Positions 1-36,291 of a DNA stretch of 36,291 nucleotides are shown piece after piece. Location of the stretch: UHGV virus genome UHGV-0200858, one strand, 5' to 3'. Made by a program: the position numbers and the translations under genes. The stretch's first letter is position 1, and the number at the start of each line of letters is the position of its first letter. The notes below the pieces were generated by a model. That model was not told where the DNA came from, made no database searches, and saw only the letters and a list, made by a program, of their open reading frames with translations. The DNA comes from a virus.

Positions 1-30
1 GTACCCATCAACACACGAGAGGATACAACG

Positions 31-300
31 ATGAACATTACCAAAGCAATCCATAACTATGCTCGCCGCCGTGGAATCGAACTTCAACTCGAAGATGAGC
101 AGGTTAGATTCTGGGAGATAGAACAAGATTGTGAATGGATGTTCAGCTATTCGATTGCTCAATGTGGTTGCTTGTTCTGGAAAGGTAATGTGTATCTTCC
201 TCGCGATATTAAAGAAGAACTTCCGGCGATGATTGGCACCGATAAGAAGTTAAAGGAAGTCTTAGATTTTATCTACAAAGAGTTTATTAGCAAGAAGTAA
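31..300 (+). CDS. hypothetical small protein (89 aa)
   Basis: ORF with a good Shine-Dalgarno (GAGAGGA) upstream of the ATG, followed by a hairpin terminator; no recognisable domain. Confidence 0.5.
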   Translation: MNITKAIHNYARRRGIELQLEDEQVRFWEIEQDCEWMFSYSIAQCGCLFWKGNVYLPRDIKEELPAMIGTDKKLKEVLDFIYKEFISKK

Positions 301-310
301 TTTCTAATTT

Positions 311-337
311 GGTGGGTGCAATTCCCACCGCTTTTTA
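311..337 (+). terminator. rho-independent terminator (approx coordinates)
   Basis: GGTGGG / CCCACC stem with 7 nt loop followed by CTTTTT, directly after the 31..300 ORF. Confidence 0.55.
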
Positions 338-353
338 AACTGGAGAATCAAAC

Positions 354-434
354 ATGTTAGCTTTTATCTCATTCGTGGGAGGTAGTCTCACAACTATGAT
401 CAGCCTTTCTTATATTGTCGTTAGTATGGGGTGA
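354..434 (+). CDS. possible tiny hydrophobic peptide (26 aa), approx coordinates
   Basis: ATG preceded by GGAGA; translation MLAFISFVGGSLTTMISLSYIVVSMG is almost entirely hydrophobic; below ORF-track size cut-off, hand-translated. Confidence 0.15.
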   Translation: MLAFISFVGGSLTTMISLSYIVVSMG

Positions 435-437
435 GCA

Positions 438-563
438 ATGAAACAATTTCATGATGGCATTTCATCTAAGACATTCAAGAAAGAATATAGCGGATTGTGT
501 ATTAACTGGATTGATTTGATTGGTGCGGTTGTGTTTGGTCTGGTAATTAGCATCAATTTTTAA
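438..563 (+). CDS. possible small membrane peptide (41 aa), approx coordinates
   Basis: ATG preceded by GGGGTGAG; hand translation MKQFHDGISSKTFKKEYSGLCINWIDLIGAVVFGLVISINF has a C-terminal hydrophobic helix. Confidence 0.2.
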   Translation: MKQFHDGISSKTFKKEYSGLCINWIDLIGAVVFGLVISINF

Positions 564-604
564 CGATATAAATATATCGTAATTCATTCAAAGAGGATTC
601 AATT

Positions 605-946
605 ATGAAAAAGACTATCTACGCAATTATTGTTTCTGTGTGTGTTGGTGGCATCGGTGGATTTGTTTGTGGGTATGACTATTCCGATACTCAACATCAA
701 GAGACTATCCGGTCAACTAAGGCTGAGATTAAGGATCTGAATCAGGAGATTAGCCAGTTAGAAAATGCTCTCTCACTCAAAGATAGTGAATATAGCGAGG
801 TTTATGCAGAGAAACAAAAATATTGGAAAGAGAAAGATAATCTCGTCGTTTACGGGATGAAATTGTGTAAGAGCATGAAGGATGAGCGCAGTTGCTTAAT
901 GGAACTTGCCCTTAAAGGTAACGTGACCATCGACTTCAAAGACTAA
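605..946 (+). CDS. membrane-anchored coiled-coil protein (113 aa)
   Basis: N-terminal hydrophobic helix (IYAIIVSVCVGGIGGFVCG) then a heptad-like coiled coil with C-terminal Cys residues; AAGAGGA SD; architecture resembles i-spanin/Rz-like or superinfection-exclusion proteins. Confidence 0.5.
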   Translation: MKKTIYAIIVSVCVGGIGGFVCGYDYSDTQHQETIRSTKAEIKDLNQEISQLENALSLKDSEYSEVYAEKQKYWKEKDNLVVYGMKLCKSMKDERSCLMELALKGNVTIDFKD

Positions 947-977
947 TTAAATTCTAATAACAAGAGGAAATTCAATT

Positions 978-1223
978 ATGAAAAAGATTATCGCTGGTAT
1001 CGTTCTTTCTTTAGGTCTGGTTGGTGCTGCCACTGCCGATCAATATGTACAGGGTGATAGTGTTAAACGTGCAGCCGTTGTTACTTCCCTGAATCAATTG
1101 TGTAGTGAAATAGCTGTACTGGCTGGTCAACCTAATGATGAAGAACTTATTACCGCGTGTATCTGGAGTCATGTAGAGGATATTAATATTCGTGATGCTC
1201 GACTGAAAGGTAAAAAATACTAA
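978..1223 (+). CDS. small secreted protein with signal peptide (81 aa)
   Basis: N-terminus MKKIIAGIVLSLGLVGAATA-DQ is a typical Sec signal peptide with AxA cleavage site; no lipobox Cys; shares N-terminus and RBS context with the 605..946 gene. Confidence 0.5.
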   Translation: MKKIIAGIVLSLGLVGAATADQYVQGDSVKRAAVVTSLNQLCSEIAVLAGQPNDEELITACIWSHVEDINIRDARLKGKKY

Positions 1224-1239
1224 TGACTTACTAACCAAT

Positions 1240-1275
1240 GCCCCTATCGTTATAATACGCGGTAGGGGCTTTTTT
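1240..1275 (+). terminator. rho-independent terminator (approx)
   Basis: GCCCCTATCG ... CGGTAGGGGC stem followed by a T-run, after the 978..1223 gene. Confidence 0.6.
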
Positions 1276-2968
1276 GTTTGGAAATGGTATGAAAACTAAA
1301 CTGTATTCGTATATTCGCTTCTCGTCTATGCGTCAGAATGATGGTTCGAGTTATGAACGACAAATCAGGATGGCTAGAGAGATTGCGGCAAAGTATGACC
1401 TTGAACTGGTAAATGATTATCAGGATCTGGGTGTATCTGCGTTTAAGGGTGCTAACTCTAAAACAGGTGCGCTATCTCGTTTCCTTGATGCAATTGGTAG
1501 ATCCGTTCCTGTTGGTAGCTGGCTATTCATTGAAAACTTGGACCGTTTATCCCGTGCCGATATTGTCAGTGCGCAGGAGTTGTTCCTTTCGATCATTCGT
1601 CGGGGGATCACTATCGTTACGGGTATGGATAACAAGATCTACTCGCTGGATACTGTTACCGCTAACCCGATGGACCTGATGTTCTCCATCCTTCTATTCA
1701 TCCGCGGTAACGAGGAAAGCCAGACTAAGCGCAATCGTACTAACTCAAGCGCATTGATTAAGATTAAAGCTCATCAAGAAAATCCACAAAATCCGGCTGT
1801 TGCAATCGAGGAAGTTGGAAAGAATATGTGGTGGACTGATACCACATCTGGTTATGTGCTTCCTCATCCGGTCTTCTTCCCTATTGTTCAGGAGGTTGTG
1901 GAATTACGGAAGAATGGACGTTCAACCGCCGAAATACTGGATCACCTTAACGAGACATATACACCACCACCAGCGGTTAGTAATAAGAAACATTCAAAAT
2001 GGTCACGGGCAATGGTTGAAAGATTGTTCCATACCCGCGCTTTGATTGGTATCAAGGAAGTCTCGGTAGATGGCGTTAACTATGAGTTAAACAATTATTA
2101 CCCGCGTGTTATTGATGACCCTACGTTCTATCACCTTAAGAAAAATATTGGTGCTAGAGCATGGAACTTCGGAGACAAGGAAGAAGTTAAACCGATCCCC
2201 CTGCTTAGTGGTATTGGCCTATTGAAATGTGATCATTGCGGTTGCGCTATGGTTAAAGTGAAGGGAACGAACAAACGTTCTGACCAGTATCGTTATACAT
2301 GTGATGCGACCCGTTCACGTAGACTTGATTGCGAGCATCCAAACTGGAGTTTTCGAGGTGATCAATTAGAGAAAGCTGTATTGCAATTGCTGGCTGATAA
2401 AATCTGGATTGCTGAGGATAAGGCTAACCCGGTTCCGGCGTTGAAAGTACAGATTGATGAAATATCACGCAAGATTGATAACCTGATCGCCCTTTCTGCT
2501 ATGACAGGAGCAACGAAGGAACTAGCCGATCAGATTACTGCCCTTAATAGCGAGCGTGAAACACTCTACAATCAGATTAAGATGGCAGAAGAGGAAATGT
2601 ATTCTGTAGACTCTCAAGGCTGGGAGAAGCTCGCAGAATTTGATTTAGAAGATGTTTACAATGAGGAACGAATCAAGGTTAGATTCAAGATTAAGCAAGC
2701 TCTAAAGCGGATCGGGTGTAGCAGGATTGACAGAAACAAAAACTTGTTTGTACTGGAATACATCGATGGAAAGACCCAGAGAGTTGTAATAGAAAATTCA
2801 AGAGGAACGAGGAAAGGACAAATATTTGTCGATTTGAAGACTATCAATGATAGGCAGATTCTGGAAAGTAACGGGCTTGTTTTGCATCCATGTTTAGACA
2901 TGCTGACAGATAAAGACTGGAAACCAGAAGAGGAAATACCAGGTCCATTACAGGAATTTGGAATTTAA
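1274..2968 (+). CDS. large serine recombinase (resolvase/invertase N-terminal catalytic domain + recombinase domain + zinc ribbon + coiled coil)
   Basis: N-terminal YSYIRFSSMRQ...R motif typical of serine recombinase catalytic domain; central Cys cluster CDHCGC...C...C (zinc ribbon); C-terminal coiled coil; 564 aa is typical of the large serine recombinase family. Track start is a TTG; first ATG is 15 nt downstream (about 1289). Confidence 0.85.
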   Translation: MFGNGMKTKLYSYIRFSSMRQNDGSSYERQIRMAREIAAKYDLELVNDYQDLGVSAFKGANSKTGALSRFLDAIGRSVPVGSWLFIENLDRLSRADIVSAQELFLSIIRRGITIVTGMDNKIYSLDTVTANPMDLMFSILLFIRGNEESQTKRNRTNSSALIKIKAHQENPQNPAVAIEEVGKNMWWTDTTSGYVLPHPVFFPIVQEVVELRKNGRSTAEILDHLNETYTPPPAVSNKKHSKWSRAMVERLFHTRALIGIKEVSVDGVNYELNNYYPRVIDDPTFYHLKKNIGARAWNFGDKEEVKPIPLLSGIGLLKCDHCGCAMVKVKGTNKRSDQYRYTCDATRSRRLDCEHPNWSFRGDQLEKAVLQLLADKIWIAEDKANPVPALKVQIDEISRKIDNLIALSAMTGATKELADQITALNSERETLYNQIKMAEEEMYSVDSQGWEKLAEFDLEDVYNEERIKVRFKIKQALKRIGCSRIDRNKNLFVLEYIDGKTQRVVIENSRGTRKGQIFVDLKTINDRQILESNGLVLHPCLDMLTDKDWKPEEEIPGPLQEFGI

Positions 2969-3004
2969 GCGGCCTAAATCGACGTATAACGAGCTAAAAC
3001 AGTT

Positions 3005-3030
3005 AAGGGGTACAGATGTACCCCTTTTTA
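3005..3030. terminator. bidirectional hairpin terminator between convergent genes (approx)
   Basis: AAGGGGTACA GAT GTACCCCTT hairpin flanked by A-run and T-run, between the recombinase (+) and the 3042..4226 (-) gene. Confidence 0.6.
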
Positions 3031-3041
3031 ATTTAATTGCG

Positions 3042-4226
3042 TTAGGCAGCGTCTAAAGGGCTTAAATCAAGTTCTAGGTCTTCCGGTTCCAAATCAGCTA
3101 ACTGTGCATTCATCCACTTAGCTAAATCTTCATCGGTTACGACAAAATCCGGTTTTTCTTCCCATTCATTAAGATACATCGGACGATCTGGATTTGCTGC
3201 GATATATTCATTAATGAAGTTTAATGCTTTCTTGAGAGTTTTAATCGGGCGTGTTTCCGTCCATCCATCCGGTACATCATGTTTTGAGGCAGTCTTACCC
3301 TTAACATGAATCTTTAACCCTTTCTCTAAGTCGATTGCTTGCCATCCCTTTTCAAACAGATGATTGAATATCAATTCATGTTTGTATGTGGATAATTTGG
3401 CTTGTTGTTGCATTCTCTTTTTAGAGTTGGAGGCGAAACCGATTTTAATAAATTCATCTCCTAATTTCTGAATATAGAGATAAGTCGGACGTGTCTTGTC
3501 AATTCTTCTTAGATTATATTCACCTGTTTCTAATGAACGTTGGTTTGAAAGGCAATCTGGACAAATCAGGATTCCACGGTCGCAAGGTTCACGGGTAGTT
3601 AAATCCCAATCCCCATGATGCGGACAATTACAGCGCAAGAGTGTCTCTCTTACTCCCTTCTCTTCTGACAACCAACAAACGAAGGTGTATCCGAATTCTT
3701 TACACAATTCCTTAATCTGTGCTTCTCTCTTAGCTCTCAATTCAGTGAGCGTATTACATCCGTTTCTACGAGCCAGATTGCTCTCTTTGGTGCAGCATGA
3801 ACAGTTTAAATTTCTACGGAATGCCAGATTAAGAGGGATAGTGAATTCTTCGTTGTGATTCAAGCAGAGAAATTTTGCTTTGGTTCCTTTGACGTGATTG
3901 TATTCACCATCCCAACCTAAAAACTGTTTCCCTTCCTGTTTCCCTCGTTCGGTTAGCTGGATTTTATATCCTTCCTCATTCCTTTTAAGGCTTCCCCCAT
4001 TGATTTGATTTAACTGTTTCAGTGCATGAATGCTGGAAAGTCCGGTAGGTTGATATGACACCTGAAAACGGGCTTCTACTCCTGATACATACGGTAAAAC
4101 AAAACCATCGAAGGTTAATCCGTGTTTCTCACACTGTTTAATGATTCTGGCTTGCACTTCTTCCGGTGTCTTCTGGTTTGGGTGAGTCTTAACAAAAACA
4201 ATCTCGTTTGCAAATGCTAGTTTCAT
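3042..4226 (-). CDS. GIY-YIG-like (T5orf172-type) domain protein with N-terminal Cys/His zinc-ribbon-like repeats; putative homing-endonuclease-like nuclease
   Basis: C-terminal half contains YLYIQKLGDEFIKIGFASNSKKR...E motif resembling GIY-YIG/T5orf172 fold; upstream CxxC/CxC/HH clusters (LNCSCC, RCNCPHHG, CPDC); paralogous to the 4381..4950 product. Confidence 0.55.
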   Translation of the reverse strand: MKLAFANEIVFVKTHPNQKTPEEVQARIIKQCEKHGLTFDGFVLPYVSGVEARFQVSYQPTGLSSIHALKQLNQINGGSLKRNEEGYKIQLTERGKQEGKQFLGWDGEYNHVKGTKAKFLCLNHNEEFTIPLNLAFRRNLNCSCCTKESNLARRNGCNTLTELRAKREAQIKELCKEFGYTFVCWLSEEKGVRETLLRCNCPHHGDWDLTTREPCDRGILICPDCLSNQRSLETGEYNLRRIDKTRPTYLYIQKLGDEFIKIGFASNSKKRMQQQAKLSTYKHELIFNHLFEKGWQAIDLEKGLKIHVKGKTASKHDVPDGWTETRPIKTLKKALNFINEYIAANPDRPMYLNEWEEKPDFVVTDEDLAKWMNAQLADLEPEDLELDLSPLDAA

Positions 4227-4279
4227 AGTAGTTTCCTCAAAAATTATAAGTTCACTACTATTTATTGAAGAGAATTATC

Positions 4280-4310
4280 TCACTATTGCATCCTCACTAA
4301 CTTTGATATA
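4280..4310 (+). promoter_or_regulatory. sigma70-like promoter candidate for the 4381.. operon (approx)
   Basis: TTGCAT - about 17 nt - TATAAT upstream of the 4381 start, in the divergent intergenic region. Confidence 0.35.
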
Positions 4311-4380
4311 TAATCCGCGACCCTAAAGTTACAAACCAACCATATTGAGGGTTTTGCCTATAAGTTAAAGTGAGGTCTAT

Positions 4381-4950
4381 ATGATTCCAGTAATGGCTAA
4401 AGATATTGTTTTTACTCCTAAATCATCCCGTGCTGTAACTCCACCAGCATTAGAACAACGCATTCTTACTCACATCAAAGATAATGACTTACCGTTAGTC
4501 TTTCATGGCTTTCTGGGTGAGTTTAAAGGGCTTCACACGAGAATTGCTCTTACATGTACTCGCTGCGGTGATAGAGCCGACAAATCAGCTACTAACCTGC
4601 TTAATGAAGGCAAACGCTGTGTATGTTTCAAGAGTGATTATTTTCAATATAAAGCGGGTGTACCATATCTCTATGTGATGCAATCCGGCGATATTGGTAA
4701 ATTTGGTGTAACAAAATCGATTATCAAACGTAGGGTTAATCTGGGCTTACGTAATCCCGGTCATAACTTTGATATTGTCTATGCTCGTGAAATGCCATCA
4801 ATGAAACATGCGCTAGCCACTGAGCGAACAATAAAGAGAATGTTGGATGTGGGTATAGGCGGGATTGAATACGGCAAAACTGAAACATTCCACTACTGCA
4901 ATAAATCACTAAACAATATAAAGAATATTGCAAGTGTGGAGTGGAACTAA
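4381..4950 (+). CDS. GIY-YIG-like (T5orf172-type) domain protein with zinc ribbon (189 aa)
   Basis: CTRCG...CVC Cys cluster followed by YLYVMQSGDIGKFGVTKS...RRVNL...E motif; stop overlaps the start of the downstream helicase gene (TAATG). Confidence 0.55.
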   Translation: MIPVMAKDIVFTPKSSRAVTPPALEQRILTHIKDNDLPLVFHGFLGEFKGLHTRIALTCTRCGDRADKSATNLLNEGKRCVCFKSDYFQYKAGVPYLYVMQSGDIGKFGVTKSIIKRRVNLGLRNPGHNFDIVYAREMPSMKHALATERTIKRMLDVGIGGIEYGKTETFHYCNKSLNNIKNIASVEWN

Positions 4951-6440
4951 TGCAAGATATTAACATTCATTTTCAAGATTACAGTTTCGTTAAGGTTGAA
5001 TGCTCTCCTTCTATCGGAATGGAATTAAGAGATTATTTCTCGTTTGAGGTTGAAGGGGCTAGATTTAGCCCCCGCTACAAATATTCCGGCTGGGATGGAA
5101 AGATAAGACTGTTTACGCATGAGAACACCTTACCAATCGGATTATTGAAAACATTGGGTATCTTCGCTAAAAACATGGGCTATAGCGTATGGGTAGACCC
5201 CAGATTGCTTGAGAAGGAAGATGTAACCAAAGAATCAATTGATTCATGGATTGACTCTTTAGAAGTGTATTCCGGTAGCAATAAAATCAATCCTTACTGG
5301 TATCAAAGAGAGGCAGTATTTCAGGGTATCCATAATCGCCGTAGAATGCTGGTTCTTCCTACCAGTGCCGGAAAGTCATTGATTGCTTGTATGCTGTCTC
5401 GTTGGTACTTAGAGAACTACACCGGAAAGATTCTAATCATTGTCCCGACTACATCGCTGGTGGTTCAAATGAGGGATGATTTTGTCGATTATAGGCTATT
5501 CCCTTATGAAGCAATCCATACAATGATGAGTGGTAGCGGGAAACATCCGGGAGACAGGTTAATCACTGTTTCAACATGGCAATCAGCTTGCAAGATGCCT
5601 CCTGAATGGTTCCGACAATATGGAATGTTGATAGTTGATGAATCGCATCGTGCCAGCGCAAAGAATATCACCAATATCATCAACGGAATGAATCATTGTC
5701 AGTTTAAAATCGGTATGACTGGTTCCCCGAAAGAATCAAAGTGCCATTTAATGCAATATGTCGGGTTGTTCGGTGATATTCAGAAGATAGTAGCAATCAA
5801 GCAATTGATGGATGACGGACAAGTTACCCAGCTTAAAATTAATGCTCTCTTCCTTAAGTACAAAGATGAAGAATGTAAAGCAATGCGGGGCAAAGATTAT
5901 CAGGAAGAGATTAAATTCATCAATGCTCATAAGGTAAGGAATAAACTGGCTTGTAATTTGGCCTTAAAACTCGCCAGGAAGCAAGAAAACGTATTTTTGA
6001 TGTTCCGGTACTCTAAGCATGGAAAAATGCTTTATAATGCGTTACAGCGCGTTTACGATAAGGTTTATTACGTTTCCAGTGAGATTACCACCGCCGAACG
6101 CGATGCCTTAAAGAAAATGGCTGAAAATGAGAAAGGATTGATTGTAGTTGCCTCCTATGGTGTTTTCTCTACTGGCGTTTCAATTAAGAATCTTCATCAT
6201 GTCATTTTCGGTCATCCAGTGAAGGAATCAACCATTGTCCGGCAATCAATAGGACGTGCTCTTAGGAAACATGGTAGTAAAGCAATTGCGTATGTGTGGG
6301 ATTTGATAGATGTGATTTGTTCGAAAGACAAGAAAGGAAAATATACACGCAAGAATTATGCTTTAACTCATGGCCTCCAGAGAATCAATACTTACATATC
6401 AGATCGCTTCGAATATGTAACGAAAACAATCGAGATTTAA
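4941..6440 (+). CDS. uvsW: SF2 DExH-box helicase, UvsW-like
   Basis: Walker A LPTSAGKS, DExH box IVDESH, motifs ILIIVPTT, VYYVSSE, IVVASYGVFSTG, QSIGRALRKHGSK; overall layout and several motifs recall T4 UvsW (from memory, not searched). Track start is GTG; likely ATG start at about 4950 overlapping upstream stop. Confidence 0.8.
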   Translation: MELMQDINIHFQDYSFVKVECSPSIGMELRDYFSFEVEGARFSPRYKYSGWDGKIRLFTHENTLPIGLLKTLGIFAKNMGYSVWVDPRLLEKEDVTKESIDSWIDSLEVYSGSNKINPYWYQREAVFQGIHNRRRMLVLPTSAGKSLIACMLSRWYLENYTGKILIIVPTTSLVVQMRDDFVDYRLFPYEAIHTMMSGSGKHPGDRLITVSTWQSACKMPPEWFRQYGMLIVDESHRASAKNITNIINGMNHCQFKIGMTGSPKESKCHLMQYVGLFGDIQKIVAIKQLMDDGQVTQLKINALFLKYKDEECKAMRGKDYQEEIKFINAHKVRNKLACNLALKLARKQENVFLMFRYSKHGKMLYNALQRVYDKVYYVSSEITTAERDALKKMAENEKGLIVVASYGVFSTGVSIKNLHHVIFGHPVKESTIVRQSIGRALRKHGSKAIAYVWDLIDVICSKDKKGKYTRKNYALTHGLQRINTYISDRFEYVTKTIEI

Positions 6441-6483
6441 TAAATAGGGGCTTTAATGCCCCTTTATTCTACGGAGATTAAAA

Positions 6484-6747
6484 ATGATTAGCTTTAAACG
6501 TTTTTTGGTTGAGGCCGCTATTGACGGTTTTATGAGTAAGATTTATTCTTGTAATACTATCGAGGGATTAAATGAACTTGAGGCATATTATGAGAAGCGC
6601 AAGAAAGAAACAGAATTGAAACCTGCTGATGATATTTCGATCCGTGATGCCATCGCCGGACGACGCAAGCAACTGGAAGCGGAGAACGAGCCGGATGAGG
6701 AGCCAGAAGAGGATTTTTCTATCATCAATTTGTGCCAGATAAAATAA
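6484..6747 (+). CDS. small acidic protein, possible UvsW.1-like helicase partner (87 aa)
   Basis: Immediately downstream of the helicase, acidic C-terminus (EAENEPDEEPEEDF); position and size recall T4 uvsW.1; followed by terminator. Confidence 0.35.
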   Translation: MISFKRFLVEAAIDGFMSKIYSCNTIEGLNELEAYYEKRKKETELKPADDISIRDAIAGRRKQLEAENEPDEEPEEDFSIINLCQIK

Positions 6748-6775
6748 AAGCGCCCATGTGAGGCGCTTTTTTGTT
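6748..6775 (+). terminator. rho-independent terminator (approx)
   Basis: AAGCGCC CATGTG AGGCGCTTTTTTG hairpin plus T-run after the 6484..6747 gene. Confidence 0.65.
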
Positions 6776-6791
6776 ATATGTGAATTGATGA

Positions 6792-7145
6792 TCAGCCATT
6801 CCATCGAGATTTTTTCGACCTGCTATCAATATGCGTAAAGGTTTTATATTTGCCTAGACCATATTGATTGGGATATTTCCCGTTAAGATAAGCATGGACA
6901 ATATCAGGAGAAACACCCTTGATCACAATGTCACACGCTCGACCGCGAACATGGTAGCTATTGGTTGCCCCGCCTACATTCTTGTTATGAGTCGGACAAC
7001 GGTTCCCACTGTTAATAATTACTGGTTTCCCGAAGTGTTCTCGTACATCCTCAAGAATTACCAGTAATTCAGCATCGATAGTATCATAATCACATTTTCC
7101 GCATTTACATTTGAATTCCTTGCGGGAAAAATGCTTACTTAACAT
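6792..7145 (-). CDS. endolysin, peptidase M15 family (L-alanyl-D-glutamate / VanY-like zinc peptidase)
   Basis: Motifs SRKEFKCKCG, SGNRCPTHNKNVGGATNSYHVRGRACDI and FTHID match the H-x6-D ... H zinc site of M15 peptidases; no signal peptide. Confidence 0.8.
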   Translation of the reverse strand: MLSKHFSRKEFKCKCGKCDYDTIDAELLVILEDVREHFGKPVIINSGNRCPTHNKNVGGATNSYHVRGRACDIVIKGVSPDIVHAYLNGKYPNQYGLGKYKTFTHIDSRSKKSRWNG

Positions 7146-7154
7146 ATTACCCCC

Positions 7155-7502
7155 TTAGATCATTTCGAAGATATAACCAATAAAGCGCATACCCTTGATA
7201 TAATAAGGAGCAGTGCCTACACACACCGCGCGTGCATCGCCCAGACAGTTAAAGCTATAAGGATTAACTACATCAACTTCTTGCCCTACACGAAAACGAT
7301 ACTTAGGACGTTTAGCCAATGTGGCGACACAAAACACGGTCCCTTTTTCATGATCGCGGATACATTCTTTATATTGTTTATGTTTAACTCTCTTTGCCTC
7401 AAAATCATGAGTCATGGATTCTGGGCTAATGCCATTAATAAAAATACCGGAAAGCTGATCGACCGGATAAGTAGGAAATTCAGTAAAAATATTTTTAGCC
7501 AT
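7155..7502 (-). CDS. hypothetical protein (115 aa)
   Basis: ORF tightly packed between endolysin and upstream gene; no recognisable motif. Confidence 0.4.
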   Translation of the reverse strand: MAKNIFTEFPTYPVDQLSGIFINGISPESMTHDFEAKRVKHKQYKECIRDHEKGTVFCVATLAKRPKYRFRVGQEVDVVNPYSFNCLGDARAVCVGTAPYYIKGMRFIGYIFEMI

Positions 7503-7541
7503 GTTATACCCCCCATAAGATTCTATGAGGGTATTTATGGA

Positions 7542-8225
7542 TTAAACGTATCTCATGCGCGATTTAATGTGCTTATTGATGTTTTTAAGCATCATTTCCT
7601 CGTTGCTTTCCCATGATCCCATTGTCGAATAACGAGTAGAAATTTTGTCCGACTTAACGGCAACAATTCGCTTACTCTGTTTCTGTGTGCGTTTCTCTAA
7701 GCGACGTTTTGCCACCGCCGATCCATTCTTAGCGCGTTTAGTTCGGGATTTCTTAGGCTTGTACTTCTTCATGATAAAAGTCCCTTCCTGGTTCTCTACC
7801 TTGATGAAGTTGCCGTTTTCGATGTTACGCATCATCTTACCGCCTTTGATGGCCTTAATGTTCCCGTGGGAGTCTAAGACCTTGCCGTTGGCGATTGGAA
7901 CTAGCTTATTGATTTTGCCCCCATCGAAATAGTGTTTCAGATAGTCGTCCTGACTGCCGATCTTCTTATCCTTATCCCTTGCGCCCTTAATGAAGATTTG
8001 GTGTCTGGTCCCTGATCGGTTCTTATAGTTGGTATTACCTACAGCTTGTTGAGTCCAGCGAGTAGGTCTATCAACATTCTTGTTAATCTTCTTCTGGAGT
8101 GCTCTGGAAGCAAAGATCGCCCCTTCCCCTAGTGCCCTTTCGAATGTATCGGTTGCCTTTTCAGACCATTGCCGTAACGCTTTCTTAGTCCTTAGAGCGT
8201 TTCGTTTATTGGTACTGGTTGCCAT
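7542..8225 (-). CDS. hypothetical highly basic protein (227 aa)
   Basis: K/R-rich throughout (KRNALRTKKALRQ, KKYKPKKSRTKRAK); start overlaps the stop of the upstream small ORF. Confidence 0.4.
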   Translation of the reverse strand: MATSTNKRNALRTKKALRQWSEKATDTFERALGEGAIFASRALQKKINKNVDRPTRWTQQAVGNTNYKNRSGTRHQIFIKGARDKDKKIGSQDDYLKHYFDGGKINKLVPIANGKVLDSHGNIKAIKGGKMMRNIENGNFIKVENQEGTFIMKKYKPKKSRTKRAKNGSAVAKRRLEKRTQKQSKRIVAVKSDKISTRYSTMGSWESNEEMMLKNINKHIKSRMRYV

Positions 8226-8226
8226 G

Positions 8227-8397
8227 TTAGCCCCCTAATAACGAAAAGACCCCCGCCAGTGTCCTTAGCAATTGTTCATCCACGGTCATAGCCGGGAGTT
8301 CAAGCCCAAAGGACGTTAGCAGAGGTCTAATAGCTACGTTATAAGTGAGGGCGACAATCAAGAGATAACCAAAATATTTCTTAAGTTTATTCTTCAT
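8227..8397 (-). CDS. possible small membrane protein (about 56 aa), candidate holin-like
   Basis: Hand-translated MKNKLKKYFGYLLIVALTYNVAIRPLLTSFGLELPAMTVDEQLLRTLAGVFSLLGG; one hydrophobic helix; stop overlaps start of 7542..8225; below track cut-off, coordinates approximate. Confidence 0.25.
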   Translation of the reverse strand: MKNKLKKYFGYLLIVALTYNVAIRPLLTSFGLELPAMTVDEQLLRTLAGVFSLLGG

Positions 8398-8417
8398 ATA
8401 TTCACCCCTTTTTATTA

Positions 8418-8696
8418 TTATTTTTGCTTGAGTAAATCAATAACTTGGTCAAATTTAGCATCCATTGCAACCACTTTCTTTTCTATACCGTGAAGGGTTT
8501 GTTCCATGCGATAAACTCTTTCGGCAATTTGATCGTGGTTATTCTGCATCGTTTCAAACTTTTGATTAAACAATGCATCATTGGATTCTAATTTAGACAA
8601 TCTATTTTCTGTGGCTAATTGATTTCGGTGGAGTCTCCAAAGCCCACCACAAATTAAGGCGATAACACCGATACCGCCATATATAATTTCAGTCAT
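8418..8696 (-). CDS. membrane-anchored coiled-coil protein (92 aa), candidate lysis/spanin-like or holin-associated
   Basis: N-terminal TM helix (IIYGGIGVIALICGGLW) followed by coiled coil; located between tail fiber gene and endolysin region. Confidence 0.4.
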   Translation of the reverse strand: MTEIIYGGIGVIALICGGLWRLHRNQLATENRLSKLESNDALFNQKFETMQNNHDQIAERVYRMEQTLHGIEKKVVAMDAKFDQVIDLLKQK

Positions 8697-8798
8697 TACG
8701 CCCCCGATATTTTATAATTTAATGGCAGAATTATTTAGATAAAAATAATCCCGCCTAACTCAAAAGAATTAAGCGGGATTAATTATTAGAATTAAATT

Positions 8799-11700
8799 TT
8801 AAGAAACAGAAATACCAGTAGCGGCTTTCTTAGTTACCATTACCGTTAGATCGCTGATATATGCACTTGGGGTATAGTTGTTAACGCCCTTACAGTAAAC
8901 TTCAAAAGTCATTGTTACTGCCCCATGTCCGGCTGGCATGTCAATAACTCCACTGTACATACAGCCAGAAGTTGCAGTGCGATCATATAGAACACCACCA
9001 TTTTTCTTAATGATTAGTCGGCAAGTATCCCAATGATCGCTACTTTCGCCACGACGAACAGACCCGTTATGATGAATCGCTGGAATCACTATTTGGCGAT
9101 CGAATGGATGATCATCTTCGACCCTTACAGTGATTGCACCATCAGGCCAGTTTGGTTGGCGATGCGGGAAACTCCTACCAACCACTTTCACGAAGTCACC
9201 ACGCACCTGATTAGCATCAAGCATACCCAAAATGCGGCAACTTGAATTAATCGTTACGTTGTTCATTTCGCCGGAATCAGCCACCAGATGACCACGAACG
9301 TTAGCGTGTCTAAAATGACAAGTGCCATCTTTGCCAATATACCATCCATCGTTACCATTCCAGTTATAAGACTGGATATAGTTACCAATTTTAGCATTAT
9401 CGATAGAGCCATCAATAATATGACCAGTTCCGATCTGTGCGTGCTGGATGTGAGCGCCGTTAATCTGGGCTGTTCCGATCTTAGCCGTGGTAATAGCCGC
9501 ATCGTTAATCTGGGCTGTACCGATCGCCGCATTACGAATCATCGCATTATCGAGATAAACCTTGTTACCTTCGATACCAAACGGGCAAACTTCCGATCCG
9601 TCTTGTGGAGCTACCGCGATTTTATCAGCCGTAAAGATGATTCTCGTCGGTTCTGCCGGATCATTGGTTGCGCTCATGTGAATACCAGCCACACGACCAT
9701 CTGCATTAACTGCCAGATTATATTTGCTGTTAATGGTTCCCTTCAAAGCATCGATCTTAACGTCCGCTTCTTGGTTAACACCAGCAATCTTGCCATCCAT
9801 TTCTACCCGAACTTGATCAATCTTACTTGCGCTTGCTGCCTCACTGGTAGCAATTGCTTGTTTCAGCGTAGTAGCAGATGCGCTAACTTCCGACGTAATA
9901 TCGCCTTTCAGTTCAGCTTTAACCTGATCAATCTTAGTAGAGCTTGCTTGCTCACTGGTAGCAATCAGACTCTTGAGAGTATCGGCTGAGGCTTGGACCG
10001 TCTGTCCTGTCTCGGTAGTAATCTGTTTATGCATTGCATCAATCTTAGCATCGGCATTAGCGCCAGCTTGAGCAATAGCATCAGCGATAGTTTCATCTAA
10101 GCGATCTTGTAAACCAATCAGGTCTTCCAGTGCTTCTTTGTCCTGATCGTCCCAGCTAATCGTAGACTTCATCGGCATGAAATAAGGTTCAGACCAAACA
10201 GCATCATCCATCCCGAAAATATCGTAATGTGCCGCACGAAGATAATAATCACCATCAGCCAAATCAAAGGAAGTATGGCTAACGCTGTTAGTAGTCACCG
10301 CCCTTGCATCAGAGAAAGTATTGTCGGTTGCATACTGGATGATTGACCCTGCATAGTCATGTTCTACGTCATTAGCCCAGCTAACAAACGCAGTATTAAA
10401 GCCACCACGCGCACTAAATCCTTTCATTGGCTTATGTTGTGGGTTAATAGCCACTAAACGCGCTGGGGCGCTTACAGAGTTGTTATAACCTTTAGCGGAT
10501 ACTTCTACCGTCAATTCACGGGAAAGGCCGTTAAACTGGTTCATATCAAGCGTATACGTCCACGATTCAGGATCGCGGGTACGGTACTGAATAGACTTAC
10601 CAGCCTTGTTAGTTACCTTGATAATGTAGGCTTCAAACAGGTCACTAAACTTGTTAGTTTCACCGTTGATAACCACATCTAAGGATTGCTGATTGTCCCA
10701 TTCAATAATCAGATCATTGCCTTCGAAAGTACCAGGTGTGCTACCCTGATTTTTGATGCGAATCACTGGAGTAGGCAGTTCATAGGTAACTTCTGGATTC
10801 TGGTTAACCAGTTCTACCCAATCAGAACGGGCGATGATACCGAAAGCACACACGCGGTAATCGTAGGAACGATCTTTTGCCAGTGCATTGATATTGAAAA
10901 TTTGCTGTGAAGTCTGTCCCAGCTTAATCCAGTTAGGTGATCCACTCACTTTGTAATCAATCTGGAAGCCGTAACGGTTGAAGTCTTCCGGTGCATCCCA
11001 TGTCAAAGTAACGTTTTTACCGTGGATTGTCTCACCAGTTGCCTTAATTCTGAAATTAGTCGGTTTCTGTACTGTCATTGAATCCGGTAAACCAGTTGGT
11101 CTATTGTCTGGATTCGCCGCATAGTTCAGGTCAGTATAAACCTGAGAATTATATTCTGTGGCGGTGATAGTCATCATCCCAGCAATGCCAGAATCAATCG
11201 AGCGATCAATTGCAGTAATACGCCATAAGGAATTATTCAGCTTCAATTCATCATAGGTTACGCTGATAACATCCCAAACTTCGGCAGTGAATGCGTCAGT
11301 AGTCATAAAGCTGATAACCTGAGTGATACGAGATTTATTTCGCTCAATGCTCGCGAGTTTATCAATCTGATCTTTAGACTTAACGAAACGATATTCTACA
11401 TCCTTAGCAATAATTCGACCATCTGCGCGAACAGTAGCATCGTTTTCAGCATCAGCCGGATAACGTAGCATTTGCTCTGAATAGTCAATTGATGGTTCTT
11501 GATACATCGCGTTAATGGTATTGAAATAACCGTTAGTGCCACCTGTTTTCAGTGATACCTTACCCATCATGATATTGTCTTCATTGAAGGTATGCTTAAC
11601 AATATCAGGAGCATCCAGTTTCAGCGTAATACGTCCAAAGGATTCGAACATCACCCCGCCGAAAGTCTGCATAAGATTAGTCAAGTTCTCTTTAAAGCTG

Positions 11701-12545
11701 GCGTTCGGATCACATGCACCGTTTGAATGTAGATCCATCTGGCGTACTTGTTTACGTACTTTCAGGAATGAATCAACGTTAATGTTTTCAATTGGTACGG
11801 ATAAGCCATATTTTTCATTTGTTAGGTAGTGGAAAATCTGATCCACGCCGTTAGTGCTAGCCTCAATAGCATTGGTTTCAAGGTTACGGATTTTAAGGCC
11901 GCAAACGTCTACTGCTACCTGGCTATTTGGCTGGAGAATATCAACACCAGCAGCAAGAGATTTGTCATCACGACGTAACACAATACACATGGTCGCAATG
12001 CCGTTACCCTTGAAAGCGTCGGTCCAGTCTGAGCCTAAATGACGTTTTGCCAGCGACAAAGCGGTGTTAGGATTCTTGCCCGTGCGGAACTCGACTTCTA
12101 ATACTTTACGATATTCTTCTTTAATGTTGCCCTTATCGAGAATACCATCACGGATCGTCATGTTCTTACCAACAAGAACATTTTTATTATCAATAAAGAG
12201 TGCTTTGTAATGGTCGATTTCACCCTCGGCTACAGAGAAGATTTGCACTAGCTTATTGTTTTCTTGCTTAGAAACTGCTTTGTAAACACAGTTTGTGCCA
12301 GTGCGGGTAGTACCGAAAACGACTGGTATCACCGCTTTCGGATCGTTTGATGTTCCTAGTGTCACCGCATTATCTGGGCTTTGTACTTTAGGTGTTTTTG
12401 GTGCGCCTACAGTGGAAGCGATCAAAGTCATTGCACCAGCAGCCATACCGATAGCGACTGCGGTCATAACAGAAAATGTTGCAGCAGCAGCCATCCCAGC
12501 AGACGCACCAGCAATAACCGCGCCTACCAATATTTCAAATCCCAT
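8799..12545 (-). CDS. central tail fiber / host specificity protein (J-like), 1248 aa
   Basis: Size, position at distal end of tail module after NlpC/P60 K-like gene, Ala/Gly-rich hydrophobic N-terminus, fibronectin-III-like repeats in the middle (by composition), divergent C-terminal receptor-binding region. Confidence 0.7.
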   Translation of the reverse strand: MGFEILVGAVIAGASAGMAAAATFSVMTAVAIGMAAGAMTLIASTVGAPKTPKVQSPDNAVTLGTSNDPKAVIPVVFGTTRTGTNCVYKAVSKQENNKLVQIFSVAEGEIDHYKALFIDNKNVLVGKNMTIRDGILDKGNIKEEYRKVLEVEFRTGKNPNTALSLAKRHLGSDWTDAFKGNGIATMCIVLRRDDKSLAAGVDILQPNSQVAVDVCGLKIRNLETNAIEASTNGVDQIFHYLTNEKYGLSVPIENINVDSFLKVRKQVRQMDLHSNGACDPNASFKENLTNLMQTFGGVMFESFGRITLKLDAPDIVKHTFNEDNIMMGKVSLKTGGTNGYFNTINAMYQEPSIDYSEQMLRYPADAENDATVRADGRIIAKDVEYRFVKSKDQIDKLASIERNKSRITQVISFMTTDAFTAEVWDVISVTYDELKLNNSLWRITAIDRSIDSGIAGMMTITATEYNSQVYTDLNYAANPDNRPTGLPDSMTVQKPTNFRIKATGETIHGKNVTLTWDAPEDFNRYGFQIDYKVSGSPNWIKLGQTSQQIFNINALAKDRSYDYRVCAFGIIARSDWVELVNQNPEVTYELPTPVIRIKNQGSTPGTFEGNDLIIEWDNQQSLDVVINGETNKFSDLFEAYIIKVTNKAGKSIQYRTRDPESWTYTLDMNQFNGLSRELTVEVSAKGYNNSVSAPARLVAINPQHKPMKGFSARGGFNTAFVSWANDVEHDYAGSIIQYATDNTFSDARAVTTNSVSHTSFDLADGDYYLRAAHYDIFGMDDAVWSEPYFMPMKSTISWDDQDKEALEDLIGLQDRLDETIADAIAQAGANADAKIDAMHKQITTETGQTVQASADTLKSLIATSEQASSTKIDQVKAELKGDITSEVSASATTLKQAIATSEAASASKIDQVRVEMDGKIAGVNQEADVKIDALKGTINSKYNLAVNADGRVAGIHMSATNDPAEPTRIIFTADKIAVAPQDGSEVCPFGIEGNKVYLDNAMIRNAAIGTAQINDAAITTAKIGTAQINGAHIQHAQIGTGHIIDGSIDNAKIGNYIQSYNWNGNDGWYIGKDGTCHFRHANVRGHLVADSGEMNNVTINSSCRILGMLDANQVRGDFVKVVGRSFPHRQPNWPDGAITVRVEDDHPFDRQIVIPAIHHNGSVRRGESSDHWDTCRLIIKKNGGVLYDRTATSGCMYSGVIDMPAGHGAVTMTFEVYCKGVNNYTPSAYISDLTVMVTKKAATGISVS

Positions 12546-13120
12546 TATTCACCCCCGAATCTATAAACTTGTTCATAGTCAATGTCTGAAACAGGAATGG
12601 TCATCCAGATACCATCTTCTTCAACGAGGCCATAACCGGAATAATGAGGAACTACGGAATAATAATTACGGTTTCCTAATTTGTGGGCTGTGACCAGTAA
12701 GTCGCCGTCCTGTAAATCATCAGTGACTAATTTGAAATGTTTCTTTATTGGTTGAAGGATGTTTGAATATCCGCTTAATTCTTTGCAGATTTTCAAGCCT
12801 TCTTCTTTAGTTGAATATTTTTTATAAAGAGAATTATATAGGTCAGTACCAGCGAGAATATCGATGATCTTACATGCAATGAGATTGCAATCATTCTCGC
12901 CTTGAACGAACTCCTGACCTATTAAAGAATTGATGTAATCAGTGATAAGCCTAGTTTTTAGCATGTTGAATACCTCCATGCTGTTATTTACTAGGCTTAG
13001 GGAGAAGGGATTATTTCTTCGATGAATGCCACTTGCTTTCCGATTGCCAGCGACCCGCCCTTGAGAAGAATAGATCGTTCTCGTTTCCAACATAGGATCG
13101 GTGGATACCATCGGAAGCAT
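12545..13120 (-). CDS. tail assembly protein, NlpC/P60-family (lambda gpK-like)
   Basis: QGENDCNLIACKI contains Cys in an NlpC/P60-like context with downstream His; sits between L-like and J-like genes. Track ORF overlaps upstream gene; probable true start at internal Met about 12966. Confidence 0.55.
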   Translation of the reverse strand: MLPMVSTDPMLETRTIYSSQGRVAGNRKASGIHRRNNPFSLSLVNNSMEVFNMLKTRLITDYINSLIGQEFVQGENDCNLIACKIIDILAGTDLYNSLYKKYSTKEEGLKICKELSGYSNILQPIKKHFKLVTDDLQDGDLLVTAHKLGNRNYYSVVPHYSGYGLVEEDGIWMTIPVSDIDYEQVYRFGGE

Positions 13121-13664
13121 GACTACGAGCGTTTTTATCTAGAACTTCCCAGATACTATTAAGCTGAAATTCCGATTCGTTTTTACACTCATCATCTTCA
13201 TGTTCGATGTTAATACCGATGGAATCGACTACCCCACGGAAAACAGGGTAAGTTGTTTCAACCTTGCCCGTGTTGGGGTTAAGGAAAACCATCTCGATTT
13301 TTACATCAGATTTATCGAATTGCTTGTTACGAATGAGAGTTACATACTCTTCACGGACGTTAGAAACAGTTACGTTAATCCCGTTGTTGTTGATCTCCTT
13401 CTCTTCGGTATTCGATGAGATTTGAAGAAAATCACCCGTTGCGAGATACGTAAATCCGTTATAGTCCAAATCGAAATACCCATCTGTAAGCCGTAGAACG
13501 TCCCCTGACGCTGTTATCACTTCGATAATGTGAAACATCGATCCAGTGGAAAAAAGCTGCGGTAGCGTTAATCTAGACACGTTCTGACCTGTCTGGTCGT
13601 TGTAGACCTCGATGAAGTCAAGATTAGTGCATAGTTTGCTGAATGATTCCTGAATAGTTGCCAT
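13011..13664 (-). CDS. minor tail protein (lambda gpL-like position)
   Basis: Position between distal tail gene and K-like gene; 217 aa; C-terminal Cys/His region; call by synteny only. Confidence 0.45.
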   Translation of the reverse strand: MATIQESFSKLCTNLDFIEVYNDQTGQNVSRLTLPQLFSTGSMFHIIEVITASGDVLRLTDGYFDLDYNGFTYLATGDFLQISSNTEEKEINNNGINVTVSNVREEYVTLIRNKQFDKSDVKIEMVFLNPNTGKVETTYPVFRGVVDSIGINIEHEDDECKNESEFQLNSIWEVLDKNARSHASDGIHRSYVGNENDLFFSRAGRWQSESKWHSSKK

Positions 13665-14224
13665 TATACATTCTCCACTAATTCAAATTTCATCTTGCCG
13701 ATTTGGGCGATCTTCCAATCGATATTTTCAGTTTTGAGAACAAATTCACCTTCTACGTTCTGATACTTGATCACCTCACCCGCCAGGACGTTCTGCCGCA
13801 AGTTAGGGAAGAGTTTCATTTCACCACCTGATTTCACGTCTTCGGTGATCGTGTAGATTTTCTTGTGGTTCTCAAACTGGATGATAGTTCCTGCTTTCAG
13901 TGTTCCGGTGAAGTTGGAGAGTCTTACCTTACGCCCACCGCGAGCAGTACCAGTAGCAGACGTAACCATCTGGCGTACATCACCTGTATATTTTGAAAAG
14001 TAAGACAGTGGCACACTAAAAGGACGACCAAAAAGGTGACGTGCTACAAATTCTTTTACTTCGTTAATATCCTGAGCCATGAAATTAGCTGTAAATTCTG
14101 CTTCATAAAAATGAATGCCAGTAAAGCGACGCTGGAACTTACCGGAGATAGATTGCGCCTTGAAGAAAGGTTGTTTTGATTTAAGAGTAAAATCTGTGAT
14201 TTTAATATTCTTGGATTTGAACAT
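13664..14224 (-). CDS. minor/distal tail protein (lambda gpM-like position)
   Basis: First gene after tape measure; start overlaps next gene stop (ATGA-type coupling); synteny-based. Confidence 0.45.
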   Translation of the reverse strand: MFKSKNIKITDFTLKSKQPFFKAQSISGKFQRRFTGIHFYEAEFTANFMAQDINEVKEFVARHLFGRPFSVPLSYFSKYTGDVRQMVTSATGTARGGRKVRLSNFTGTLKAGTIIQFENHKKIYTITEDVKSGGEMKLFPNLRQNVLAGEVIKYQNVEGEFVLKTENIDWKIAQIGKMKFELVENV

Positions 14225-14228
14225 AGAA

Positions 14229-14273
14229 AAGCCCCCATAGTTTTATGATTATTTATGACTATGGGGGCTTTTA
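14229..14273. terminator. hairpin with flanking A/T runs between tape measure and distal tail gene (approx)
   Basis: GCCCCCATAG ... CTATGGGGGC 10 bp stem with long loop, flanked by AAAA and TTTT. Confidence 0.4.
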
Positions 14274-14274
14274 A

Positions 14275-16701
14275 TTACATCTTACGACGCTGTGCGTCTT
14301 CTACCGCCTGAGCAACTAACTTAGCGTGACGTTTGATAGCATCCATAACCATCTTGTCTGAGCTATTAACGTTGCCGTTAATGTTCAAAGGCGCATTAAC
14401 TTCAATCGGCTGAGAGTTACCACCGCCTGATTTTTGAGCAGATAAGAAGTCTTTCAAATCACCGTTAGTACGCTGATCAACTACTCGTTCACCCTTATCA
14501 AGCAACCATGTACCCTCACGAGGGATGTTATCGATACCATCATGAGCCATACCACTAACGTTAGTAGACTTGATGTTTGCGATGTTCCCCATGTTCTGAG
14601 AAACAGCCAATGCAGCAGCAGCGATCTTTTGTCCTGTGGTAACGTTGGTTGGATCGTTCCATGCATCGGTAGCAGCCGTCCACATGTTCACCGTCGCTTG
14701 TCCAATGGAGAATGCCTTATGAGCATTGAAAGCCATCTGCATAGCTTTAGTGTTTTCCTGCCCGAAGAGAGTCATTGCAGCAGCAAAACCGCCATACATA
14801 TCATCGGCTATTGACTGTCGAGCATCAGCGTATTTCTTCTCAATTGCAGCCATTCGTTTTTGATGGTTTTCATTGAGTTTTTCTAATGCAGCCATCCGTT
14901 TAGCCGGATCATTAATACCATCAATCTTGAGTTTATCGGTTTTATAATCTTGTTCAGCGTCCGATTTCTCTTTATCGATTGCATTAAATTTAGCAAACGG
15001 GTTATTCGAGTCCTGATAGTCTAAACCATTGGTCAACTGATTGGTTTTAAAACCATCCATTCCATGCAAAGAATCTTCAATCTGTGAATAACTTTGTTCG
15101 GTATCATTCACACGACGCATATATTCTTCGTAGGAGATAGCCTTACCATCAAGTAACCGTTTATGGCTTTCTAACTCGTTGTCCCTGATTTGTTGTAATT
15201 GTGTTAAAGCATTCAGAGCATCAACAGGATCAGCACCTAAAACCATTTTGTATACGTTTTCAGTATTCTGATCGATTAAGGATTGGCGTTTCGCGGCTGC
15301 GTCTTGCTGCGAGATTAACCCCAGATCTAAAGCAGTGTCCAGATCTTTCAAGCTGGCTTCTAACTGCTTATTCTGAGAAGCAATAGACGCGGCAACCTGC
15401 CCTTGCAATTTAACATCAAGTGCATTCAGTCGCTTGATTGCATCCTCACGTTCTTTCTGTGCTTTCTCTGCGGCTTCCTTAGCTTTTTTAGCTGCCTCTT
15501 CCGCTTTCTTGCGTTTTTCTTCCTCGGCTTTCTTCTCTTCGGCAGACGGACCCAATGAAGCTGGTCTGACTGGTTTATTTGGTAGAGTCAAACTACCGCT
15601 TGATTTGGTTGTCAGATGTTCACCAGCATCGACTACAATCAGAGCACCACTTGAAGTTTTATAAGACCCACCAAAACGTTTCTTAAATCCTTCAACATCA
15701 AAGCCAGCAGTACGAGGATCGACACCAGCACCACGGATCGCGGCCTTTTCCCAATCTGCCAGATTATTCCAACGCTTTTCTTTATTGTACTTGTCAATAA
15801 TCTTTTGAGCGTCTTTATGGTTGGCGTTAAGAATACCACCAGTTGCGGTCTTACCTTCTTTATTCAGTCGGTCTAATGCCCTGAATAGAGAACTCTTTTC
15901 CCAATCAATATTAAACCATTCAAATAACCAGTTTAAGCTATCAACCAAAGGACCAGTAATGGTCATGCCGACACCTTTCAGGTTATTTTCCAGCTTATTG
16001 ATATTTTGAGAAAATTTATCATATTTTTTAGCGTTTTCTTCGGTGACGTTAACAGATTGATTCTGAATAGCGATCATCGCCTCTTGAGCAGTATTATATT
16101 TCTCAAGCTGGCTGGTCATATGGCTTGAATCACTGGCTAAAGATTCCATCATGAACTTGATTTCAGCCATTGATTTTCCGGCTTTCTTCATGTCATAGAA
16201 CACTTGGATCGCCGCTTTCATACCACCTTGCGGATCTGTCATGAAGTGAGCATAGTTTTCTAACTTAAGACCAACCGATTCTAAGTCATCAGCAATACCA
16301 CCACCATTAGCCCACGCATCACCCATTTTATCTAAGGTGTCTTTGTTGATATCGCCAAATTTTTCAACTGTTAGGCCAGTGCCAGAAAATTCCTTTTCTA
16401 GTCTTTGAAGGGATTCAATCGAGAGTCCGGTCGCCTTAGATACTTCTGAATACTGTTTAACGTATTCCGCACCAGCTTTAGCGGCTGCAACCACTGCGGT
16501 CGCAACTAAGCCAATACCACCAGCAGCCAAACCAGCAGAGCCAGCAATACCACGAAGAGATCCAGTCAGACCAGACAAGCCACCACCAAAATCAATATTA
16601 CTTGCCTTTTCAGACAAACTATCGAGAAGGTCAGCGGCTTCATTGGTGCTTCTCCTTAGACCTTTATTATCCCCTTCTATTGTTACTATATGTTTTGTCA
16701 T
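14275..16701 (-). CDS. tail tape measure protein (808 aa)
   Basis: Large protein after tail chaperones; Gly/Ala-rich hydrophobic N-terminal segments, long K/E-rich coiled-coil centre (AEEKKAEEEKRKKAEEAAKKAKEAAEKAQKERE), C-terminal region. Confidence 0.8.
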   Translation of the reverse strand: MTKHIVTIEGDNKGLRRSTNEAADLLDSLSEKASNIDFGGGLSGLTGSLRGIAGSAGLAAGGIGLVATAVVAAAKAGAEYVKQYSEVSKATGLSIESLQRLEKEFSGTGLTVEKFGDINKDTLDKMGDAWANGGGIADDLESVGLKLENYAHFMTDPQGGMKAAIQVFYDMKKAGKSMAEIKFMMESLASDSSHMTSQLEKYNTAQEAMIAIQNQSVNVTEENAKKYDKFSQNINKLENNLKGVGMTITGPLVDSLNWLFEWFNIDWEKSSLFRALDRLNKEGKTATGGILNANHKDAQKIIDKYNKEKRWNNLADWEKAAIRGAGVDPRTAGFDVEGFKKRFGGSYKTSSGALIVVDAGEHLTTKSSGSLTLPNKPVRPASLGPSAEEKKAEEEKRKKAEEAAKKAKEAAEKAQKEREDAIKRLNALDVKLQGQVAASIASQNKQLEASLKDLDTALDLGLISQQDAAAKRQSLIDQNTENVYKMVLGADPVDALNALTQLQQIRDNELESHKRLLDGKAISYEEYMRRVNDTEQSYSQIEDSLHGMDGFKTNQLTNGLDYQDSNNPFAKFNAIDKEKSDAEQDYKTDKLKIDGINDPAKRMAALEKLNENHQKRMAAIEKKYADARQSIADDMYGGFAAAMTLFGQENTKAMQMAFNAHKAFSIGQATVNMWTAATDAWNDPTNVTTGQKIAAAALAVSQNMGNIANIKSTNVSGMAHDGIDNIPREGTWLLDKGERVVDQRTNGDLKDFLSAQKSGGGNSQPIEVNAPLNINGNVNSSDKMVMDAIKRHAKLVAQAVEDAQRRKM

Positions 16702-16712
16702 AAATTACCCCT

Positions 16713-17054
16713 TTAACCGCTTCTGAGTTTCTCAAGCAAAGATGGATCAAACATGTTCAGCATTGCCGCTTTACGTTCTTCTTCTTTCTTGCGTGCAATT
16801 TCTTCCAGTTCTTCTTTAGTTTTAAAGAGTTTTTCTTCTCTAATTAATTGGAATTGGCTAGGCTTGAGTTTGCGTGCAGTTTCGCGTGTCATTCCTTGCG
16901 AAGTCATATACATGGAATATTGCAACATCGCATTCTGCATATCATGAAACGCGGGGCTTTGTGGTTCTAAGTAGGTGTCGAAAATGTATAATTTCCAAAA
17001 CAGAGTGATTGGCATATTATCCATTTCATCTTTACTAAGCCCCGATCTCATCAT
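16713..17054 (-). CDS. tail assembly chaperone (lambda T-like position)
   Basis: Small ORF immediately upstream of tape measure and downstream of acidic G-like chaperone. Confidence 0.5.
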   Translation of the reverse strand: MMRSGLSKDEMDNMPITLFWKLYIFDTYLEPQSPAFHDMQNAMLQYSMYMTSQGMTRETARKLKPSQFQLIREEKLFKTKEELEEIARKKEEERKAAMLNMFDPSLLEKLRSG

Positions 17055-17083
17055 TTGCCGGAAATAGAAATTCAGAAGCGGGT

Positions 17084-17392
17084 TTACTTTACCTCGTTTT
17101 CAATTACTGCCGGATCTTGCATCAATGACGCTTGAGCAACCAAACCGATTAATTCACTTCGAACGTTAGTATACAGTGCCTTAACTTGTTCCATAGATTC
17201 AAATACTGGCTTACCATCTTCATCTTCAATACAACGAAGAATAGAACGTTCATCACGGTCTTCTTTATCGGTATTGAAAACATGTTCATTAAATTCTTTT
17301 ACTGACATAGGGCGAGCATAGAAAGTGAATCCACCGATGGTCAGAGATTCGCGTTTAGGAGAAAGTGCGGCTAACATTTCATTAATATTCAT
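17084..17392 (-). CDS. tail assembly chaperone (lambda G-like), acidic
   Basis: 102 aa acidic protein between major tail tube gene and tape measure. Confidence 0.5.
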   Translation of the reverse strand: MNINEMLAALSPKRESLTIGGFTFYARPMSVKEFNEHVFNTDKEDRDERSILRCIEDEDGKPVFESMEQVKALYTNVRSELIGLVAQASLMQDPAVIENEVK

Positions 17393-17441
17393 TATTGTTT
17401 CCTCTTAAGTTAATTAGATATGTTTATTTAGAATTGGAAAC

Positions 17442-17468
17442 AAAAAAAGCCACCCCGAAGGATGGCTA
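17442..17468 (-). terminator. rho-independent terminator after major tail gene (approx)
   Basis: On minus strand AGCCATCC UUCG GGGUGGCU hairpin with UUCG tetraloop followed by a run of 7 U. Confidence 0.6.
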
Positions 17469-17475
17469 GAGAATA

Positions 17476-17946
17476 TTAGACTTTCTGGAAAACAGCTTGT
17501 TTAACCGGAGCACCATCTACTACAAAGGTGAAGGTACGGCCTACTACAGCATCCTCACCACCAGTCATGGTAGTTTTAGACAGGAAGCCGTTATAAGCGA
17601 TGTGCACACCAGATTTTTTCGTAGCATCGATGTAGTAAGCAATTTTAAGCTGTACGCGCTTACCGTCTTCGGTTGCTTTAATCAGTTTTTCGTGTACTTC
17701 GTTACCCGGCATGTAGTTGATCGAAAGTTCGATATCCGGTACAGACATACGACCAACCAGCTTACGGTTATAAGCACCAGAGAAGTTAGGAACATCGATA
17801 GTAGAACGTTCTACACCAGTTTCCGGGAACGCTGCGCATTCTGGAATTTCCAGATAAGTTTCAGCGTCAAGATCAACGTTAGCTACATCTTCTTGCAGAA
17901 ACAGACCAACGAGGCCACCAGAGAAAATATCAAATTTAGTAGTCAT
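17476..17946 (-). CDS. major tail tube protein (156 aa)
   Basis: Position directly upstream of G/T chaperones and tape measure; strong SD; followed by strong terminator; codon usage typical of a highly expressed structural gene. Confidence 0.6.
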   Translation of the reverse strand: MTTKFDIFSGGLVGLFLQEDVANVDLDAETYLEIPECAAFPETGVERSTIDVPNFSGAYNRKLVGRMSVPDIELSINYMPGNEVHEKLIKATEDGKRVQLKIAYYIDATKKSGVHIAYNGFLSKTTMTGGEDAVVGRTFTFVVDGAPVKQAVFQKV

Positions 17947-18034
17947 TATTCTTTTCCTTCTATTTTTAAAACAATAGGGTACATGCCCGTAATTCTATTT
18001 ATTTAGTTAAATGGGGGTGTTCCCCCCATTTATA

Positions 18035-21000
18035 TCATTTACAGGATTTAATAGCCGCAAGTTCAGCTTTAACAGCTTTCAACTCTTCGTTCATCGCATC
18101 ATACTTAGTCGTTAATTCCTGAAAGGCTTTCACGAAAAGAGCATTGATACTAGAAACAGAAATAGTTTTAATTTCTCCTGGATTTTCGGTATCTCCATCG
18201 CTGCAAACGTGCACAGCTTCCGGCATAACTTTTTCCACATCTTGAGCAATGACACCTAATTCGCGTCCAACCACTGTATCATCAGAAAGTGATTTAACTT
18301 TATCGTAGGAATATACGGTTAAGCTGTTTAATTTATCCAGCGCACCTTCTTCCAATTCTTCCTTGTTGATCTTAAGACGTTCATCAGATCGAATATGCAC
18401 ATCGTTAAAGCTACCGTTACCCGGCGTGTAAAAGAACCCATCGTGATGGAACTCAAATACAGCTTGAGGGTGTCCGTTATCAGGTGAGTTTTCCGCAGAT
18501 CCAACACGAATAATTGCTTGTCCCCAATTGTTAGGGATACGACGCATACCAAAATCGACGGCAGTTGTATACCCTTGATTGGTGATTAAACTTCTTGCTT
18601 TAACAATCGGATAATAACAGTCTTGTCCAACATAGCCATGATCGACGAATATTGGCGCTTCCACTCGCCACTGATTACCCCAATCACCTGGTTGACTAGC
18701 GGTCCAACGTTCACCATGAACATATAATCGAGCGTTATTAACATGAACCATTTCGACGCCTTTTGGACTTAATGCAATATCCCCAGCGTTCGTAAGATTT
18801 ATCGCGGCATTAGTAGCATAGCTATAGAACGCTAATCCATTATCACCACCGCCTTTACCAATATACCAGTTGTTGTTGTCAGCACACGTACCCAACAAAT
18901 ATACAGACGAATCACCACTTTCGGCATTCATGATAATTGCATCAGATCCGCGATTAATTTTAAGTTTACCAAAGAAGGAGTTTTTAATGGTATTATCACC
19001 CAATCGTTCAAATTCTGCGAAAAATCCTTTTGAGTCACGAAGACTTAAAACGTTATTTCGACCTGTATTGCTTGCCCCCCAATGGACGAGTTCCATATAG
19101 TCCATAGATTGACGAGAACCAGCTTTAAAGAAAAGATTGTCCTCAAGACGAGTGCTACCATCAATCCCCAGATGTAAACACCGAGCGGTTTCAGTACCAC
19201 CTAAATATAATCCACCGTCCGCAAAATCATAGCTGAATGGTCTGCGATTATTCCAACTACCAAAAGAATCTTTTAAATCGGTAGTAAGAATATGGAAGCT
19301 AGAACCATCATTGCGTAACATCAAACCATAGTTACCGCCTTTGACAGCCAAACGAGCATTTTCAGACAATGCGACTTCGCTATTCATTACAATTTTCTGG
19401 CCTTTACCACCAGTAATATGTAATTCACCATCTTCAATCAGGTTTATCGAGTTTTGACCGTTATCGTTCCACCAAATAAAATCTTTGGTCTGCGCATCAC
19501 CGAAGCCAAACCAACCATTACGAACATCTGTACCAGTTCGATAATCAAAGAAGTTTAAGTGGCATGATTCGTTTGGACCACGACGAAAATCAATTGCTGA
19601 GTTTCCACCTAAACCGCCATCAATGGTCATTCTACGAATATGCAAACCGGACGATGCCGAAAGCAATAATTGTTGGTTAACATCTTCATAACCAGTTGCA
19701 AGGCGATATGACTGATCATCAACAGTTTCATGCCAGATTGTAGCTGGTGCAGAACTACGGAAGCGACGCAACATTTTCTTAGCATTTGTTTGTTGTTCGT
19801 TCAAATGCTCAATGTCATATTGGCCTTGATGGTTTCCGCCAAAATTTAACGTCCCACGGTTGCTAAAGTTATTAAACGATGAAATGTTAAGAGCATCAAA
19901 AATTTCATCTGCAACAGGTTTTTCACCGCCCAGGTATTCAGGAGTATCCAACAGGTTTAAAGAAACACCACCGGAAGAAACTTGATATTCTGCTAAAACA
20001 AATCCTGTATGTGCACCATAGTAAGCGTAAAGATCGTAATTATCACCATCGGTAGGAATTGCGCAAAAATATTGTTCGTAATACCAAATGCTATAATAAG
20101 CATTGAATACAACACCTTTCGGGCTATTGTTGCCGCAACGGATCACCAGTTCAATAACATTGGCTTGTCCATTCTGTCCGACGTTATAACCGTTACCACC
20201 CACTAAACGGATCTTAGCCGTACGACCGTGTTGTTGTGGCATTGTCAAAGTGCCTAGTTTAAACCAACCGCCCTCGACCCCAAAATTAAGCGTCTTCTGG
20301 AAAAGTCGGTCAATTTCTGCTTTCGAATATGCGCCAATTTCGGCAGGAGTAGGTTTATCACCCTCGTGATACATGCGGTGAGAATATGCCAAATGACCCA
20401 ATTCATCATAGCCGTATGTTCTTACAGTAGCATGTGGATTAGACCCATAAGTGAACTCGAAGCCACGAGCATGATTAACACCGGATGGATGTGGAACATG
20501 CAAGATCATAGCAATATGATCAGCTAGATCATTGGTACGGAATGCACCAAAGTAATCAAGATTACGCGCACTTGGATCATCAAAATAGTTTGCGGTCTTA
20601 GACAGCAAATAACCATCAGTGTAAGTGTTTACGTGTTTTTTGATGTACTTACCGTCACTCGATCCGTCGGCTGCATCAATACGGCTTTCTAAGCGCGCCA
20701 GTTCAGAATCAGTGTAAGACTTGTTATTGTCAACTTTGCTATGAATTGCCGTATTTTTGGCTTCAACATCACGGGTTAATGCTGCGACGTTATCCGCTGC
20801 CTCTTGCTTATTGGCTGCAATCACACCAGTAAGGTTATTGTAAGTGTCGGTTAATTGATTTTCCGCATAAGTTTTATTATCAGCGATAGTGCGATCAGTC
20901 TCGGCCTTAATCAAATCAACTTTGTCATTGATTGCTTTGTCATTGATTGCGATGGTTGCATCAGTACGGGATTTAATATCATCAACTTTTTTATTGATGC

Positions 21001-21463
21001 GGGTGTCCAGTTCCTGAGTTGCTACAGCAGCCGCATTTTTATTAGCGGTGATGGTATCGGATAATTCAGATTTAACACCAGCCAGTTCGGAAGCTGCTTT
21101 ATTTTTATTGGCTTCGATTGTCGCGTCGGTTTCGCGTTTAATTACATCAACTTTATTGTTAATTTCTGCGTGGTTGTTGGCAATAGTAGAATCGGTAGTT
21201 TGTTTAATTTCATCTACTTTAGCGTGAATATTGCGGTCGTTTACTGCAATTGTGCTATCTAATTCTTGTTTGTTAGCATCAACTTTAGATTCTAGTGCCG
21301 CGTGAGTTTCAGGAGAAACAGAGATTTGAACTACTTCATGATCTCGGTCTTTGGTGAAAATAACATGGTCTTTAAGGTTGATTGCTACCTCACCGACCTG
21401 TAATTGTTCCGGCGTTGGTTTTTTGCCAGAAACACTAGTTCGTTTAAATTGGATTGATTGCAT
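18035..21463 (-). CDS. side (L-shaped-type) tail fiber with C-terminal S74-family intramolecular chaperone domain (1142 aa)
   Basis: N-terminal tail-fiber anchor-like motif (KKPTPEQLQVGEVAIN), tandem about 22 aa repeats (xVDxIKxxTDxTIAxN), C-terminal SDERLKINKEE ... LGVIAQDVEKVMPEAV motif characteristic of self-cleaving intramolecular chaperone domains of endosialidases and T5 pb1. Confidence 0.75.
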   Translation of the reverse strand: MQSIQFKRTSVSGKKPTPEQLQVGEVAINLKDHVIFTKDRDHEVVQISVSPETHAALESKVDANKQELDSTIAVNDRNIHAKVDEIKQTTDSTIANNHAEINNKVDVIKRETDATIEANKNKAASELAGVKSELSDTITANKNAAAVATQELDTRINKKVDDIKSRTDATIAINDKAINDKVDLIKAETDRTIADNKTYAENQLTDTYNNLTGVIAANKQEAADNVAALTRDVEAKNTAIHSKVDNNKSYTDSELARLESRIDAADGSSDGKYIKKHVNTYTDGYLLSKTANYFDDPSARNLDYFGAFRTNDLADHIAMILHVPHPSGVNHARGFEFTYGSNPHATVRTYGYDELGHLAYSHRMYHEGDKPTPAEIGAYSKAEIDRLFQKTLNFGVEGGWFKLGTLTMPQQHGRTAKIRLVGGNGYNVGQNGQANVIELVIRCGNNSPKGVVFNAYYSIWYYEQYFCAIPTDGDNYDLYAYYGAHTGFVLAEYQVSSGGVSLNLLDTPEYLGGEKPVADEIFDALNISSFNNFSNRGTLNFGGNHQGQYDIEHLNEQQTNAKKMLRRFRSSAPATIWHETVDDQSYRLATGYEDVNQQLLLSASSGLHIRRMTIDGGLGGNSAIDFRRGPNESCHLNFFDYRTGTDVRNGWFGFGDAQTKDFIWWNDNGQNSINLIEDGELHITGGKGQKIVMNSEVALSENARLAVKGGNYGLMLRNDGSSFHILTTDLKDSFGSWNNRRPFSYDFADGGLYLGGTETARCLHLGIDGSTRLEDNLFFKAGSRQSMDYMELVHWGASNTGRNNVLSLRDSKGFFAEFERLGDNTIKNSFFGKLKINRGSDAIIMNAESGDSSVYLLGTCADNNNWYIGKGGGDNGLAFYSYATNAAINLTNAGDIALSPKGVEMVHVNNARLYVHGERWTASQPGDWGNQWRVEAPIFVDHGYVGQDCYYPIVKARSLITNQGYTTAVDFGMRRIPNNWGQAIIRVGSAENSPDNGHPQAVFEFHHDGFFYTPGNGSFNDVHIRSDERLKINKEELEEGALDKLNSLTVYSYDKVKSLSDDTVVGRELGVIAQDVEKVMPEAVHVCSDGDTENPGEIKTISVSSINALFVKAFQELTTKYDAMNEELKAVKAELAAIKSCK
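20684..21301 (-). repeat. in-frame tandem coding repeats in the tail fiber N-terminal shaft (approx)
   Basis: Protein shows 8 or more consecutive repeats of the pattern N-K-x-x-x-D-x-x-I-x-x-K-V-D-x-I-K-x-x-T-D-x-T-I; corresponding DNA shows repeated GCGATGGT / GTTGATTTG-type units. Confidence 0.6.
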
Positions 21464-21536
21464 CTAATCACCTCACATAAAACAGGAATAAGGGAGGCGT
21501 TAACCTCCCCGCGTCATGTTTTATTTAGCGAAGCAA

Positions 21537-22370
21537 TTAATATTCACCGAAGTCGATCCGGTCATGGATAGAAACGGCTTCAATCTCGGCTGGTGTCGGT
21601 TTTTCTTCTGTGGAATACACTTTCACCCATCCCGAATTACCGTCTTTCTGGACTGTGCGAACTCGTAAACGTGGTGCGCCGGAAGCGGTGCAAGTTAATT
21701 GCCATCCACCATCTTCATTAGGTTGAACGTGAATTAGTGAAGTATCAGCACTAAATGGATTAGATGCGCTCGATCCCTGATAAGTTACGAAACGGTTTCC
21801 GGCTAATGCTTCGCTATCAATCGGACCTGTGAATGGATGTACACCAGCACCCAAACCAAAATCACCTTGACGTAAGATCCGGCCTTCGGTGGCAATACCA
21901 CGGTCGAGAATCCCACCATCAGGATCTAATTTAAATTCGATGGTAGTAACTTTGTTATCGCTACCACGGGTTTTGTGTGATGTGACGTATGCATCAAAAA
22001 TGACGTAGTATCCTGTGTTAGCAGCACTGTAACCAGAGTTCACAACATAGAACATACGGAAGCGTAAAGGAGTTTTATCATTCACCGCTTTCATCAACAT
22101 GTCTTGATGTTCATCATCCAGAACACGGTTTAACGTGAGTGTCGTCGGTTCCAGTTTACGATAACCAGCAAGTTTCCCCGTAGCGTCCTGATCATACTCT
22201 TCTAACGTCTGGATCTCTGTGGATTCGGTGATCGTAGGGAATGCTGCGATGTTCTCGATAGGACTAAATGCAGGATCGAAAAAGTCCGGCTGGTTATCCA
22301 CCATAGTAGACACGGAGACTTCAACATGCGACCCCGTGAAAATGTCTAAGTTATCTTGTGTAATATTCAT
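21537..22370 (-). CDS. virion structural protein (277 aa), fiber- or neck-associated
   Basis: Located between head-completion genes and tail fiber; shares a KPTPAEI(E/G)A motif with the tail fiber; Gly-rich beta-like composition. Confidence 0.4.
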   Translation of the reverse strand: MNITQDNLDIFTGSHVEVSVSTMVDNQPDFFDPAFSPIENIAAFPTITESTEIQTLEEYDQDATGKLAGYRKLEPTTLTLNRVLDDEHQDMLMKAVNDKTPLRFRMFYVVNSGYSAANTGYYVIFDAYVTSHKTRGSDNKVTTIEFKLDPDGGILDRGIATEGRILRQGDFGLGAGVHPFTGPIDSEALAGNRFVTYQGSSASNPFSADTSLIHVQPNEDGGWQLTCTASGAPRLRVRTVQKDGNSGWVKVYSTEEKPTPAEIEAVSIHDRIDFGEY

Positions 22371-22379
22371 TATTACCCC

Positions 22380-22808
22380 TTAAAAACGCGCTAGATAAGA
22401 AAATTTAAGGCTAAGTGTCCCAACGATACCACCATCACTAGAATCATCGTCATAATCGGTATTAGAAGCTACTGGAGTGATATCTGAAATAGAGAAGCCC
22501 AAATCTTTAAAACGTGGATTATCCGGCTGAATCTGGATTATCTGGCAAATACCCTCATGAATTTTGGTTTCATGATTCTGAGAATACAACTGCATTTCGA
22601 TAACGCATTCAGCTTGCATTGCATTACCACCACGGACCCTAGTGTAAGTCTCATTCATGCCAGTAATCCAACACACCACGTCATCACTAAAGCCTTGCTG
22701 AGTTTGTTCTACGTTTAAAGCCAGACCTAGATCTTGTTCGATAATATCCTGTAAAGCACGTTTAATCTTAAGACGTGGCATATTATTAACGGTAGCGAGC
22801 ATGAGCAC
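22380..22808 (-). CDS. head-tail joining / tail completion protein (by position)
   Basis: 142 aa ORF in the head-to-tail junction region; overlaps upstream gene by about 20 nt; synteny only. Confidence 0.35.
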   Translation of the reverse strand: MLMLATVNNMPRLKIKRALQDIIEQDLGLALNVEQTQQGFSDDVVCWITGMNETYTRVRGGNAMQAECVIEMQLYSQNHETKIHEGICQIIQIQPDNPRFKDLGFSISDITPVASNTDYDDDSSDGGIVGTLSLKFSYLARF

Positions 22809-23076
22809 CCCCTGCTAAAGTGATAAAGCAATCACTGGTATTGTCACCATTGCGCTTAACGTATTGAACTTTGAAACGCTGGTTTTCTACAATGACAACA
22901 TCACCTTGCTTTAAATCTCCCTCACGACAGAATAAGAATTCTGTTTCTGTCATTACCCCTTGTTCGTCGGTAGTAGTAATTTCATGGTAAGCACGAATTG
23001 ATTTACCACCTTCCACCACAAAAACAGGAGCACTCTTAAACATTCGATTTAATTGTGATTCTGATAATTTGAACAT
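22786..23076 (-). CDS. head completion / connector protein (by position)
   Basis: 96 aa ORF directly downstream of capsid gene terminator; synteny only. Confidence 0.35.
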   Translation of the reverse strand: MFKLSESQLNRMFKSAPVFVVEGGKSIRAYHEITTTDEQGVMTETEFLFCREGDLKQGDVVIVENQRFKVQYVKRNGDNTSDCFITLAGGAHARYR

Positions 23077-23106
23077 AGTTACCCCCTTTTATGGAGTATT
23101 TACATA

Positions 23107-23133
23107 CAAAAAAGCCCCACCGTTAGGCAGGGC
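23107..23133 (-). terminator. rho-independent terminator downstream of capsid gene (approx)
   Basis: On minus strand GCCCUGCC UAAC GGUGGGGC hairpin (with G-U pairs) followed by UUUUUU. Confidence 0.5.
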
Positions 23134-23226
23134 TAATTATTATTTTGCTTTCGGCGGGCGACCCGCCTTTTTAGCTGTGGCTTTCACCGTAACTACCGGA
23201 ATTTCTTCCGGCAATTCTTCGTTATT

Positions 23227-25230
23227 TCATTCAGCGCCAATCTGAAGAACTTTCAGAGCTTCCGGCTGAGTAACAACATAATCCAGATCTACCCAGATAC
23301 GCGGAACGATAGCAGACTGTGCACGGTAGGTAGTGTCGTCCATATCCAATTCCAGACCGCCCCACTCACCGATAGTGATGCCGGAGAAGTCACCCAGAAC
23401 GATGTGATCTGCCGGAATAACACCAGAAGTAACTACTTCGTAACCAGCCAGTTTGCCGTTTTCGATGATATAACCGGAAACGCCGTTATCTTTCAGGGTA
23501 GATTCCAGTTCGGCAGCAGTTGCACCGCTCATCGCAAACTTGATCGCCTGAGCAGGAACGCCAGCGTCGGTCAGTTTAGCAATTTCTTTCAGGAAATCTT
23601 TGTAAGAGAAAGCAGCTTTCTTCTCAACGCGGCTAGCGTCTACCAGTTGTTTAACCAGACCAGCCGGACCACGAGCGTTATCTTTATCAGACAGAATCAG
23701 TTGTTCCAGTTTGATGCGAACAGCCTGGTTGATGTGATCAGTGATCAGGGTAGCGATACCCGGAACGGTTTTAATGCTCTGACGGCTGATCGGGTTGCCA
23801 CCAGCAAAAGTCTTAGGAGACAGTTTCACGTTTGCAAATTCAGCTTTGCCTTCCGGTGCAGCACCGTTTTCATCAACGAAGCCGAAAGCGTCAACGCTGG
23901 ATTTAGTCATTTTTGGAATAGCGGTCGGAGCAGTCAAGCCACTATAAACAGTCACACCCAGACGACCCAGAACGGATTCCGGCATCAGCATTTCGATGTA
24001 GGATTCAGTCAGCAGTTTTTCGTCGGTGATAGCAGTCAGGTCAGCTTTGGTGTTACCAGCAGCAGCAGCACGCATAGCAGCAGCCGGAACGAATACAGAG
24101 CCACCGCGAGCAGCACGACCACGCTGCATAGTTGCAGTAGCAGCCATTGCGGAAAATTCAGCTTCGTTAGCACCCAGAGCAGCACCATCTACCAGAGAGC
24201 GAATTACGTTGTTCAGGTCAAAAGTTTTTTCCATTTTAGAGTCCTTAATTTGTTCGTTATTACGTTGAGCATTGGTAATGTTATTTAGTGCCTTAGTGCG
24301 GAATGCTTCCGGCGTCATATCTTTAACTGCCAATGCGCGTTTTAATTCTTCGTCGTCAATATTTAGTTCGCGTGCAATTTCGCGAATTTCTAATTCGTCT
24401 TCTTCGGAACGTTCAGCCACTTCAATTTTTTCTTCTTCAACCGGAGCAGCTTCACGTTCTTCTGTCATTTCTTCTTCTTCCCGAACAGTTCCACGATCAT
24501 CATCAGAACTTTCAGAATGTTCAGCGTCTTTTCCGTCTTCGAGATTTTCATTTTCTTCATTCTCTTCAACTTGGCGCTCTTGAGTTTCTTCTACTTCCGG
24601 TTCTTTATTTTCTTCTACCGGAGTTTCTTCAACCTGAGCGACTTCTTTTTCTTCGTCTTTAACTTGTTCGATTTGTTCTTTAGTCATATCGCGTTTAGCC
24701 TCCAAATTAACTGTGATAGTATTTAGAGAGCGATTTAGACCGACAGAATCGTCTGCGGGCACAGACACCCATGAAATCTCATGAGGAATCCACTTAGTAA
24801 CAATCAATTGTCCTTTAGCGTAATCGATGTGATATTCTTTAATGTCATAACCGACAGAAATTTTTTCCATCGTACCTTCAATGACTTTATTACGAATATC
24901 ATTAGCCAAAGTACCATGCTTAGAGAATTTAACAGTAGCACGGCCTACTTTATCCGCATCGATTCGAGCGTTACAGACAACACCAATGTGATTATCGAAA
25001 TTATGATTGAACAGCAACGGAGCGTTATTATTCAGGCGAGACAGATCAACCGCTTCCGGTGTATGTACCAGAATTTCATCTAATACCACCATCTCTTGAT
25101 TTTGCTCATCCCAGAATTGGCGCTGGTAAGGCTGTTCACTGGAGAAAGCAATTTCAAATTCGTATTGATCGTTATGCCCTTCGTTAATAACTCCACCGTA
25201 ACCGTTAAGATCGCGGCGAAATTTAAGCAT
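23227..25230 (-). CDS. prohead protease - scaffold - major capsid protein fusion (HK97-fold), 667 aa
   Basis: N-terminal about 170 aa resembles HK97-type prohead protease (LLFNHNFDNHIGVV ... ISWVSVPADDSVG); central highly acidic E-rich segment typical of scaffold/delta domain; C-terminal about 330 aa has the composition of an HK97-fold capsid protein. Confidence 0.75.
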   Translation of the reverse strand: MLKFRRDLNGYGGVINEGHNDQYEFEIAFSSEQPYQRQFWDEQNQEMVVLDEILVHTPEAVDLSRLNNNAPLLFNHNFDNHIGVVCNARIDADKVGRATVKFSKHGTLANDIRNKVIEGTMEKISVGYDIKEYHIDYAKGQLIVTKWIPHEISWVSVPADDSVGLNRSLNTITVNLEAKRDMTKEQIEQVKDEEKEVAQVEETPVEENKEPEVEETQERQVEENEENENLEDGKDAEHSESSDDDRGTVREEEEMTEEREAAPVEEEKIEVAERSEEDELEIREIARELNIDDEELKRALAVKDMTPEAFRTKALNNITNAQRNNEQIKDSKMEKTFDLNNVIRSLVDGAALGANEAEFSAMAATATMQRGRAARGGSVFVPAAAMRAAAAGNTKADLTAITDEKLLTESYIEMLMPESVLGRLGVTVYSGLTAPTAIPKMTKSSVDAFGFVDENGAAPEGKAEFANVKLSPKTFAGGNPISRQSIKTVPGIATLITDHINQAVRIKLEQLILSDKDNARGPAGLVKQLVDASRVEKKAAFSYKDFLKEIAKLTDAGVPAQAIKFAMSGATAAELESTLKDNGVSGYIIENGKLAGYEVVTSGVIPADHIVLGDFSGITIGEWGGLELDMDDTTYRAQSAIVPRIWVDLDYVVTQPEALKVLQIGAE

Positions 25231-25275
25231 TTAATCACCTTTAATTAATTGGGGGCATTGCGCCCCCGTTGGTTA

Positions 25276-26787
25276 TTAGGGATCGGCTGGGGAATTTTTT
25301 TCTTCACCCTCGCCATTAACGATAATATTTAGTGCGCTCTTTTCGGCTTGAATCTCTGAGAATACTTTTTCAGGATCATCACCACGTTCAAGAATAACAG
25401 CAGTACGTGATTTAAGACCATTTTGAATTAAAGCAATCTCGGCGTTTACGTCTTTAATAGGATCGACGGATTCAAAACGCGGACGAATAATAGTAGTGTT
25501 ATCGATAATATGAGGAATTGCAGTAATACGAATCGGAACAATACCACGCGCGGAATAATGGCGTAGATATGCTTCGAAAATTGGCAATACCACTGTTTCA
25601 ATTAATTTGTTTTGCAGTGCTTTAATGCGGTTACGCTGAGTTAATTCACCAAAACGTGCGGCTGAGTAGTTGATCTGTGAACAATCTCCTGTTAAGCCCT
25701 GTTTGAACACGCCTAAGCCCATTGATACGCTAGTGAACATCGCATCATTGAAGCTGTTAAAGTCATCGCCATTTTGCGATGATTGAATGCTCTTGATTGT
25801 TGCCCCTTCCGGCAATTCCTGAATAGTACCAGGTGCAAAGTCCTGTACTACTTCCGGCGCTTGATATTGTTCATCCTCTTCACCAGTATCAAAATCGTCA
25901 CCAGAATCTTTAGGACGTTCGATAAAGCCCATAGAACTAGCCGCAATACGTTTCTGGACGATCGCGGTTTCGCGGAACGCTTCTTGATGCGCAATATCCT
26001 TAATCACTGGCAGGAAGTCAGTCACACCACGTAAACTTTCCGCGCACAGTGGCTGGTAGTAGTGGCACACCTGAGAAGCATCTACGCGATAATTTTCGCC
26101 AGTGTAGGTCTGAGTCAGTAGATTGATTTTTCTAAACCAGTATGCTACAGGGCGCATTGTGTCTACGTCATACTCAATCCCCTGATAGATCGCACGTTCT
26201 TTGCTTATTTCACGACTAAGCGACCAGTCGCACCTATCAGCAGACAGAATAGAAACTTGTAACTCATTGTTCTCTTTGGTTAAAACGATGAAGCATTCTC
26301 CACCCTGAACACGTTCAGATTCTGCCATTGCCAGCATTTCACGGAAGTTAAAGCGACCGTTGCGAGAGAAGCGTTTAGCACTCTGCGCCCACTTCCAGAA
26401 AGCATTCTCGATCTGCTTATTCAGTGCGGTGTCAAGTTTGCCATTTGATTTAACGATTGATGGTTTCGGATCAAGCCCCGTACCAACAACTTGGTCAACG
26501 ATATACTGCTTGTATCGCTTACCTACAGCATTGTTTATAGCCAGAGTACGACCCTGATCATAAAGGCGCTTACCGTTCGATTTGAGAGCCTTATTGAAGG
26601 TTCCTGTAATGGTGTCTTGTTGAAGCTGTCCATCAATGCGATCACCGACTAAGCCCAAAGAACGCTTAGACAAATCTTTCTGGAATTTTTCTACTTGTTT
26701 GTCGATAAAGATTTTTTGTTGTTGCTGGCGGTGATTAGTTTTAACTGGAGTTTCTACCGCCTTTTTGCGTCGAAAAAGATTAAACAT
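25276..26787 (-). CDS. portal protein (503 aa)
   Basis: Size and position between terminase and capsid genes; basic N-terminus, acidic stretch (DDFDTGEEDEQ); synteny-based. Confidence 0.7.
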   Translation of the reverse strand: MFNLFRRKKAVETPVKTNHRQQQQKIFIDKQVEKFQKDLSKRSLGLVGDRIDGQLQQDTITGTFNKALKSNGKRLYDQGRTLAINNAVGKRYKQYIVDQVVGTGLDPKPSIVKSNGKLDTALNKQIENAFWKWAQSAKRFSRNGRFNFREMLAMAESERVQGGECFIVLTKENNELQVSILSADRCDWSLSREISKERAIYQGIEYDVDTMRPVAYWFRKINLLTQTYTGENYRVDASQVCHYYQPLCAESLRGVTDFLPVIKDIAHQEAFRETAIVQKRIAASSMGFIERPKDSGDDFDTGEEDEQYQAPEVVQDFAPGTIQELPEGATIKSIQSSQNGDDFNSFNDAMFTSVSMGLGVFKQGLTGDCSQINYSAARFGELTQRNRIKALQNKLIETVVLPIFEAYLRHYSARGIVPIRITAIPHIIDNTTIIRPRFESVDPIKDVNAEIALIQNGLKSRTAVILERGDDPEKVFSEIQAEKSALNIIVNGEGEEKNSPADP

Positions 26788-26797
26788 GATTTACCCC

Positions 26798-27292
26798 TTA
26801 TCGCGTAAGACGTAATTTGATATTTTTAATAGGGCTAATTCCCTGTTTACGTCGTTCGGCTTGAATTACTTTAGATAACTGACGTTCATAATCGACTTTT
26901 AGAGTCTGGAGAACACCCAATGACTCATAGGCGAAAGTATTCCCTTTCACGGTCATTGCAGATAATGCGGCTTCGTCCCCAGATAAACGGGCGAAAATAA
27001 CTTGCTCGATTAAGGCGATAGTTTCCCGCAGATATTCTTTTTTGGATTGTTTGGCGAATACTGGCAAAACAGTTAATTCCTGCATTGACACCAGTTCATC
27101 ATCCAAAGTTATTACGATGGTATATTTACCCTCGGCAAAATCTAAGGTTTTAATCTCGTGATTAGCCGGAGAATCATCAACCTGATAAATGATACCTTTA
27201 TTATTTCCTACCTGAATTGTTACACCCTCTTCATTCGCCAGCGTGATTTTTTCGCCTTTACGAATTACTAAGGGAATTAGTTCTAAACTCAT
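26798..27292 (-). CDS. hypothetical protein between terminase and portal (164 aa)
   Basis: ORF with SD; unusual position; no recognisable motif. Confidence 0.4.
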   Translation of the reverse strand: MSLELIPLVIRKGEKITLANEEGVTIQVGNNKGIIYQVDDSPANHEIKTLDFAEGKYTIVITLDDELVSMQELTVLPVFAKQSKKEYLRETIALIEQVIFARLSGDEAALSAMTVKGNTFAYESLGVLQTLKVDYERQLSKVIQAERRKQGISPIKNIKLRLTR

Positions 27293-27364
27293 AATTACCC
27301 CTTATTTAATTGTTATTGGATTAACAATATTTAGGAGTAAGCCGCCCCGAAGGACGGCGAGTTA

Positions 27365-29269
27365 TTAGAACGATGTTACCCAGCTACGGCCTCTATTTGG
27401 GCGTCTGGCGATGTTTTTACGTTGTGGTCGTGTGATTGGCTTATTTTCTTCGATTTGCTCGTCAGATTGCGATTTAGGAGCTTTTACGGGTTCTTCGACA
27501 ACACGGTTTAAGCTGTCTTTCATTGCGATGAGTTTATCCCATGACATTTTTGAAAGGACGTAGCGAGAAGCCGCTGTAGCATACACGGCGCAGTCGAGCG
27601 CCTCGTTCCTAACGCCTGGGTTCTTTACCCATCTCACGCCAGTAGTAGTACGCTTGACAGATTCACTTAAAAGCTGATCGAGATAATCATCAGGAACGGT
27701 GTCTGATATTTCTAAGCCAATATGAGGATTATCTTTCAGGTTCCTAGCCAACATTTCACGAAATGCAGTTTTACCCACATTAACACCCAACATAAGCAAT
27801 TCATGACCACCTGTGCGGGTAGGTTTAACCGGAATGATCGGAGCGTTACCAGCAGAACTACCTTTGATAGCGTGTAAGTTCTTCCACTTGCCGCAAATAC
27901 GGTATCCAGCTTGAGTGAATCGACCGTTCGATGTATCAAGGAAGCTGGCGAGCATAGGAACACGATCACCCGATACAGTAGTAAATCTGGTTTTATGGAA
28001 GTTGATTAATCTATCCCATACAGGGGATTCATATCGTTCACAGTTATGATCGTAAAAGCTGCGGTGATCCAGAATATAAATCTTATCCTTTGCCACGCCC
28101 ATGATTGTAGTTTCTGCGCGATCTAATTGCTGGTCAGTACCCGCACACAAGAAAATCACGTCATCAGGGATATTCTCGATAGAAACATCTGTTTTGAGTT
28201 GTTCCAGTTCATTTGCTTCTACTGCCGTGTCCTGATCGTCGTATACCTTGCCTAACACGGTGTTATAAAATGATTGTAAATCAAAGGATTGCCACGCATG
28301 ACTAAAATCAACCACACAAGCGCGGATCGTGCTGAAAGGTGAATACAGACGGCTGATCCAGAATCCTGCTACTTCACTTTCACGGGTTGCTCTCCACTCG
28401 CCTTGTGCTACTGCCCTGATCCGCTCTCCTTCTGTCCATGCGTTCTTACAGTGGGGGCAAATATAACGAGCGGTATCAGGATCGGGTAAGTTCTTACCAT
28501 CGATGTTACGCCATTCAAATTGAACGTTTTCCCACTCGATCACCTGGTGTCTACCGCAATGAGGACACGGAACAAAAAACATACGCATATCGCTTGATAA
28601 CCATTGCTGGTTAATGCTTCCCAGCTTACTGGTCGGGGTACTGGATACGACTAATCGACCTTCATCGCCAAAGGTAGTTAAACGGTTAGCAGCCAGTGCC
28701 ACCGGATCACCTTCTTCTGAGGCTGTAGCAGCATCGATTTCGTCAAGCAATCCAACCTTTGCGGTCTTACCACGTAGGGTTGATGGACTGGTAAGCGATA
28801 CCATGTACAGGAAGTGATTCGTTTTTAGCTGTAGCTGGTTATTGTTGTTAACCGCATTGCGATCATTCTTGTCTGTAACCACGTCTTTTAATGCATCACA
28901 TGCTTCGATAGACGGTCGGATCTTACCAGCGAGATATTGAGACATTTCTTTAGCGGTTGATTGTCCGATAATCATATTGCATGGATCGTTAGCCATCTGG
29001 TTAAACAGGATGCCGTTCAGGATGGTAGTCTTTCCGATCTGCGCACTGGTCATCAGAACATACTTTTTCTTGTTCTCAAGGAAAGGAGCATCAATCATGC
29101 CTTTCTGGAATGACAGCAATTTAACTTTATCCCCAGCTTGAGGACCATCTACCAGCACCATATTCGCTTCGCACCATTCCGATGGAAGGAGTTTAGGCGG
29201 TGGCGTAATATATTTTGCGGCATTTCTAAGAATTCTTTTTAGTTTTGTTTTGTTCGAAATTAGTTTCAT
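27365..29269 (-). CDS. terL: terminase large subunit (634 aa)
   Basis: Size, position upstream of portal, N-terminal ATPase-like region (Walker A-like MTSAQIGKT, Walker B-like VGLLDEID) and C-terminal nuclease-like region with conserved acidic residues. Confidence 0.8.
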
Positions 29270-29356
29270 TCAAATACCCTCATTACGAAATATGAAGGTA
29301 TTTATTAAATTGTTGATATTTTGATAAATATGGGTATTAAGATTTAAGGGGGGTGT

Positions 29357-29959
29357 ATGCTAATTAACCAACAACAAAGGGATGAATTAGATTTAGCCTT
29401 ATCTTGTACCGATCATGAATATCGTTTGCCAGTCAAGCATAAGCATTTAAAAACCGACTACACAACATCCGGTTTTAGCCGTGAGGAAGCGAAAGAGATT
29501 TTAATAGAGTTTTACCGCGATAATGGTTATACAGACGTTCACAACTTCTTTAAGAAGCATAGAACATCACATACAGAGTTTCGGAGAGTCCGAGATTGGT
29601 TTGATTTTGATATCAAGCGGTTTTACAGGATTGATGACGGTCCGGTCTATCGGTTGCAATGGAAGCCGATCCGAGAAGTGTTGAAACAGAAGAGATTGAA
29701 TCACGCTGTTACACGCTATCGTAACGAGGCATTCAAGAAAGGCTATGGTGATACAAGGGAATTGTTTGTAGAACTCGCTAACGTGCGTTATAGCCACTAT
29801 TACAACGATCCTAAAGGATTCTTCGAAGTGCTTCGCAAGGTTGATATTAGTCGGGGTACATACTATTCACGGTTGAAGAAGTACGGGATTAAGGCAGAGT
29901 TCTTCATGACCGTTGACGACTCACCGATGTTCAAGATAAAATGTAAGTCCTCTAAATAA
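29357..29959 (+). CDS. hypothetical protein with C-terminal small HTH-like module (200 aa)
   Basis: Divergent from terminase; C-terminus GFFEVLRKVDISRGTYYSRLKKYGIKAEFF resembles the two small paralogs at 29962..30219 and 33429..33623. Confidence 0.45.
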   Translation: MLINQQQRDELDLALSCTDHEYRLPVKHKHLKTDYTTSGFSREEAKEILIEFYRDNGYTDVHNFFKKHRTSHTEFRRVRDWFDFDIKRFYRIDDGPVYRLQWKPIREVLKQKRLNHAVTRYRNEAFKKGYGDTRELFVELANVRYSHYYNDPKGFFEVLRKVDISRGTYYSRLKKYGIKAEFFMTVDDSPMFKIKCKSSK

Positions 29960-29961
29960 TA

Positions 29962-30219
29962 TTGAGAATTCACTATTGTTTGGAGGAAACTACTATGACT
30001 ACTAAAGCTACTCGCGGACGTCCTTGCCGTTTTGATCGTGAACAACTGGCAGCGATTGTAAAAGCGTACTATCAAGCACCGAAAGGTAAAGCCGAAAAAG
30101 AACAAGTATTGAGCGAACACGGTATTTCAATCGCTCAATTCTACAAATCACTCCATAAAGTTGATTTGAAATTCTTTGTTCAGGTTGACGGTGAAATGGT
30201 AGAAGCAACAGGAATTTGA
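29962..30219 (+). CDS. small HTH-like DNA-binding protein (paralog family)
   Basis: RGRPCRFDREQLAAIVKAYY ... GISIAQFYKSLHKV pattern; likely true start at internal ATG about 29995 preceded by GGAGGA; followed by terminator. Confidence 0.45.
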   Translation: MRIHYCLEETTMTTKATRGRPCRFDREQLAAIVKAYYQAPKGKAEKEQVLSEHGISIAQFYKSLHKVDLKFFVQVDGEMVEATGI

Positions 30220-30226
30220 TTCTCTA

Positions 30227-30254
30227 GGCCAATCCTTCGGGGTTGGCTTTTTTT
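30227..30254 (+). terminator. rho-independent terminator (approx)
   Basis: GCCAATCC UUCG GGGUUGGC hairpin with UUCG tetraloop followed by a run of 7 T. Confidence 0.65.
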
Positions 30255-30264
30255 ATACCTACAG

Positions 30265-30293
30265 ATACAAAAAAGCCCCTGAAATTCAGGGGC
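30265..30293 (-). terminator. rho-independent terminator for the minus-strand Rha-like gene (approx)
   Basis: GCCCCTGAA ATT CAGGGGC hairpin; on minus strand followed by TTTTTTG. Confidence 0.55.
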
Positions 30294-30301
30294 AAAAATT
30301 A

Positions 30302-31219
30302 TTACAGTCCGAAGTGTTCCAGTGATCCAGCATTCTGACGAATCAGCAAAGCAGTATTATTGACGATTGCTCGTGAGTTGTTAGGTTGTGGCAATTTCAA
30401 AGTTGCTGCCTTTTCTTCTTCAAGCAATCCGAGTTTTACGAGATGCGGGATAGCATCAGCAGTGAACTCGATCTGACCGTGTGCTGACATACGAGCGAAC
30501 ATATAGCCAGGAGGAAGCAGATCATAACCGTTAGGCTTACCAGAAGCATCCAGACGACGCTCAAGAACACCAGCAGCACATAACCCTTTCAGAATCATTT
30601 GTACCTTCACAGAGCCTCGTTTTTCGCCTAATAAGCGGGTTAAGCTGTGTGTGTCGATAGCTTTACGTACATGCAATTCAACCAGTTGATTCTTTTCCTG
30701 AATCAGTTGTTCGTTTGCAGCTTCCAGTTCCATTGCCTCGCGAATCCAATCGAGCTTAGTCATGTTTGCGTATGGGTTGACTTGCTGAGAACGCAGTTTT
30801 TCATTTTCTTCTTTCAGTCGTTTCCATTCCTGAATAACAACCATTCGACGCTTAACATCGTAACCAGTGACAAGAGTCAGAGTCATTTCTTCGTCTAAGT
30901 GATATACTGGTTCTTTAACAGCATATCCTAAGTTATTGATTCTCTCGACAAATTCAGTTTTGAGCTGATCGATAATACCTAAAGATTCGTACATTTCGCG
31001 AATATCGCGCATTACATTGCTGTGCTTCTTATCGGTGAATTCCGCGATCTGACGGGAAGACATGGTAAGCGGTTTGGTGTTATCAACAACCAGAGACACA
31101 GAAGCAGTTTTAGTAGTCATAGTTTTAACAGTATTCATAGTAAAAATTCCCCTTAAACGGTTTTGCGATTGATACTCCATTTTGATTAACTGTCCACACG
31201 CCAACGGCGCGCGGAACAA
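30302..31219 (-). CDS. rha: Rha-family phage regulatory protein (antirepressor-like)
   Basis: LTMSSRQIAEFTDKKHSNVMRDIREM matches the conserved N-terminal Rha motif; C-terminal region with coiled coil. Track start likely over-extended; probable start at Met about 31138 preceded by AAGGGG. Confidence 0.65.
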   Translation of the reverse strand: MFRAPLACGQLIKMEYQSQNRLRGIFTMNTVKTMTTKTASVSLVVDNTKPLTMSSRQIAEFTDKKHSNVMRDIREMYESLGIIDQLKTEFVERINNLGYAVKEPVYHLDEEMTLTLVTGYDVKRRMVVIQEWKRLKEENEKLRSQQVNPYANMTKLDWIREAMELEAANEQLIQEKNQLVELHVRKAIDTHSLTRLLGEKRGSVKVQMILKGLCAAGVLERRLDASGKPNGYDLLPPGYMFARMSAHGQIEFTADAIPHLVKLGLLEEEKAATLKLPQPNNSRAIVNNTALLIRQNAGSLEHFGL

Positions 31220-31241
31220 TTTTATTTATAATAGAAATTTA

Positions 31242-31574
31242 TTACCAATCGATTTCTACCTGATCTTCTTCATAATAAGGAATCGCATATTCATAACGCC
31301 AGTTTTCGATGATTTCACGTTCTTCATTAGTAAGAAGGTGATTGCTAACTGGAGTCGCATTGTGATTACCAGCTTCGAATTGCTCGCGAACTTCCAGCAT
31401 TGCATGAATACCAGTTAATGACATCAGATCAAACGGAACATGCATACTACGGGAGATAGTTTCACGGGATACGCCCCAATCATTTTCTACATGGCTAGGG
31501 CTTACAGAAACGGTTTTGCCGGAGATTTTAACAGTCCAGTCATACAGGGATTTAGTGATGGTAAATTCTTTCAT
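31242..31574 (-). CDS. hypothetical protein (110 aa)
   Basis: ORF with AGAGGA SD; no recognisable motif. Confidence 0.45.
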   Translation of the reverse strand: MKEFTITKSLYDWTVKISGKTVSVSPSHVENDWGVSRETISRSMHVPFDLMSLTGIHAMLEVREQFEAGNHNATPVSNHLLTNEEREIIENWRYEYAIPYYEEDQVEIDW

Positions 31575-31649
31575 GTTACATCCTCTTTACAAATCTAGGT
31601 CAAATAGGTTCAAAGTTGTCAAGTGCGATAATCATAAAAAAGTCAGAAA

Positions 31650-31685
31650 TATTTGTCAATACCCCTTGACAAGTTGCCAAAGGGT
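31650..31685. promoter_or_regulatory. inverted-repeat operator candidate TTGTCAA-N7-TTGACAA with additional TTGACC copy (approx)
   Basis: ATATTTGTCAATACCCCTTGACAAGTTGCCAAAGGGTTGACC in the gap between two minus-strand early genes. Confidence 0.35.
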
Positions 31686-31693
31686 TGACCTCA

Positions 31694-32203
31694 TTAGAGC
31701 ATTTCTAAGCCATCGTGATAGCCGTAGAAGCCATTCTGAGAAGAGAAACAGATAGGAGCATAATCATCATCTTCGTCGTCTTCATCTTCGTCATAATCGT
31801 TTTTAGGGGCTTCCTGAGCGTCTTCTTTACCGTAGTTAAACATGGCTTCGTCAATCTCTTGAAGGGTTACGAAACTACCCAGATCTTGATCACCGGAACG
31901 GACTTCGAACGGCAGGTCATCACGAACAATAATTGCTGGTAGATTCTGGTATTTCGCACGATCTTGATCGGTGAAGCAGTTAACTACGATAGTAGGTTTC
32001 TTGTTCTTGCAAAACGAATACCAAGCACTAGAAAAGCTGGATTCATCGGAATCAAAAAGGATGTTATAACCACGTTCAACGAAGATCTTCATTAAACGGT
32101 CATTGTGAAAGCTATCTGCATCCAGACCTAACAGGATGAAAGGAGTAGTAGTCTTGTTCTTGTACATAGTTGGTAATCCTCTAAAAGAAAGTGAATCAAA
32201 CAA
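31694..32203 (-). CDS. early protein with acidic C-terminal tail (169 aa)
   Basis: First gene of the leftward unit leaving the control region; C-terminal DYDEDEDDEDDDY acidic run; N-terminal alpha/beta-like region without recognisable catalytic motif. Confidence 0.45.
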   Translation of the reverse strand: MFDSLSFRGLPTMYKNKTTTPFILLGLDADSFHNDRLMKIFVERGYNILFDSDESSFSSAWYSFCKNKKPTIVVNCFTDQDRAKYQNLPAIIVRDDLPFEVRSGDQDLGSFVTLQEIDEAMFNYGKEDAQEAPKNDYDEDEDDEDDDYAPICFSSQNGFYGYHDGLEML

Positions 32204-32753
32204 ATTACACTAGTATTTATAACGAGAATTTTTTATCTATTTGGAAGTGATTGGTATTCAGTCTGGCTAAAGCCATCCTTCATGTACTAGAACAAGAATT
32301 ATACAAAACAAATTTTCTTCTATAATAATATTATATAATAGTTCTTCGTTTTGATTAAATGATCATCAAACCAGTATTGACGCTCTCCAGAGCGTCTGCG
32401 AAGCAATCTATTACCTTCTAGTATTATCAAAGTGATTCTAACTACCTTTCTAGTAACCAGTTAGTAACCACCTAGTATTAAATCCCTTTCTAAGAAAATC
32501 CTTTCAAAAGTGAGTGAACGCCGTAGGCGTGAACGTGAGCGAAGCGAACTATCCAATCCCTTTCGAATCCTGCTTGCAGGTCTTAGAAGGTGTTGGTGGG
32601 CGCTACGCGCACGGCTACGCCGTATTCTTTTTGTGAGATCTTTCTTGAACGCTAGTGAGAGAAAGCGAACAAAAAGGAGAACGTTAGTTCGAGTTTTATA
32701 TTCTATGGTCTGTGTGGTCAAATGCTTTTGCAAATCATACACTTACGTGATTA

Positions 32754-32878
32754 AAGTGTAGGGTTAGTGTAGGTGTGTAGGTTTCATAGTGTAGGTTTGG
32801 ACATGTTCTAGTGTAGGTTTACTGGCTAGTGTAGTGTAGGCCAATCCCTTTCATGTGTAGGTTTGTAGTGTAGGTTTT
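32754..32878 (+). repeat. direct-repeat (iteron-like) array, about 8 copies of GTGTAGG(T)TT
   Basis: Read directly: AGTGTAGGGTT, AGTGTAGGTG, TGTGTAGGTTT, AGTGTAGGTTT, AGTGTAGGTTT, AGTGTAGTGTAGG, TGTGTAGGTTT, AGTGTAGGTTT, all same orientation, spacing 10-20 bp, in non-coding AT-rich region. Confidence 0.8.
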
Positions 32879-32896
32879 TCATCAAAAATTTTGATA
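32878..32896. promoter_or_regulatory. near-palindromic site ATCAAAAATTTTGAT (operator candidate, copy 1)
   Basis: CATCAAAAATTTTGATAAAAA immediately after the iteron array; dyad symmetric. Confidence 0.4.
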
Positions 32897-32959
32897 AAAA
32901 ATTCTTGTATATTATTTAACCAAAAAATCATCAAAAAATAGCTGTAAGTTAATGATTTA

Positions 32960-32993
32960 AAAGGAATTGTCAAAAGGTCACCGTGCTATAATA
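32960..32993 (+). promoter_or_regulatory. extended -10 promoter candidate (TGcTATAAT) (approx)
   Basis: GGAATTGTCAAAAGGTCACCGTGCTATAATAGG: TGnTATAAT extended -10 with upstream TTGTCA-like element. Confidence 0.45.
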
Positions 32994-33029
32994 GGTTATA
33001 AAGGTTGATAATCCTGATCAGCCGTTTTC

Positions 33030-33046
33030 ACACAAAAATTTTGATA
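33030..33046. promoter_or_regulatory. near-palindromic site CAAAAATTTTGATAG (operator candidate, copy 2)
   Basis: Second copy of the AAAAATTTTGATA dyad about 150 bp from copy 1 and about 27 bp upstream of a consensus -35. Confidence 0.4.
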
Positions 33047-33072
33047 GTCATTTCTCGCCTAGATCATGGGTA

Positions 33073-33101
33073 TTGACAATAGTCAAGAACTATTTTATAC
33101 T
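33073..33101 (+). promoter_or_regulatory. near-consensus sigma70 promoter (TTGACA-17-TATACT) driving the rightward early unit
   Basis: TTGACAATAGTCAAGAACTATTTTATACT; the -35 lies within the inverted repeat TTGAC-N4-GTCAA. Confidence 0.6.
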
Positions 33102-33428
33102 TTTTCTCACTGGTGGGGGTTGAAATTTTCAAAACAATCCCCATATAGATGATAGGCAAGAATTTCTCTTGTATAAATACATGCATGAAAATGATTGTTC
33201 ACTTCTGAAATCTCCAGATTCACTGTTAATTCATACAGCACTGGTTAGATATACAGTGCTTTTTCGGTTGAATAATGTACGAATTGATTAATTATTAATC
33301 TTCTCTTTAGCAATTCGTGCTCCCACTGATCGGATATACAGTAGTTTTACAGGGTTTTTCGAAAATCATTTTATAAATAGATATGTCGAGAGCGAAAAGC
33401 TCTTTTTAAAGTTTTCATTATTCCACAA

Positions 33429-33623
33429 TTGAGGATTCTACTTATGGCTAGACCTGTTAAATTTACCCGTGAAATGATTGTTGATATTGCTAAACGCTTT
33501 TATGGTGACACTGAACGAGGCGGTGAGAACTTCTTTAAGAAGGAAGGAATTGATAGAAGCGGATTCTACAAACTAATGAAGAAATACGAGATTCAAGTAA
33601 AGATTAACGTTCAAGTTTGTTAA
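33429..33623 (+). CDS. small HTH-like DNA-binding protein (64 aa), paralog of 29962..30219
   Basis: ARPVKFTREMIVDIAKRFY ... GIDRSGFYKLMKKYEIQV pattern shared with the other two small modules; AGGA SD. Confidence 0.45.
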   Translation: MRILLMARPVKFTREMIVDIAKRFYGDTERGGENFFKKEGIDRSGFYKLMKKYEIQVKINVQVC

Positions 33624-33661
33624 TCACCTTTCACTGAGAATTATATGATGGCTTTAAAAAT

Positions 33662-33696
33662 AAAAAAGCCTCCCTGTTGGCGCAAGGAGGCTTTTA
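33662..33696 (+). terminator. hairpin terminator/attenuator immediately upstream of the 33742 gene (approx)
   Basis: GCCTCC CTGTTGGCGCAA GGAGGC followed by TTTT; A-run on the 5' side. Confidence 0.4.
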
Positions 33697-33741
33697 GCAT
33701 GAAACATTAAAAACAAACACAGAGCATTCAGGAGTATTTAT

Positions 33742-34773
33742 ATGAAAAATTCTAAGCGCATCACCTTCAACCTGTTCATCAAAGCAAACGGCAAACTGAA
33801 CATTACTGTCATGGAAGGTAAAGCAAGCAAACAAGACAAATCCTTTGAAGTAGTATCCGGTAAGACTCTGACCGAAATGCGTCAGAATGCTGGCATCAAA
33901 GACGGTGCTGAATGGCAGATCACTAACCGTTTCGACAAACGTCACGTTAAACCTACACTGGTAGAAGGTGAATCCGTTTATTGCTTCGCTCGTGCTGTTA
34001 AAGCTGATGAGACTTACTATCTCGCTGTTGTTAAAACTGCTTCCGGCTTCCGTGCTGTAATGCACCACAAGAGCAAGCGTAACGAATACGGTGTAGAGAC
34101 CCAGGAAGTTGCAAAACGCTTCCGTACTGTTGCTACTGAATCCACTGTAAAAGATGTTTCTGGTACTGTTAACACCGCTAAAGGTGGTTCTTTCTACAAC
34201 CACGCATTACAGGTTACTTCCTCCTTCTTCTGCAAAAAAGAAGCTGTGAAAGAAGTTGCTCCGGTAGTAGTTGAAGAAGTTAAAGAAGAAGTTGCAGTGG
34301 TTGAATCTTCCGAAGTTGAAGCACTGAAAGCACGAATCGCTGAACTGGAAGCTGAAATGACAGCAGTTAAAGCAGAAAACGCATCTCTGAAAGCAGAACT
34401 GGCAGCACAGGAAACTACTTTCGAAGTAGCAGCGGTTGAAGTTGAAGCAGTTGAAGAAAAATCCATTGATGAAGAACTGGAAGAACTCCTTAACTATCGC
34501 TGGGGTAACGGTGAAGTAGAAGAAGAACAGGAAAACGAGAAAGAAGCTGATCCGGTAGTAGTTCCGGTTGAAGTTGAAGCAGAATCCGCACCAGTTACTA
34601 ACTTTGAATCCCTGCGCAATAACTTTATGGCTAAATTCAAAACCACTTGGGAAGATACCGAAGAAGAACAAGAAGAGATTGAAGTAAACGAAGACGAGAT
34701 CCGCGAAGCACAGATGGCACTGCATGACGCTATCTATGACACCAACTACAGCGCCTACGCATACGCAGCTTAA
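33742..34773 (+). CDS. highly acidic early protein with N-terminal globular domain and C-terminal E/V/A-rich coiled coil (343 aa)
   Basis: Strong SD (AGGAG), codon usage strongly biased to major E. coli-type codons (CTG, AAA, GAA, GTT, CGT), C-terminal half dominated by E/A/V repeats (EVEAVEEK, VVPVEVEAE); candidate host-takeover/anti-defence protein. Confidence 0.55.
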   Translation: MKNSKRITFNLFIKANGKLNITVMEGKASKQDKSFEVVSGKTLTEMRQNAGIKDGAEWQITNRFDKRHVKPTLVEGESVYCFARAVKADETYYLAVVKTASGFRAVMHHKSKRNEYGVETQEVAKRFRTVATESTVKDVSGTVNTAKGGSFYNHALQVTSSFFCKKEAVKEVAPVVVEEVKEEVAVVESSEVEALKARIAELEAEMTAVKAENASLKAELAAQETTFEVAAVEVEAVEEKSIDEELEELLNYRWGNGEVEEEQENEKEADPVVVPVEVEAESAPVTNFESLRNNFMAKFKTTWEDTEEEQEEIEVNEDEIREAQMALHDAIYDTNYSAYAYAA

Positions 34774-34788
34774 TAGAGGGGTGAATCT

Positions 34789-35031
34789 ATGATGAATCAA
34801 AACAAAGAATTTCTGGGTAATCTGATGTTAGAAATTACCAAAATTAAAGAAAGAATGGTAGCGATGGAATCAGAGATTAAAACTCTTAAAGCTGATAATA
34901 AGGCGTTGAGAAAGTCCTTAAAGCTGATTGATGAGACTAATGCGGTTATGATGGATCATGTATTCCCTGAGTGGCGAAATGAAACTAAACCTACACAACA
35001 CAAGAAACCTACACTTCGGATTGTTGCATAA
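34789..35031 (+). CDS. small coiled-coil protein (80 aa)
   Basis: GGGGTGA SD; heptad-like region EITKIKERMVAMESEIKTLKADNKALRKSLKLIDE; followed by hairpin. Confidence 0.45.
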   Translation: MMNQNKEFLGNLMLEITKIKERMVAMESEIKTLKADNKALRKSLKLIDETNAVMMDHVFPEWRNETKPTQHKKPTLRIVA

Positions 35032-35060
35032 AAAAAGGGAGTCCCATTTAAGAGACTCCC
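35029..35060. terminator. hairpin terminator between convergent units (approx)
   Basis: A-run, GGGAGTC CCATTTAAGA GACTCCC; T-run on the minus strand, so strongest as a minus-strand terminator. Confidence 0.45.
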
Positions 35061-35133
35061 TATAGTTAGGTTAGGTTTGCACAACAAAGATGAGGTTATA
35101 ATGAACATAATGCTACATTATTCTTTAAAGCCA

Positions 35134-35159
35134 GAAAAATAACCGCCCCGAAGGGCGGG
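35134..35159 (-). terminator. rho-independent terminator, minus strand (approx)
   Basis: CCGCCC UUCG GGGCGG with UUCG tetraloop on minus strand followed by U-run (A-run on plus strand). Confidence 0.5.
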
Positions 35160-35317
35160 AGGATTAATACTCAATCTATACTTGTTATGTTTTTATGTTG
35201 TATAGATCACTGACTATGAAAACACTGTACTGGAGTTGTGTTTTATGGCTTTTAATCGGGAATCCTCAAAGAAGATCCCCTGTTAATAACCATAAGGAGA
35301 AAAGGCAGATTACACTA

Positions 35318-35647
35318 TTATTTAGTACGCTTGAAAATGTGATTCAAAACGACAAACAGACAGTAAAACCAAAATGCGATTAACAACACATGAATTGATG
35401 AAGTCGGTTTAAAATCAAATAAGAACATCGCTAGACAATCCACTGTAAAGGAAATTACTTCGACAATCGCAAACAAACTAGCAATTCCACAAAACGCGCC
35501 TAAAAACAATTCCCAACGTTCTTTTTCATTGGTAGACAGTTTGAAAGCAGAAACGATAGAAAGAACAACGATGATCACGAGATAAGTTAAGAAAGTAGCC
35601 ATTAGTATTTTGCCTCTAGTTAGACAAACATCCTCTAAAAAATTCAA
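35318..35647 (-). CDS. small multi-pass membrane protein (109 aa)
   Basis: Three hydrophobic segments (LMATFLTYLVIIVVLSIVSAF, LFLGAFCGIASLFAIVEVISF, VLLIAFWFYCLFVVL); lies in a markedly AT-rich segment. Confidence 0.4.
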   Translation of the reverse strand: MNFLEDVCLTRGKILMATFLTYLVIIVVLSIVSAFKLSTNEKERWELFLGAFCGIASLFAIVEVISFTVDCLAMFLFDFKPTSSIHVLLIAFWFYCLFVVLNHIFKRTK

Positions 35648-35730
35648 ATCAGAAAAGTTAAGCGGGGGAGGTTATCCCCCGTAGGCGTTGCCCATCAACA
35701 CCCTTCACACATATATTTAGTATCTATTTT

Positions 35731-36291
35731 TTAGGACACATCGAATTCATCATCTTCTTCGGATTCTTCTTGTTCTTCCGGTTCATCCATTAACGGTAAT
35801 TCTTCTTCGTCCTCGTCTTCACCTAATTCTGCATTTTCGAACATATCCCCTACTTCATTTAAACGACGCTCGATGATCTCCCTTAGCTTATTCTTCAACG
35901 TTTTCTGATCGGTTGCAGATTCGAGAATTTCTAAAGCATCGATTGTGGCGATCTGCAAAATAGTCTGCTTCACTTTCCCGCAGTATTCCGCTAGTTCCTG
36001 TTCTACATACCCTACTGGAATAAGTTGGTTCATCGCTTCCTGGTTCTCGCGTTCGGCAGCATCTGCTAAAGCACGTTCACGGCGTAATTTCTCGACATCG
36101 ATTTGTTCCTTAATAGAAGTTTCTTTGAGCGGGTTAATGATATTTTTCAAGACCCATTCTGTACCCTCTTTTGCTGGTACGCGTCGTGTATTGGTATTAA
36201 ATGGCATTCCTCGTTGCTGCCATTTCTTAGCTGCGTTGATTGTATAGCCGTATAAGCGGGAAATTTCTGTAAGGGTTAATTCTTCTTTCAT
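35731..36291 (-). CDS. Nu1-like winged-HTH DNA-binding protein, putative terminase small subunit (186 aa)
   Basis: N-terminal LTLTEISRLYGYTINAAKKWQQRGMP resembles the lambda Nu1 HTH (QNWQEQGMP), followed by EKLRRE coiled coil and acidic C-terminus; the window ends exactly at the start codon. Confidence 0.5.
   Translation of the reverse strand: MKEELTLTEISRLYGYTINAAKKWQQRGMPFNTNTRRVPAKEGTEWVLKNIINPLKETSIKEQIDVEKLRRERALADAAERENQEAMNQLIPVGYVEQELAEYCGKVKQTILQIATIDALEILESATDQKTLKNKLREIIERRLNEVGDMFENAELGEDEDEEELPLMDEPEEQEESEEDDEFDVS

Follow-up and report, generated by a model that had tools for sequence, protein, structure and literature searches.

The small-gene cluster beside the integrase of this Escherichia coli prophage is an ordinary accessory-gene hotspot shaped by ordinary mosaicism and not a duplicated gene pair; the unit present twice is a junction of ~30 nt, made of a ribosome site and the first five codons, and not a gene. 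We consider it probable that the cluster is an array of accessory cassettes with two layers, encoding envelope proteins that would serve the lysogen, most likely in superinfection exclusion. In the first layer, ORF26 and ORF41 would form a constant, translationally coupled pair, each encoding a membrane peptide of very small size and each found in every family member. The second would be a cargo slot that has on one side a conserved junction, composed of the palindrome, a ribosome site, and the codons ATG-AAA-AAG-AyT-ATC, and on the other a terminator hairpin; genes for unrelated exported or membrane-anchored proteins may enter, swap, and leave there through homologous recombination, either in the junction or in shared signal-peptide DNA. 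ORF113 and ORF81 would thus represent two independent cassettes standing in tandem by happenstance, their near-identical starts being a recombination adapter rather than a trace of paralogy. The products may act in the cell envelope as moron-type lysogen functions, with the cargo most likely blocking the entry of competing phages.

Current concepts are left unchanged by this locus, whose practical value lies in annotation and in lists of candidates. It offers a clean natural example of prophage accessory-gene turnover and cautions against reading near-identical gene starts as paralogy, since a start/export segment of ~30 nt acts here as a recombination adapter. It also yields two usually unannotated membrane-peptide genes conserved across the family (ORF26 almost never annotated, ORF41 sporadically) and at least five orphan exported-protein families that are candidates for phage-exclusion or envelope phenotypes.

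A mosaic region at the left end of a ycdX prophage

The window, by which we mean the whole stretch of 36,291 nt analysed, covers an E. coli prophage of ~37 kb, inserted in ycdX, almost from end to end. In the E. coli chromosomes that match it, the region has the csg-ycdZ-ycdY genes on one side and a truncated ycdX on the other; the ycdX homology stops 9 nt before window position 1, which is where attL lies, and the right end of the prophage was also located. Members of this prophage family are carried by roughly 1% of the complete E. coli genomes. The phage encodes a lambda-J-like tail tip and, since the region sits in E. coli chromosomes together with this tail tip and a serine integrase, a T4-like origin considered from UvsW, UvsY, and tail-fibre matches to Krischvirus was dropped. 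The four-ORF cluster occupies the space between the prophage left end and the large serine integrase (Table 1), the prophage context and neighbouring integrase being as an earlier note on this sequence had proposed. Used as a query against one genome per species, the integrase returned only a 512-nt fragment (96% identical) and a weak partial match (43%), neither of them informative, and a literature search on ycdX prophages and on the protein accession retrieved nothing relevant.

Table 1. Features at the left end of the prophage, with window coordinates
Feature	Position	Strand	Description	Basis or remark
ORF89	31..300	+	phrog_6147 member	First prophage gene after attL
Hairpin 1	310..330	+	GGTGGG-TGCAATT-CCCACC then T-run; left mosaic boundary	Terminator-like; -11.4 kcal/mol
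ORF26	354..434	+	Hydrophobic peptide of 25-27 aa (26 aa in the window), probably a single membrane helix; constant	Hydropathy, comparison
ORF41	438..563	+	41 aa, basic N-terminus and C-terminal hydrophobic helix; constant	Hydropathy, comparison
AT-rich palindrome	563..580	.	ACGATATAAATATATCGT, separating the constant genes from the cargo slot	Weak hairpin; -5.7 kcal/mol
Junction copy 1	591..619	+	Ribosome site and first 5 codons of ORF113	28/29 nt identical to copy 2
ORF113	605..946	+	113 aa, Gly/Ser/Cys-rich N-terminal membrane anchor, variable coiled coil, and Cys-x8-Cys knob; optional cassette	AlphaFold, alignment
Junction copy 2	962..992	+	Ribosome site and first 5 codons of ORF81	28/29 nt identical to copy 1
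ORF81	978..1223	+	81 aa, Sec-type signal peptide and ~60-aa helical hairpin with Cys42 and Cys61; exchangeable cassette	AlphaFold, alignment
Hairpin 2	1240..1269	+	11-bp stem then TTTTTT; right mosaic boundary, directly upstream of int	Intrinsic-terminator-like; -20.4 kcal/mol
Large serine recombinase	1289..2968	+	Prophage integrase (int)	Pfam Resolvase, Recombinase, Zn_ribbon_recom; phrog_95 integrase, E = 5e-62

The two boundary hairpins are not repeats of one another. Hairpin 1 is conserved in all loci; in L033 a two-sided change preserves the stem and the T-run is missing. Hairpin 2 carries a TATAAT at 1251-1256 in its loop, and variant loci regain identity to the window at 1240 or 1260. 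Between them, the palindrome is invariant across the alignment except for C/T at its second base. On the left, sister prophages have at the position of ORF89 an allele with 74% identity to it, an additional gene of 128 aa, or both, identity picking up at 295.

Upstream of ORF26 we found no convincing sigma-70-like promoter for the ORF26-ORF41-cargo unit in this phage, a 9/12 match inside ORF26 being no more than expected by chance, and none either upstream of ORF89, for the prophage state, or reading across attP from the right end. In view of this result and of the terminator-like hairpin 1 directly upstream of the unit, its expression in the lysogen is at most presumed.

Two constant genes for very small membrane peptides

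All four ORFs described in the earlier note were confirmed, each of them, the two tiny ones included, preceded by a Shine-Dalgarno-like sequence of its own: GGAG 9 nt upstream of ORF26, GGGGTGAG overlapping the ORF26 stop, 3 nt ahead of the ORF41 ATG, AAGAGGA upstream of ORF113, and AAGAGGAAA upstream of ORF81. The start of ORF41 only 3 nt past the stop of ORF26 suggests that these two are translationally coupled. According to hydropathy, ORF26 is hydrophobic from end to end, with zero charged residues, and the basic N-terminus of ORF41 is followed by a hydrophobic stretch at residues 25-39.

PGAP has annotated ORF41 once (WP_274540528.1), and ORF41 belongs to a cluster of 20 variants from E. 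coli and Shigella. That both frames arose by chance in a leader that is conserved but non-coding, with ORF113 and ORF81 as the only genes, could be argued from their usual omission by PGAP and from the single call of ORF26 among 15 billion proteins, as well as from the ORF26 allele of L033, which has no obvious Shine-Dalgarno sequence. However, this explanation is extremely improbable given how the two sequences vary. Both ORFs are intact in all 45 of the related loci, and of the 35 sites that vary in the two together, 25 are third codon positions (p = 5e-6), with 8/11 in ORF26 and 17/24 in ORF41 (p = 2e-4). Estimates of dN/dS are about 0.09-0.2 for the tiny ORFs (0.13-0.19 for ORF41). ORF26 exists as three deeply diverged alleles, all of which keep the reading frame, length, hydrophobicity, and a ...VYIVV... 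motif, the two alternative alleles holding the frame despite about 50% nucleotide divergence, and the 40-aa alleles of ORF41 differ through an in-frame 3-nt deletion. From this comparative evidence, which is of another kind than translation data, both tiny ORFs look like genuine genes, as the earlier note had supposed.

Two predicted envelope proteins

ORF113 has a hydrophobic N-terminus (residues 8-22), and its AlphaFold model, of moderate confidence (mean pLDDT about 69), comprises a 62-residue helix (28-89) and a short one (94-105), which agrees with its earlier description as a transmembrane and coiled-coil protein, the topology being predicted. In the family alignment, C88 and C97 are invariant and the C-terminal Cys-x8-Cys knob is conserved; one allele (P0002) is shorter by 7 residues, that is, one heptad, an indel length that supports the coiled coil. 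We infer that ORF113 is a dimeric periplasmic coiled coil anchored in the inner membrane, with a disulfide-stapled tip. Its homologues come only from E. coli, plus three distant ones at 31-41% identity.

ORF81 begins with a tripartite signal peptide (MKK, then IIAGIVLSLGLVGA, then ATA followed by DQ) with predicted cleavage after the A-x-A motif, at residue 20. The A-x-A is invariant over 15 sequences with a variable middle residue (ATA, ANA, ASA), and this retention of the site in every allele supports the reading of ORF81 as a signal-peptide protein. AlphaFold predicts helices at 27-48 and 55-76 (pLDDT 75-90 there, mean about 69). Two alleles exist, about 75% identical and with a dN/dS of 0.18. 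The mature product would be a small disulfide-bonded periplasmic protein. For the cargo in general, envelope targeting is suggested by hydropathy, the conserved A-x-A site, and invariant Cys pairs predicted to be periplasmic.

The shared start segment heads unrelated genes

The two junction copies differ at one of 29 nt and by a 2-nt indel, the shared segment thus measuring 29-31 nt, and the motif occurs just twice in the window against 0 occurrences expected (100 shuffles). Together with the fact that both proteins begin with MKK.I followed by a hydrophobic stretch, this similarity is what favours the interpretation of the earlier note, namely that ORF113 and ORF81 are paralogues, a single ancestral gene having been duplicated in tandem before its copies diverged. 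The description of their starts as near-identical holds for the ribosome site and the first ~5 codons and does not extend to the hydrophobic N-terminal regions, which match at only 7/23 residues. Past about codon 5 identity stops, and a BLASTP comparison of the two proteins yields merely a 6-residue chance match (E = 7.6). The predicted folds are also different, with the long and short helices of ORF113 vs the two-helix hairpin of ORF81 (both AlphaFold models of moderate confidence).

Their distribution points in the same direction, since the two genes are inherited independently: ORF81 stands without ORF113 in ~20 of 58 genomes, ORF113 without ORF81 in L005, L007, and L015, and ORF113 next to a 137-aa gene in L006, and the distant ORF113 homologues have no ORF81-like neighbour. 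Moreover, four further proteins, unrelated to these, start with this junction and signal peptide. The paralogue reading is therefore largely refuted, and we regard it as having very little chance of being correct; the 113- and 81-aa proteins turn out to be unrelated, which is the finding that the earlier note itself had named as speaking against duplication.

Cassette turnover in sister prophages

Across the sister prophages, the junction, together with the signal peptide, precedes at least six unrelated cargo genes. The clearest case is L024, where the upstream side of junction 1 is fused to the ORF81 coding sequence, exactly 620-961 being deleted and ORF113 gone; the crossover falls inside junction copy 1, which gives a chimeric junction. 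As judged from the aligned genomes, this is the exact product expected of recombination between the two junction copies. Other loci have exchanged cargo at different points: L005 and L007 lack 945-1259, with breakpoints at 944 and 1260; in L006 identity to the window goes as far as nt 1036, where the signal peptide ends, the rest coding for a different 137-aa protein; L028 keeps the ORF113 anchor with a different 153-aa body; and the slot holds a 75-aa secreted protein in L033, 137/135-aa secreted proteins in L030 and L031, and a 348-aa nuclease in L032. The turnover itself is directly visible in these sequences, and the recombination events that would have produced it are deduced from genome comparison.

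Among the 58 complete E. coli genomes with the locus, ORF113 and ORF81 occur together in 8, ORF81 only in ~20, and the 135/137-aa type in ~25, ORF113 being missing from 86% of them. The AT-rich palindrome, used as search motif, retrieved 25 loci from IMG/VR as an unbiased sample, and 3 of them have ORF113. Presence thus varies among collinear close relatives for ORF113, ORF81, and the other cargo, and not for ORF26 and ORF41.

Functional readings of the cluster

Homologues of known function were sought for the four proteins in family, defence, and structure libraries, and none was found. Pfam, PHROGs, NCBIfam, and PADLOC searches with the four ORFs and the alternative cargo returned only coiled-coil matches of the composition type; Foldseek searches of the AlphaFold models against the PDB and BFVD had no match with E below 1, T4 Spackle and RI included; and a sequence-profile search of the PDB produced no specific match, keratin, prefoldin, and Lpp appearing on account of transmembrane/coiled-coil composition.

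Known superinfection-exclusion proteins, such as T4 Imm and Spackle, P1 Sim, and lactococcal Sie2009, are small proteins of the inner membrane or periplasm with an N-terminal anchor or signal peptide, and the gene for Sie2009 lies between int and the repressor gene, in the lysogeny module. The cargo proteins resemble them in their small size, in their predicted N-terminal anchor or signal peptide, and in the location of their genes beside int, but differ by having no sequence or fold similarity to them in the BFVD and PDB searches, with nothing specific in PADLOC. Likeness to such small prophage envelope proteins is the one line of argument for exclusion, which is possibly the function of the cargo.

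A role in lysis at the end of the lytic cycle would make ORF113 either an i-spanin of the Rz type or, with its signal anchor being releasable, an antiholin resembling RI, and ORF81 and the tiny peptides its partners or regulators. The predicted architecture of ORF113, which is anchored at its N-terminus and has its coiled coil and cysteines in the periplasm, is i-spanin-like; its anchor is Gly/Ser/Cys-rich like SAR domains; and there is no recognisable spanin elsewhere in the window. In addition, five of seven ORF113-family members match phrog_739 ('Rz-like spanin'; E = 1e-5 to 4e-4, best 1.2e-5), and single members match phrog_214 and phrog_1327, although matches of this strength may reflect transmembrane and coiled-coil composition. 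By contrast, an ORF with a lipobox, as an o-spanin partner, is absent from the whole window, be it embedded, overlapping, adjacent, or elsewhere, and ORF81 has a signal peptidase I site (A-x-A followed by D/E) and no Cys at +1. ORF113 also lies outside the lysis cassette, the endolysin-like gene (6792-7145) being 6 kb away on the opposite strand, and it is missing from most sister prophages. The spanin hypothesis was rejected on the lipobox scan together with hhalign comparisons of ORF113 with lambda Rz (probability 0.5%) and with the phage's own 92-aa transmembrane coiled-coil protein, and we hold a lysis function to be very unlikely.

The tiny pair deserves separate consideration, since its constant presence is not moron-like; it may have a core phage role. 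One alternative is that ORF26 and ORF41 are toxic membrane peptides, similar to type I toxins or abortive-infection systems, which would stabilize the prophage or kill infected cells, the exported proteins being unrelated passengers. Their size and hydrophobicity, their strict conservation amid neighbour turnover, and their location at a prophage end would all fit, yet two coupled ORFs are not the single, tightly repressed ORF of such systems. At a permissive threshold, Rfam had no match with E below 0.04, nor any toxin-antitoxin family among its weaker ones, although an undescribed RNA is possible. We detected no antisense promoter-like site in 300-605, the sole nearby minus-strand match (654-626) lying inside the optional ORF113; PADLOC reported nothing; and Pfam and NCBIfam revealed no homology to Hok, Ldr, Ibs, Sho, TisB, or Zor. 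We consider a toxin unlikely.

The pair might instead form a core regulatory module, with expression following infection and not taking place in the lysogen. It could bias the choice between lysis and lysogeny through membrane peptides that modulate a protease or transporter in the host membrane, or consist of upstream ORFs controlling the expression of int and the cargo. Its presence in every family member just upstream of int and in the same orientation, the apparent coupling of the two ORFs, the lack of a lysogen-type promoter in our searches, and the possible reading of the operon from the circular genome are consistent with this idea. On the other hand, hairpin 2 stands as a strong terminator between the unit and int, Pfam, PHROGs, and NCBIfam disclosed no similarity to lambda CIII or other known regulators, and purely regulatory leader ORFs are disfavoured by conservation at the amino-acid level (dN/dS 0.1-0.2). 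Such a module is, in our estimation, about as improbable as a toxin, and the two-layered array of accessory cassettes is the reading that we retain.

Similarity to other systems of phage gene exchange

Short conserved regulatory motifs flank ORFan genes in the modular shuffling mediated by PeSLs that has been described for T4-type phages and for the T-even internal-protein loci (Arbiol et al. 2010, PMC2839356). These motifs, defined in RB49, consist of a consensus early sigma-70 promoter and an adjacent GGGG/CCCC stem-loop and serve as homology patches through which genes are inserted, deleted, or replaced; the boundary includes a terminator of the stem-loop type (PMC2839356). Our locus is similar in that junction copies are repeated at ORFan genes, a terminator-like stem-loop belongs to the boundary, and natural breakpoints fall inside or near the motif, as in the chimeric junction of L024. 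It differs in that the adapter is a ribosome site with the start codons of an export signal and has no sigma-70 consensus, and in that its carrier is a temperate, siphovirus-type prophage. There is also a direct resemblance in sequence, as the ORF81 start with junction 2 shares 87% identity, along 53 nt, with the start of the Krischvirus gene RB49p262, which lies in a hyperplastic region of RB49; in megablast and tblastn searches of 50,697 phage records with the cluster, this ribosome-site/signal-peptide stretch was the sole match.

An adapter near-identical in a temperate family and in virulent T4-like Krischviruses could hint at a dedicated 'plug-and-play' export cassette, by which co-infecting phages would trade periplasmic effector domains into a fixed slot, ORF26 and ORF41 forming an undescribed two-peptide membrane module for the action or regulation of the cargo, for instance a new superinfection-exclusion or lysis-lysogeny device. 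We mention this as a speculative and rather doubtful extension of the preferred reading as an ordinary accessory array.

Morons, in the concept of Juhala and Hendrix, are small accessory genes, often with envelope functions, that lie between conserved phage genes near a prophage end, vary in presence, and are flanked by terminators, as exemplified by lambda bor and lom and HK97 gp15. The cargo of our cluster likewise varies between close relatives near a prophage end and is flanked by a terminator (hairpin 2). The differences are that no dedicated promoter was found in the window, that several cassettes share one junction and export signal, and that the tiny genes are constant. The distant ORF113 homologues in other ycdX prophages are closer to the classical form, being stand-alone promoter-gene-terminator units. 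That of L025, found in a ycdX prophage at the opposite end, is preceded by a TTGACA-16-TATACT promoter of its own (11/12 matches), which is not conserved in the phage family of the window, has a terminator at 6336-6359, and corresponds to a textbook moron unit.

Integration site and layout of the cluster

The sequence evidently represents nearly the whole of a ~37-kb (~36.9) siphovirus-type E. coli prophage integrated in ycdX, as also seen at related loci L013 and L056, since on the attL side intact K-12 ycdX homology stops 9 nt left of position 1 and the right prophage end, with the other ycdX fragment, lies ~360 nt past the window end. Its first 4.4 kb have matches of 85-96% identity in 58 of 5,426 complete E. 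coli genomes, where the element is inside ycdX, adjoining csgDEFG-ycdZ-ycdY (curli operon), and proteins from E. coli chromosomal contigs share 99% identity with the ORF113 product. These chromosomal matches ruled out a T4-like phage origin, first suggested by the UvsW, UvsW.1 and nuclease genes.

Between attL and the integrase gene, we found the four small ORFs described in the earlier note, each with a Shine-Dalgarno-like sequence, and the integrase expected nearby proved to be a large serine recombinase. Only 3 nt separate the ORF26 stop from the ORF41 ATG. The cluster is flanked by terminator-like hairpins, the second far stronger than the first. The loop of hairpin 1 is conserved (TGCAATT or TGTAATT); in the related locus L033 the stem of this hairpin (1122-1138) is kept through a two-sided change and the T-run is gone, a sign that the hairpin may do more than terminate transcription. 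Hairpin 2 carries in its loop a perfect TATAAT just upstream of int, with a candidate -35 (TTACTA) matching at just 3/6 positions, and may combine the roles of terminator and int promoter; in L028, with a different hairpin, TATAAT lies directly ahead of the stem.

Features of the cluster and of other prophage regions, in window coordinates
Feature	Position (nt)	Strand	Remarks
ORF89	31-300		first prophage gene after attL
Hairpin 1	310-330		terminator-like, ahead of cluster
ORF26	354-434	+	26 aa
ORF41	438-563	+	41 aa
Palindrome	563-580		AT-rich
Junction 1	591-619		start segment of ORF113
ORF113	605-946	+	113 aa
Junction 2	962-992		start segment of ORF81
ORF81	978-1223	+	81 aa
Hairpin 2	1240-1269		terminator-like, after cluster
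TATAAT	1251-1256		loop of hairpin 2
Large serine recombinase (int)	1289-2968		Resolvase, Recombinase, Zn_ribbon_recom; phrog_95 integrase, E = 5e-62
CapR/T5orf172 nuclease gene	3042-4226	-	between int and uvsW
CapR/T5orf172 nuclease gene	4381-4950	+	between int and uvsW
T4-like genes	4941-6440, 6484-6747, about 18212-20600
Endolysin-like gene and small membrane proteins	6792-8696	-	Peptidase_M15_3; 56 aa and 92 aa

A shared start segment joins unrelated proteins

The starts of ORF113 and ORF81 are indeed nearly identical: junctions 1 and 2 share 28/29 nt, with a 2-nt indel, and this segment occurs nowhere else in the window (chance expectation, none). The tandem duplication and divergence that had been read from this likeness are, by contrast, refuted on the earlier note's own criterion, because the two proteins are unrelated: BLASTP finds no real match between them (E = 7.6) and their modelled folds differ. 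ORF113 has a hydrophobic, Gly/Ser/Cys-rich N-terminus, whereas that of ORF81 is a classical signal peptide (MKK, hydrophobic stretch, A-x-A). In AlphaFold models of moderate confidence (mean pLDDT 69; helical parts 75-90), ORF113 forms one 62-residue helix (28-89) and a short helix (94-105), with the invariant Cys88 and Cys97 at the turn between them, and ORF81 a two-helix hairpin (27-48, 55-76) with invariant Cys42 and Cys61. Within the ORF113 family, the anchor and a C-terminal LCKxMKDERxCLMELA motif are conserved and the coiled coil is variable; one allele lacks exactly seven residues, that is, one heptad. The homologue in L022, an IMG/VR sister locus, carries a frameshift after codon 13, which could reflect cassette decay or a sequencing error.

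The duplicated ~30 nt appears to be a recombination adapter, since the cargo genes of sister prophages and the start of RB49p262, which in Krischvirus RB49, a virulent phage, encodes a secreted protein with an LprI domain, carry closely similar DNA. The signal-peptide DNA is almost the same in all exported cargo proteins and matches the RB49p262 start at 87% identity over 53 nt. A comparable recombination logic is known from the PeSL motifs and internal-protein loci of T4-type phages, although the adapter here differs in composition (PMC2839356).

Turnover of the cargo slot

As comparison of sister prophages shows, the invariant ORF26-ORF41-palindrome block is followed downstream by a cargo slot. 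In L024, the upstream side of junction 1 is joined to the ORF81 coding sequence and exactly 620-961 is missing, the product expected of recombination between the two junction copies. L005 and L007 lack 945-1259 and with it ORF81, and in L006 identity to the window ends at nt 1036, the last signal-peptide codon, to be followed by a different 137-aa mature protein and to resume from hairpin 2. L028 retains the ORF113 anchor ahead of an unrelated 153-aa protein. Secreted proteins of 75 aa (L033) and 137/135 aa (L030 and L031) occupy the slot behind the same ribosome site, and L032 has there (2811-3857) a 348-aa CapR/T5orf172 nuclease behind the ribosome site common to exported cargo. Among the 58 complete genomes, 8 carry ORF113 and ORF81, about 20 ORF81 only and about 25 the 135/137-aa type (one representative was checked per class, the others being assigned by identical coverage and span). 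ORF113 is present in 3 of 25 loci in an unbiased IMG/VR sample retrieved by the palindrome motif. The locus is of a known kind, a prophage hotspot where cassettes of accessory genes are exchanged, and its value lies chiefly in the annotation of two micro-proteins and the supply of testable orphan exported proteins.

Two conserved micro-proteins

Comparative evidence strongly supports ORF26 and ORF41 as coding sequences. ORF26 is hydrophobic along its whole length, with zero charged residues; ORF41 combines a basic N-terminus with a hydrophobic helix at its C-terminal end. Both are intact in 45/45 related loci (public assemblies, complete genomes and IMG/VR). Third codon positions hold 17/24 variable sites in ORF41 and 8/11 in ORF26 among same-length alleles (combined excess, binomial p = 5e-6), and dN/dS is 0.13-0.19 for ORF41 and, in close pairs, 0.09-0.18 for ORF26. 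Eleven ORF41 protein variants occur, 40 or 41 aa long, and the 40-aa forms reflect an in-frame 3-nt deletion. Three deeply diverged ORF26 alleles (MLAFISFVGGSLTTMISLSYIVVSMG, MNLLISFVCSVFLAILSSVYIVVVAVG and MKLLELLILSIFSAFVLAVYIVVIV) all retain their location, length and hydrophobicity. At least one PGAP annotation of ORF41 exists (WP_274540528.1), and the protein forms a cluster of 20 variants from E. coli and Shigella. This invariant pair may instead serve a core phage function, or the two may be toxin-like peptides, both being rival readings to the accessory role considered below.

Possible function of the cluster

Searches of Pfam, PHROGs, NCBIfam, PADLOC, Rfam, PDB and BFVD identified none of the cluster proteins, which are best read as accessory proteins directed to the cell envelope. 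On this reading, ORF113 would form a dimeric periplasmic coiled coil anchored in the inner membrane, and ORF81 a small periplasmic protein with a disulfide bond. What the earlier note proposed in general terms, a cassette of small envelope proteins close to the integrase, stands without the duplication origin. We rejected an Rz-type spanin role for ORF113: five of seven family members weakly match phrog_739 ('Rz-like spanin'), but a lipoprotein partner is absent (across the whole window no ORF has a lipoprotein box, and no o-spanin or u-spanin is recognisable), hhalign against lambda Rz gives a probability of 0.5%, and the gene is optional within the phage family and located away from the endolysin. 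Such envelope accessory proteins would most likely protect the lysogen against other phages, as we infer from their position, architecture and turnover and from comparison with T4 Imm and Sp, lactococcal Sie2009 and lambdoid morons. This lysogen-protection reading is weakest on expression: we found no promoter for the ORF26-ORF41-cargo unit in this phage, either in the prophage state or across attP. When 1.84 billion representatives were scanned in full with HMMER, only three distant ORF113 relatives (31-41% identity) came up, all in other ycdX-integrated prophages and near the opposite prophage end; the one in L025 has its own promoter (TTGACA-16-TATACT) and terminator, the classical moron layout.

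Other features of the prophage family

Sister prophages occupy three further sites, by ybgA/phr (L015), by a FAD-oxidase gene near the suf operon (L028) and in codB (L030), and their serine integrases are very similar where compared (~94% nt identity in L015; a 561-aa homologue in L028). The tail tip is lambda-J-like. This temperate siphovirus-type prophage also contains T4-like genes: its UvsW protein is 72-75% identical to that of Krischvirus, UvsW.1 is present (with UvsY in relatives), and a tail-fibre segment is 81-84% identical in nt to the Krischvirus long-tail-fibre distal subunit, which implies that temperate and virulent coliphages exchanged DNA recently. The two nuclease genes downstream of int are GIY-YIG-like, of homing-endonuclease type, and the 92-aa membrane protein near the endolysin-like gene combines a TM segment and a coiled coil. 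ORF89, starting 40 nt from attL, belongs to phrog_6147 and has homologues in phAPEC8-like lytic phages; no promoter-like site was found upstream of it in the prophage state, and it may be transcribed from the circular genome only. Some sisters carry a 74%-identical ORF89 allele plus an additional 128-aa gene, a 'beta/alpha barrel domain' protein according to PGAP.

Follow-up and report, generated by a model that had tools for sequence, protein, structure and literature searches.

A large serine recombinase gene near one end of an Escherichia coli ycdX prophage very probably encodes a phage integrase

Introduction

What is the role of a gene for a large serine recombinase (LSR) in a phage segment that otherwise appears to carry structural and lytic functions? 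The question is raised by a gene near the start of UHGV virus genome UHGV-0200858, of which the whole stretch of 36,291 nucleotides was analyzed (hereafter, the window). The original prediction, which was made from the DNA letters and their translations, left room for three answers: the gene could be the integrase of a temperate phage, in which case an attP site would be expected nearby, it could be a resolvase, or it could be an acquired cargo gene. Below, we describe the encoded protein, the element that carries its gene and the sites at which this element is joined to its host, and we then weigh these possibilities against each other.

Results

The gene encodes a genuine large serine recombinase

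The gene encodes a genuine LSR, and an ordinary member of this well-known class. The open reading frame (ORF) 1274-2968 on the plus strand is present as claimed, and gives 564 amino acids (aa) when translated from the TTG at its start. Because this TTG falls within the T-run of the upstream terminator, and because some 50 close homologues with lengths of 557-561 aa all have the N-terminus MKTKLYSY, the start deduced from sequence is not TTG 1274 but ATG 1289, which gives a protein of 559 aa. Thus, the TTG start had to be given up in favor of the ATG that the original prediction had also noticed 15 nt downstream. Individual residues, and those of the structural model, are numbered in the 559-aa protein, counted from ATG 1289.

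Three Pfam families matched the recombinase, each above its gathering score: Resolvase (PF00239) at aa 11-158, with 55 bits against a cutoff of 23.3, Recombinase (PF07508) at aa 203-292 and Zn_ribbon_recom (PF13408) at aa 315-373. Comparison with PHROGs assigned the protein to phrog_95, 'integrase' (E=5e-62), with phrog_125, 'DNA invertase', as a weak match (E=3e-11). In an alignment with 16 homologues, down to 29% identity, residues R10, S12, Q16, D85, R86 and R89 are invariant, and so are the four cysteines C314, C317, C338 and C348 (Cys4). S12 aligned with the serine of the Y-x-R-V-S-T motif in PDB entry 3guv.

The AlphaFold2 (AF2) model of the recombinase has a mean pLDDT of 78.7. It begins with a catalytic domain, followed by the long helix E, the helical recombinase domain and a beta zinc ribbon, after which comes a helical hairpin (residues 382-437); in this model, the hairpin is the coiled coil. 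When the model was compared with PDB structures using Foldseek, the best matches were the full-length serine integrase-DNA complexes 9dxf, 9dxh and 9y66; PhiC31 integrase (9tep, 9rah) and LI integrase (4kis) were also matched, and the E values of the set span 1e-16 to 1e-9. A PDB search with the sequence of the recombinase gave a weak match to the catalytic domain only. The predicted N-terminal domain with its catalytic serine, the Cys4 ribbon and the coiled coil are therefore borne out by the Pfam matches, the invariant residues and the AF2 model, respectively, and the expected Ser/Arg constellation is seen in the alignment as R10, S12, R86 and R89.

The class of small serine recombinases was considered and rejected: the protein has 559 aa and extra domains, and small invertases match its catalytic domain only, Gin (3uj3) with E=0.07.

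The window is almost an entire prophage inserted in ycdX

The window corresponds to almost the whole of a 36,662-bp prophage that is inserted in the E. coli gene ycdX. Exact look-ups with either the recombinase or the window's final gene led to the same 170-kb ENA contig, ERZ27276237:k141_10469. The window is 100% identical to this contig over the overlaps compared, which comprise its first 12,968 and its last 6,561 bases, and the contig supplies both host flanks, one with ycdY/csg and the other with ghrA. Strain PSJ-22 has, as the corresponding region, a prophage of some 40 genes that separates two halves of ycdX; its host neighbors are csg/ycdZ/ycdY at one end and ghrA at the opposite end. 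The genes of the PSJ-22 prophage include those for a gpA-type terminase, portal, capsid, tail tube, gpJ-like tail tip and endolysin, and a 'recombinase family protein' is the sole recombinase annotated in it. In the window, the head, tail, terminase and lysis ORFs are full-length, as is the recombinase ORF (int), which lies about 1.3 kb from the attL end of the element. What had been taken for a structural or lytic-looking segment is thus essentially a whole prophage lying between the halves of ycdX.

The context of a T4-like virulent phage (Straboviridae) was also considered and rejected, given that the whole region is found inside E. coli chromosomes. The resemblance to T4-like phages, at 73-84% nucleotide identity, is restricted to uvsW/uvsW.1 and a portion of one tail-fibre gene: for uvsW, the identity to RB49-like phages is about 73%, and the tail-fibre portion has 81-84% identity to genes for distal long tail fibres. 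The size of the element (36.7 kb), the ycdX halves that flank it and its lambda-like tail-tip and gpA-type terminase genes likewise argue against the T4 type.

The att sites have a two-nucleotide crossover

The ycdX gene of K-12, which was used as reference for the pre-integration attB site and which differs from the window's host by two SNPs in the B arm, aligns up to a TT dinucleotide on one flank of the prophage and from this TT onward on the other. The attB site in ycdX reads ...CATATTTGGGA-TT-TCCGGGATGGC... (also given as ...CATATTTGGGA-TT-TCCGGGATGG...), and attR reads ...GTTATTGGGGGTTGACTACGTTCGGG-TT-TCCGGGATGGC.... The attL site reads ...CATATTTCGGA-TT-GCCTAATATCAT/GTACCCATC..., in which the slash marks position 1 of the window, or in short form ...ATTTCGGA-TT-GCCTAATATCAT/GTACCC.... 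The reconstructed attP, GTTATTGGGGGTTGACTACGTTCGGG-TT-GCCTAATATCATGTACCCA..., spans about 54 bp and has dyad-symmetric arms. The TT corresponds to nt 400-401 of ycdX, in codon 134 of 245, and is located 13-14 nt before window position 1 in attL and 358-359 nt beyond the window end in attR. The att core had been expected in one of the flanking regions 300-600, 1224-1290 or 2969-3041. Those regions contain terminator-like hairpins and a small ORF instead, and the actual att sites are the prophage ends just outside the window, inside which lies only the outer P' arm (positions 1-14).

On either side of the TT, attB and attP have different adjoining bases, A versus G on one side and T versus G on the other, which restricts the exchange to the 2 nt of the TT. 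A 2-nt exchange, as deduced here by comparing sequences, is the signature of a serine integrase. Tyrosine integrases require an identical overlap of 6-8 bp, and as attB and attP have only 2 nt in common, a tyrosine integrase could not use this crossover.

When tested in silico, the central TT is non-palindromic and the att arms have imperfect dyad symmetry. The outer inverted motif of attP, GTTATTGGGGGT / ACCCACAATAAC, is placed at a distance of 14 nt from the TT in either arm, and common to both arms are GTTATTG(N)GG as outer and TT(N)GG(N) as inner motif. Across strains, the conservation of the P arm begins exactly at the outer motif, 26 nt from the TT, and the sequence beyond is unrelated cargo. 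The attL junction recurs in 15 further lysogens, with minor variants in P', and the junctions are present in PSJ-22 as well.

Surroundings of the recombinase gene

The features of the window are collected in Table 1. It had been claimed that int is isolated by terminators on both sides and is preceded by small membrane-protein genes, and both claims agree with the sequence: there are terminator-like hairpins at 1240-1269 (with a T-run) and 3005-3026, and the translations of the two small upstream genes have hydrophobic N-termini. The loop of the upstream hairpin contains the sequence TATAAT (1251-1256). A consensus promoter of int's own was not found, and int lies directly behind the terminator. 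The downstream hairpin is, in addition, the edge of a variable cargo block in relatives, and many genomes match window positions 295-3129 only. In agreement with the original prediction, no CI-like repressor was detected with Pfam or PHROGs; the only regulator found is Rha/Ant-like (30302-31219). No repressor, excisionase or directionality factor (RDF) was found with Pfam or PHROGs among the small genes near both ends, and in an Rfam scan no part of the window matched a family.

Table 1. Features of the window and of the reconstructed att sites
Feature	Position	Strand	Basis or remark
Outer part of the P' half-site of attL, GTACCCATCAACAC	1..14	.	Central TT lies outside the window
First prophage gene after attL, 89 aa, without family match	31..300	+	
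Terminator-like hairpin after the first gene	310..330	+	
Small protein, 113 aa, hydrophobic N-terminal segment followed by coiled-coil-like region	605..946	+	Translation; weak coiled-coil matches only
Small protein, 81 aa, signal-peptide-like N-terminus, without family match	978..1223	+	Translation
Intrinsic-terminator-like hairpin (11 pairs) and T-run, directly upstream of int	1240..1279	+	Hairpin at 1240-1269
Predicted serine integrase	1289..2968	+	559 aa; Pfam, PHROGs, alignment, AF2/Foldseek
Approximate domains: catalytic, aa 1-125; helix E, aa 126-165; recombinase, aa 166-300; zinc-ribbon, aa 301-375; coiled coil, aa 376-440; C-terminal beta-rich region, aa 441-559			
Arg10 codon	1316-1318	+	
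Codon of the predicted nucleophile Ser12 (motif YIRFSS)	1322..1324	+	Invariant; 3guv alignment
Cys4 zinc-ribbon ligands C314, C317, C338, C348	2228..2332	+	Invariant; PF13408
Coiled-coil hairpin within the zinc-ribbon domain, helices 382-406 and 410-437	2414..2608	+	Model
Bidirectional terminator-like hairpin between int and convergent GIY-YIG gene	3005..3026	.	
Last prophage gene before attR, terminase-small-subunit-like protein (phrog_57)	35731..36291	-	
attP-spanning sequence, ACGTTCGGGTTGCCTAATATC (or C variant)			
Repaired attB, ATTTGGGATTTCCGGGATG			

A promoter-like element across attP

In the reconstructed attP of all three sequence-divergent types a sigma70-like promoter spans the crossover, with its -35 element in the P arm and its -10 element in the P' arm. 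The elements and their spacing are TTGACT-17-TATCAT in attP types A and B, and TTTACA-18-TATAAT in type C. This promoter is absent from attL, attR and attB. The first gene downstream of the element, which is present only in intact attP, is the one at 31..300. Integration would separate the -35 from the -10 element, and the rightward operon starting at position 31 could therefore be expressed in the circular form only. That the attP promoter would also drive int is uncertain, because two terminators lie between them.

Integrated copies in bacterial genomes

Integrated copies were readily found in bacterial genomes. Among 5,426 complete E. coli genomes, 58 have a match to window positions 1-6244, with about 91% identity and in the chromosome in every case; attB is intact in 5,369 of these 5,426 genomes. 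Homologues of 88-98% identity are common in chromosomal contigs of E. coli, Shigella and Salmonella, and 27 blocks of the assembly collection have the identical 559-aa protein in their index, with contigs read for 24 of them. Salmonella homologues with 75% identity have the context csg-ycdZ-ycdY-ycdX', with the junction at the equivalent TT. In IMG/VR, the gene is present on 27 provirus contigs, and its start is at most 1.7 kb from the contig end in 25 of them. A few genomes contain truncated copies or IS insertions adjoining int. Every close homologue is located in a chromosome or a predicted provirus, which is the opposite of an occurrence exclusively in virulent phages.

Searches for free forms and for phage relatives gave the following results. 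The recombinase gene was not found in deposited or cultured phages, among which YbcK of lambdoid phages was the best match (32% identity); a DNA comparison of window positions 1-4400 with phages gave no match, and no isolated phage has a major capsid protein more than 43% identical to that of the element. When genome contigs were scanned for the protein, the only results were one contaminant contig of 512 nt and one unrelated weak match. Intact attP was not present in IMG/VR, searched with a 20-mer and a degenerate 24-mer, and an attP 18-mer gave two matches in the JGI metagenomes that have no similarity to the window and are attributable to chance. With an attP 77-mer, the complete E. coli genomes yielded separate half-sites only and no intact attP. 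Finally, window positions 1-3000 had no match among the PLSDB plasmids.

A second insertion target, hicB, is associated with a distinct group of recombinases

Some of the copies in IMG/VR and in complete genomes have a different left flank, which is hicB. In these cases the insertion is at nt 304-305 of this gene, in codon 102 of 138. The target corresponds with the recombinase: all 16 recombinases with an identity of at least 97.3% to that of the window are in ycdX, and all seven with 86.8-92.7% identity to it are in hicB. Insertion has thus taken place repeatedly and independently at two sites. The two groups are separated by 30 fixed differences. The recombinase domain has 14 of these and the zinc-ribbon domain has 11, and the catalytic domain and helix E have none (clustering, binomial P=3.6e-7). 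Variation inside the hicB group is mostly in the catalytic domain. As the differences that go with the insertion site cluster in the DNA-binding domains, target choice appears to be tied to the DNA-binding part of the recombinase, and this provides independent support for a role as integrase.

The ycdX and hicB attB sites are alike around the core, TTT(G/A)GG(A/T)-TT-(T/G)CC, and both encode G-(N/K)-P-K. One phage of the hicB type has an attP almost identical to that of the ycdX type. It is possible, and we put it forward as a tentative suggestion, that the lineage forms a natural set of serine integrases, 87-100% identical, that have switched between ycdX and hicB as attB and that are combined with an attP promoter dependent on the integration state.

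Discussion

Of the three roles considered at the outset, the first is very probably the right one: the gene would be the serine integrase of a temperate phage, which is caught here as a ycdX prophage. The element is integrated, int is situated close to one of its ends, and the crossover is limited to 2 nt. In all in silico tests, whether of sequence or of the structural model, the protein behaves as a typical serine integrase. In the proposed mechanism, integrase dimers would bind the ~54-bp attP and the attB site in ycdX, and the dimers on the two sites would synapse through their coiled coils. At the central TT, Ser12 would cleave the four strands with a stagger of 2 nt, and subunit rotation would swap the half-sites, so that attL and attR arise and ycdX is split at codon 134 of 245. 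For excision, a directionality factor encoded by the phage would be required, and the reaction would be unidirectional until this RDF is supplied; none was recognized with Pfam or PHROGs. We infer the chemistry, synapsis, subunit rotation, unidirectionality and RDF requirement from analogy with PhiC31, Bxb1 and A118/LI. Likewise, unidirectional attP x attB catalysis without host factors is a trait of the class that is predicted to apply here.

It is conceivable, but rather unlikely, that the integrase inserted the element and that the prophage has since become defective or cryptic, leaving the gene as a relic that is unable to excise. This explanation would fit the absence of attP-containing sequences from IMG/VR, the JGI metagenomes, PLSDB and the complete E. 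coli genomes, the lack of a cultured relative together with the distance of the major capsid protein from those of isolates, the failure to recognize a repressor or an RDF with Pfam and PHROGs, and the few genomes with truncated copies or IS insertions by int. Against it stand the full-length head, tail, terminase, lysis and int ORFs, the identical 559-aa protein in 27 assembly-collection blocks, and the attP arms, which are conserved exactly to their predicted edges. Moreover, there are several diverged clades, at two sites in E. coli and one in Salmonella, which points to repeated and recent integration. No excised or circular attP form was present in the collections searched, and the prophage is therefore only putatively mobile at present.

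Much less probable is that the gene is accessory cargo, i.e. an LSR unrelated to integration, of the YbcK kind that occurs in lambdoid prophages whose integration depends on a tyrosine integrase. The closest matches among deposited phages are indeed YbcK-type genes of lambdoid phages, and the gene is bracketed by terminators, as a moron would be. However, no other integrase or transposase is annotated in the 40 genes of the element, the gene in question being the only recombinase. A tyrosine integrase could not have used the 2-nt crossover that attB and attP have in common. In addition, the gene is about 1.3 kb from the end of the element in every copy, and the differences in its DNA-binding domains track the insertion site.

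Resolvases and invertases such as gamma-delta, Hin and Gin are proteins of about 180-200 aa with a C-terminal helix-turn-helix (HTH) that act on res or on inverted hix/gix-type sites. That the gene encodes such an enzyme acting on internal phage sites, for instance in tail-fibre switching or multimer resolution, can be practically dismissed: despite the catalytic domain common to both, the weak match to phrog_125 and the tail-fibre genes in the window, the protein has 559 aa with recombinase domain, zinc ribbon and coiled coil in place of the small HTH, and no inverted-repeat pair serving as recombination sites brackets any segment of the window, in which a scan yielded 13 pairs that are short, 75-95% complementary and mostly of terminator or low-complexity type.

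The integrase reading agrees with what is known of related systems. PhiC31 Int, LI Int (4kis) and the enzymes in 9dxf, 9dxh and 9y66 have the same domain order as the window integrase, with the coiled coil within the zinc ribbon, and the nucleophilic serine of the solved integrases is likewise in a Y-x-R-x-S motif. Their att sites are simple, of about 50 bp, with a non-palindromic central dinucleotide, as is predicted for the window integrase. Phage A118 inserts in comK, and the insertion in ycdX is similarly inside a host ORF. On the other hand, identity to the solved integrases is only 13-15% in structural alignments, the att sites and hosts differ, and in the model the window integrase has about 100 extra beta-rich C-terminal residues after the coiled coil.

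Among deposited phages, the YbcK-type LSRs (phage 4A7, Perceval) are the best matches, with 32% identity over 82% of the protein, and they share with the window integrase the LSR architecture and an enterobacterial host range. YbcK genes lie inside lambdoid genomes that have their own integrase, and they are not known to have an assigned att site. Unlike YbcK, the window gene is the sole recombinase of its element and adjoins attP. The Burkholderia phages Bcep22, Bcep176 and JC1 have proteins with the annotation of phage integrases that show 28-30% identity over 84-93% of the protein. Their gene is at most about 4 kb from the record end in JC1 and Bcep22 and mid-record in Bcep176; these are other phages with other hosts, and their att sites are not comparable. 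Homologues of 638 aa in Enterobacter and Citrobacter (P0090 cluster) are closer, with 38% identity over 96% of the protein. Their position, at the border of an island in the chromosome and adjacent to conserved host genes, fits a role as integrase. However, this island contains AAA_15/UvrD-helicase (Gabija-like) genes and not phage structural genes, and the 638-aa proteins have a longer C-terminus and no PF07508 match on record.

As far as we could find, the att sites described here were previously unmapped. A full-text search of the literature returned no description of the integrase, or of ycdX or hicB as its targets, and the only related mention was an entry in a table, on a prophage of Cronobacter sakazakii located at ycdX. 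The att sequences and the protein motif are also absent from the accessible part of the supplements to the LSR survey of Durrant et al. (2022).

A gene that had just the annotation 'recombinase family protein' can now be regarded as a probable integrase with attP, attB, attL and attR sites at base resolution, and the boundaries are fixed for a prophage that is present in about 1% of the complete E. coli genomes and also in Salmonella. Serine integrases are tools for genome engineering, and the ycdX and hicB variants offer some 30 candidate specificity residues for studying or re-engineering target choice. Nothing in these results alters the known workings of serine integrases. For the host, the choice of target matters: ycdX encodes a zinc phosphatase whose operon has been linked to swarming (PMC7046640). 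Lysogeny inactivates either ycdX or the hicB antitoxin gene, and lysogens may therefore show phenotypes.

Promoter-like sequences at attP and next to int

When the intact phage attachment site, attP, was reconstructed with the P arm taken from locus L010 and the P' arm from locus L004, a sigma70-like promoter was found to span the crossover, such that the P arm supplies the -35 element and the P' arm the -10 element. The reconstructed sequence reads TTGACT-17-TATCAT in attP types A and B, and TTTACA-18-TATAAT in type C. The site is located just outside the window, and its -10 element ends 3 nt ahead of position 1. This sigma70-like promoter is not present in attL, attR or attB. Thus, because the promoter-like sequence occurs only in attP, the sequences indicate that integration would split it.

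The terminator hairpin directly upstream of int, the large serine recombinase gene, carries a perfect TATAAT (1251-1256) in its loop; a good -35 element is absent. A transcript begun at this TATAAT could not form the terminator hairpin, which makes the motif a candidate for a possible int promoter.

Two copies of the 11-mer CCCATCAACAC are present in the window, the chance expectation being about 0.02 occurrences, and clear co-variation between them was not seen in other strains.

Coordinates of features in the window
Feature	Position	Strand	Remark
CCCATCAACAC, copy 1	4-14		Within P' arm outer motif
First gene downstream of the attP promoter-like element	31-300
CapR homology domain protein	3042-4226	-
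CapR homology domain protein	4381-4950	+
Gene containing the tail-tip/fibre segment	8799-12545	-
Large terminase gene	27365-29269	-
CCCATCAACAC, copy 2	35691-35701		Downstream of terS-like gene
Terminase-small-subunit-like gene (phrog_57)	35731-36291	-	Adjoins attR

Related prophages and gene content

Sister prophages with integrases 87-93% identical to that of the window are inserted not in ycdX but in the hicB antitoxin gene (codon 102/138). This observation rests on relatives L045, L049, L056, L059 and L062-L067, and the window itself is without a copy. The hicB lysogen 14EC029 carries a frameshift in the hicA toxin gene, which is intact in the hicB lysogen L3Cip3.

In the region of the two CapR-domain proteins, PGAP annotates a GIY-YIG nuclease, and faint MUG113/T5orf172 matches are recorded solely for the homologue of the 3042-4226 product. 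In relative L064, an endolysin gene immediately follows int, and hence the nuclease and helicase genes of window 3042-6747 are missing there.

About 6.5 kb, containing Rha/Ant-like and unknown genes, separate the phrog_57 gene from the large terminase gene. Between divergent genes of the regulatory region lies a stretch of about 1.2 kb and about 36% GC (32204-33428), in which neither a plausible ORF nor an Rfam match was found, and which may be an origin or control region.

This temperate prophage encodes a T4-type UvsW helicase and UvsW.1 (4941-6747), a region sharing about 73% nucleotide identity with RB49-like Krischvirus; the Salmonella relatives (L029-L031) also encode a UvsY homologue. 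In addition, virulent T-even/Krischvirus phages have distal long-tail-fibre genes with 81-84% nucleotide identity to the tail-tip/fibre segment (10213-12601), a level of identity that suggests that temperate and virulent phages have exchanged a host-range module.

Follow-up and report, generated by a model that had tools for sequence, protein, structure and literature searches.

Are two divergently transcribed, nuclease-like genes, placed between a prophage integrase and a uvsW-like helicase, homing endonucleases that invaded next to a replication gene, or do they form a two-component nuclease system for defence or anti-defence? Both answers had been offered by a first-pass annotation of the window (i.e. 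the whole 36,291-nt stretch of virus genome UHGV-0200858 analysed here), which is a temperate E. coli prophage that encodes a serine integrase and has ycdX as its insertion site. From the sequence comparisons presented below we consider homing or competition nuclease the most likely role of the two genes (hereafter A and B), and we put at roughly 60% the probability that they are independent homing endonucleases (HEGs) of the CapR + T5orf172 type, carried by a temperate E. coli prophage.

Gene A (3042..4226, minus strand, 394 aa) consists of three CapR-like helix/beta repeats, a T5orf172/GIY-YIG domain and an acidic C-terminal tail; gene B (4381..4950, plus strand, 189 aa) has a single CapR-like repeat, with a CxxC...CxC cluster, followed by the same type of nuclease domain. 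The pair diverges from a 154-bp spacer (4227..4380), in agreement with the shared region of about 150 bp that had been annotated. A TATAAT box (4306-4311) faces B within it, and a GAGG box is found 6 nt upstream of the B start (4381). The sigma-70 consensus promoter scan called no site in spacer 4227-4380, since its -35 criterion was unmet, and promoter-like sites overall were not enriched. Among relatives the spacer keeps 80-87% identity, even where the bodies of A or B have been replaced or deleted. At the other end of B, its TAA stop (4948-4950) shares a nucleotide with the start codon ATG (4950-4952) of the UvsW-like helicase (TAATG, 4948..4952, plus strand; ...GGAACTAATGCAAGAT), and the translational coupling proposed earlier for this junction holds; the program-made list of open reading frames starts the helicase at a GTG (4941), whereas RefSeq relatives and T4-like homologues use the ATG (MQDI...). 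A bidirectional terminator-like hairpin (3005..3026), kept in all related prophages, separates the serine recombinase gene from A.

The YLY...KIG/KFG...R...E signature that had been noticed behind the Cys clusters could be placed in both proteins. In A it spans the nuclease domain of aa 245-345 (3192..3494, minus strand; YLY 249-251, KIG 261-263, R271, E301 and GWTET 321-325, i.e. GWTE324T), for which the AlphaFold model gives a beta-beta-alpha-beta-alpha order of secondary structure, and in B that of aa 94-171 (4660..4893, plus strand; YLY 96-98, KFG 107-109, R117, E137, E148 and GKTETF 165-170, with E168). Fifteen to seventeen (15-17) A homologues share Y251, K261, G263, R271, F291, W295, D299, E301, G321, E324 and T325 without exception, and the motif residues of B (including Y96, Y98, K107, G109, R117, E148 and E168) are invariant in 10-11 homologues, at identities down to 39%. 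Judging from these alignments, in which the sequences of the two families are otherwise 30-45% identical, the conservation of the motif is not due to chance. Ahead of the nuclease domain, A carries two zinc-ligand clusters (3552..3866, minus strand; aa 121-145 and aa 199-225, inside CapR repeats 2 and 3), namely C121/H124...C142/C144/C145 and C199/C201/H204...C222/C225, which are C-x2-H...C-x-C and C-x2-H...C-x2-C variants and of which C201, H204 and C222 are invariant among homologues; its first CapR-like repeat has no Zn ligands. The cluster of B (C59-x2-C62...C80-x-C82) is the CxxC...CxC motif described for CapR, whose DNA-binding domain was defined by Netter et al. 2021 (PMC8096241). The acidic tail of A (3045..3188, minus strand), modelled with low confidence (pLDDT 50-63), ends in DLELDLSPLDAA and is kept in most alleles.

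Profile comparisons place both proteins in one family. PHROG 681 ("endonuclease") was matched by A at E 5.6e-40 (residues 18-343) and by B at E 7.4e-19 (residues 38-182). The CapR model (PF21817, gathering score 24.2) was reached by A with 37.3 bits in two stretches and by a B-like allele from a related prophage locus (L005) with 26.1 bits, B itself falling slightly under it with 21.9 bits. For the branch of the nuclease domain we checked the curated gathering scores of PF10544 (T5orf172) and PF13455 (MUG113): A (16.0 bits) and B (15.1 bits) stay under the T5orf172 score of 20, allele L001A passes the MUG113 cutoff (26.4 versus 22.3) and the other alleles are sub-threshold for T5orf172, MUG113 or GIY-YIG. 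As A and B themselves do not reach the T5orf172/MUG113 scores, their membership rests on profile, structure and motif evidence. No NCBIfam model matched either protein. The AlphaFold models (pLDDT 85 for A and 83.5 for B) have GIY-YIG nucleases as their best structural matches; the B-family profile recovered only chance-level matches from PDB sequences. The Glu of A and B that would match I-TevI E75 is assigned putatively, from secondary-structure order alone, given that hhalign yielded no significant alignment between the B family and I-TevI (probability 0.1%).

Hence the annotated description, GIY-YIG-like proteins of T5orf172/MUG113 type with zinc-ribbon modules, stood up to CapR, PHROG 681 and (weak) T5orf172 matches as well as to structure prediction of both proteins, and the Tyr, Lys/Gly, Arg and Glu positions on which it had been staked proved invariant across ~30-40% identical alleles. 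The A profile matches 2586 representatives of 50%-identity clusters at E<=1e-3, and the full-length architecture is common to 207 BFVD phage proteins, named as CapR-homology, GIY-YIG, homing endonuclease or T5 Orf172 proteins. By these profile and motif data, A and B are two free-standing, distantly related members of the known phage family of CapR + T5orf172/GIY-YIG "homing-type" nucleases, which is common in T4-like, T5-like and ICP1 phages. They are not a new kind of system: the family, its architecture and its evolutionary behaviour are published, and both Pfam and PHROG model it.

The two proteins are also kin to each other. BLASTP of A against B aligned the N-terminal 59 aa only (E 0.006), and hhalign of the two family profiles gave a probability of 97.6% (E 3e-12), pairing B with A residues 1-45 and ~190-329. 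The N-terminal module noted earlier (GLTFDGF / VFHGFLGEF) was recovered as A residues 1-45 (4092..4226, minus strand) paired with B residues 1-47, and holds the invariant G41/F42 of A and G43/F44 of B. The paralogy that had been claimed was therefore borne out, though as a remote one: on these alignments A and B are distant but real paralogues, and B looks like A with everything between repeats 1 and 3 removed. At the DNA level the coding sequences form an inverted repeat (4194-4227 versus 4380-4413, 74% complementary); repeats within 2960-5000 were considered as a separate feature and rejected, as they merely reflect the A/B paralogy.

The genes occupy a variable locus, bordered on the left by the integrase (a large serine recombinase, 1289..2968, plus strand; Pfam Resolvase/Recombinase/Zn_ribbon_recom) and on the right by an endolysin-like M15-family peptidase (6792..7145, minus strand), with flank identity at 94-98% from 6796 on. 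The insertion sites of related prophages are ycdX, codB or hicB, their integrase-to-endolysin interval varies and may hold alternative cargo, and in some of them a third member of the family instead lies upstream of the integrase. At least five alleles of A (27-36% amino-acid identity) are found, in the manner of cassettes, between flanks that are ~90-97% identical at the nucleotide level. The allele breakpoints are sharp (3052-3129, a left homology boundary within the region of the A tail, and 4187-4224), and the last 4-29 codons of A fall within the flank conserved among the prophages. B is represented by at least three alleles (~42-45% identical), two with identical last 23 residues and that of L005 differing in the last 6. 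Most variable is the DNA-binding part (mean identity 20-22%, as against 40% in the nuclease domain). Purifying selection acts within allele classes (dN/dS 0.10-0.16); selection of such strength at a fixed locus is unexpected for a purely selfish HEG after fixation and equally compatible with a domesticated function.

The helicase (4950..6440, plus strand, 496 aa; Pfam UvsW_N at E 8e-36, ResIII and Helicase_C) is followed by a uvsW.1 homologue (6484..6747, plus strand, 87 aa; Pfam UvsW-1 at E 5.5e-22), which ends the T4-like segment. With 75-76% nucleotide identity to Krischvirus uvsW and a match that extends to 6718 in uvsW.1, the uvsW/uvsW.1 module is an import from a T4-like (Krischvirus-like) phage. 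Intact uvsW is linked to B in every intact locus. Krischvirus-derived DNA was repeatedly encountered here: uvsW, uvsY and, in the related locus L013, a gp27 fragment (97% identity), with N-terminal fragments of uvsY and gp27 in sister prophages. In Krischvirus G5211 an unrelated HEG of the seg-like GIY-YIG type lies 4 nt upstream of uvsW, and RB49 has none there. The 5' end of the present uvsW is about equally diverged from both, and its alignment has no visible co-conversion gradient; megablast homology begins at the uvsW ATG against G5211 and 183 nt further in against RB49, which is suggestive only. Phage homologues of B lie between gp14 and gp15 in RB16 and between gp32 and frd in GEC-3S. 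Scans of phage, IMG/VR, metagenome and GTDB species-representative sequences revealed no phage with a B-like gene upstream of uvsW; the last three, made with the B-family profile, returned only the same prophage lineage or no match.

Such behaviour resembles that described for CapR-repeat + T5orf172 HEGs, whose repeats recombine and which turn over at cognate sites and border the modules that are exchanged (Barth, Dunham and Seed 2023, PMC10448857). We reason that the CapR-like repeats at the N-terminus, of which A has three and B has one, would read a specific DNA sequence and the C-terminal GIY-YIG-type domain would then cut nearby, and that recombinational repair from the nuclease-carrying copy may spread or keep the gene and its neighbouring DNA when related phages or prophages share a cell. 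B would be the HEG partner of the adjacent imported uvsW/uvsW.1 module, with which it would be co-transcribed and is translationally coupled; A, at the boundary of the prophage backbone (the integrase) and the variable cargo, has been replaced repeatedly by very different alleles via recombination in its own conserved ends. The comparisons themselves establish the family to which A and B belong, their fold, the conservation of the active-site residues, the purifying selection, the turnover of alleles as cassettes, the independence of the two genes and the T4-like origin of uvsW; that A and B actually cleave, have target sites and home is what we infer.

Among 55 complete E. coli genomes with a related locus, A, B and uvsW occur together in 13, both nuclease genes are deleted in 4 and the others have other A alleles or remnants only; that is, the sporadic presence at one cognate locus among close relatives by which homing genes are recognised. 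A naive cognate site, never invaded and with its target sequence intact, was not found. Prophage loci lacking A or B all keep gene remnants: B-less ones (L004 type) the last ~35 codons of B, and those without intact A its last 4-29 codons, with the deletion junction for A marked by the microhomology GGCAGCGT. The L004-type loci, considered as naive empty sites, were rejected as microhomology deletions retaining gene remnants. With all "empty" loci being deletion remnants, the classic presence/absence signature of homing is missing, and the comparison beside the helicase that the first-pass annotation had suggested confirmed sporadic occurrence but no true vacancy. Its proposal of a homing endonuclease next to a replication gene is the best-fitting reading for B (given the constant uvsW link, the seg-like HEG at the same position in G5211 and its absence from RB49), less the naive empty site, and the single uvsW-upstream site of that kind was seen in another genome type (RB49).

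The closest counterparts of A and B are the ICP1 proteins Gp165, Gp174, Gp121, Gp53 and Gp130 and their relatives, which likewise join N-terminal CapR-type modules (CxxC...CxC) to a C-terminal T5orf172 domain. They too are encoded by free-standing genes next to replication or structural genes, have modules shuffled or deleted between repeats, are represented at cognate sites by same-class alleles that are unrelated to each other and are positioned at the boundaries of exchanged modules. The carrier differs: theirs is a lytic phage, that of A and B a temperate E. coli/Salmonella prophage with an integrase. A further departs from them by its Cys-less first repeat and conserved acidic C-terminal tail, one allele (that of L013) has no Cys cluster at all, and identity to phage members of the family is only ~14-32%. 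T4-type Seg proteins and I-TevI share the GIY-YIG catalytic fold and the T4-type intergenic site directly upstream of a conserved gene (the seg-like gene of G5211 occupies the exact position taken here by B), but they have the nuclease at the N-terminus (i.e. the reversed domain order), other DNA-binding modules and no detectable sequence similarity. CapR of PLE has the zinc-finger DNA-binding module in common with A and B and is devoid of a nuclease domain; Odn of ICP1 has their T5orf172 nuclease domain and illustrates how members of the family can be turned against competing elements. In contrast to these domesticated derivatives, A and B retain both parts of the ancestral HEG architecture. 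The eukaryotic repair enzymes SLX1 and At-HIGLE (with a RING/PHD partner domain) resemble them in fold only (13-18% identity).

An alternative to which we grant a minor share of the likelihood is that of a domesticated prophage defence, in which A and/or B, expressed by the lysogen and maybe helped by the captured UvsW, would cut or derail incoming T4-like (Krischvirus) phages, and the allele turnover in the DNA-binding repeats would mirror an arms race with phage targets. The integrase-proximal accessory position with its alternative cargo, the hypervariable DNA-binding region beside a conserved nuclease core, the purifying selection within alleles and the repeated retention of Krischvirus-derived DNA (uvsW, uvsY, gp27 fragment) are all consistent with it, and so is the spacer that is kept as the DNA-binding domains change, which suggests that the targets of A and B are probably external. 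Defence proteins with GIY-YIG and T5orf172 domains exist as well: PD-T4-3 is among the structural matches, the A allele of L005 has a weak PADLOC match to PD-Lambda-1 (E 0.005 over ~20-45 residues) and Odn exemplifies a T5orf172 nuclease turned against a rival element. Yet no significant PADLOC match was obtained for A, B or their alleles: in PADLOC-DB v2, A, B and the L001, L003 and L005 (B-like) alleles were without a match at E<=0.1, and the helicase matched generic helicase models only. Moreover, the module is often lost by deletion, and degenerate variants also exist among relatives. The close homologues of A and B are limited to the present prophage lineage, and the distant ones are overwhelmingly lytic-phage genes, not residents of bacterial defence islands. 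A nucleotide search with 2900-5000 against 50,697 phage records returned no match, which leaves the cassette without a close phage relative, and a search of the plasmid collection returned none either.

We find doubtful the more elaborate proposal that A, B, uvsW and uvsW.1 (together with the N-terminal fragments of uvsY and gp27 in the sister prophages) make up an exclusion island against T-even phages, built from captured Krischvirus DNA. Here the CapR/T5orf172 nucleases would cut incoming T4-like genomes, with hypervariable zinc-finger repeats tracking the phage targets, and UvsW expressed by the lysogen could collapse the R-loops needed by T4-type origins. If true, homing-type nucleases would be weapons of temperate phages against virulent competitors and not selfish passengers.

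It is improbable that A and/or B act as CapR-like or I-TevI-like repressors of the spacer or of uvsW with a vestigial nuclease domain. CapR is indeed a repressor derived from the CapR/T5orf172 family, I-TevI represses itself, and two genes diverging from a conserved 154-bp spacer that holds a TATAAT box would suit such regulators; but both families keep the residues of the nuclease motif without exception, unlike CapR (which lacks the domain), and the spacer stays ~80-87% identical as the DNA-binding repeats are swapped for ~20% identical forms, so that operator recognition in the spacer is hard to reconcile with the data.

Least probable is the obligate two-component nuclease system of the first-pass annotation, in which A and B, being adjacent, divergent and paralogous with a common N-terminal module, would work together: it was rejected on distribution, as A-type genes occur without B or uvsW (L006), one B allele accompanies at least three unrelated A alleles (in the window, L001 and L003) and another a fourth (L013), A and B do not co-vary (the alleles of A, those of B and the uvsW types are shuffled independently of each other), some relatives have the third family member instead and neither protein matches PADLOC defence models.

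Read as a locus of homing-type nucleases, this interval offers a clean case from nature, within a temperate E. coli/Salmonella prophage, of the idea of "nucleases at the boundaries of genetic exchange": at least five alleles of one nuclease gene (A), unrelated to one another, have been exchanged between conserved gene ends, and a second nuclease (B) has been joined to a uvsW module taken from T4-like phages. It is also evidence of a recent flow of DNA from Krischvirus to prophage. The alleles, with a common nuclease core and differing zinc-finger repeats, offer a ready panel for the DNA reading of CapR repeats, and E. coli with an inducible prophage provides a tractable setting for asking whether T5orf172 HEGs home or serve in phage-phage competition.

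The two divergent genes lie where the first-pass annotation had placed them: gene A (3042-4226, minus strand, 394 aa ORF) and gene B (4381-4950, plus strand, 189 aa ORF) are separated by a 154 bp spacer (4227-4380), and the TAA stop of B overlaps the ATG of a uvsW-type helicase gene (GGAACTAATGCAAGAT; Pfam UvsW_N E 8e-36, ResIII, Helicase_C), in keeping with the TAATG coupling described there. Both proteins carry the expected nuclease motifs (A: YLY249-251, KIG261-263, R271, E301; B: YLY96-98, KFG107-109, R117, E148), preceded by Cys/His clusters in A (C121/H124...C142/C144/C145 and C199/C201/H204...C222/C225) and by a Cys cluster in B (C59xxC62...C80xC82). For the B orthologues RefSeq takes the second Met as start (MAKDIVF..., giving 185 aa; window 4381-4395, and 6369-6381 in the related prophage locus L001); the 189-aa form is favoured by the upstream ATG with its GAGG box and by the MIPVMA N-terminus, which is kept down to 39% identity. 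A ends in an acidic tail (...EDLELDLSPLDAA; window 3045-3100, residues ~376-394), partly within a DNA flank conserved between prophages and retained by most A alleles (Salmonella included), the remaining protein being ~30% identical; its DLELDL may be a loose likeness of a QLxLxL clamp-binding motif.

Family assignment drew on profile, structure and conservation analyses. PHROG 681 ("endonuclease") was matched by A (E 5.6e-40) and B (E 7.4e-19), the Pfam CapR homology domain scored 37.3 bits in A (above cutoff) and 21.9 bits in B (just below it), and T5orf172 reached 16.0 and 15.1 bits, respectively, both under the cutoff of 20. Among the alleles of sister prophages, MUG113 was above threshold in the A allele of L001 (26.4 bits) and the GIY-YIG matches were sub-threshold. 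The AlphaFold models were confident (pLDDT 85 for A, 83.5 for B), and Foldseek against viral models aligned 207 phage proteins over their full length (E<=1e-3), annotated for example as CapR-homology, GIY-YIG, zinc-ribbon, T5 Orf172 or homing endonuclease; an exhaustive profile search returned 2586 cluster representatives at E<=1e-3. The GIY/YIG, Arg and Glu positions, on whose conservation the earlier GIY-YIG reading depended, proved invariant in the homologue alignments of both families (A: Y251, K261, G263, R271, E301, E324; B: Y96, Y98, K107, G109, R117, E148, E168), and that reading thus stands. Sequence alignment to I-TevI gave no significant match, so the Glu equivalent to I-TevI E75 is assigned by helix order only. 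The architecture is a published one: the CapR CxxC...CxC DNA-binding domain was defined as related to the T5orf172 homing endonucleases of ICP1 (Netter et al. 2021, PMC8096241), and CapR modules that are repeated and recombine between repeats have been reported (Barth, Dunham and Seed 2023, PMC10448857).

The supposed paralogy of A and B was borne out by family profiles, built from the 19 homologues of A and 15 of B that a set of 5.8 billion proteins yielded (E. coli and Salmonella being the only sources), which align at 97.6% probability (E 3e-12); by BLASTP only the N-terminal 59 residues align (E 0.006), their common coding DNA being visible as a 34-nt inverted repeat. In the profile alignment B pairs with A residues 1-45 and then jumps to about 190-329, so that B resembles A minus the C-terminal tail and the stretch that separates DNA-binding repeats 1 and 3.

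The window is no lytic phage. Of 5426 complete E. coli genomes, 58 have chromosomal prophages that match its left 7 kb at ~91% identity; these lie in ycdX, next to csgG/ycdZ/ycdY. A comparison of the whole element with phage records found none alike. Sister prophages are located in codB or hicB, giving at least three attachment sites across the family (window 1-45; L001, L005, L007); the window start (1-45) seems to be the ycdX junction. The large serine recombinase gene is the upstream neighbour of A, and the recombinases of these prophages are mutually 74-99% identical. Some sister prophages carry upstream of it a third family member (L003:3007-4053, L018:578-1624; a 348-aa protein with T5orf172 and, at E 1e-28, three CapR repeats), the integrase gene being thus bracketed by two such nucleases.

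In the window and 25 related loci, the interval from recombinase to M15 peptidase contained (example loci in brackets) only 4-29 codons of the A 3' end (L008), a fused A remnant (L007), an A-type gene with an acidic ORF (L006), the same with a B-type gene and IS1 (L005, where IS1 occupies the expected position of uvsW), A, B and uvsW (the window, L001-3, L017-23), these three with uvsY and gp27 fragments (L013-16, L024), or an IS and a nucleotidyltransferase-like gene (L027). In the last, an IMG/VR prophage, a transposase (347 aa) and the nucleotidyltransferase-like ORF (187 aa) replace the cassette (3207-4768). A occurs as at least five alleles with protein identity of only 27-36%, flanked by DNA that is 90-97% identical, and homology breaks sharply at 3052-3129 and 4187-4224, within its own last and first codons. 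At least three B alleles exist (~42-45% identity), two of which share the conserved spacer and an identical last 23 residues, the third (L005) differing in the last 6. Within allele classes dN/dS (0.10-0.16 for A, 0.10 for B) indicates purifying selection on both. Variability in A is highest in the DNA-binding middle (20-22% mean identity, against 40% in the nuclease domain); the L013 allele lacks any Cys cluster and has a duplicated N-module, a "beads on a string" shuffling already published for the CapR/T5orf172 family. Since the DNA-binding repeats differ entirely between alleles and the spacer is nonetheless conserved, the targets of A and B probably lie outside it, which counts against a purely autoregulatory role.

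We consider it probable (roughly 60%) that A and B are homing-class nucleases of GIY-YIG type, both active and sequence-specific. Of the presence/absence signature anticipated for homing, the sporadic presence among related loci was found; the "empty" loci (4 complete genomes and 4 IMG/VR contigs) were rejected as naive sites, for they keep the first ~6 and last ~4 codons of A, fused at GGCAGCGT microhomology, together with the spacer and the last ~35 codons of B, and hence record loss rather than absence of invasion. The site logic of B is that of a homing endonuclease gene (HEG). In all intact loci B and uvsW are found linked; Krischvirus G5211 has a seg-like but unrelated GIY-YIG HEG ending 4 nt before uvsW, and RB49 has none there. 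Phage homologues of B (23-32% identical) are free-standing genes: that of RB16 lies between gp14 and gp15, that of GEC-3S between gp32 and frd (presumably the site of segG in T4), and others occur in T5-like phages. uvsW showed no clear co-conversion tract.

T4-like DNA recurs in these temperate, serine-integrase elements. The uvsW and uvsW.1 genes (4950-6718; region listed as 4950-6747) share 75-76% nucleotide identity with Krischvirus (RB49 group) phages, and a tail-fibre segment (~18213-20600, within a large minus-strand ORF, 18035-21463) matches the Krischvirus long tail fibre distal subunit at 81-84% DNA identity, a second mosaic link with T4-like phages. In sister prophages uvsY is full-length (L013-16) or a 55-aa remnant (L003), and L013:8574-9120 holds two gp27 N-terminal (PF09097) fragments in tandem (82-89 aa). 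The first (279 bp) matches the gp51/gp27 junction of G5211 at 96.8% DNA identity, implying that transfer took place very recently, and the second is 77% identical; might they serve as an assembly decoy?

Such repeated capture of Krischvirus DNA, the 279-bp fragment included, together with the accessory, integrase-proximal position and the purifying selection on A and B, fits a domesticated role in defence or competition against T-even phages; we regard this main rival as unlikely, and PADLOC defence models matched neither protein. Somewhat less likely still, homing-type nucleases and captured T4-like genes may together make up a prophage island that excludes T-even phages. The two-component nuclease system suggested earlier has the distribution against it, A and B coming out as two systems, not one: L006 has an A-type gene without B or uvsW, one B allele is found beside three unrelated A alleles and another beside a fourth, and uvsW types (83% versus 95% identity) also assort independently. 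The initial observation stands, and its interpretation holds in part: the GIY-YIG type, the paralogy and, probably, the HEG-like character.

As homing-class nucleases, A and B would bind target DNA through their CapR-like repeats and cleave it with the C-terminal domain, whereupon recombinational repair would copy the nuclease gene and neighbouring DNA. For such HEGs, turnover at their cognate sites and a location at the borders of exchanged modules have been described (Barth et al. 2023, PMC10448857). B would travel with the imported uvsW module and may aid its maintenance, and A would mark the backbone/cargo edge, being replaced via recombination in its own conserved ends. The family is known and was characterised recently; the two genes add new, divergent members to it, and their host element is unusual.

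Follow-up and report, generated by a model that had tools for sequence, protein, structure and literature searches.

In phage T4, the SF2 helicase gene uvsW is followed by the small gene uvsW.1, and Nelson and Benkovic reportedly described a complex of UvsW and UvsW.1 in 2007. RecG is said to have been put forward as the E. coli functional homologue of UvsW by Carles-Kinch et al. in 1997, and the record of phage RB49 likewise describes UvsW as the functional homologue of an E. coli protein whose name is missing there and which we take to be RecG. Temperate phages also carry accessory enzymes for branched DNA: Rap/NinG, RusA and Orf of the lambdoid nin region are non-essential, variably present and horizontally exchanged. 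Biochemistry in the UvsW family is known only for the T4 protein (PMC3016281), whose activity on forks, Holliday junctions and R-loops is ATP-dependent 3′–5′ unwinding or branch migration. T4 UvsW alone functions in E. coli, where it rescues rho, nusG and rnhA rnhB defects (PMC5909445), and T5orf172 proteins have been proposed to act in recombination (PMC7824862). The literature we searched yielded no description of UvsW in a temperate prophage, or of a serine-integrase prophage at ycdX.

Here, we analyzed a 36,291-nt stretch of DNA (the window) that comprises nearly all of a ~37-kb E. coli prophage. This prophage, temperate and integrated, has a large serine integrase and lies in ycdX in its relatives. 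Its structural module, including the tail, is of the siphovirus type, in agreement with the small siphovirus-type genome of the original prediction. The integrase gene (1274..2968, + strand) matches the PHROG 95 integrase family (2e-62), with Resolvase, Recombinase and Zn_ribbon_recom domains in its orthologues. It forms the left border of a variable cargo slot that contains uvsW and uvsW.1, and a Peptidase_M15_3 endolysin gene (6792..7145, − strand; Pfam and PHROG) at the end of the late operon forms the right border. Terminator-like hairpins bound the slot, one past the integrase gene (3005-3026) and one past uvsW.1 (6746..6770), the latter resembling a bidirectional terminator between the convergent uvsW.1 and endolysin genes. 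The prophage also carries a distal tail-fibre segment of Krischvirus type; beyond this segment and uvsW/uvsW.1, no further T4-like DNA was matched in the window. Positions 25001-36291 gave zero matches to phage records, and Rfam and tRNA scans of the window returned nothing.

The mechanically called ORF of the helicase gene spans 4941..6440 on the + strand (499 aa counted from GTG 4941). ATG 4950 is probably the true start, because T4 and RB49 UvsW start there and the NCBI annotation of related prophages does likewise, giving a uvsW of 4950..6440 (+) that encodes a 496-aa SF2 helicase orthologous to UvsW of T4 and Krischvirus. The N-terminal part of the protein matches the MotA-like double-wing domain UvsW_N across the whole profile (PF21241; 8.2e-36, residues 6-86, profile positions 1-81 of 81), and the remaining Pfam matches are ResIII, DEAD and Helicase_C. 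A phmmer comparison with T4 UvsW (PDB 2OCA) was collinear over query residues 6-498 and chain residues 2-501 (E = 1.9e-184), and pairwise alignment to UvsW of the T4 genome ran end to end at 53% identity. The five blocks from which a T4 UvsW-like helicase with SF2 motifs had been predicted (RRRMLVLPTSAGKS, ILIIVPTT, IVVASYGVFSTG, RKHGSK and VWDLID) all occur in the window translation and have counterparts in T4 UvsW. GKS (K142), D230-E231-x-H233, G258-S259 and Q432..G435-R436..R439 are invariant in a six-sequence alignment that includes T4, RB49 and G5211, and SF2 motifs I (GKS), II (DExH) and VI (QxxGRxxR) are all intact. A better match to another SF2 family such as Snf2 or RecG, the outcome named in advance as speaking against UvsW, did not occur. 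The next-best solved relatives, of the XPB/Rad25 type, reached E ~1e-14 as against 1e-184 for UvsW; the Pfam family SWI2_SNF2 gave a weak, overlapping match; and solved structures and NCBIfam models contained zero RecG matches. The UvsW and UvsW.1 matches lie far outside the range of chance, and sequence comparison confirmed that ORF 4950..6440 encodes a genuine UvsW orthologue.

After a 43-nt spacer, uvsW is followed by uvsW.1 (6484..6747, +; 87 aa). The spacer holds a short GC hairpin, AGGGGCTTTAATGCCCCT (6446..6463, +), which is the same in RB49 and G5211 and came in along with the cassette. The small ORF matches PF11637 (UvsW-1; 5.5e-22, 78.1 bits against a cut-off of 25) and the NMR structure of T4 UvsW.1 (PDB 2JPN; E = 6.7e-26). 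A hand count of its translation gave about 20 Asp/Glu against 13 Lys/Arg, and the protein is therefore acidic; the prediction of a small acidic ORF in the position of uvsW.1 was thus correct. Residues 1-64 are identical to RB49 UvsW.1. As the recombination junction took away the native stop codon, the reading frame runs on into prophage DNA, which supplies the final nine residues (SIINLCQIK). Most uvsW-carrying relatives lack uvsW.1, and in the window the gene lies in a tract that shares ~96% identity with Krischvirus and has lost its stop codon to the junction. That UvsW requires this small acidic protein as a partner is therefore less likely than that uvsW.1 is a passenger of recent arrival. 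At the megablast level, uvsW.1 was found in none of the complete E. coli genomes.

Krischvirus is the nearest phage group for the window UvsW, with 72-76% aa identity versus <60% for all others, and uvsW is about 76% identical to Krischvirus overall at the nucleotide level. A near-identical tract shared with RB49/G5211 extends over 6405..6718 (302/314 nt, 96%, with 4 mismatches in 6405-6656), and this homology stops at 6718, within the native uvsW.1 stop codon; the uvsW body upstream of 6405 is 57-80% identical to RB49/G5211 in 150-nt windows. Another prophage allele type, that of locus L001, is 83% identical to the window and is 96-99% identical to RB49 over nt 800-1300. Trees built from segments interleave prophage and Krischvirus uvsW alleles. 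These patterns indicate that prophage uvsW alleles are mosaics, repeatedly overwritten by recombination with Krischvirus-related phages, and that the window carries a two-gene piece of the uvsW-uvsW.1-uvsY.-2-uvsY block, captured from Krischvirus-related (RB49-like) virulent myoviruses. Reading frames were intact in 14/14 prophage copies examined (496-497 aa), with dN/dS of 0.03-0.09 when copies of the L001 allele type were compared with one another and 0.10-0.18 between allele types. Purifying selection acts on uvsW in all of these copies. Part of the low dN/dS might stem from selection exerted in the donor phages, whose alleles gene conversion then carried into the prophage repeatedly.

Across related prophages of E. 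coli, uvsW is present in about 17 of 56 (about 30%); in the set of 5,426 complete E. coli genomes, carriers number only about 17. The gene is accessory cargo, which rules out a core role in replication or recombination of the prophage, and because about 70% of family members do without it, any benefit would be conditional. Slots lacking uvsW can contain a single 65-aa ORF or nuclease-like genes. Among carriers, uvsW is the sole constant T4-derived gene, and uvsW.1, uvsY.-2 and uvsY come and go. The T4-like gene order is kept across these loci with nested right-hand ends: uvsW alone (L001, L010-L018, L023-L026), uvsW with uvsW.1 (the window and L008), both genes with a uvsY.-2 fragment (L028), uvsW with a piece of UvsY that is 55 aa long and matches RB49 residues 81-135 exactly (L005), and uvsW with full uvsY (L021). 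This variation suggests that uvsW.1 and uvsY are variable passengers in the prophage family. Protein-cluster searches and contig look-ups also identified the Salmonella relatives, and the three largest protein clusters by themselves hold >1,300 database sequences. Two pattern scans of bacterial species-representative genomes, one based on a single protein and one on alignment A1, gave 0 confirmed cases of uvsW; such scans depend on short peptides that match exactly, and the genomes representing E. coli and Salmonella are evidently without the prophage.

Directly upstream of uvsW, a 189-aa ORF (4381..4950, +) encodes a putative nuclease with a CapR Zn-ribbon and a T5orf172/GIY-YIG-like domain, and its TAA stop overlaps the uvsW ATG (TAATG). 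The 3′ end of this ORF takes the place of TATAAATA, which lies upstream of uvsW in RB49, and the T4 late promoter of uvsW is absent from the window; the 5′ junction of uvsW, at its start codon, is precise and conserved across prophages. A candidate sigma-70 promoter for the unit of nuclease-like ORF, uvsW and uvsW.1 can be read from the sequence at 4286..4314 (+; TTGCAT-17 nt-TATAAT); with a -35 element that matches at only 3/6 positions, it was missed by a consensus scan. E. coli and Salmonella relatives conserve a -35 element (TTGCAT, TTGCAA or TTGACA) spaced 17 nt from the -10 element TATAAT, with variable spacer sequence. No LexA box was seen by eye in 4227-4380. The slot also holds a divergent 394-aa ORF (3042..4226, −) with CapR and T5orf172/GIY-YIG-like domains (PHROG 681, 5.6e-40; Pfam CapR, 3e-9). 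Its counterpart in the related prophage KSC64 is annotated by NCBI as "GIY-YIG nuclease family protein" (MUG113, 8e-6; T5orf172, 0.014). In 4/14 loci (L010, L015, L016 and L018), uvsW is kept and the upstream nuclease ORF is reduced to its last 35 codons; the helicase–nuclease pair is therefore not obligatory. In cultured phages, this nuclease ORF was not found adjoining uvsW; only ~30% identical homologues in other positions were detected.

The rest of the genome was inspected for replication genes, and, as the original prediction had it, neither polymerase nor primase was recognised in the window, nor was an initiator. PHROG and Pfam searches of window ORFs of at least ~80 aa recognised no UvsX, UvsY, gp32, gp46/47, gp59 or gp43/41/61; in KSC64, the sole annotated prophage gene past the window end is one for a 101-aa hypothetical protein. 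The right arm of the window gave no Pfam or PHROG matches to a replication initiator, and a 343-aa ORF considered there in the initiator search has only orthologues >90% identical and hence a shallow alignment. An iteron-like array at 32754-32877 suggests an unrecognised origin and initiator in the prophage. That the prophage is a host-dependent replicon is thus plausible.

We give somewhat better than even chances to the following reading: UvsW, captured with UvsW.1 from Krischvirus-like phages, is an optional DNA-branch-processing helicase for the phage's own DNA metabolism. Expression of uvsW would have been rewired with loss of the T4 late promoter, the gene now overlapping a GIY-YIG/T5orf172 nuclease-like ORF at TAATG, behind a host-type sigma-70 promoter and before a terminator. 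UvsW would work alone, as is possible in E. coli, as a RecG-like 3′–5′ helicase that migrates Holliday junctions, regresses stalled forks and unwinds R-loops and D-loops. It would thereby serve the replication, recombination and packaging of the phage itself as optional branch processing, and the adjacent nuclease might act along with it. The recombination or branch-migration role originally suggested is one that we, too, infer. A gene expressed in the lysogen, whether a "moron" or a conflict gene, would be just as much at home in this integrase-adjacent slot, with a promoter and terminator of its own.

Such a conflict gene is the foremost alternative, although we think it unlikely. Lysogen-expressed UvsW, together with UvsY in some relatives, would act on superinfecting T4-like phages, possibly by unwinding origin R-loops too early, by upsetting the stoichiometry of recombination-dependent replication, or by complementing uvsW-loss escape mutants in trans, which might expose them once more to host defences such as Shedu. 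An integrase-adjacent, hairpin-insulated position behind a host-type promoter is a typical setting of prophage accessory and defence genes, and the presence/absence polymorphism of uvsW, the sequence traces of repeated Krischvirus encounters and the Krischvirus-type distal tail-fibre segment are also consistent with conflict. UvsY occurs in Salmonella relatives even though the prophage lacks T4-type UvsX and gp32, and we know of no other partner of UvsY. Late-expressed UvsW turns off R-loop origins in T4 (PMC3016281), and uvsW mutations let T6 escape Shedu (PMC13434031). However, no known defence family was matched: PADLOC returned only generic SF2 matches for the cassette proteins (best PbeA, 7.7e-14, partial) and nothing for UvsW.1 or either nuclease-like ORF. 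Moreover, a homologous host gene could equally rescue or benefit an incoming phage, and the UvsY copies could be mere passengers. The more specific version, in which stolen UvsW (with UvsY in Salmonella relatives) is a weapon or lever against superinfecting Krischvirus or T-even phages, expressed in the lysogen from the host-type promoter, is a shade less likely again. If conflict were the true explanation, shared homology would also let the prophage keep capturing virulent-phage DNA.

Rather improbable, in our view, is a benefit to the bacterium by lysogenic conversion, with UvsW in the lysogen as an extra RecG-like and R-loop helicase that would help the cell to withstand transcription-replication conflicts, R-loops or DNA damage. 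The sigma-70-type promoter and terminators of the unit would allow this, and T4 UvsW alone clears R-loops and lets E. coli survive rho, nusG and rnhA rnhB defects that would otherwise kill it (PMC5909445). Nevertheless, E. coli has RecG, RNase HI/HII and Rho of its own, UvsW expression negligibly affects antisense transcription in wild-type cells (PMC5909445), and the gene is rare, as the count of about 17/5,426 complete genomes shows.

We rate even lower the chance that the T4-like DNA is unused debris of illegitimate and homologous recombination with virulent phages. The locus is variable, and its ragged, nested right-hand ends, the uvsY and uvsY.-2 fragments and a uvsW.1 without its native stop would all suit a functionless passenger. 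Against this, uvsW is intact in 14/14 copies at dN/dS of 0.03-0.18, low also among same-allele-type copies; it is kept across E. coli and Salmonella lineages with alleles 65-95% identical, and its precise, conserved 5′ junction at the start codon comes with a conserved promoter. Lastly, GIY-YIG-superfamily genes abut the uvsW start in T4 (segE, 2-nt gap), Krischvirus G5211 and the window, uvsW is a known SegE target (PMC2988022), and gene-conversion tracts are observed. Yet it is highly improbable that the upstream ORF is a free-standing homing endonuclease targeting uvsW as T4 SegE does, with the prophage a reservoir whence the pair invades T4-like phages, or the reverse: the window ORF shows no BLASTP similarity to SegE and is missed by TIGR01453 (SegE 34 and the G5211 ORF 42 bits, both weak and below the 56-bit cut-off), its family fills the slot in relatives without uvsW, its ~30% identical phage homologues do not adjoin uvsW in Krischvirus, and the near-identical tracts lie in the uvsW 3′ half and beyond, away from the endonuclease gene.

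Overall, UvsW and UvsW.1 of this prophage are typical of the known family to which they belong, but the genome that carries them is an unusual one, and the gene traffic is of recent date. A uvsW kept intact under purifying selection without the T4 replication genes offers a natural test of UvsW acting alone, in a temperate prophage family that has spread through E. coli and Salmonella. The 96-99% RB49-like tracts record recent transfer from virulent myovirus to temperate siphovirus-type prophage at base-pair resolution. Bacterial genome annotation labels prophage uvsW only as "DEAD/DEAH box helicase family protein", and these copies could be named UvsW.

Compared with T4, the window helicase shares the architecture of UvsW (PDB 2OCA/1RIF), in which UvsW_N is followed by two RecA-like SF2 domains and a C-terminal helical region, and UvsW.1 is 67% identical to its T4 counterpart (2JPN) over 64 residues in the same gene order. 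Unlike in T4, however, the host is a 37-kb temperate siphovirus-type prophage without UvsX, UvsY, gp32, gp41, gp59 and gp43, a loop near residue 455 of UvsW is four residues shorter, UvsW.1 has a nine-residue foreign tail, and uvsW lacks the T4 late promoter. The Krischviruses (RB49, G5211, JSE and Phi1) are the closest phage relatives, with the same gene order and an identical intergenic hairpin. There, on the ~164-kb genome of a virulent myovirus, the block follows TATAAATA and has head genes (inh, hoc) on one side and baseplate genes on the other, whereas the window has just a portion of it, placed in the cargo slot of a prophage with a sigma-70-type promoter ahead. The window UvsW would be expected to act like E. 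coli RecG, a monomeric SF2 helicase on Holliday junctions, forks and R-loops, although RecG belongs to another family. The siphovirus T5 likewise has an SF2 branch-migration helicase related to UvsW/XPB, named D10 (PMC5180179), and UvsW-like helicases are therefore not confined to myoviruses; D10 is 20-30% identical to UvsW (PMC5180179), whereas the window protein is a close UvsW orthologue. T5 is described as a virulent phage encoding most genes for its own replication, in contrast to the temperate window phage, which has no replisome. As in T4, where segE precedes uvsW, a GIY-YIG-superfamily ORF lies directly upstream of and co-oriented with uvsW (PMC2988022), but the window ORF belongs to another branch, T5orf172 with a CapR Zn-ribbon, and occurs without uvsW too. 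The lambdoid nin region may be an analogue in providing accessory branched-DNA functions, from unrelated families and at another genomic position, with nucleases and mediators there and a helicase here.

The helicase ORF (4941..6440, plus strand; 499 aa counted from GTG) and the small ORF behind it were both located as the original prediction had them, and all five peptide blocks that it had quoted were found in the helicase translation. The start is likely ATG 4950, because T4 and RB49 UvsW start there and the NCBI annotation of related prophages is a 496-codon gene; the upstream ORF ends in a TAA stop whose final A is also the first base of this ATG (TAATG). Pfam assigned UvsW_N (8.2e-36, full profile), ResIII, DEAD and Helicase_C domains to the helicase. 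T4 UvsW (PDB 2OCA) aligned with it end to end (E=1.9e-184), and XPB/Rad25 were the next solved relatives (~1e-14). Identity was 53% to T4 UvsW and 72–76% to UvsW of RB49 and G5211, virulent RB49-like phages (Krischvirus), with motifs I (GKS), II (DExH) and VI invariant in the alignment. Given these E values and the 53% identity, Snf2 and RecG were rejected as better families, and the identification as UvsW holds.

The small acidic ORF predicted to be uvsW.1 (6484..6747, plus strand; 87 aa) matched Pfam UvsW-1 (5.5e-22) and the NMR structure of T4 UvsW.1 (2JPN; 6.7e-26); both proteins are plain members of their families. Residues 1–64 were identical to RB49 UvsW.1. The ORF ends in nine foreign codons (SIINLCQIK), read through because Krischvirus homology ends within the native uvsW.1 stop codon. 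At megablast level, this uvsW.1 was not found in any complete E. coli genome.

The genome in the window is not T4-like. Scans against PHROGs and Pfam recognized a large serine recombinase (1274..2968), an M15 endolysin gene convergent with uvsW.1, a Rha-type regulator, head and packaging genes (667-aa major capsid protein, portal, large terminase, and small terminase at 35731..36291) and siphovirus-type tail genes (tape measure, 14275..16701; distal tail protein, 1248-aa tail tip, tail tube), bearing out the small siphovirus-type genome that had been proposed. The major capsid gene (23227-25230, minus strand; 667 aa) gave a second PHROG match, ‘major head and protease protein’, which suggests a putative fused protease–capsid protein. 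The best isolated-phage match covered at most 9% of the first 25 kb of the window, and the last 11 kb had none. Relatives at 91–94% identity were present in 60 of 5,426 complete E. coli genomes, and a 343-aa window protein was 100% identical to an E. coli entry. In E. coli KSC64, the prophage splits ycdX beside csgDEFG-ycdZ-ycdY; from the extent of this element (~38 kb with an IS counted), the window runs from the prophage left end to ~1 kb short of the right end, beyond which lies one 101-aa hypothetical ORF. The KSC64 copy is probably defective, because ISVsa5 (IS4-family; 27616-28824 of the KSC64 locus, L001) sits in its tail gene region.

The interval between the integrase and endolysin genes is a variable slot. 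uvsW was present in 17 of the 56 complete E. coli genomes that have its flanks; slots lacking uvsW held one 65-aa ORF or nuclease-like genes. The same prophage family occupies the same chromosomal site in Salmonella enterica, with uvsW alleles 65–82% identical to that of the window. The three largest protein clusters contained 272, 735 and 346 sequences. The T4-derived DNA had a ragged right-hand end, yet always followed T4-like gene order. Most loci carried uvsW only, the window and an IMG/VR locus (L008) uvsW and uvsW.1, and locus L028 both genes plus a uvsY.-2 (DUF2685) fragment (7838-7966). E. coli FDAARGOS_1267 (L005 7427-7594) combined uvsW with a UvsY fragment of 55 aa that matches residues 81–135 of the RB49 protein exactly, and S. 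enterica (L021/L022 11530-11940) combined it with a complete 136-aa UvsY, 74% identical to RB49 UvsY; no partner for UvsY is known in these prophages. Four loci that keep uvsW had the upstream ORF reduced to its last 35 codons. uvsW was the sole constant T4-derived gene. All 14 prophage copies examined (14/14) were full length at 496–497 codons, and dN/dS (Nei–Gojobori) was 0.03–0.09 among copies of the commonest E. coli prophage allele (L001 type) and 0.10–0.18 between allele types, which argues for a uvsW that would be functional in the prophage setting; part of the constraint may come from donor phages.

In the window, a terminator-like hairpin (3005-3026) follows the integrase gene, next to a divergent 394-aa CapR/T5orf172-like ORF (3042..4226, minus strand). 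A promoter-like TTGCAT-17-TATAAT (4286-4314) lies within the 154-nt intergenic region, and a 189-aa nuclease-like ORF (4381..4950) stands directly upstream of uvsW. A GC hairpin (6446-6463) separates uvsW from uvsW.1, and a bidirectional terminator-like hairpin (6746-6770) separates uvsW.1 from the endolysin gene. E. coli and Salmonella relatives kept the -35, the -10 and the 17-nt spacing, while the spacer sequence drifted. The 189-aa ORF matched PHROG 681 ‘endonuclease’, with four invariant Cys and the GIY-YIG/T5orf172 hallmarks YxYV, GKxG, R, E and TETF. Its last ~22 residues (HYCNKSLNNIKNIASVEWN) were identical even in homologues 41–45% identical overall (P0131-P0135); this 3′ end, which includes the region where uvsW translation starts, moves together with uvsW and not with the remainder of the ORF. 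In RB49, a T4-type late promoter sequence (TATAAATA) precedes uvsW. Prophage homology to Krischvirus begins exactly at the uvsW start codon, and the DNA upstream is the nuclease ORF 3′ end. Because the late promoter sequence is replaced in this way, we infer that uvsW has passed from T4 late control to control by host RNA polymerase and overlapping reading frames. Unrelated GIY-YIG homing-endonuclease genes lie directly upstream of uvsW in T4 (segE, L007 2058-2675) and G5211 (L003 2265-2996). The prophage ORF adds a third case, so that GIY-YIG-superfamily genes have been inserted at the uvsW start codon three times independently, in T4, in one Krischvirus and in the prophage.

Comparison with Krischvirus revealed mosaic alleles. 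In 150-nt windows, nt 1–1300 of the window uvsW were 62–80% identical to RB49/G5211 and the last ~200 nt fell to 57%; window 6405-6718 matched RB49 at 302 of 314 positions, and 4 of the mismatches fell within its first 252 nt. The L001-type uvsW (L001 15567-17057 in KSC64; ~16 other complete genomes) was a chimera, its 5′ 800 nt window-like (85–97% identical) and its nt 800–1300 96–99% identical to RB49. Segment trees interleaved prophage and Krischvirus alleles, and a prophage-specific middle segment and short-loop C-terminus were also seen. A second segment of Krischvirus origin lies in the 1142-aa tail-fibre gene (18035-21463, minus strand), which stands between two major-tail-protein-like genes (21537..22370 and 17476..17946): over ~2.3 kb (18294-20600), encoding the C-terminal part of the protein, it was 81–84% identical at the nt level to gp37, the distal long tail fibre of Krischvirus (MIZ4, KFS-EC). 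The picture is of a long-resident prophage uvsW lineage that was patched repeatedly by recombination with co-infecting RB49-like phages. Cytosine is unmodified in RB49-type DNA, which would explain exchange with Krischvirus rather than T-even phages.

In line with the original prediction, PHROG and Pfam scans of the window ORFs (at least ~80 aa) recognized no polymerase or primase, and no replicative helicase, SSB, recombinase or known initiator either. A 1.2 kb AT-rich non-coding stretch (32204-33428) contained an array (32754-32877) in which the repeat (T)AGTGTAGG(T)TT occurs eight or more times; the motif had 16 matches (≤2 mismatches) against 3.0±1.8 expected, with further copies at 33949-33960, 34987-34998 and 35005-35016 on the minus strand, and none near the uvsW promoter. 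The array is a candidate for a replication origin or for a set of operators, to which an initiator or repressor would bind; an unrecognized initiator is therefore likely. Besides the Rha-type regulator and small terminase, the right arm (29357-36291) is made up of ORFs without a family match, of 200, 85, 110, 169 (acidic), 64, 343 (acidic, coiled-coil), 80 and 109 aa, and no CI-like repressor or replication gene was recognized there; the 85-aa and 64-aa ORFs resemble each other (RGRPCRFDREQL.. / ARPVKFTREMI..).

UvsW, a monomeric SF2 helicase of 3′–5′ polarity, drives Holliday-junction migration and fork regression, stabilizes D-loops and unwinds R-loops (PMC3016281); it needs no other T4 protein to work in E. 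coli (PMC5909445). The T5orf172 family has been proposed to act in recombination (PMC7824862). On balance, we lean towards UvsW serving the prophage as an optional, RecG-like enzyme while the phage's own DNA replicates, recombines or is packaged; the adjacent GIY-YIG/T5orf172 protein may act together with it. Action against superinfecting T4-like phages would fit the cargo-slot position, the promoter and terminators predicted to make the unit autonomous, the presence of UvsY with no partner and a Shedu–uvsW link, but no known defence model was matched, and we regard it as unlikely. That the host gains from an R-loop or RecG-like activity of UvsW seems less probable still. That the uvsW DNA is functionless debris is hard to square with its intactness and dN/dS, and is very improbable. 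A SegE-like homing cassette, despite the ORF–uvsW arrangement mirroring T4 segE–uvsW and G5211, is barely credible, as the upstream ORF has no homology to SegE, its family occupies the slot without uvsW, and the conversion tracts lie at a distance from it.

The prophage system does not belong to the T4 machinery for recombination-dependent replication, since the scans recognized none of the partner genes. Among 40 of 2,740 isolated-phage records matching UvsW, sampled in even steps down the ranking, those matching at least 84% of the query were all 141–356 kb. Only one sampled record fell below 100 kb: Erwinia RF1 (46 kb), whose match spanned 68% of the query at 24.6% identity and carries a UvrB-like annotation. 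Against this background, it is unusual for a temperate phage of 37 kb to encode so close an orthologue of UvsW. We found no published account of a close UvsW orthologue in such a temperate phage, within incomplete literature coverage. The families are known; what stands out is the well-documented, unusual genomic context of uvsW.

Follow-up and report, generated by a model that had tools for sequence, protein, structure and literature searches.

How a phage endolysin that carries no export signal gets to the cell wall is the question raised by five minus-strand genes at positions 6792-8696 of UHGV-0200858, a viral DNA stretch of 36,291 nucleotides that we analysed at its full length and refer to as the window. 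A first-pass annotation had described this locus as a lysis module with an M15 endolysin, without an obvious holin and with two small membrane proteins as candidates. Because the window represents nearly the whole of a ~37 kb temperate siphophage prophage, integrated in E. coli ycdX, a holin encoded elsewhere could be checked for as well. The five genes are close-packed, with gaps of 1-40 nt and a GGGGG ribosome site before each, and all lie on the strand and at the coordinates that the annotation had given them. The features of the locus, in the order of transcription, are as follows.

8746-8781, minus strand: terminator-like hairpin with a 16 bp stem and a T-run, between the J-like tail-tip gene and p92
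8418-8696, minus strand: p92, 92 aa, transmembrane domain (TMD) and coiled coil
8227-8397, minus strand: p56, 56 aa, one TMD
7542-8225, minus strand: p227, 227 aa, very basic, soluble
7155-7502, minus strand: p115, 115 aa, soluble, beta-rich
6792-7145, minus strand: M15A (Peptidase_M15_3) zinc peptidase, endolysin, 117 aa
6746-6770, no single strand: bidirectional intrinsic terminator, shared by the late operon and the uvsW/uvsW.1 unit that converges on it

The distal end of the late operon

No convincing sigma-70-like promoter was found upstream of p92 on the minus strand, and the T4 late-promoter motif TATAAATA does not occur upstream of the cassette, although the window as a whole is mildly enriched in it. 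Hairpins comparable to the one at 8746-8781 also lie 3' of the capsid, tail-tube and other late genes, so late transcription probably passes through it; the Providencia relative has a hairpin at the equivalent site, between the J-like gene and the p92 equivalent. Comparison with three diverged relatives showed purifying selection on all five genes, with pN far below pS and dN/dS, where measurable, of 0.09-0.21 (0.09 for p92). The five genes form the last part of the late structural operon and, with p227 falling in a 'minor tail protein' family, cannot be regarded as a lysis cassette alone.

The prophage family was found in ~1% of complete E. coli genomes and also in Salmonella and Providencia. 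In 55 complete E. coli genomes it is preserved intact, with selection acting on it, and PGAP names all four genes upstream of the endolysin 'hypothetical protein' there. The gene order, J-like gene, TM-coiled-coil gene, small TM gene, p227, p115 and endolysin, recurs in a divergent E. coli lineage, in Salmonella and in Providencia. It is also kept in phage DCP80, whose record looks chimeric and was used for its first 26 kb only; here a moron intervenes and the endolysin is a non-orthologous one of T4-lysozyme type. The order, which had been called atypical, is so when measured against lambda but is the conserved one across this phage lineage. Directly downstream of the DCP80 endolysin lies a gene resembling that of the terminase small subunit (TerS), and this adjacency suggests that endolysin and TerS were probably neighbours before the integration/cargo module was inserted.

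The M15A product matched Pfam Peptidase_M15_3 (PF08291) over profile positions 1-108 of 108 (E 4.5e-27; 94.7 bits against a cut-off of 23.2) and phrog_894 'endolysin' at 2.5e-44. Its zinc ligands, as read from the sequence, are H65, D72 and H105 in an H-x6-D...H triad, and the alignment to 1LBU spans the SxHxxGxAxD motif. From end to end, the protein shares ~60% identity with the endolysin of SP6/K1E-like and Proteus podophages, and the experimentally verified LysPM1, a 116-aa enzyme of the M15 type, has the ligands H63, D70 and H104 (PMC13461873). This identity, together with LysPM1, suggests that M15A is muralytic and acts in lysis from within. The N-terminus MLSKHFSRKEFKCKCGKCDYD is charged and no hydrophobic segment appeared in the hydropathy scan, which leaves the enzyme with neither a signal nor a SAR sequence. 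The view that the endolysin has no signal peptide, and that a holin is to be expected, was thus upheld: M15A is predicted to be a cytoplasmic enzyme in need of one.

Two small membrane proteins upstream of the endolysin

Pfam, PHROGs and NCBIfam contain no holin family that any window ORF matched, and, in line with the annotation, the endolysin operon encodes no membrane protein besides p56 and p92. The absence of an obvious holin therefore holds for standard homology searches; it is qualified by p56, a probable remote relative of the Phage_holin_1 family. All membrane topologies given here were derived from Kyte-Doolittle windows and flanking charges.

The first seven residues of p56 include four Lys and are followed by a single hydrophobic segment at about residues 9-27, a layout that points to one TMD in N-in/C-out orientation. 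At its junction with p227 the DNA reads GGGGGC-TAA-C-ATG, and the same TAA-n-ATG layout is present in Providencia, in keeping with the translational coupling of the two genes that had been proposed earlier. p56 is the best conserved protein of the five-gene unit, more so than the endolysin. It matches phrog_2024 weakly, as does its positional equivalent in DCP80, and a search of 5.8 billion proteins found its homologues confined to this prophage group. When 50,697 phage records were searched by tblastn, the sole match was the holin of Listeria phage LP-P111 (96% coverage, E = 7), which itself belongs to PF04531 at 4.5e-25.

Profile comparisons gave the p56 family a probability of 92% against the LP-P111 holin in hhalign and of 91% against a profile of 56 distinct Phage_holin_1 members, the latter with a score of 35.4 and a P of 1.2e-6 that would amount to an E of about 0.03-0.05 library-wide, the family having been picked after the tblastn hit was seen. 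In a control with 200 column shuffles the scores had a mean of 11.5 (sd 2.65) and a maximum of 23.3. Against the same holin profile, p94, two alternative ORFs, p92, p113, p81, the SP6 holin and RcCronus gp04 each scored 8-12 and a 47-aa BigMira protein 17.5, and the 57-aa p56 equivalent of DCP80, taken alone, scored 10.7, no match. The Phage_holin_1 HMM ranked p56 first among 305 window ORFs (E 3e-4; next ORF 0.28), and in the reverse direction the p56 HMM placed Phage_holin_1 members above all 1,192 decoy ORFs. The curated Pfam PF04531 model matched neither p56 nor its Providencia and E. coli variants nor the DCP80 57-aa protein, even at E 10. We take p56 to be a probable remote, C-terminally truncated relative of Phage_holin_1 and the best holin candidate of the locus; its relationship to a holin family would mean that a holin is probably present after all, though one of an unusual type.

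p92 has a Gly-rich hydrophobic segment at about residues 1-23 (YGGIGVIALICGGLW), with an acidic three-residue N-tip and a basic juxtamembrane RLHRN, and a coiled coil of ~70 aa. One heptad register stands out clearly in the coiled coil: hydrophobic residues fill 15 of its 20 a/d positions but no more than 9 in any other register. The acidic tip and the basic residues after the TMD are kept in E. coli, Salmonella, Providencia and the 153-aa analogue of DCP80: the tip contains no basic residue (E3 in the window protein, D4 in Providencia, E2 in DCP80), and two to three basic residues stand just after the TMD. From this pattern we predict an N-out/C-in topology with the coiled coil in the cytoplasm. 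Profile matches of p92 were weak, namely phrog_12015 (3.3e-4), phrog_1625 'involved in bacteriocin production or immunity' (0.0066) and phrog_739 'Rz-like spanin' (0.043). Taken together, these features make p92 a candidate holin partner or regulator.

The same protein was considered as an i-spanin and set aside, the charges predicting a cytoplasmic coiled coil and the window containing no lipoprotein ORF. A regex search from every start codon in six frames found no credible lipobox/o-spanin ORF in the 36 kb window, whether embedded, overlapping or separate. Two further genes, at the left end of the window, p113 (605-946; TMD and coiled coil, phrog_739 at 3.7e-4) and its would-be partner p81 (978-1223; signal peptide without a lipobox), were rejected as spanins: both are variable cargo, missing or replaced in relatives. 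A hydrophobic 34-aa ORF embedded at 7412-7516 is spurious, because it is not conserved, and a 32-aa ORF within p92 (8483-8581) has neither a signal sequence nor a lipobox. No spanin was recognised in the prophage sequence.

Lysis, tail completion or a holin elsewhere

The two genes between p56 and the endolysin appear to serve the virion. p227 matched phrog_1924 'minor tail protein' over almost its full length (E 6.8e-4), a family label that is bioinformatic and for which the RcCronus paper holds no experimental basis. Ten of the 15 members of the p227 family matched phrog_1924 as well (best 2.4e-33), one member matched phrog_27 'tail completion or Neck1', and p227 is homologous to RcCronus gp44 (hhalign 96.6%). 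The hydropathy scan found no TMD in p227, and its structure model was unusable (pLDDT 42.6). The family is rare: an exhaustive profile search gave only 12 representative clusters, and homology searches of 5.8 billion proteins with p227 and p115 returned only this prophage group. PDB sequence searches matched neither protein. Tried and rejected were homology of p227 to lambda gpZ and of p115 to gpU or to RcCronus gp20, each with an hhalign probability of 0.2% or less. p115 is conserved and always directly follows p227. We consider p227 to be probably a virion or tail-completion protein, and p227 and p115 together most likely virion (tail completion/neck) proteins, not lysis proteins. Two non-membrane genes, one of a tail family, thus part p56 and p92 from the endolysin, and the linkage could reflect morphogenesis instead of lysis.

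The reading that we favour, with a probability of about one half, is that the end of the late operon encodes the M15A endolysin, a p56/p92 lesion that lets it out, two virion proteins (p227 and p115) and no spanin. M15A, the product of the last gene of the late operon, would act as a small cytoplasmic Zn-dependent endolysin and would reach the cell wall through a membrane lesion made by p56 and p92. p56, with its N-in orientation, one TMD and a short periplasmic amphipathic tail, may descend from the 2-TMD Phage_holin_1 type, and p92, with its N-out orientation, Gly-zipper TMD and cytoplasmic coiled coil, may act as a co-holin or timing regulator. We infer the hole formation by p56/p92, the role of p92 and the membrane topologies from sequence features. 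A more specific proposal, a two-component holin formed by two single-pass proteins of opposite orientation, in which a truncated 2-TMD descendant joins a Gly-zipper/coiled-coil protein and is coupled to a tail-completion-type gene in a phage with no spanin, is tentative, and we regard it as rather unlikely.

The annotation had also raised a canonical holin elsewhere in the genome. The features that bear on this lie near the other end of the window.

35731-36291, minus strand: TerS gene, phrog_57 at 6.8e-16, directly upstream of p94
35663-35681 and 35143-35158: hairpins flanking p94
35318-35602, minus strand: p94, 94 aa, three hydrophobic segments, just after TerS

That the holin is p94, or in sister prophages the small membrane protein of that slot, with p56 and p92 in another role, is a real if minor possibility. 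The N-tip of p94 is uncharged, its first loop charged (KLSTNEKER) and its C-terminus basic (KRTK). Hydropathy and charge would suit N-out/C-in, although the middle hydrophobic segment, at 35 residues, may form a hairpin. In size, in its three hydrophobic segments, in predicted topology and in its short basic C-terminus it resembles the class I holins lambda S105, P2 Y and P22 gp13, and to that extent, by topology and not by homology, a class-I-like candidate lies outside the operon. It differs from them in having no sequence similarity to any holin family and no dual-start motif (there is a single plausible ATG, and an upstream TTG lacks a ribosome site) and in lying 28 kb from the endolysin on the prophage map. 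No homologue was found in any library or in isolated phages, and its hhalign score against Phage_holin_1, 11.2, is at background level. Relatives differ in what fills the slot, which is mosaic: of 23 in IMG/VR, 8 carry a p94 homologue and 15 do not, and in the five of these 15 that were read, two other, unrelated tiny hydrophobic putative ORFs take its place. Such replacement is common for holins, but variable small membrane proteins of prophages are also typical of superinfection exclusion and toxin genes, and the flanking hairpins give p94 the look of a moron. The absence of a sigma-70-like promoter between TerS and p94 makes late co-transcription probable. Gene position in other phages speaks for p94 as well. 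In SP6-like podophages, whose endolysins are the nearest relatives of M15A, the gene of the holin gp39 (phrog_920) directly precedes TerS and is separated from the endolysin gene, in parallel to the TerS-p94 pair, although the SP6 holin is dissimilar to p56, p92 and p94; in RcCronus a SAR endolysin and a 2-TMD protein follow TerL; and the DCP80 endolysin adjoins TerS.

Two other readings would take part of the operon out of lysis. p92 and p56 could be inner-membrane proteins that cooperate with the tail tip and with p227 and p115, for example in excluding superinfecting phages at a late stage or in completing tails at the membrane, leaving the role of holin to p94 or another protein. The pair always stands directly after the J-like gene and before the 'minor tail protein' gene to which p56 is coupled, and membrane or exclusion genes such as lom, cor and llp often follow tail-tip genes. 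In DCP80 the pair stays linked to p227 and p115 despite the different endolysin type and the intervening moron, p56 is conserved beyond the endolysin, and phrog_2024 and phrog_12015 are families of unknown function. Nevertheless, p56 resembles a bona fide holin family in a specific and reciprocal way, the search for promoters gave none that would drive expression in the lysogen, and no PADLOC defence model matched the cassette. In RcCronus, moreover, the p227 homologue has no membrane-protein neighbours, which indicates that p227 does not need them. We therefore judge a non-lysis role of the pair unlikely. Very improbable, in our view, is that M15A is a virion-associated wall hydrolase for infection and that the prophage is defective, its lysis genes missing. 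Such a reading would suit a gene that ends the tail operon near a tail-protein-family gene, in a prophage with no recognised holin or spanin. It fits poorly with a single domain of 117 aa that has no structural domain for virion attachment and aligns from end to end with SP6-like and Proteus podophage endolysins (PMC13461873), and with the endolysin of T4-lysozyme type at the same position in DCP80. M15A is also the sole peptidoglycan-hydrolase match among the window ORFs scanned against PHROGs, and the intact, selected state of the family in the 55 E. coli genomes argues against a defective prophage.

Annotation often misses holins, a very diverse group of proteins. If p56 and p92 do function as a pair, a Gram-positive holin lineage would reach into the enterobacteria, and p56 would offer a minimal one-TMD class II holin derivative for mechanistic study. 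The favoured reading, if true, would also provide a case of lysis without a recognisable spanin, and a two-component holin would represent a new Gram-negative holin architecture with a possible link between virion completion and lysis timing. If p94 is the holin, the finding is an ordinary one. The practical gain is modest and consists of an improved annotation of this prophage family.

Comparison with known systems

With Rz/Rz1 spanins p92 shares an N-terminal TMD followed by a coiled coil, as well as the sub-threshold match to phrog_739. It departs from them in that the coiled coil is predicted to be cytoplasmic, not periplasmic as in an N-in/C-out i-spanin, in that no lipobox partner accompanies it, and in the lack of periplasmic cysteines. 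The SP6-like phages, for their part, carry an o-spanin-like lipoprotein (3199-3384 in L015, lipobox LITSGC) of which this prophage has no counterpart.

The statement that neither small membrane protein fits a canonical holin class is correct for the E. coli-centred classes I-III; it is too narrow once p56 is set beside Phage_holin_1 and the layout of p92 beside BhlA/TpeE. Phage_holin_1 (PF04531) comprises the phiLC3-type holins of Listeria, Lactococcus, Streptococcus and Staphylococcus phages. p56 is collinear with residues 6-58 of an 87-aa member and covers TMD1, the loop and half of TMD2 only; the two share the basic N-terminus, TMD1, an 'FG-x-x-(I/L)-P' loop and the start of TMD2 (VF-LLG), and the p56 gene likewise lies upstream of the endolysin in the same operon. 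p56 ends in the middle of TMD2 (...AGVFSLLGG), so it has one TMD where the N-in/C-in type has two, and what typifies holins beyond this point, the rest of TMD2 and a charged cytoplasmic C-terminal tail, is missing. In addition, its host is Gram-negative, two unrelated genes separate it from the endolysin, and it is unusually well conserved for a holin.

Neither the BhlA/TpeE family nor the one-TM holin-like proteins of actinophages are known from enterobacterial phages. BhlA/TpeE/UviB (TCDB 1.E.27) and the actinophage one-TM proteins have a tiny acidic N-tip, a single N-terminal TMD and a charged cytoplasmic helix, as p92 does. BhlA/TpeE holins are single-pass N-out/C-in proteins with a charged cytoplasmic helix (PMC9527704). 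The one-TM holin-like proteins described for Gordonia phages are N-out/C-in, have a cytoplasmic domain of 52-115 aa and appear to stand in a linear array with other genes of the cassette (PMC9671378). Homology of p92 to BhlA was not detected, with an hhalign probability of 0.9% for a provisional B. subtilis BhlA sequence and no Pfam match, and p92 is the longer protein, with a true heptad coiled coil of ~70 aa. In the D29 holin, a coiled coil governs oligomerisation and timing. As in the BhlA/TpeE/UviB group, p92 adjoins a second holin-like gene. Holin-like gene pairs are known from Bacillus prophages as XhlA/XhlB and BhlA/BhlB. Paired holin-like genes are also reported in the cassettes of Gordonia phages (PMC9671378).

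The prophage and its gene layout

The window is an almost complete prophage of ~37 kb (L008, 1080-38480), inserted in ycdX. Exact copies of the 227-aa protein p227 were found on E. coli contigs, where ycdY, ycdZ and csgG border this block of genes. In NZ_CP069522, a complete genome, ycdX is interrupted by a ~37 kb element and its two halves are pseudogenes. When all sizeable ORFs were scanned against PHROGs, a minus-strand siphophage late operon was recognised; no recognisable repressor or replication genes were found in window 1-36291. Because the element is essentially complete, it could be checked for a canonical holin elsewhere.

Features of the prophage
35731-36291, TerS, right end, apart from the late operon
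35318-35602 (-), p94, 94 aa, three hydrophobic segments, directly after TerS
Late operon (-): TerL, head-tail joining protein, portal, protease-capsid fusion
Late operon (-): two tail-tube-like proteins either side of a 1142-aa fibre; chaperones; tape measure
Late operon (-): distal tail protein, DUF2163 hub protein, DUF6950
8799-12545 (-), J-like tip protein, 1248 aa
8418-8696 (-), p92, 92-aa membrane protein
8227-8397 (-), p56, 56-aa membrane protein
7542-8225 (-), p227, 227 aa
7155-7502 (-), p115, 115 aa
6792-7145 (-), M15, 117-aa Peptidase_M15_3 protein
4941-6747, uvsW and uvsW.1, T-even-like cargo, left end
1274-2968, large serine recombinase, left end

The TerL-TerS gap holds ~6 kb of early/regulatory genes within 27365-36291, among them a Rha/Ant-like regulator (30302-31219); near-consensus sigma-70 promoters diverge at 31659-31631 (-) and 33073-33101 (+). 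TATAAATA has the sequence of the T4 late-promoter core and is present at 6 sites (567, 31223, 32214, 33172, 33372 and 33735) against 2.4 expected, most of them in AT-rich stretches around early and cargo genes; 6 occurrences were reached in 5 of 100 shuffles, and the excess may be chance. Two genes matched phrog_158 (major tail protein), 21537-22370 (277 aa) and 17476-17946 (156 aa), with the fibre gene between them.

The 3' end of uvsW and uvsW.1 displayed, within this temperate siphophage, 96% nucleotide identity to RB49-like Krischvirus phages (T-even), most densely at 6400-6718, and in relatives the cargo slot between endolysin and integrase carries UvsY and a gp25-type 'Phage-tail_1' fragment. 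Together these likenesses suggest that genes were exchanged recently with virulent T-even phages. A second block in common with T-even phages lies in the side fibre, whose C-terminal half (18287-19942 of gene 18035-21463; phrog_1699, 4.8e-115) has 84-86% nucleotide identity to Krischvirus gp37, the distal subunit of the long tail fibre; here the block is a predicted receptor-binding module. Adjoining uvsW, two divergent genes, 3042-4226 (-) and 4381-4950 (+), each matched phrog_681 'endonuclease' in its C-terminal part (5.6e-40 and 7.4e-19); faint CapR matches were seen in relatives, and PADLOC returned no match for either gene.

The five genes after J and their endolysin

The first-pass annotation had described an M15 endolysin without an obvious holin and two small membrane proteins nearby as candidates; this observation was correct, and every ORF of the lysis region lies where it had been placed. 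A hairpin with a 16-bp stem and T-run (8781-8746) follows the J gene, after which p92, p56, p227, p115 and M15 succeed one another with gaps of 1-40 nt and GGGGG before each, up to a bidirectional terminator (6746-6770) common to this cassette and the convergent uvsW.1. Since several other late genes also have hairpins 3' of them and no sigma-70-like promoter was found upstream of p92, the five genes are read as the closing part of the late transcript rather than as a separate moron. At the p56-p227 junction (GGG GGC TAA C ATG) the last codons of p56 form the ribosome site of p227, a layout also seen in a Providencia relative. Comparison with three diverged relatives shows purifying selection on each of the five genes (dN/dS 0.09-0.21 at unsaturated synonymous sites). 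In these comparisons pN is lowest for p56, save in that with the divergent E. coli lineage, in which p92 falls marginally below it. In one relative a 345-aa gene with a faint DUF723 match lies between p115 and M15 (L006, 11123-12160); by this comparison the cassette tolerates insertion at that junction.

M15 matched the whole length of Peptidase_M15_3 (E 4.5e-27) and also phrog_894 'endolysin' (2.5e-44), and aligned to 1LBU, a Zn D-Ala-D-Ala carboxypeptidase, across the metal-binding motif (H65, D72, H105). It is ~60% identical over its full length to endolysins of SP6/K1E-like, Klebsiella, Pectobacterium and Proteus podophages. LysPM1, a 116-aa enzyme of the same type with the triad H63/D70/H104, is a demonstrated Zn-dependent endolysin (PMC13461873). 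The N-terminus of M15 is highly charged, which indicates a cytoplasmic enzyme needing a holin; the earlier expectation of a holin for an endolysin without signal peptide is thereby borne out.

The cassette was found in 55 of 5,426 complete E. coli genomes. Without exception, the order J/p92/p56/p227/p115/M15 recurs in a divergent E. coli lineage with another attachment site, in Salmonella and in Providencia. No homologues of p56, p227 or p115 outside this prophage group were found in a collection of 5.8 billion proteins. Among isolated phages, the only close relative of the J-like protein is in Escherichia phage DCP80 (GenBank PQ671644; L067, 1-50000). That record opens with ~26 kb of a siphophage module akin to this prophage and is T4-like from there on (motA, ndd, denB); rIIA occurs twice, inverted (38143-40377 and 43541-45775), and the record is classified as Straboviridae. 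It looks like a chimeric assembly, so comparisons were restricted to the first ~26 kb. There, the gene directly after J encodes 153 aa, with a Gly-rich TMD at the N-terminus and a long coiled coil; next come an endonuclease VII insert and a 57-aa membrane protein, which like the 153-aa one is unannotated, and then homologues of p227 (tblastn 3e-16) and p115 (4e-7), an opposite-strand secreted moron, a T4-lysozyme-type endolysin and a TerS-like gene. This order indicates that the four upstream genes travel together beside J and an endolysin of swapped type, and suggests an ancestral order ...p115/endolysin/TerS; M15 and TerS of this prophage would then have been separated by insertion of the integrase and cargo module.

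Candidates for the holin

No window ORF reached a holin family in Pfam, PHROGs or NCBIfam. By hydropathy of all ORFs, the small membrane proteins are p92, p56, p94 (with an ATG start) and a left-end pair, p113 (605-946; TMD and coiled coil, weak Rz-like match to phrog_739 at 3.7e-4) and p81 (978-1223; secreted, 81 aa, signal peptide without lipobox). The pair, which is variable cargo missing or replaced in relatives, was set aside; its genes have a common 55-nt 5' repeat (597-651 and 970-1024, 73% identity) spanning the ribosome site and signal/TMD region of both. No credible lipobox ORF was found from any possible start in the six frames of the window, and thus there is neither an o-spanin nor a unimolecular spanin: no spanin is encoded, whichever of p56/p92 or p94 is the holin.

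The functions given here to M15, p56, p92, p227, p115 and p94 are predictions from sequence. We put at about one half the probability of a joint account in which M15 is the endolysin, p56 has the holin function with p92 as partner or regulator, and p227 and p115 are interleaved virion-assembly genes; p56, with p92, would then provide the function that releases M15. The N-terminus of p56 has a charge of +4; the protein has a single hydrophobic segment and ends in a tail of 25-30 residues that includes acidic ones and is amphipathic at its end. It is therefore predicted to be N-in/C-out. Its sole tblastn match in 50,697 phage records was the annotated holin of Listeria phage LP-P111 (E 7, not significant; 96% coverage), a clear Phage_holin_1 member (PF04531, 4.5e-25). 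The two proteins align collinearly through 54 residues, with a single gap. Both have TMD1 after a basic N-terminus, a loop with the motif FG-x-x-(I/L)-P and, where TMD2 begins, VF-LLG. Comparison of the p56 family with this holin by hhalign gave 92% probability. Against a profile of 56 distinct holin sequences, obtained from 80 related loci, the family gave 91% (score 35.4) and P 1.2e-6, a pairwise value that corresponds to roughly E 0.03-0.05 over a full family library, since the family was picked after the match had been seen. In 200 column shuffles the score averaged 11.5 (sd 2.65, maximum 23.3), and the reversed alignment scored 13.9; eight other membrane proteins (the SP6 holin, RcCronus gp04, p81, p92, p94, p113 and both alternative ORFs of the p94 slot) scored 8-12, and a 47-aa BigMira protein 17.5. 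An HMM of the 56 holins ranked p56 first among 305 window ORFs (E 3e-4; next ORF 0.28), and the reciprocal p56 HMM placed Phage_holin_1 members above 1,192 decoy ORFs, with the DCP80 57-aa ORF next. Both p56 and the DCP80 protein weakly matched phrog_2024. The curated Pfam model (PF04531) did not detect p56, which, compared with Phage_holin_1, ends mid-TMD2 and lacks the charged tail. It is probably a truncated holin relative, not a family member.

The check for a canonical holin elsewhere thus gave no family match, but p94 resembles class I holins in its three hydrophobic segments, charged first loop and KRTK C-terminus. That the slot after TerS (p94 here) supplies the holin is the main rival account, and an unlikely one. 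In its favour, p94 follows TerS with no promoter between, and in SP6-like phages, whose endolysins are the closest, the holin as a rule lies beside TerS and away from the endolysin. Against it, p94 had no homology to anything in the searches made, scored at background against Phage_holin_1 and is flanked by hairpins. It has ~54% identity between sub-lineages, against 95% for the DNA of the cassette, and TerS is far more conserved (pN 0.07 vs 0.29 for p94, same genome pair); such variability suits exclusion or toxin genes equally. Of 23 IMG/VR relatives, 8 have a p94 homologue and 15 have none. In the five p94-less relatives examined (L044, L045, L051, L057, L061) the mosaic slot (35143-35730) is filled by two tiny hydrophobic ORFs unrelated to p94, one of 56-59 aa ('...PPLTFFLFEDLPMVEFLIYLAVGLTIVYSLAHIGISAV...') and the other of 57 aa ('MDLFVYFATLLFLTIVAG...CCKSDTK'); in L061 a 396-aa ORF is inserted there on the opposite strand.

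Predicted roles of p227, p115 and p92

p227 has no TMD, and its family is rare (12 representative clusters among 1.84 billion proteins). Ten of 15 family members matched phrog_1924 'minor tail protein' (best 2.4e-33), and one of 15 matched phrog_27 'tail completion or Neck1'. No link of p227 or p115 to lambda Z or U was found, and their structure models were too poor for use. As only three small connector-type genes (164, 96 and 142 aa) lie between TerL and the tail tube, we infer that p227, and perhaps p115, supply the missing tail-completion or neck functions. The unit would then not be a pure lysis cassette. The first-pass interpretation is right in part, including the need of the cytoplasmic M15 for a holin. 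A p227-family member also matched gp44 'minor tail protein' of Rhodobacter phage RcCronus (hhalign of the family 96.6%), an annotation for which the published description gives no experimental basis. RcCronus has a similar structural module, with gp44 as last gene before TerS; there, a SAR endolysin and a 2-TMD protein follow TerL.

At its N-tip p92 has an acidic but never a basic residue in the four lineages: the tip reads MTE in both E. coli and Salmonella, MVID in Providencia and MEVMS in DCP80. Its TMD, rich in Gly pairs, is followed by two or three basic residues. Together these features predict an N-out/C-in topology with a cytoplasmic coiled coil. This predicted topology excludes p92 as an i-spanin, for which a lipoprotein partner is absent too. 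A single-pass N-out/C-in layout is described for BhlA/TpeE holins (PMC9527704); in a weak test, no sequence homology of p92 to BhlA was detected. One study describes one-TM holin-like proteins of Gordonia phages as N-out/C-in with a cytoplasmic domain of 52-115 aa, and a C-terminal coiled coil in D29 gp11 that controls oligomerisation and timing (PMC9671378); the predicted layout of p92 is like that of these BhlA/TpeE and Gordonia phage proteins.

Follow-up and report, generated by a model that had tools for sequence, protein, structure and literature searches.

The window analysed here, a 36,291-nt stretch of the virus genome UHGV-0200858, is a siphovirus-type prophage with a tube protein, G/T chaperones, a tape measure and a J-like fibre; no tail sheath was recognised in it. 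Among its tail genes lies a long fibre gene set between two tube-type genes:

17476–17946, minus strand: 156-aa canonical tail tube protein, flanking the other side of the fibre cassette from the adaptor
18008–18032, no strand assigned: palindromic GC-rich hairpin just 3′ of the fibre stop, within a variable 3′ cassette
18035–21463, minus strand: intact fibre gene, 1142 aa (ORF list, PHROG 1699, dN/dS)
21491–21510, minus strand: putative terminator-like hairpin between the adaptor and fibre genes (consensus scan only)
21537–22370, minus strand: 277-aa tail-tube paralogue and proposed fibre anchor, here called the adaptor, with an N-domain (aa 13–161) and a C-terminal stub
21540–21560, minus strand: C-terminal ‘plug’ of the adaptor, RIDFGEY-COOH (gp36 C-terminus alignment)

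The fibre ORF begins with ATG, has exactly the bounds originally predicted, and is preceded at 4 nt by a Shine-Dalgarno-like AGGTGA. It matches PHROG 1699 (‘long tail fiber protein distal subunit’, E = 5e-115), whereas an NCBIfam scan of the fibre and its neighbours gave zero matches, and its dN/dS against relatives is 0.06–0.28. The gap between fibre and tube gene is 88 bp, and similarity common to relatives resumes below about 18006. The tube protein gene is immediately followed by those for the tail assembly chaperones and the tape measure, and the adaptor–fibre–tube protein–chaperones–tape measure arrangement recurs in E. coli, Salmonella, Proteus, metagenomes and the DCP80 record. The gene is a genuine, intact tail fibre gene of an E. 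coli prophage, of the T4 type (gp37-like) and receptor-binding. We divided its product into the following parts:

21314–21463, minus strand: N-terminal ‘socket’ domain, aa 1–50, MQSIQFKRT...VQISVSPE (gp37 N-terminus homology)
20663–21313, minus strand: predicted hendecad coiled-coil rod, aa 51–267, the ‘22-aa repeats’ (autocorrelation, AlphaFold2)
18389–20617, minus strand: gp37-like fibre body and tip, aa 283–1025, the distal part of the mature fibre after predicted cleavage
18038–18388, minus strand: C-terminal intramolecular chaperone (Peptidase_S74), aa 1026–1142 (PF13884, 6f45_A match)
18386–18388, minus strand: Ser1026 codon
18371–18373, minus strand: Lys1031 codon

The C-terminal domain is matched by Pfam PF13884 at aa 1026–1085, which covers model positions 1–58 of 58 (E = 2e-14; 54 bits against a cutoff of 22 bits). 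Residues 1026–1031 read SDERLK, placing Ser1026 and Lys1031 at the S+5 spacing of the established dyads of endoNF (S911/K916) and MyRF (S587/K592) (PMC8326128). The C-terminus of S16 gp37 (6f45_A) was also found by PDB sequence search (E = 1e-6), with its SSDRRIK aligned to RSDERLK. When the S74 region was aligned by MAFFT with K1F endoNF and T5 pb1 the dyad was off by a few columns, and the motifs were therefore read directly from the sequences, giving the same spacing in K1F endoNF (gp17; SNGERK) and T5 pb1 (SDARLK). The autoproteolytic release of a chaperone, which the original prediction had staked on finding a Ser/Lys dyad by alignment, is thus supported at the level of sequence: the S74 domain is complete and the dyad is present, with a predicted cut site between Arg1025 and Ser1026. 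The chaperones of endosialidases, K5 lyase, GA-1 gp12 and MyRF share the whole-model match, the S/S+5 dyad and a helical C-terminal tail; endosialidase-type chaperones have a tailspike enzyme as their upstream passenger, whereas here the passenger is a gp37-type fibre tip and cleavage is predicted.

The N-terminal 200 residues of the protein had been described as repeats of about 22 aa, likely forming a shaft. Repeats are indeed present far above chance: lag 22 gave the top BLOSUM62 autocorrelation peak over aa 56–265 (z = 8.9), with further peaks at lags 33, 44 and 55 (z about 5) and at lag 11 (z = 2.9), and the mean pairwise identity of eight 22-mers (aa 61–236) was 19%, against 9 ± 1% in shuffles. 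However, they begin at about aa 61 rather than at the N-terminus, aa 1–50 forming a distinct docking-type domain instead, and they are built from 11-residue hendecads, an A-type (VDxIKxxTDxT) alternating with a B-type (IAxNxxxINxK). About 17 hendecads run without indels from aa 50 to 236, with V/I/L, N/I and L/I/T at core positions a, d and h, and the helix continues to about aa 267. Hydrophobic spectral power was 93 at period 3.67 and 7 at period 3.5, and the 217 residues of the rod contain one proline and three glycines. AlphaFold2 modelled aa 51–267 as one continuous helix (pLDDT 90–98). This 11-residue core periodicity in a long, proline-poor helix, together with the single-helix model, led us to read the segment as a trimeric coiled-coil rod, which would be ~32 nm long if trimeric; the trimeric state is suggested by analogy with S74-bearing and gp37-type fibres, which are trimers. 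The predicted repetitive shaft therefore holds in a refined form, as a modelled alpha-helical hendecad coiled coil, and a beta-structured repeat shaft was rejected in view of the hendecad periodicity and the high-confidence helix model. A Pfam Apolipoprotein match (21 bits against a 90-bit cutoff) was rejected as homology, reflecting the amphipathic 22-mer periodicity. At the DNA level, Tandem Repeats Finder detected just one 15-bp × 2 stretch; the rod repeats are old and visible at the protein level only. The dN/dS of the rod is 0.14–0.15.

Variation in repeat number had been proposed to tune fibre length. Rod length was the same in all 26 complete E. coli genomes matching over the full length and in 11 of 12 close IMG/VR relatives, and so was fixed in 37 of 38 close relatives. 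The exception, L027, carries an exact, repeat-mediated deletion of 55 aa, equal to five hendecads, and sister lineages have rods of 202, 230 or 97 aa.

Beyond the rod, aa 283–1135 are 76–77% identical to gp37 of the RB49-like Krischvirus phages MIZ4 and KFS-EC, and the fibre body shows 81–84% nucleotide identity to gp37 of RB49-like T-even phages. A nucleotide search of phage databases with window positions 14000–26000 (12 kb) gave a sole match, which falls inside the fibre gene. Pfam Gp34_trimer matches aa 646–745, with a weak gp37_trimer match at 843–893, and PDB sequence searches recovered pieces of T4 gp34, Mu S and the T7 fibre. RB49-like gp37 has the same overall organisation, with a gp36-binding-type N-domain (43% identity), body, tip and S74 chaperone, and the protein shares with the gp37 family (PHROG 1699) both a homologous shaft and tip and this N-domain. 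It differs in lying between two tube genes of a temperate siphovirus, in having a coiled-coil-containing segment of about 230 aa inserted behind the N-domain, and in its partner, a tube-fold protein rather than gp36, gp35 or gp34. Genes for gp34, gp35 and gp36 were not found in the window, and the gp34-gp35-gp36-gp37 fibre of a contractile-tailed phage is not what this siphovirus-type prophage encodes. On these alignments the fibre is chimeric, the rod being inserted between a gp37-type N-terminal domain and a gp37-type body, and the body and tip (aa 283–1025) would have been acquired by exchange with RB49-like T-even phages. The closest fibres (MIZ4 and prophage L002) are accompanied by a gp38 adhesin gene and the window has none, so the receptor-binding element is uncertain. 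Variants with and without gp38 both exist in the RB49-like gp37 lineage and among prophage fibres: KFS-EC, a sequenced lytic phage, has this gp37 type and no gp38, and the gp38-less form is also found in L001, L004, L019, L025 and L028. The gp37-type body, S74 chaperone and coiled coil are each well known, so that the fibre as first noted is an ordinary tail fibre, rightly read.

At the attachment end of the fibre, residues 1–51 are 43% identical to aa 4–54 of Krischvirus gp37 (MIZ4/KFS-EC), could be aligned by eye with the T4 gp37 N-terminus, and were modelled by AlphaFold2 with three short beta strands (aa 26–46). PDB matches of this domain to designed Symfoil beta-trefoils were weak and repeat-inflated, and we set them aside as probable chance. 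In T4 the N-terminal region of gp37 is bound by the gp36 trimer (PMC3004832); our PDB sequence searches found no solved structure of a T4-type gp36-gp37 joint. The last 28 residues of the adaptor, encoded immediately before the fibre, align end to end with the gp36 C-terminus: gp36 ends in ..VIDFGTF in Krischvirus and ..VQDFGYY in T4, and the adaptor in ..IDFGEY, so that, as in RB49-like phages, the partner protein ends in ..IDFG(T/E)(F/Y). We defined the joint by an upstream hydrophobic-D-(F/L/A)-G-x-x carboxy terminus and a downstream IQFKR...GE(L/V)AIN..D..(I/L)(F/Y)TKD domain, both of which are present here. The plug is found in 20 of 20 aligned homologues, down to 40% identity, as DFG or, in the two most distant, DLG, with its Asp and Gly invariant, and it ends all 55 IMG/VR adaptors. 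In each of the 52 loci checked the next gene starts with the socket (46 by the strict pattern, 6 by eye). Plug and socket variants go together (DFG with FKR, DLGYL with (M/V)RR, DAG with HYR), a pairing that is confounded with phylogeny. In Proteus (L016) the adaptor (..IDFGEF) is followed by a 198-aa protein, made of a socket, a coiled coil and a ..MDFGTF plug, and then by a gp37-like fibre of 675 aa that carries a socket of its own; the rod is there shorter and on a separate protein, whose socket is matched by the PHROG 1699 N-terminus. Distant adaptors carry gp36-like fibre repeats (GDTMTG..) ahead of the plug. Together, these patterns suggest that the fibre probably plugs into the adjoining tube-like protein through the gp36-gp37 joint of T4. 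Judged across these loci, the joint is portable: what lies between the same plug and socket varies among related prophages, and can be another fibre, a cassette with a gp38 adhesin or a free rod.

The adaptor itself matches PHROG 158 (major tail protein), and returned zero matches against PDB sequences. Its N-domain was modelled with a pLDDT of about 80–90, and Foldseek matched the model to the tube proteins of lambda gpV, 80alpha, SPP1 and GTA with probability 1.0, the top match being the lambda gpV tube (8k36_A, E = 9e-8); the predicted structure thus has the tail-tube fold. The C-terminal half gave a low-confidence AlphaFold2 model as a monomer, and the stub is 30% identical over 83 aa to fibre aa 300–380. 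The 156-aa canonical tube protein (PHROG 158, E = 2e-19; weak Pfam lambda TTP matches) is a paralogue of the adaptor N-domain. A scan of GTDB genomes with the adaptor profile gave zero confirmed matches; that collection holds one genome per species and so missed these prophages, which IMG/VR found. The stoichiometry of six tube subunits to trimeric fibres was counted against the adaptor as anchor.

Given these features, we think it likely that a temperate E. coli siphovirus makes a two-part accessory fibre for receptor binding, in which this protein is the distal subunit, docked on the tube-fold adaptor; the same phage has a lambda-J-type central fibre. Three chains would trimerise under the guidance of the S74 chaperone (aa 1026–1142), and in the folded fibre the Ser1026/Lys1031 dyad would cut before Ser1026, freeing the 117-aa chaperone and leaving a mature fibre of 1025 aa. 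From tip to base this would consist of the gp37-type body and tip, the ~217-residue rod, which at about 32 nm would act as a rigid spacer, and the 50-residue gp36-binding-type N-domain. The socket would dock onto the ...IDFGEY plug of the adaptor, whose tube-fold N-terminal half would form a ring within the tail. By analogy with T5, in which a duplicated tube protein, p140, forms the ring on which the side fibres are mounted (PMC10038345), this ring could plausibly lie at the distal tube end. T5 needs the Ig-like collar p132 around p140, whereas here the tube paralogue itself would bear stub and plug; sequence similarity between the T5 anchor and the adaptor was not detected. We lean, with less assurance, towards the broader view that enterobacterial temperate siphoviruses use an undescribed fibre mounting built from a duplicated tube protein with a stub, a portable ..DFGxx connector and chainable gp37-N modules. 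Since the connector would take any module starting with gp37-N, T-even fibres, gp38 cassettes and rods could be chained like building blocks. Neither anchoring by a tube paralogue nor the portable joint appears to have been described.

A neck or whisker fibre, in which the joint is kept, the adaptor ring lies at the head-proximal end of the tail and the fibres project from the neck as do lactococcal neck passage structure (NPS) whiskers or T4 fibritin, is in our view unlikely; its role would probably be early, low-affinity cell contact or sensing. NPS whiskers and fibritin are accessory fibres with a long, trimeric alpha-helical coiled-coil stalk. A neck placement would accord with the location of the adaptor and fibre genes, which immediately follow the head-tail joining genes (FII-like, 96 aa, then 142 aa) and precede the gene for the canonical tube protein, although gene order says little about where a protein sits on the virion. 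NPS moreover combines a collar domain, a trimeric coiled coil about as long as the rod (253 aa, about 33–36 nm) and binding modules (PMC6669499); its collar domain is BppU-like, and homology to the fibre was not detected. The top fold matches of the adaptor, however, are tube proteins and not terminators or collar proteins, and T5 mounts its fibres on a tube paralogue at the distal end (PMC10038345). By rough estimates the fibre is about 80 nm long and the tail about 120 nm (808-aa tape measure), so that a neck-mounted fibre would fall short of the tip where the J-type fibre acts.

We consider it very unlikely that this is a conventional side fibre of the lambda Stf or T5 pb1 kind, with its own N-domain binding the tip or a collar and the 277-aa neighbour a coincidental decorated tube protein. 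C-terminal decoration domains are common on tube proteins, including lambda gpV, and both models attach through their own N-termini, Stf by a collar of its N-terminal domains (PMC12617516) and pb1 to a collar protein by about 50 N-terminal residues (PMC10038345). Like the fibre here, pb1, of the L-shaped T5 fibres, is an accessory side fibre with a C-terminal self-cleaving-type chaperone, and Stf/Tfa serves as accessory fibre in a temperate E. coli siphovirus that has a J central fibre; Stf is also evolutionarily linked to T-even gp37 (PMC12617516). Stf, however, is encoded after J, has the separate chaperone Tfa and forms a 12-copy collar of its own N-domain, whereas the gene here lies upstream of the tube gene and has an internal S74 chaperone and, by homology, a gp37-N socket; no tfa-like gene was found in the window, nor was a collar gene recognised there. 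Against a coincidental neighbour stand the gp37-type N-domain, the exactly gp36-like adaptor end, the pairing of plug and socket at every locus checked, their recurrence at the second, rod-to-fibre junction in Proteus and the gp36-like repeats of distant adaptors. Least probable of all is a decaying remnant in a cryptic prophage, a gp37 cassette stripped of its gp38 adhesin and forming no working fibre: IS insertions in or beside the fibre gene of three relatives (L006, L007 and L023), the missing gp38 and the short gap to the tube gene would fit it, but the reading frame is unbroken, has a good ribosome-binding site and shows constrained dN/dS, and gp38-less forms recur in prophages and in KFS-EC.

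The potential importance of the locus lies in the assembly logic revealed by comparison and not in the parts of the fibre. If a short C-terminal peptide and a 50-residue N-domain suffice to join modules across myoviruses and siphoviruses, this would explain how a gp37 cassette of 81–84% identity passes from lytic T-even phages to prophages of E. coli or back. Phage engineers wishing to retarget host range would gain a natural interchangeable connector and a rigid spacer of adjustable length, and the arrangement would constitute a third way of mounting side fibres in siphoviruses, alongside the Stf collar of lambda and the p132/p140 collar of T5. Tube-like N-terminal domains are present in about 276 protein clusters, and among the 150 listed more than 100 are whole fibres fused to the domain.

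The fibre gene is on the minus strand, at exactly the coordinates of the original prediction, and AGGTGA lies 4 nt 5′ of its ATG. The late operon that contains it, in a siphovirus-type prophage, starts on the coding strand with a lambda-type large terminase, portal and protease-capsid fusion, followed by an FII-like head-tail protein (96 aa), a 142-aa protein, a 277-aa protein that we term the adaptor (21537..22370, minus strand) and the fibre. Located 3′ of the fibre are a 156-aa tail tube protein, G/T-type tail assembly chaperones, an 808-aa tape measure, distal tail and tip proteins, and a 1248-aa J-like central fibre. Of 5426 complete E. coli genomes, 58 carry prophages 91–94% identical to window 14000–26000 (12 kb), and the sole nucleotide match to this interval in the phage genome collection fell within the fibre gene. 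Predicted hairpins around the fibre gene might attenuate transcription across the fibre cassette:

18035–21463, minus strand: fibre gene, ATG start, 1142 aa
21491–21510, minus strand: terminator-like hairpin 3′ of the adaptor gene, from a consensus scan only
18008–18032: terminator-like hairpin directly beyond the fibre stop codon, from a consensus scan only
17448–17467, minus strand: terminator-like hairpin 3′ of the 156-aa tube gene, from a consensus scan only

Elsewhere in the operon, the central tail fibre (8799–12545, minus strand) ends in 117 aa that match the receptor-binding domain of lambda J (Ig_GpJ_C, E = 3e-34), so that a J-type primary receptor is probably present in the phage beside the accessory fibre. 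The protease-capsid fusion is one 667-aa ORF (23227–25230, minus strand) in which an acidic, Glu-rich linker joins a Peptidase_S78 prohead serine protease (aa 40–162) to an HK97-type major capsid domain (aa 409–663). An M15 peptidase endolysin is found at 6792–7145, and away from the tail genes, 1274–2968 (plus), 3042–4226 (minus) and 4381–6440 (plus) encode a large serine recombinase, two CapR-homology-domain proteins and a UvsW-like helicase (UvsW_N, E = 8e-36).

The adaptor is a paralogue of the tail tube protein. Its N-terminal domain (aa 13–161; AlphaFold2, pLDDT ~80–90) has the lambda gpV tube domain as best fold match (8k36_A, E = 9e-8), with further matches to tube proteins of YDC107, 80alpha, SPP1 and GTA. 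At its other end, the final 28 residues (KVYSTEEKPTPAEIEAVSIHDRIDFGEY) align over their full length with the 28 C-terminal residues of Krischvirus gp36 (EIYHEGHKPTPDEVGAVPLNAVIDFGTF); the adaptor ends in ..IDFGEY, which we call the plug, and T4 gp36 ends in ..DSVQDFGYY. In T4, the N-terminal region of gp37 is bound by a gp36 trimer (PMC3004832). As the adaptor end resembles gp36 and the first 50 residues of the fibre (the socket) are a gp37-like N-terminal domain, the adjacent genes encode both ends of the T4 joint. We propose that the socket would dock onto the plug, and that the adaptor would assemble into a tail ring. The ..(I/V)D(F/L)Gxx end was kept in 20/20 aligned adaptor homologues, down to 40% identity, the two most distant of which carry ~200 aa of gp36-like repeats (GDTMTG...) ahead of the plug. 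Among IMG/VR relatives, the plug forms the C-terminus of all 55 adaptors (277–583 aa), and a gp37-N domain opens all 52 genes that follow adaptors (46 by strict pattern, 6 by eye). Particular plug variants go with particular socket variants (DFG with FKR, DLGYL with (M/V)RR, DAG with HYR), which shared ancestry could explain. Fibre aa 22–56 (window 21314–21463) also gave weak matches to designed three-fold-symmetric beta-trefoils (Symfoil), a 26-residue stretch pairing with AINLKDHVIFTKDRDHEVVQISVSPE. These matches, which include a fragment forming a homotrimeric trefoil, are probably due to chance, but could hint at three socket domains building one three-fold beta unit.

A profile search against 1.84 billion representatives (E ≤ 0.001) returned 276 clusters. 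Among the best 150 of these, the top ~17 are plug-ended adaptors and more than 100 are proteins of 600–1600 aa that join the same tube-like N-terminal domain (~250 aa) to an entire fibre; in the same 150, an S74-like motif lies near the C-terminus in 37/115 proteins of at least 600 aa. Of ten sampled clusters, the named ones, in Serratia, Rouxiella, Kluyvera, Leclercia and Enterobacter, bore only the names "tail fiber protein", "pyocin knob domain-containing protein" or "hypothetical protein". A tube-fibre adaptor also occurs in 'Escherichia phage DCP80' (GenBank PQ671644.1), filed as a T4-like Gaprivervirus of 141 kb: its positions 1–18560 carry a lambda-type terminase, portal, 699-aa tube-fibre adaptor (..VIDFGLE), fibre, tube protein and tape measure of the window's siphovirus group, and the record could be chimerically assembled or misclassified.

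A precedent for a tube paralogue as fibre mount is T5, in which the duplicated tube protein p140 forms a ring between tube and distal tail protein and the L-shaped fibres are mounted via a collar; the same authors note that fibre anchoring in other siphoviruses must differ (PMC10038345). Lambda Stf forms a collar from 12 copies of its own N-domain (PMC12617516). In our reading the adaptor ring more probably sits distally, as a fibre estimated at ~80 nm and mounted at the neck of a ~120-nm tail (estimated from the 808-aa tape measure) would fall short of the tip. A ring at the neck is less likely, though compatible with the gene order and with the analogy to lactococcal neck whiskers, which combine a collar with a 253-aa coiled coil (PMC6669499).

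The fibre itself is a fresh member of known families. Over aa 283–1135 it is 76–77% identical to gp37 of MIZ4 and KFS-EC (RB49-like T-even phages, Krischvirus; 920–922 aa), and Krischvirus gp37 aa 4–54 separately match fibre aa 1–51 at 43% identity; nucleotide identity is 81–84% across window 18212–20600. This split match indicates that the fibre is a gp37 with an extra ~230 aa, including a coiled-coil rod, between N-terminal domain and body. AlphaFold2, run on the N-terminal part with a 10-sequence alignment, predicted a single unbroken helix at aa 51–267 (pLDDT 90–98) behind a small beta domain (strands at aa 26–46), and the 217 residues of this rod include 1 Pro and 3 Gly. A helix rises 0.15 nm per residue, giving a rod of ~32 nm that would work as a rigid spacer.

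Autocorrelation over aa 56–265 peaked at lag 22 (z = 8.9), with further peaks at 11, 33, 44 and 55. Set in rows of 11, aa 50–236 show zero indels, with hydrophobics at positions 1 and 8 and N/I alternating at 4, and hydrophobic spectral power was 93 at period 3.67 (11/3) versus 7 at period 3.5; the repeats are hendecads rather than heptads, and the 22-aa unit is a pair of them. The original prediction of a shaft of at least eight ~22-aa repeats and a C-terminal chaperone was essentially right in observation and interpretation: eight 22-mers fill aa 61–236 (mean pairwise identity 19% versus 9 ± 1% shuffled), although the first 50 residues hold no repeats. At the DNA level, no tandem repeats are left in the fibre gene except a 15 bp × 2.1 stretch inside the rod (window 20920–20950), which encodes INDKAINDK. 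Rod dN/dS is 0.14–0.15, showing that the rod evolves under purifying selection.

Variation in repeat number had been suggested as a possible way to tune fibre length, and we found that rod length does change in register, yet rarely. The N-terminal 904 bp have a counterpart of exactly 904 bp in the 26 complete E. coli genomes that match the gene over its full length. In IMG/VR relatives, rods measured from SVSPE to YIKK are 225 aa (11 loci), 202 aa (9), 230 aa (9) or 170 aa (1) long. The shortest of these (L027) is an exact 55-aa, five-hendecad deletion (junction ...AEINN|KVDDIK...) whose crossover lies inside a 10-nt identity, AAAGTTGATG, shared by two repeat units; it was short identities of the INDKAINDK kind that mediated this deletion. 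A more distant relative (L057) has a 97-aa rod, and the helical rod is absent from the DCP80 and L012 lineages. The plug-socket pattern is a general one, and its most informative instance is a Proteus mirabilis prophage (L016). There, the adaptor (..IDFGEF) is followed by a 198-aa protein, consisting of socket, coiled coil and an ..IMDFGTF end, and then by a 675-aa gp37-like fibre that opens with its own socket. The Proteus rod is a stand-alone extension module that carries a socket on one side and a plug on the opposite side, unlike in E. coli and Salmonella, where the rod is fused to the fibre. As far as we could find, a tube-paralogue anchor with a gp36-type connector and a portable coiled-coil extension module are undescribed.

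At the C-terminus, Pfam Peptidase_S74 covers aa 1026–1085 over the whole model (E = 2e-14; 54 bits, cutoff 22). The best solved relative comes from Salmonella phage S16, whose gp37 C-terminus (6f45_A) has SSDRRIK aligned to RSDERLK; MyRF is among the weaker matches. The mechanism is defined by a Ser and a Lys five residues on, both of them essential: S911/K916 in endoNF, S587/K592 in MyRF (PMC8326128). The predicted chaperone stood or fell with this dyad, which is present in the fibre as S1026 and K1031, with the spacing also read directly in K1F gp17 (SNGERK) and T5 pb1 (SDARLK). The S74 domain would drive trimerisation, and later self-cleavage before Ser1026 would free 117 residues.

Among prophage relatives the first 480 fibre residues are collinear and the 3′ cassette is variable. 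It is an S74 end with no gene after it in the window and two related loci (L001, L004), an S74 end followed by a genuine gp38 adhesin in L002 (Pfam GP38, E = 4e-72), and an S74 end plus three small paralogous ORFs in L003 and L005–L007. The L002 adhesin (5280–6062) is of T2/S16 type. The small ORFs, in tandem at L003 5004–5910, are ~100 aa each, with an FDIPNGW motif and Gly-rich stretches, and had zero matches in Pfam and PHROGs. As gp38 is absent from the window, the receptor-binding element of the fibre is uncertain; KFS-EC has the same gp37 type, likewise without gp38. Decay or rearrangement frequently affects the fibre locus, and IS3-, IS4- and IS-like insertions break or adjoin the fibre gene in several E. 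coli relatives (L006 6936–8164, L007 5996–7107, L023 ~9890–11050).

Follow-up and report, generated by a model that had tools for sequence, protein, structure and literature searches.

Putative DNA-binding helix-turn-helix modules beside the late operon and in the iteron cassette of an E. coli prophage

Do the small proteins encoded around the control region of the virus genome UHGV-0200858 belong to one DNA-binding family, and which sites do they recognize? The question goes back to an earlier note on the 36,291 nucleotides analyzed here (the window), which had pointed to three copies of a helix-turn-helix (HTH)-like pattern in proteins of 64, 85 and 200 aa and had named the iterons or dyads as candidate targets. 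The source of the modules is an E. coli prophage. On balance, we favor the reading that the three proteins, p200, p74 and p59, form a lineage-restricted family of DNA-binding HTH proteins, in which p200-p74 regulates the late operon and p59 its own cassette. The features discussed below are listed in Table 1.

Four copies of one module in three proteins

BLASTP, leave-one-out HMMs and family profiles demonstrated that the shared pattern is real and far beyond chance. In pairwise BLASTP the 64 aa ORF matched the halves of p200 with E values of 3e-5 (C-terminal) and 6e-4, and the 85 aa ORF with 6e-5 (C-terminal) and 0.008; the direct comparison of the 64 aa with the 85 aa ORF by BLASTP was not significant (E 0.62). 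Using leave-one-out HMMs, the omitted copy was every time the top non-training match among the 542 six-frame ORFs of the whole window (E 5e-7 for p59 and 8e-7 for p74; the two halves of p200 each gave about 1e-3). Profiles made from p74 only or p59 only were compared with 2412 six-frame ORFs from the window and seven related loci. They retrieved the other two families with E values from 7.5e-12 to 0.07, the weak cases above 1e-3 being p59 of L005 (0.07) and of L002 (2e-3) under the p74 profile, and no other match below E = 2 was found among these ORFs. With this significant homology the proposed paralogy stands, and DNA binding appears supported as far as computation with sequences and models goes.

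The number of copies had to be corrected to four in three proteins, with two of them in tandem in p200. Both halves of this duplication were detected in every p200 orthologue, and in the orthologues the N-terminal module was matched by the p59-only and the p74-only profiles. The genes carrying the pattern were assigned correctly, but the lengths of 85 and 64 aa are too long. The start codon of p74 is preceded by a GGAGGA Shine-Dalgarno sequence 8 nt upstream, and both the orthologues (72-75 aa) and the RefSeq CDS (74 aa) agree with it. Likewise, orthologues of 59-61 aa and a RefSeq CDS of 59 aa agree with the start of p59. Wherever dS was not saturated, dN/dS ranged from 0.05 to 0.39 for the three proteins (0.12-0.24 for p200, 0.09-0.23 for p59), and because of these values, which indicate purifying selection, we regard them as real genes. 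The 31 orthologues of p200 in E. coli, Salmonella and Proteus show 43-89% identity and are all annotated as hypothetical.

Structure prediction using AlphaFold resulted in a helix-helix-turn-helix fold with a beta-hairpin for each module (pLDDT about 75). In the AlphaFold2 model of p200 (pLDDT 75.5, pTM 0.69) the predicted helices of the N-terminal module span residues 42-56, 61-67 and 72-82, followed by strands 86-92 and 97-99; the C-terminal module has helices 134-147, 152-161 and 166-175 and strand 180-186. The model of p74 (pLDDT 74.6) shows helices 15-27, 32-41 and 46-55 and strands 61-64 and 67-70. All copies are basic (pI 9.1-9.6). An R-P arm is confined to p74 and p59, where it is nearly invariant in the alignment (RGRPCRF and MARPVKF, respectively), and is missing from both modules of p200. 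p74 and p59 each consist of one module behind a basic arm, (G)RPx(K/R)F, at the N-terminus, and p200 is possibly a covalent pseudo-dimer.

Table 1. Positions of the features discussed in the text (numbering of the window)
Feature	Position	Strand	Description
Serine integrase	1274..2968		large serine integrase; sole recombinase
TerL	27365..29269	-	GpA-type large terminase; heads leftward structural operon, divergent from p200
Spacer, TerL to p200	29270..29356	.	87 bp, highly conserved
p200	29357..29959	+	200 aa; N-terminal helix, then two tandem modules
p200 N-terminal module	29468..29656	+	aa 38-100 (approximate bounds); three helices and beta-hairpin, no R-P arm
p200 C-terminal module	29735..29938	+	aa 127-194 (approximate bounds); three helices and beta-hairpin; copy seen in the earlier note
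p74	29995..30219	+	74 aa; single module, RGRPCRF arm; start ATG 29995, not TTG 29962
Terminator after p74	30226..30249	+	intrinsic; terminator scan and sequence
Terminator after Rha-family gene	30293..30275	-	intrinsic, convergent with p74 terminator; terminator scan and sequence
Iteron array	32754..32880	+	8 same-strand copies of (TA)GTGTAGG(TTT)
Leader hairpin and T-run	33388..33407	+	GAGAGCGAAAAGCTCTTTTT; just 5' of p59 ribosome-binding site
p59	33444..33623	+	59 aa; single module, MARPVKF arm; start ATG 33444; first gene of iteron cassette
Terminator hairpin, p59-p343	33664..33695	.	conserved; within 118-bp linker
p343	33742..34773	+	343 aa; variable N-terminal domain, coiled coil, acidic tail
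p80	34789..35031	+	small leucine-zipper-like coiled-coil protein; last cassette gene
Nu1-like small terminase subunit	35731..36291		phrog_57, E 6.8e-16

Relatives of the module

The module of p200, p74 and p59 is claimed by no Pfam, PHROG, NCBIfam or PDB family. Its profile retrieved only 26 proteins among 1.84 billion, and the family is limited to one prophage lineage and a few outliers. We regard it as a previously unnamed, lineage-restricted family of small HTH modules. According to the profile search, the module appears remotely related to the HTH group of the Hin/resolvase and IS3/IS630-transposase type. The distant matches of the profile are arrays of 4-7 units that pass the Pfam thresholds for HTH_7, HTH_23, HTH_28 or HTH_Tnp_1; P0083, P0084, P0086, P0088 and P0089, which pass Pfam thresholds, were found with E values of 1.7e-12 to 2.6e-7 in the search of 1.84 billion proteins. 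Comparison of the module with these repeat units using hhalign yielded a probability of 97.5% (E 7e-12); the 56 aligned columns run from the arm and extend beyond helix 3. Since the same profile had served to pick these units, the test is in part circular.

The module resembles the C-terminal HTH of Hin and gamma-delta resolvase (HTH_7, PF02796) in its length of about 50 residues with three predicted helices, in the G-R-P type basic arm before helix 1 of p74 and p59, in the G-I-S turn and in the abundance of aromatic and basic residues in helix 3. The GRPR arm of Hin contacts the minor groove. In contrast to these proteins, the modules stand alone with no recombinase catalytic domain attached (the only recombinase of the window is a separate gene), they add a C-terminal beta-hairpin, their scores are below the Pfam threshold, and the copies in p200 lost the arm. 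At E up to 1 none of the three window proteins matched HTH_7, and five of 40 family members matched below the gathering threshold of 23.8 bits (best E 0.035). Weak sub-threshold scores also connect the module with the HTH of IS3-family OrfA, the N-terminal HTH of IS630/Tc1 transposases and with CENP-B, Pipsqueak and Brinker (HTH_Tnp_1, HTH_23, HTH_28, CENP-B_N), although it has no transposase partner or domain. HTH_Tnp_1 was the best sub-threshold Pfam family (E 0.017-0.18, nine of 40 members); p74 reached 12.5-13 bits (E 0.12-0.18) compared with a gathering threshold of 24.1 bits. The best viral fold match was a transposase.

Two better known HTH types were also considered. The pattern GRPxxFxRE...GIS...Y suggests the TetR family, and the N-terminal domain of TetR (PF00440) is also a three-helix HTH with a comparable consensus at its N-terminus; this assignment was rejected, as TetR_N did not match any of 40 members at E up to 1. 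Furthermore, p74 and p59 have 59-74 aa, p200 has two HTH modules and a C-terminal ligand-binding domain is missing. A Cro/CI type received no HTH_3 or XRE match, and the models show three helices and a hairpin in place of the five-helix HTH_3 fold.

We infer DNA binding by the modules because of their fold class only, and target sites, sign of regulation and dimerisation are to be read in the same way. It is unlikely that the modules are instead protein-interaction or RNA-binding domains, for instance read-through factors for the hairpin/T-run elements flanking p59. The conserved terminator-like hairpins on both sides of p59 would fit such a role, the fold matches are weak, and an operator search could not tie an operator to any module. 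However, DNA-binding HTH units typically show features such as the G-I-(S/D) turn, the R-P arm and an aromatic-basic helix 3, every module is basic, and the closest sequence relatives pass the thresholds of DNA-binding HTH families.

The p200-p74 unit and the late operon

The modules would act in two separate units, p200-p74 and the p59 cassette. In every locus p200 directly adjoins the large terminase gene, and the gene order is fixed in the prophages of E. coli, Salmonella and Proteus, all of which are inserted at ycdX. The assignment of TerL is based on GpA_ATPase and GpA_nuclease in the orthologues and on tblastn matches to phage large terminases. Because of the convergent terminators downstream of p74, p200-p74 is an isolated transcription unit; boundaries of transcription units in this work rest on pattern scans. 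The spacer between TerL and p200 is nearly invariant in about 38 loci, while the flanking proteins are only 45-67% identical. It contains the dyad AAATACCCTCAT-8-ATGAAGGTATTT (29272-29303) and repeated TATTT(A/T)(T/G)ATAAAT elements. As RNA, the dyad forms a 13-bp hairpin over the Shine-Dalgarno sequence of TerL (-13.8 kcal/mol, z -3.6). A pattern scan of the spacer found no leftward sigma-70-like promoter before TerL.

According to our model, p200-p74 would be an autonomous, terminator-bounded unit, and the 87-bp divergent control region would be common to it and the terminase-led late operon. This spacer is the proposed target: p200 and/or p74 would bind it and control the late operon as well as their own transcription, as activator or repressor. 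As a functional analogy only, the Mor/C late-gene activators of Mu are also small basic HTH proteins beside a late operon without a recognizable sigma-70 promoter, but p200 and p74 match no Mor family and differ in their architecture of tandem modules and hairpins. The p200 modules of the window differ in helix 3 from those of L002/L004, though the DNA of the spacer hardly varies; a simple picture in which one helix reads one site therefore does not fit. Helix 3 of p74 is almost invariant. Instead of protein sites, the conserved spacer and linkers could also be recombination junctions of a mosaic genome or RNA elements.

The position next to the terminase gene, the unusual conservation of the spacer and the lack of a small subunit gene beside TerL would also suit packaging accessory proteins, with p200 and p74 acting on a cos/pac site in the spacer like the N-terminal HTH of small terminases; the HTH units of the remote relatives match Sf6_terminase, Terminase_5 and Phage_terminase as well. 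We consider this role quite unlikely, as p200 diverges from the terminase gene rather than preceding it in one operon, the window encodes a Nu1-like small subunit elsewhere, and p200, p74 and p59 match no terminase family. In addition, the related p59 belongs to another cassette and is also found in a T4-like phage with headful packaging.

Very unlikely is a function of at least one small module as recombination directionality factor (excisionase-like) for the large serine integrase. Known factors of serine integrases are small, basic and fast-evolving, and they are not known to share a common family. The module resembles the HTH carried by serine recombinases themselves, ycdX is the insertion site of all relatives, and p74 shows high conservation. 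However, the module genes are 26-31 kb away from the integrase gene, p74 is missing from L004 and L047 with the insertion site unchanged in both, and a relative of p59 is present in the genome of a lytic T4-like phage, where no integrase lies nearby.

The p59 cassette and the iterons

The cassette consists of iterons, promoter, leader hairpin, p59, terminator, p343 and p80, in this order. The promoter upstream of p59 is a strong sigma-70-like one, and the terminator separates p59 from the next gene. The hairpin and T-run before p59 are kept in all loci with changed stems, and the linker between p59 and p343 is conserved across all iteron classes. All loci have a p343-type protein following p59, as do a T4-like phage, seen in two independent samples, and one additional contig. 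For p343 no family match was obtained; p80 has only coiled-coil Pfam matches and a counterpart in the T4-like cassette. The type of p59 reassorts freely with its upstream 400 bp, and therefore no operator could be tied to p59.

By analogy, p59 may be the small transcriptional (auto)regulator of the cassette, like Cro or CopG-type proteins before replication genes. Lambda Cro/CII before O-P and CopG-type repressors before plasmid rep genes are functional counterparts only: p59 has about 60 aa, is promoter-proximal and its operon continues with an iteron-matched protein, but there is no sequence or family relation and no HTH_3 or ribbon-helix-helix match.

The proposal that the modules bind the iteron array, where they would serve an origin as initiators or in copy control, is highly improbable. 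In its favor, p59 shares the cassette with the iterons, about 560 bp downstream of them, and its alpha type (helix 3 DRSGFYKLMKKY) occurs only with AGTGTAGG iterons (window and 11 related loci). However, one and the same p59 accompanies AGTGTAGG iterons in L017 but AGGGGCAA iterons in L018, identical p59 being found with classes A and B. Beta-type p59 (82-87% identical, same helix 3) occurs with classes B, C, D and E, and for p74, 100% identical proteins were found with each of the classes A, B and E. It is the N-terminal domain of p343 that co-varies with the iterons. This domain tracks the five iteron classes without exception (35/35 related loci), with 64-99% identity within a class and 30% or less between classes. 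The sequence data suggest that iteron specificity resides in the N-terminal domain of p343 and not in the modules. Conserved dyads or other conserved sites are possible targets of the modules.

More tentatively, and with considerable doubt, the iteron cassette could be a self-contained unit, portable between temperate enterobacterial prophages and virulent T4-like phages, that swaps its DNA-recognition parts at conserved linkers. It may then represent an undescribed mobile replication-origin/DNA-tethering module, and by duplicating the HTH of the cassette the prophage would have gained p200-p74 as a second switch, placed at the late operon. The role of the modules themselves is probably ordinary transcriptional regulation of the phage.

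Copies, fold and family of the module

The earlier note had described a small helix-turn-helix (HTH)-like pattern shared by a 64-aa, an 85-aa and a 200-aa protein. All three ORFs are present as listed, and the similarity is significant both in BLASTP and with leave-one-out HMMs. BLASTP aligned the 64-aa ORF with the 200-aa protein, p200, at two separate places (E 3e-5 and 6e-4), and the 85-aa ORF matched at both of these as well (E 6e-5 and 0.008). Because each ORF aligns twice, p200 comprises two copies, and the number of modules is four instead of the three originally counted. When one copy at a time was omitted from the HMM and all six-frame ORFs of the window were searched, the omitted copy was the top non-training match every time. 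Profiles of orthologues from a single family detected the other two families among 2412 ORFs, mostly with E values of 1e-5 to 1e-12 (the p74 profile gave two weak p59 matches with E above 1e-3), and nothing beyond the three families appeared below E = 2. A module profile built only from the two p200 halves of the window revealed two domains in every p200 orthologue. No further copy was found in the window; the best extra match, an antisense ORF at 17470-18003, reached an E value of 0.011 but a domain E value of about 1 and was rejected. The true starts, as judged from orthologue lengths, RefSeq calls and a GGAGGA ribosome-binding site, are 29995 for p74 (74 aa) and 33444 for p59 (59 aa), and dN/dS was 0.05-0.39 wherever dS was unsaturated. 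The window contains four module copies in three real genes.

Coordinates of the features discussed in the text
Feature	Position	Strand	Remark
Large serine recombinase	1274-2968		
CapR homology domain pair (divergent) adjoining UvsW-like helicase	3042-4226, 4381-4950, 4941-6440	-, +, +	
TerL (large terminase gene)	27365-29269	-	lambda GpA-type; first gene of ~22-kb leftward structural operon
TerL-p200 spacer	29270-29356		87 bp
Spacer dyad	29272-29303		AAATACCCTCAT-8-ATGAAGGTATTT, 12-bp arms
p200	29357-29959	+	two tandem modules
p74	29995-30219	+	one module
Non-coding region	32204-33443		1.24 kb
AATCCCTTTC repeats	32480-32565		
(C/A)AATCC(C)TTTC motif	32481, 32497, 32555, 32843	+	
Iteron array	32754-32880		
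AT-rich segment	32880-33070		two copies of AAAAATTTTGATA
Sigma-70-like promoter	33073-33101		TTGACA-17-TATACT
Leader hairpin	~33115-33142		GGGGG...CCCC
Terminator-like hairpins	33238-33263, 33388-33407		
p59	33444-33623	+	one module
p59-p343 linker	33624-33741		118 bp
Linker mini-ORF	~33645-33710		21 codons, MMALKIKKPPCWRKEAFSMKH
Linker terminator hairpin	33664-33695		
p343	33742-34773	+	343 aa
p80	34789-35031	+	coiled-coil protein
TerS-like gene (Nu1-like small terminase)	35731-36291	-	right end of window; phrog_57, E 6.8e-16

The structure prediction proposed as a check was carried out using AlphaFold2 with family alignments. It yielded a helix-helix-turn-helix with a two-stranded hairpin in p74 and in each half of p200 (mean pLDDT 74.6 for p74 and 75.5 for p200; pTM 0.69 for p200). 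All copies are basic, and in p74 and p59 helix 1 is preceded by a near-invariant R-P-x-(K/R)-F arm, which resembles the GRPR arm of Hin. Searches of Pfam, PHROG, NCBIfam, PADLOC and PDB sequences with the modules returned no family at threshold; HTH_Tnp_1, HTH_7 and UPF0175 recurred below it. The sole Foldseek match among viral models was a transposase at E 0.06, with nothing below this value. A TetR N-terminal domain, the first idea from the motif, was discarded, as there was no TetR_N match and the fold matches were weaker than those to transposase-type HTH domains.

Only 26 of 1.84 billion representative proteins were matched in a profile search. These include the three families with their fragments and two outliers with a single module each, P0087 and P0104; all others consist of 4-7 tandem units such as '...FCKEKGISKTTYYHYLKELHIDIK' and pass the Pfam thresholds for HTH_7, HTH_23, HTH_28 or HTH_Tnp_1. 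Using hhalign, the module alignment matched the tandem units with 97.5% probability over 56 columns, which is supporting and not independent evidence, since the units had been picked with the same module profile. The proteins P0083, P0084, P0086, P0088, P0089, P0091 and P0102 (258-981 aa) are arrays of 4-7 or more HTH units in tandem, broadly of this type, and each unit ends in ...Y..LKK(Y/L)(G/N)I. Among GenBank phages and PLSDB plasmids, neither DNA nor protein searches matched the region, p200, p59, p343 or the proteins of the T4-like cassette described below, no p59 relative was found among the GTDB species representatives, and scans of metagenomes and IMG/VR gave no matches outside this prophage family. 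Judged by these searches, the module is a new family within the well-known HTH class, absent from Pfam, PHROGs and NCBIfam and confined to one prophage lineage and rare outliers.

The prophage group and its iteron classes

The window (36 kb) represents an enterobacterial prophage. The chromosome of E. coli FDAARGOS_1267 (NZ_CP069522) carries a 96.8% identical copy, inserted in ycdX beside ghrA. The region is matched in 58 of 5426 complete E. coli genomes (~1%), in every case in the chromosome; no sequenced phage in GenBank matched it, and a literature search for a ycdX prophage returned only unrelated papers. Related loci were collected from assemblies and IMG/VR and originate from E. coli, Salmonella and Proteus. 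Their gene order is fixed: TerL (-), p200 (+) and p74 (+), variable leftward genes including a Rha-family gene, a gene for a 150-169-aa protein (-), the iteron region, p59 (+), p343 (+) and p80 (+), and, further on, the TerS-like gene (-) and the attachment site. The p74 gene is absent from two loci, L004 and L047. The TerS-like gene lies 6.5 kb from TerL in a separate operon. The window ends exactly at its ATG, and ~365 bp of prophage DNA further right (15036-15400 in the related locus L001) are missing from it. The two CapR-domain proteins and the UvsW-like helicase may represent the prophage immunity switch and early replication operon.

Eight same-strand (TA)GTGTAGG(TTT) repeats are located in the non-coding region ahead of p59. 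The array occupies the same place in all related loci, with differing sequences that fall into five classes.

Iteron classes and the p343 N-termini found with them
Class	Iteron core	p343 N-terminus
A	AGTGTAGG	MKNSKRITFN
B	TTCAGGGGCAAAA	MLFSANFFTN
C	TTCACGGACAAAA	MLFTANIFTN
D	GCTAGGGAT	MNNTKFTINV
E	ACGGGGAC	MKQNNFSITV

In all 35 loci readable for both, the N-terminus of p343 agrees with the iteron class; p343 proteins of one class are 64-99% identical, those of different classes at most 30%. Identical p59 proteins stand beside a class A array in locus L017 and a class B array in L018, p59 proteins that have helix 3 in common and are 82-87% identical go with classes B, C, D and E, and 100%-identical p74 is found with classes A, B and E. 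As the same p59 and p74 accompany different classes while p343 tracks the class, the modules are not iteron-specific binders; the earlier proposal that they bind the iterons is the least likely of the explanations considered here. The protein p343 is likely the iteron binder, for which the class agreement makes it a strong candidate, and it is perhaps an origin-binding initiator. It is modular: the N-domain varies (two unrelated superclasses), the coiled coil is shared, and the protein also has an acidic stretch and a conserved tail, HD.(I/M)YGT, at the C-terminus. No known family in Pfam, PHROGs, NCBIfam, PADLOC or the PDB sequences matched p343 at threshold, and LmuB was rejected as its identity, since the matches cover only the coiled coil. 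The natural reassortment among 35 relatives provides a clean genetic argument for p343, and not the HTH proteins, as the iteron reader, and redirects any binding experiment.

The (C/A)AATCC(C)TTTC motif is kept across loci of different iteron classes and occurs once more, inverted, ~110 bp upstream of the TerS-like gene in loci L001-L003 (L001 15145, minus strand); it is a candidate binding site of a conserved protein. Directly past the iterons the DNA is very AT-rich, the layout one would expect for the unwinding region of an iteron-type origin.

Predicted targets of the modules

Strong convergent terminators follow p74 and the Rha-family gene, and p200-p74 is therefore a separate unit. The TerL-p200 spacer is almost invariant in ~38 loci, while TerL and p200 diverge to 45-67% identity. 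It contains repeated TATTT(A/T)(T/G)ATAAAT elements and a dyad overlapping the TerL ribosome-binding site, over which the RNA is predicted to form a 13-bp hairpin (-13.8 kcal/mol, z -3.6); a sigma-70-like leftward promoter was not detected in the spacer. In the two loci without p74 the spacer lacks ~18 bp carrying one of the elements and the right dyad arm is degenerate, as it also is in the Proteus locus. The spacer loss accompanying the absence of p74 is a weak lead, with n = 2 and a partial deletion in one p74-containing locus. No co-variation of the p200 modules with the spacer was found; helix 3 of p200 varies and the spacer does not.

The strong promoter ahead of p59 is followed by a ~340-nt leader with hairpins before the ribosome-binding site. 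All loci retain the last of these with its T-run, the stem differing by compensatory changes, and the hairpins may exert attenuation or antitermination control. A ATTAATCCACA box is also present in the conserved linker upstream of p59. The linker between p59 and p343 is conserved in all iteron classes up to the p343 start codon; a conserved mini-ORF overlaps its hairpin, and this segment may encode a leader peptide or serve as a recombination linker. The p59 type, leader type and iteron/p343 class reassort with one another, a pattern that mosaic exchange at linkers typically gives, and for this reason no operator can be attributed to p59; a co-variation search found none tied to it. Rfam gave nothing near threshold on 29200-33800.

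Of the paralogous DNA-binding family suggested in the earlier note, the paralogy stands: the HTH-like modules are under purifying selection, belong to two transcription units and have no specificity link to the iterons. DNA binding itself we infer, and the modules are predicted to be sequence-specific DNA-binding regulators. DNA binding as such is quite probable; we lean towards reading them as regulators of the late operon with their own unit and of the p59 cassette, and any particular target is proposed tentatively. Most likely, p200 and p74 would act on the conserved divergent spacer and control the late operon and themselves, the two p200 modules perhaps packing as an intramolecular pseudo-dimer. 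The p59 protein, placed like Cro or CopG-type proteins ahead of replication genes, would most likely control transcription of its own cassette.

Other roles were weighed against regulation. Encoded beside TerL, p200 and p74 might recognise the packaging site. A module protein might also be the directionality factor for the large serine integrase encoded in the window. Finally, the modules might act as antitermination factors or not bind DNA at all, a reading to be set against their basic character and predicted HTH fold.

A probably portable cassette shared with a T4-like phage

The outlier P0087 is a distant p59 relative (44% identical, MARPVKFTRE...) encoded in a 168-kb T4-like phage contig, and the same arrangement was found in an independent assembly (L008 4894-6625 and L009 1-1338; two independent samples). 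The cassette is flanked by homologues of T4 genes 3 and 2; in T4 itself, 106 bp separate the two genes. Ahead of P0087 (64 aa), a non-coding stretch of ~560 bp carries no fewer than eight (A/T)(G/T)CGATTA(C) repeats together with a TTGACA promoter and a hairpin with T-run. Downstream is a 204-aa protein with an N-domain that shows 32-38% identity to p343 of classes A and D (E 1e-8 to 1e-15), and next to it a coiled-coil protein of 80 aa. The protein after the other outlier, P0104, has 180 aa and includes a coiled coil. Since the same arrangement occurs in the prophage and in a T4-like phage, the cassette moves between phage types; the comparison suggests that iterons, leader, small HTH protein, p343-type protein and zipper protein form a portable module that temperate and virulent phages share. 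A review (PMC3016281) describes the function of T4-type iterons as unresolved. The T4 oriE proteins RepEA and RepEB showed no similarity to p59 or p343; they differ in being 45-50 aa long and encoded antisense within gene 5.

Although new, the module family is narrow and belongs to the very large helix-turn-helix class; the direct gain is therefore small, and a specialist will find nothing surprising in small HTH regulators encoded in the control region of a phage. For three genes annotated as 'hypothetical', in a prophage group that ~1% of complete E. coli genomes carry, the analysis supplies names and roles that can be tested. Less usual is the apparently portable iteron cassette with its modular, unclassified iteron-matched protein.
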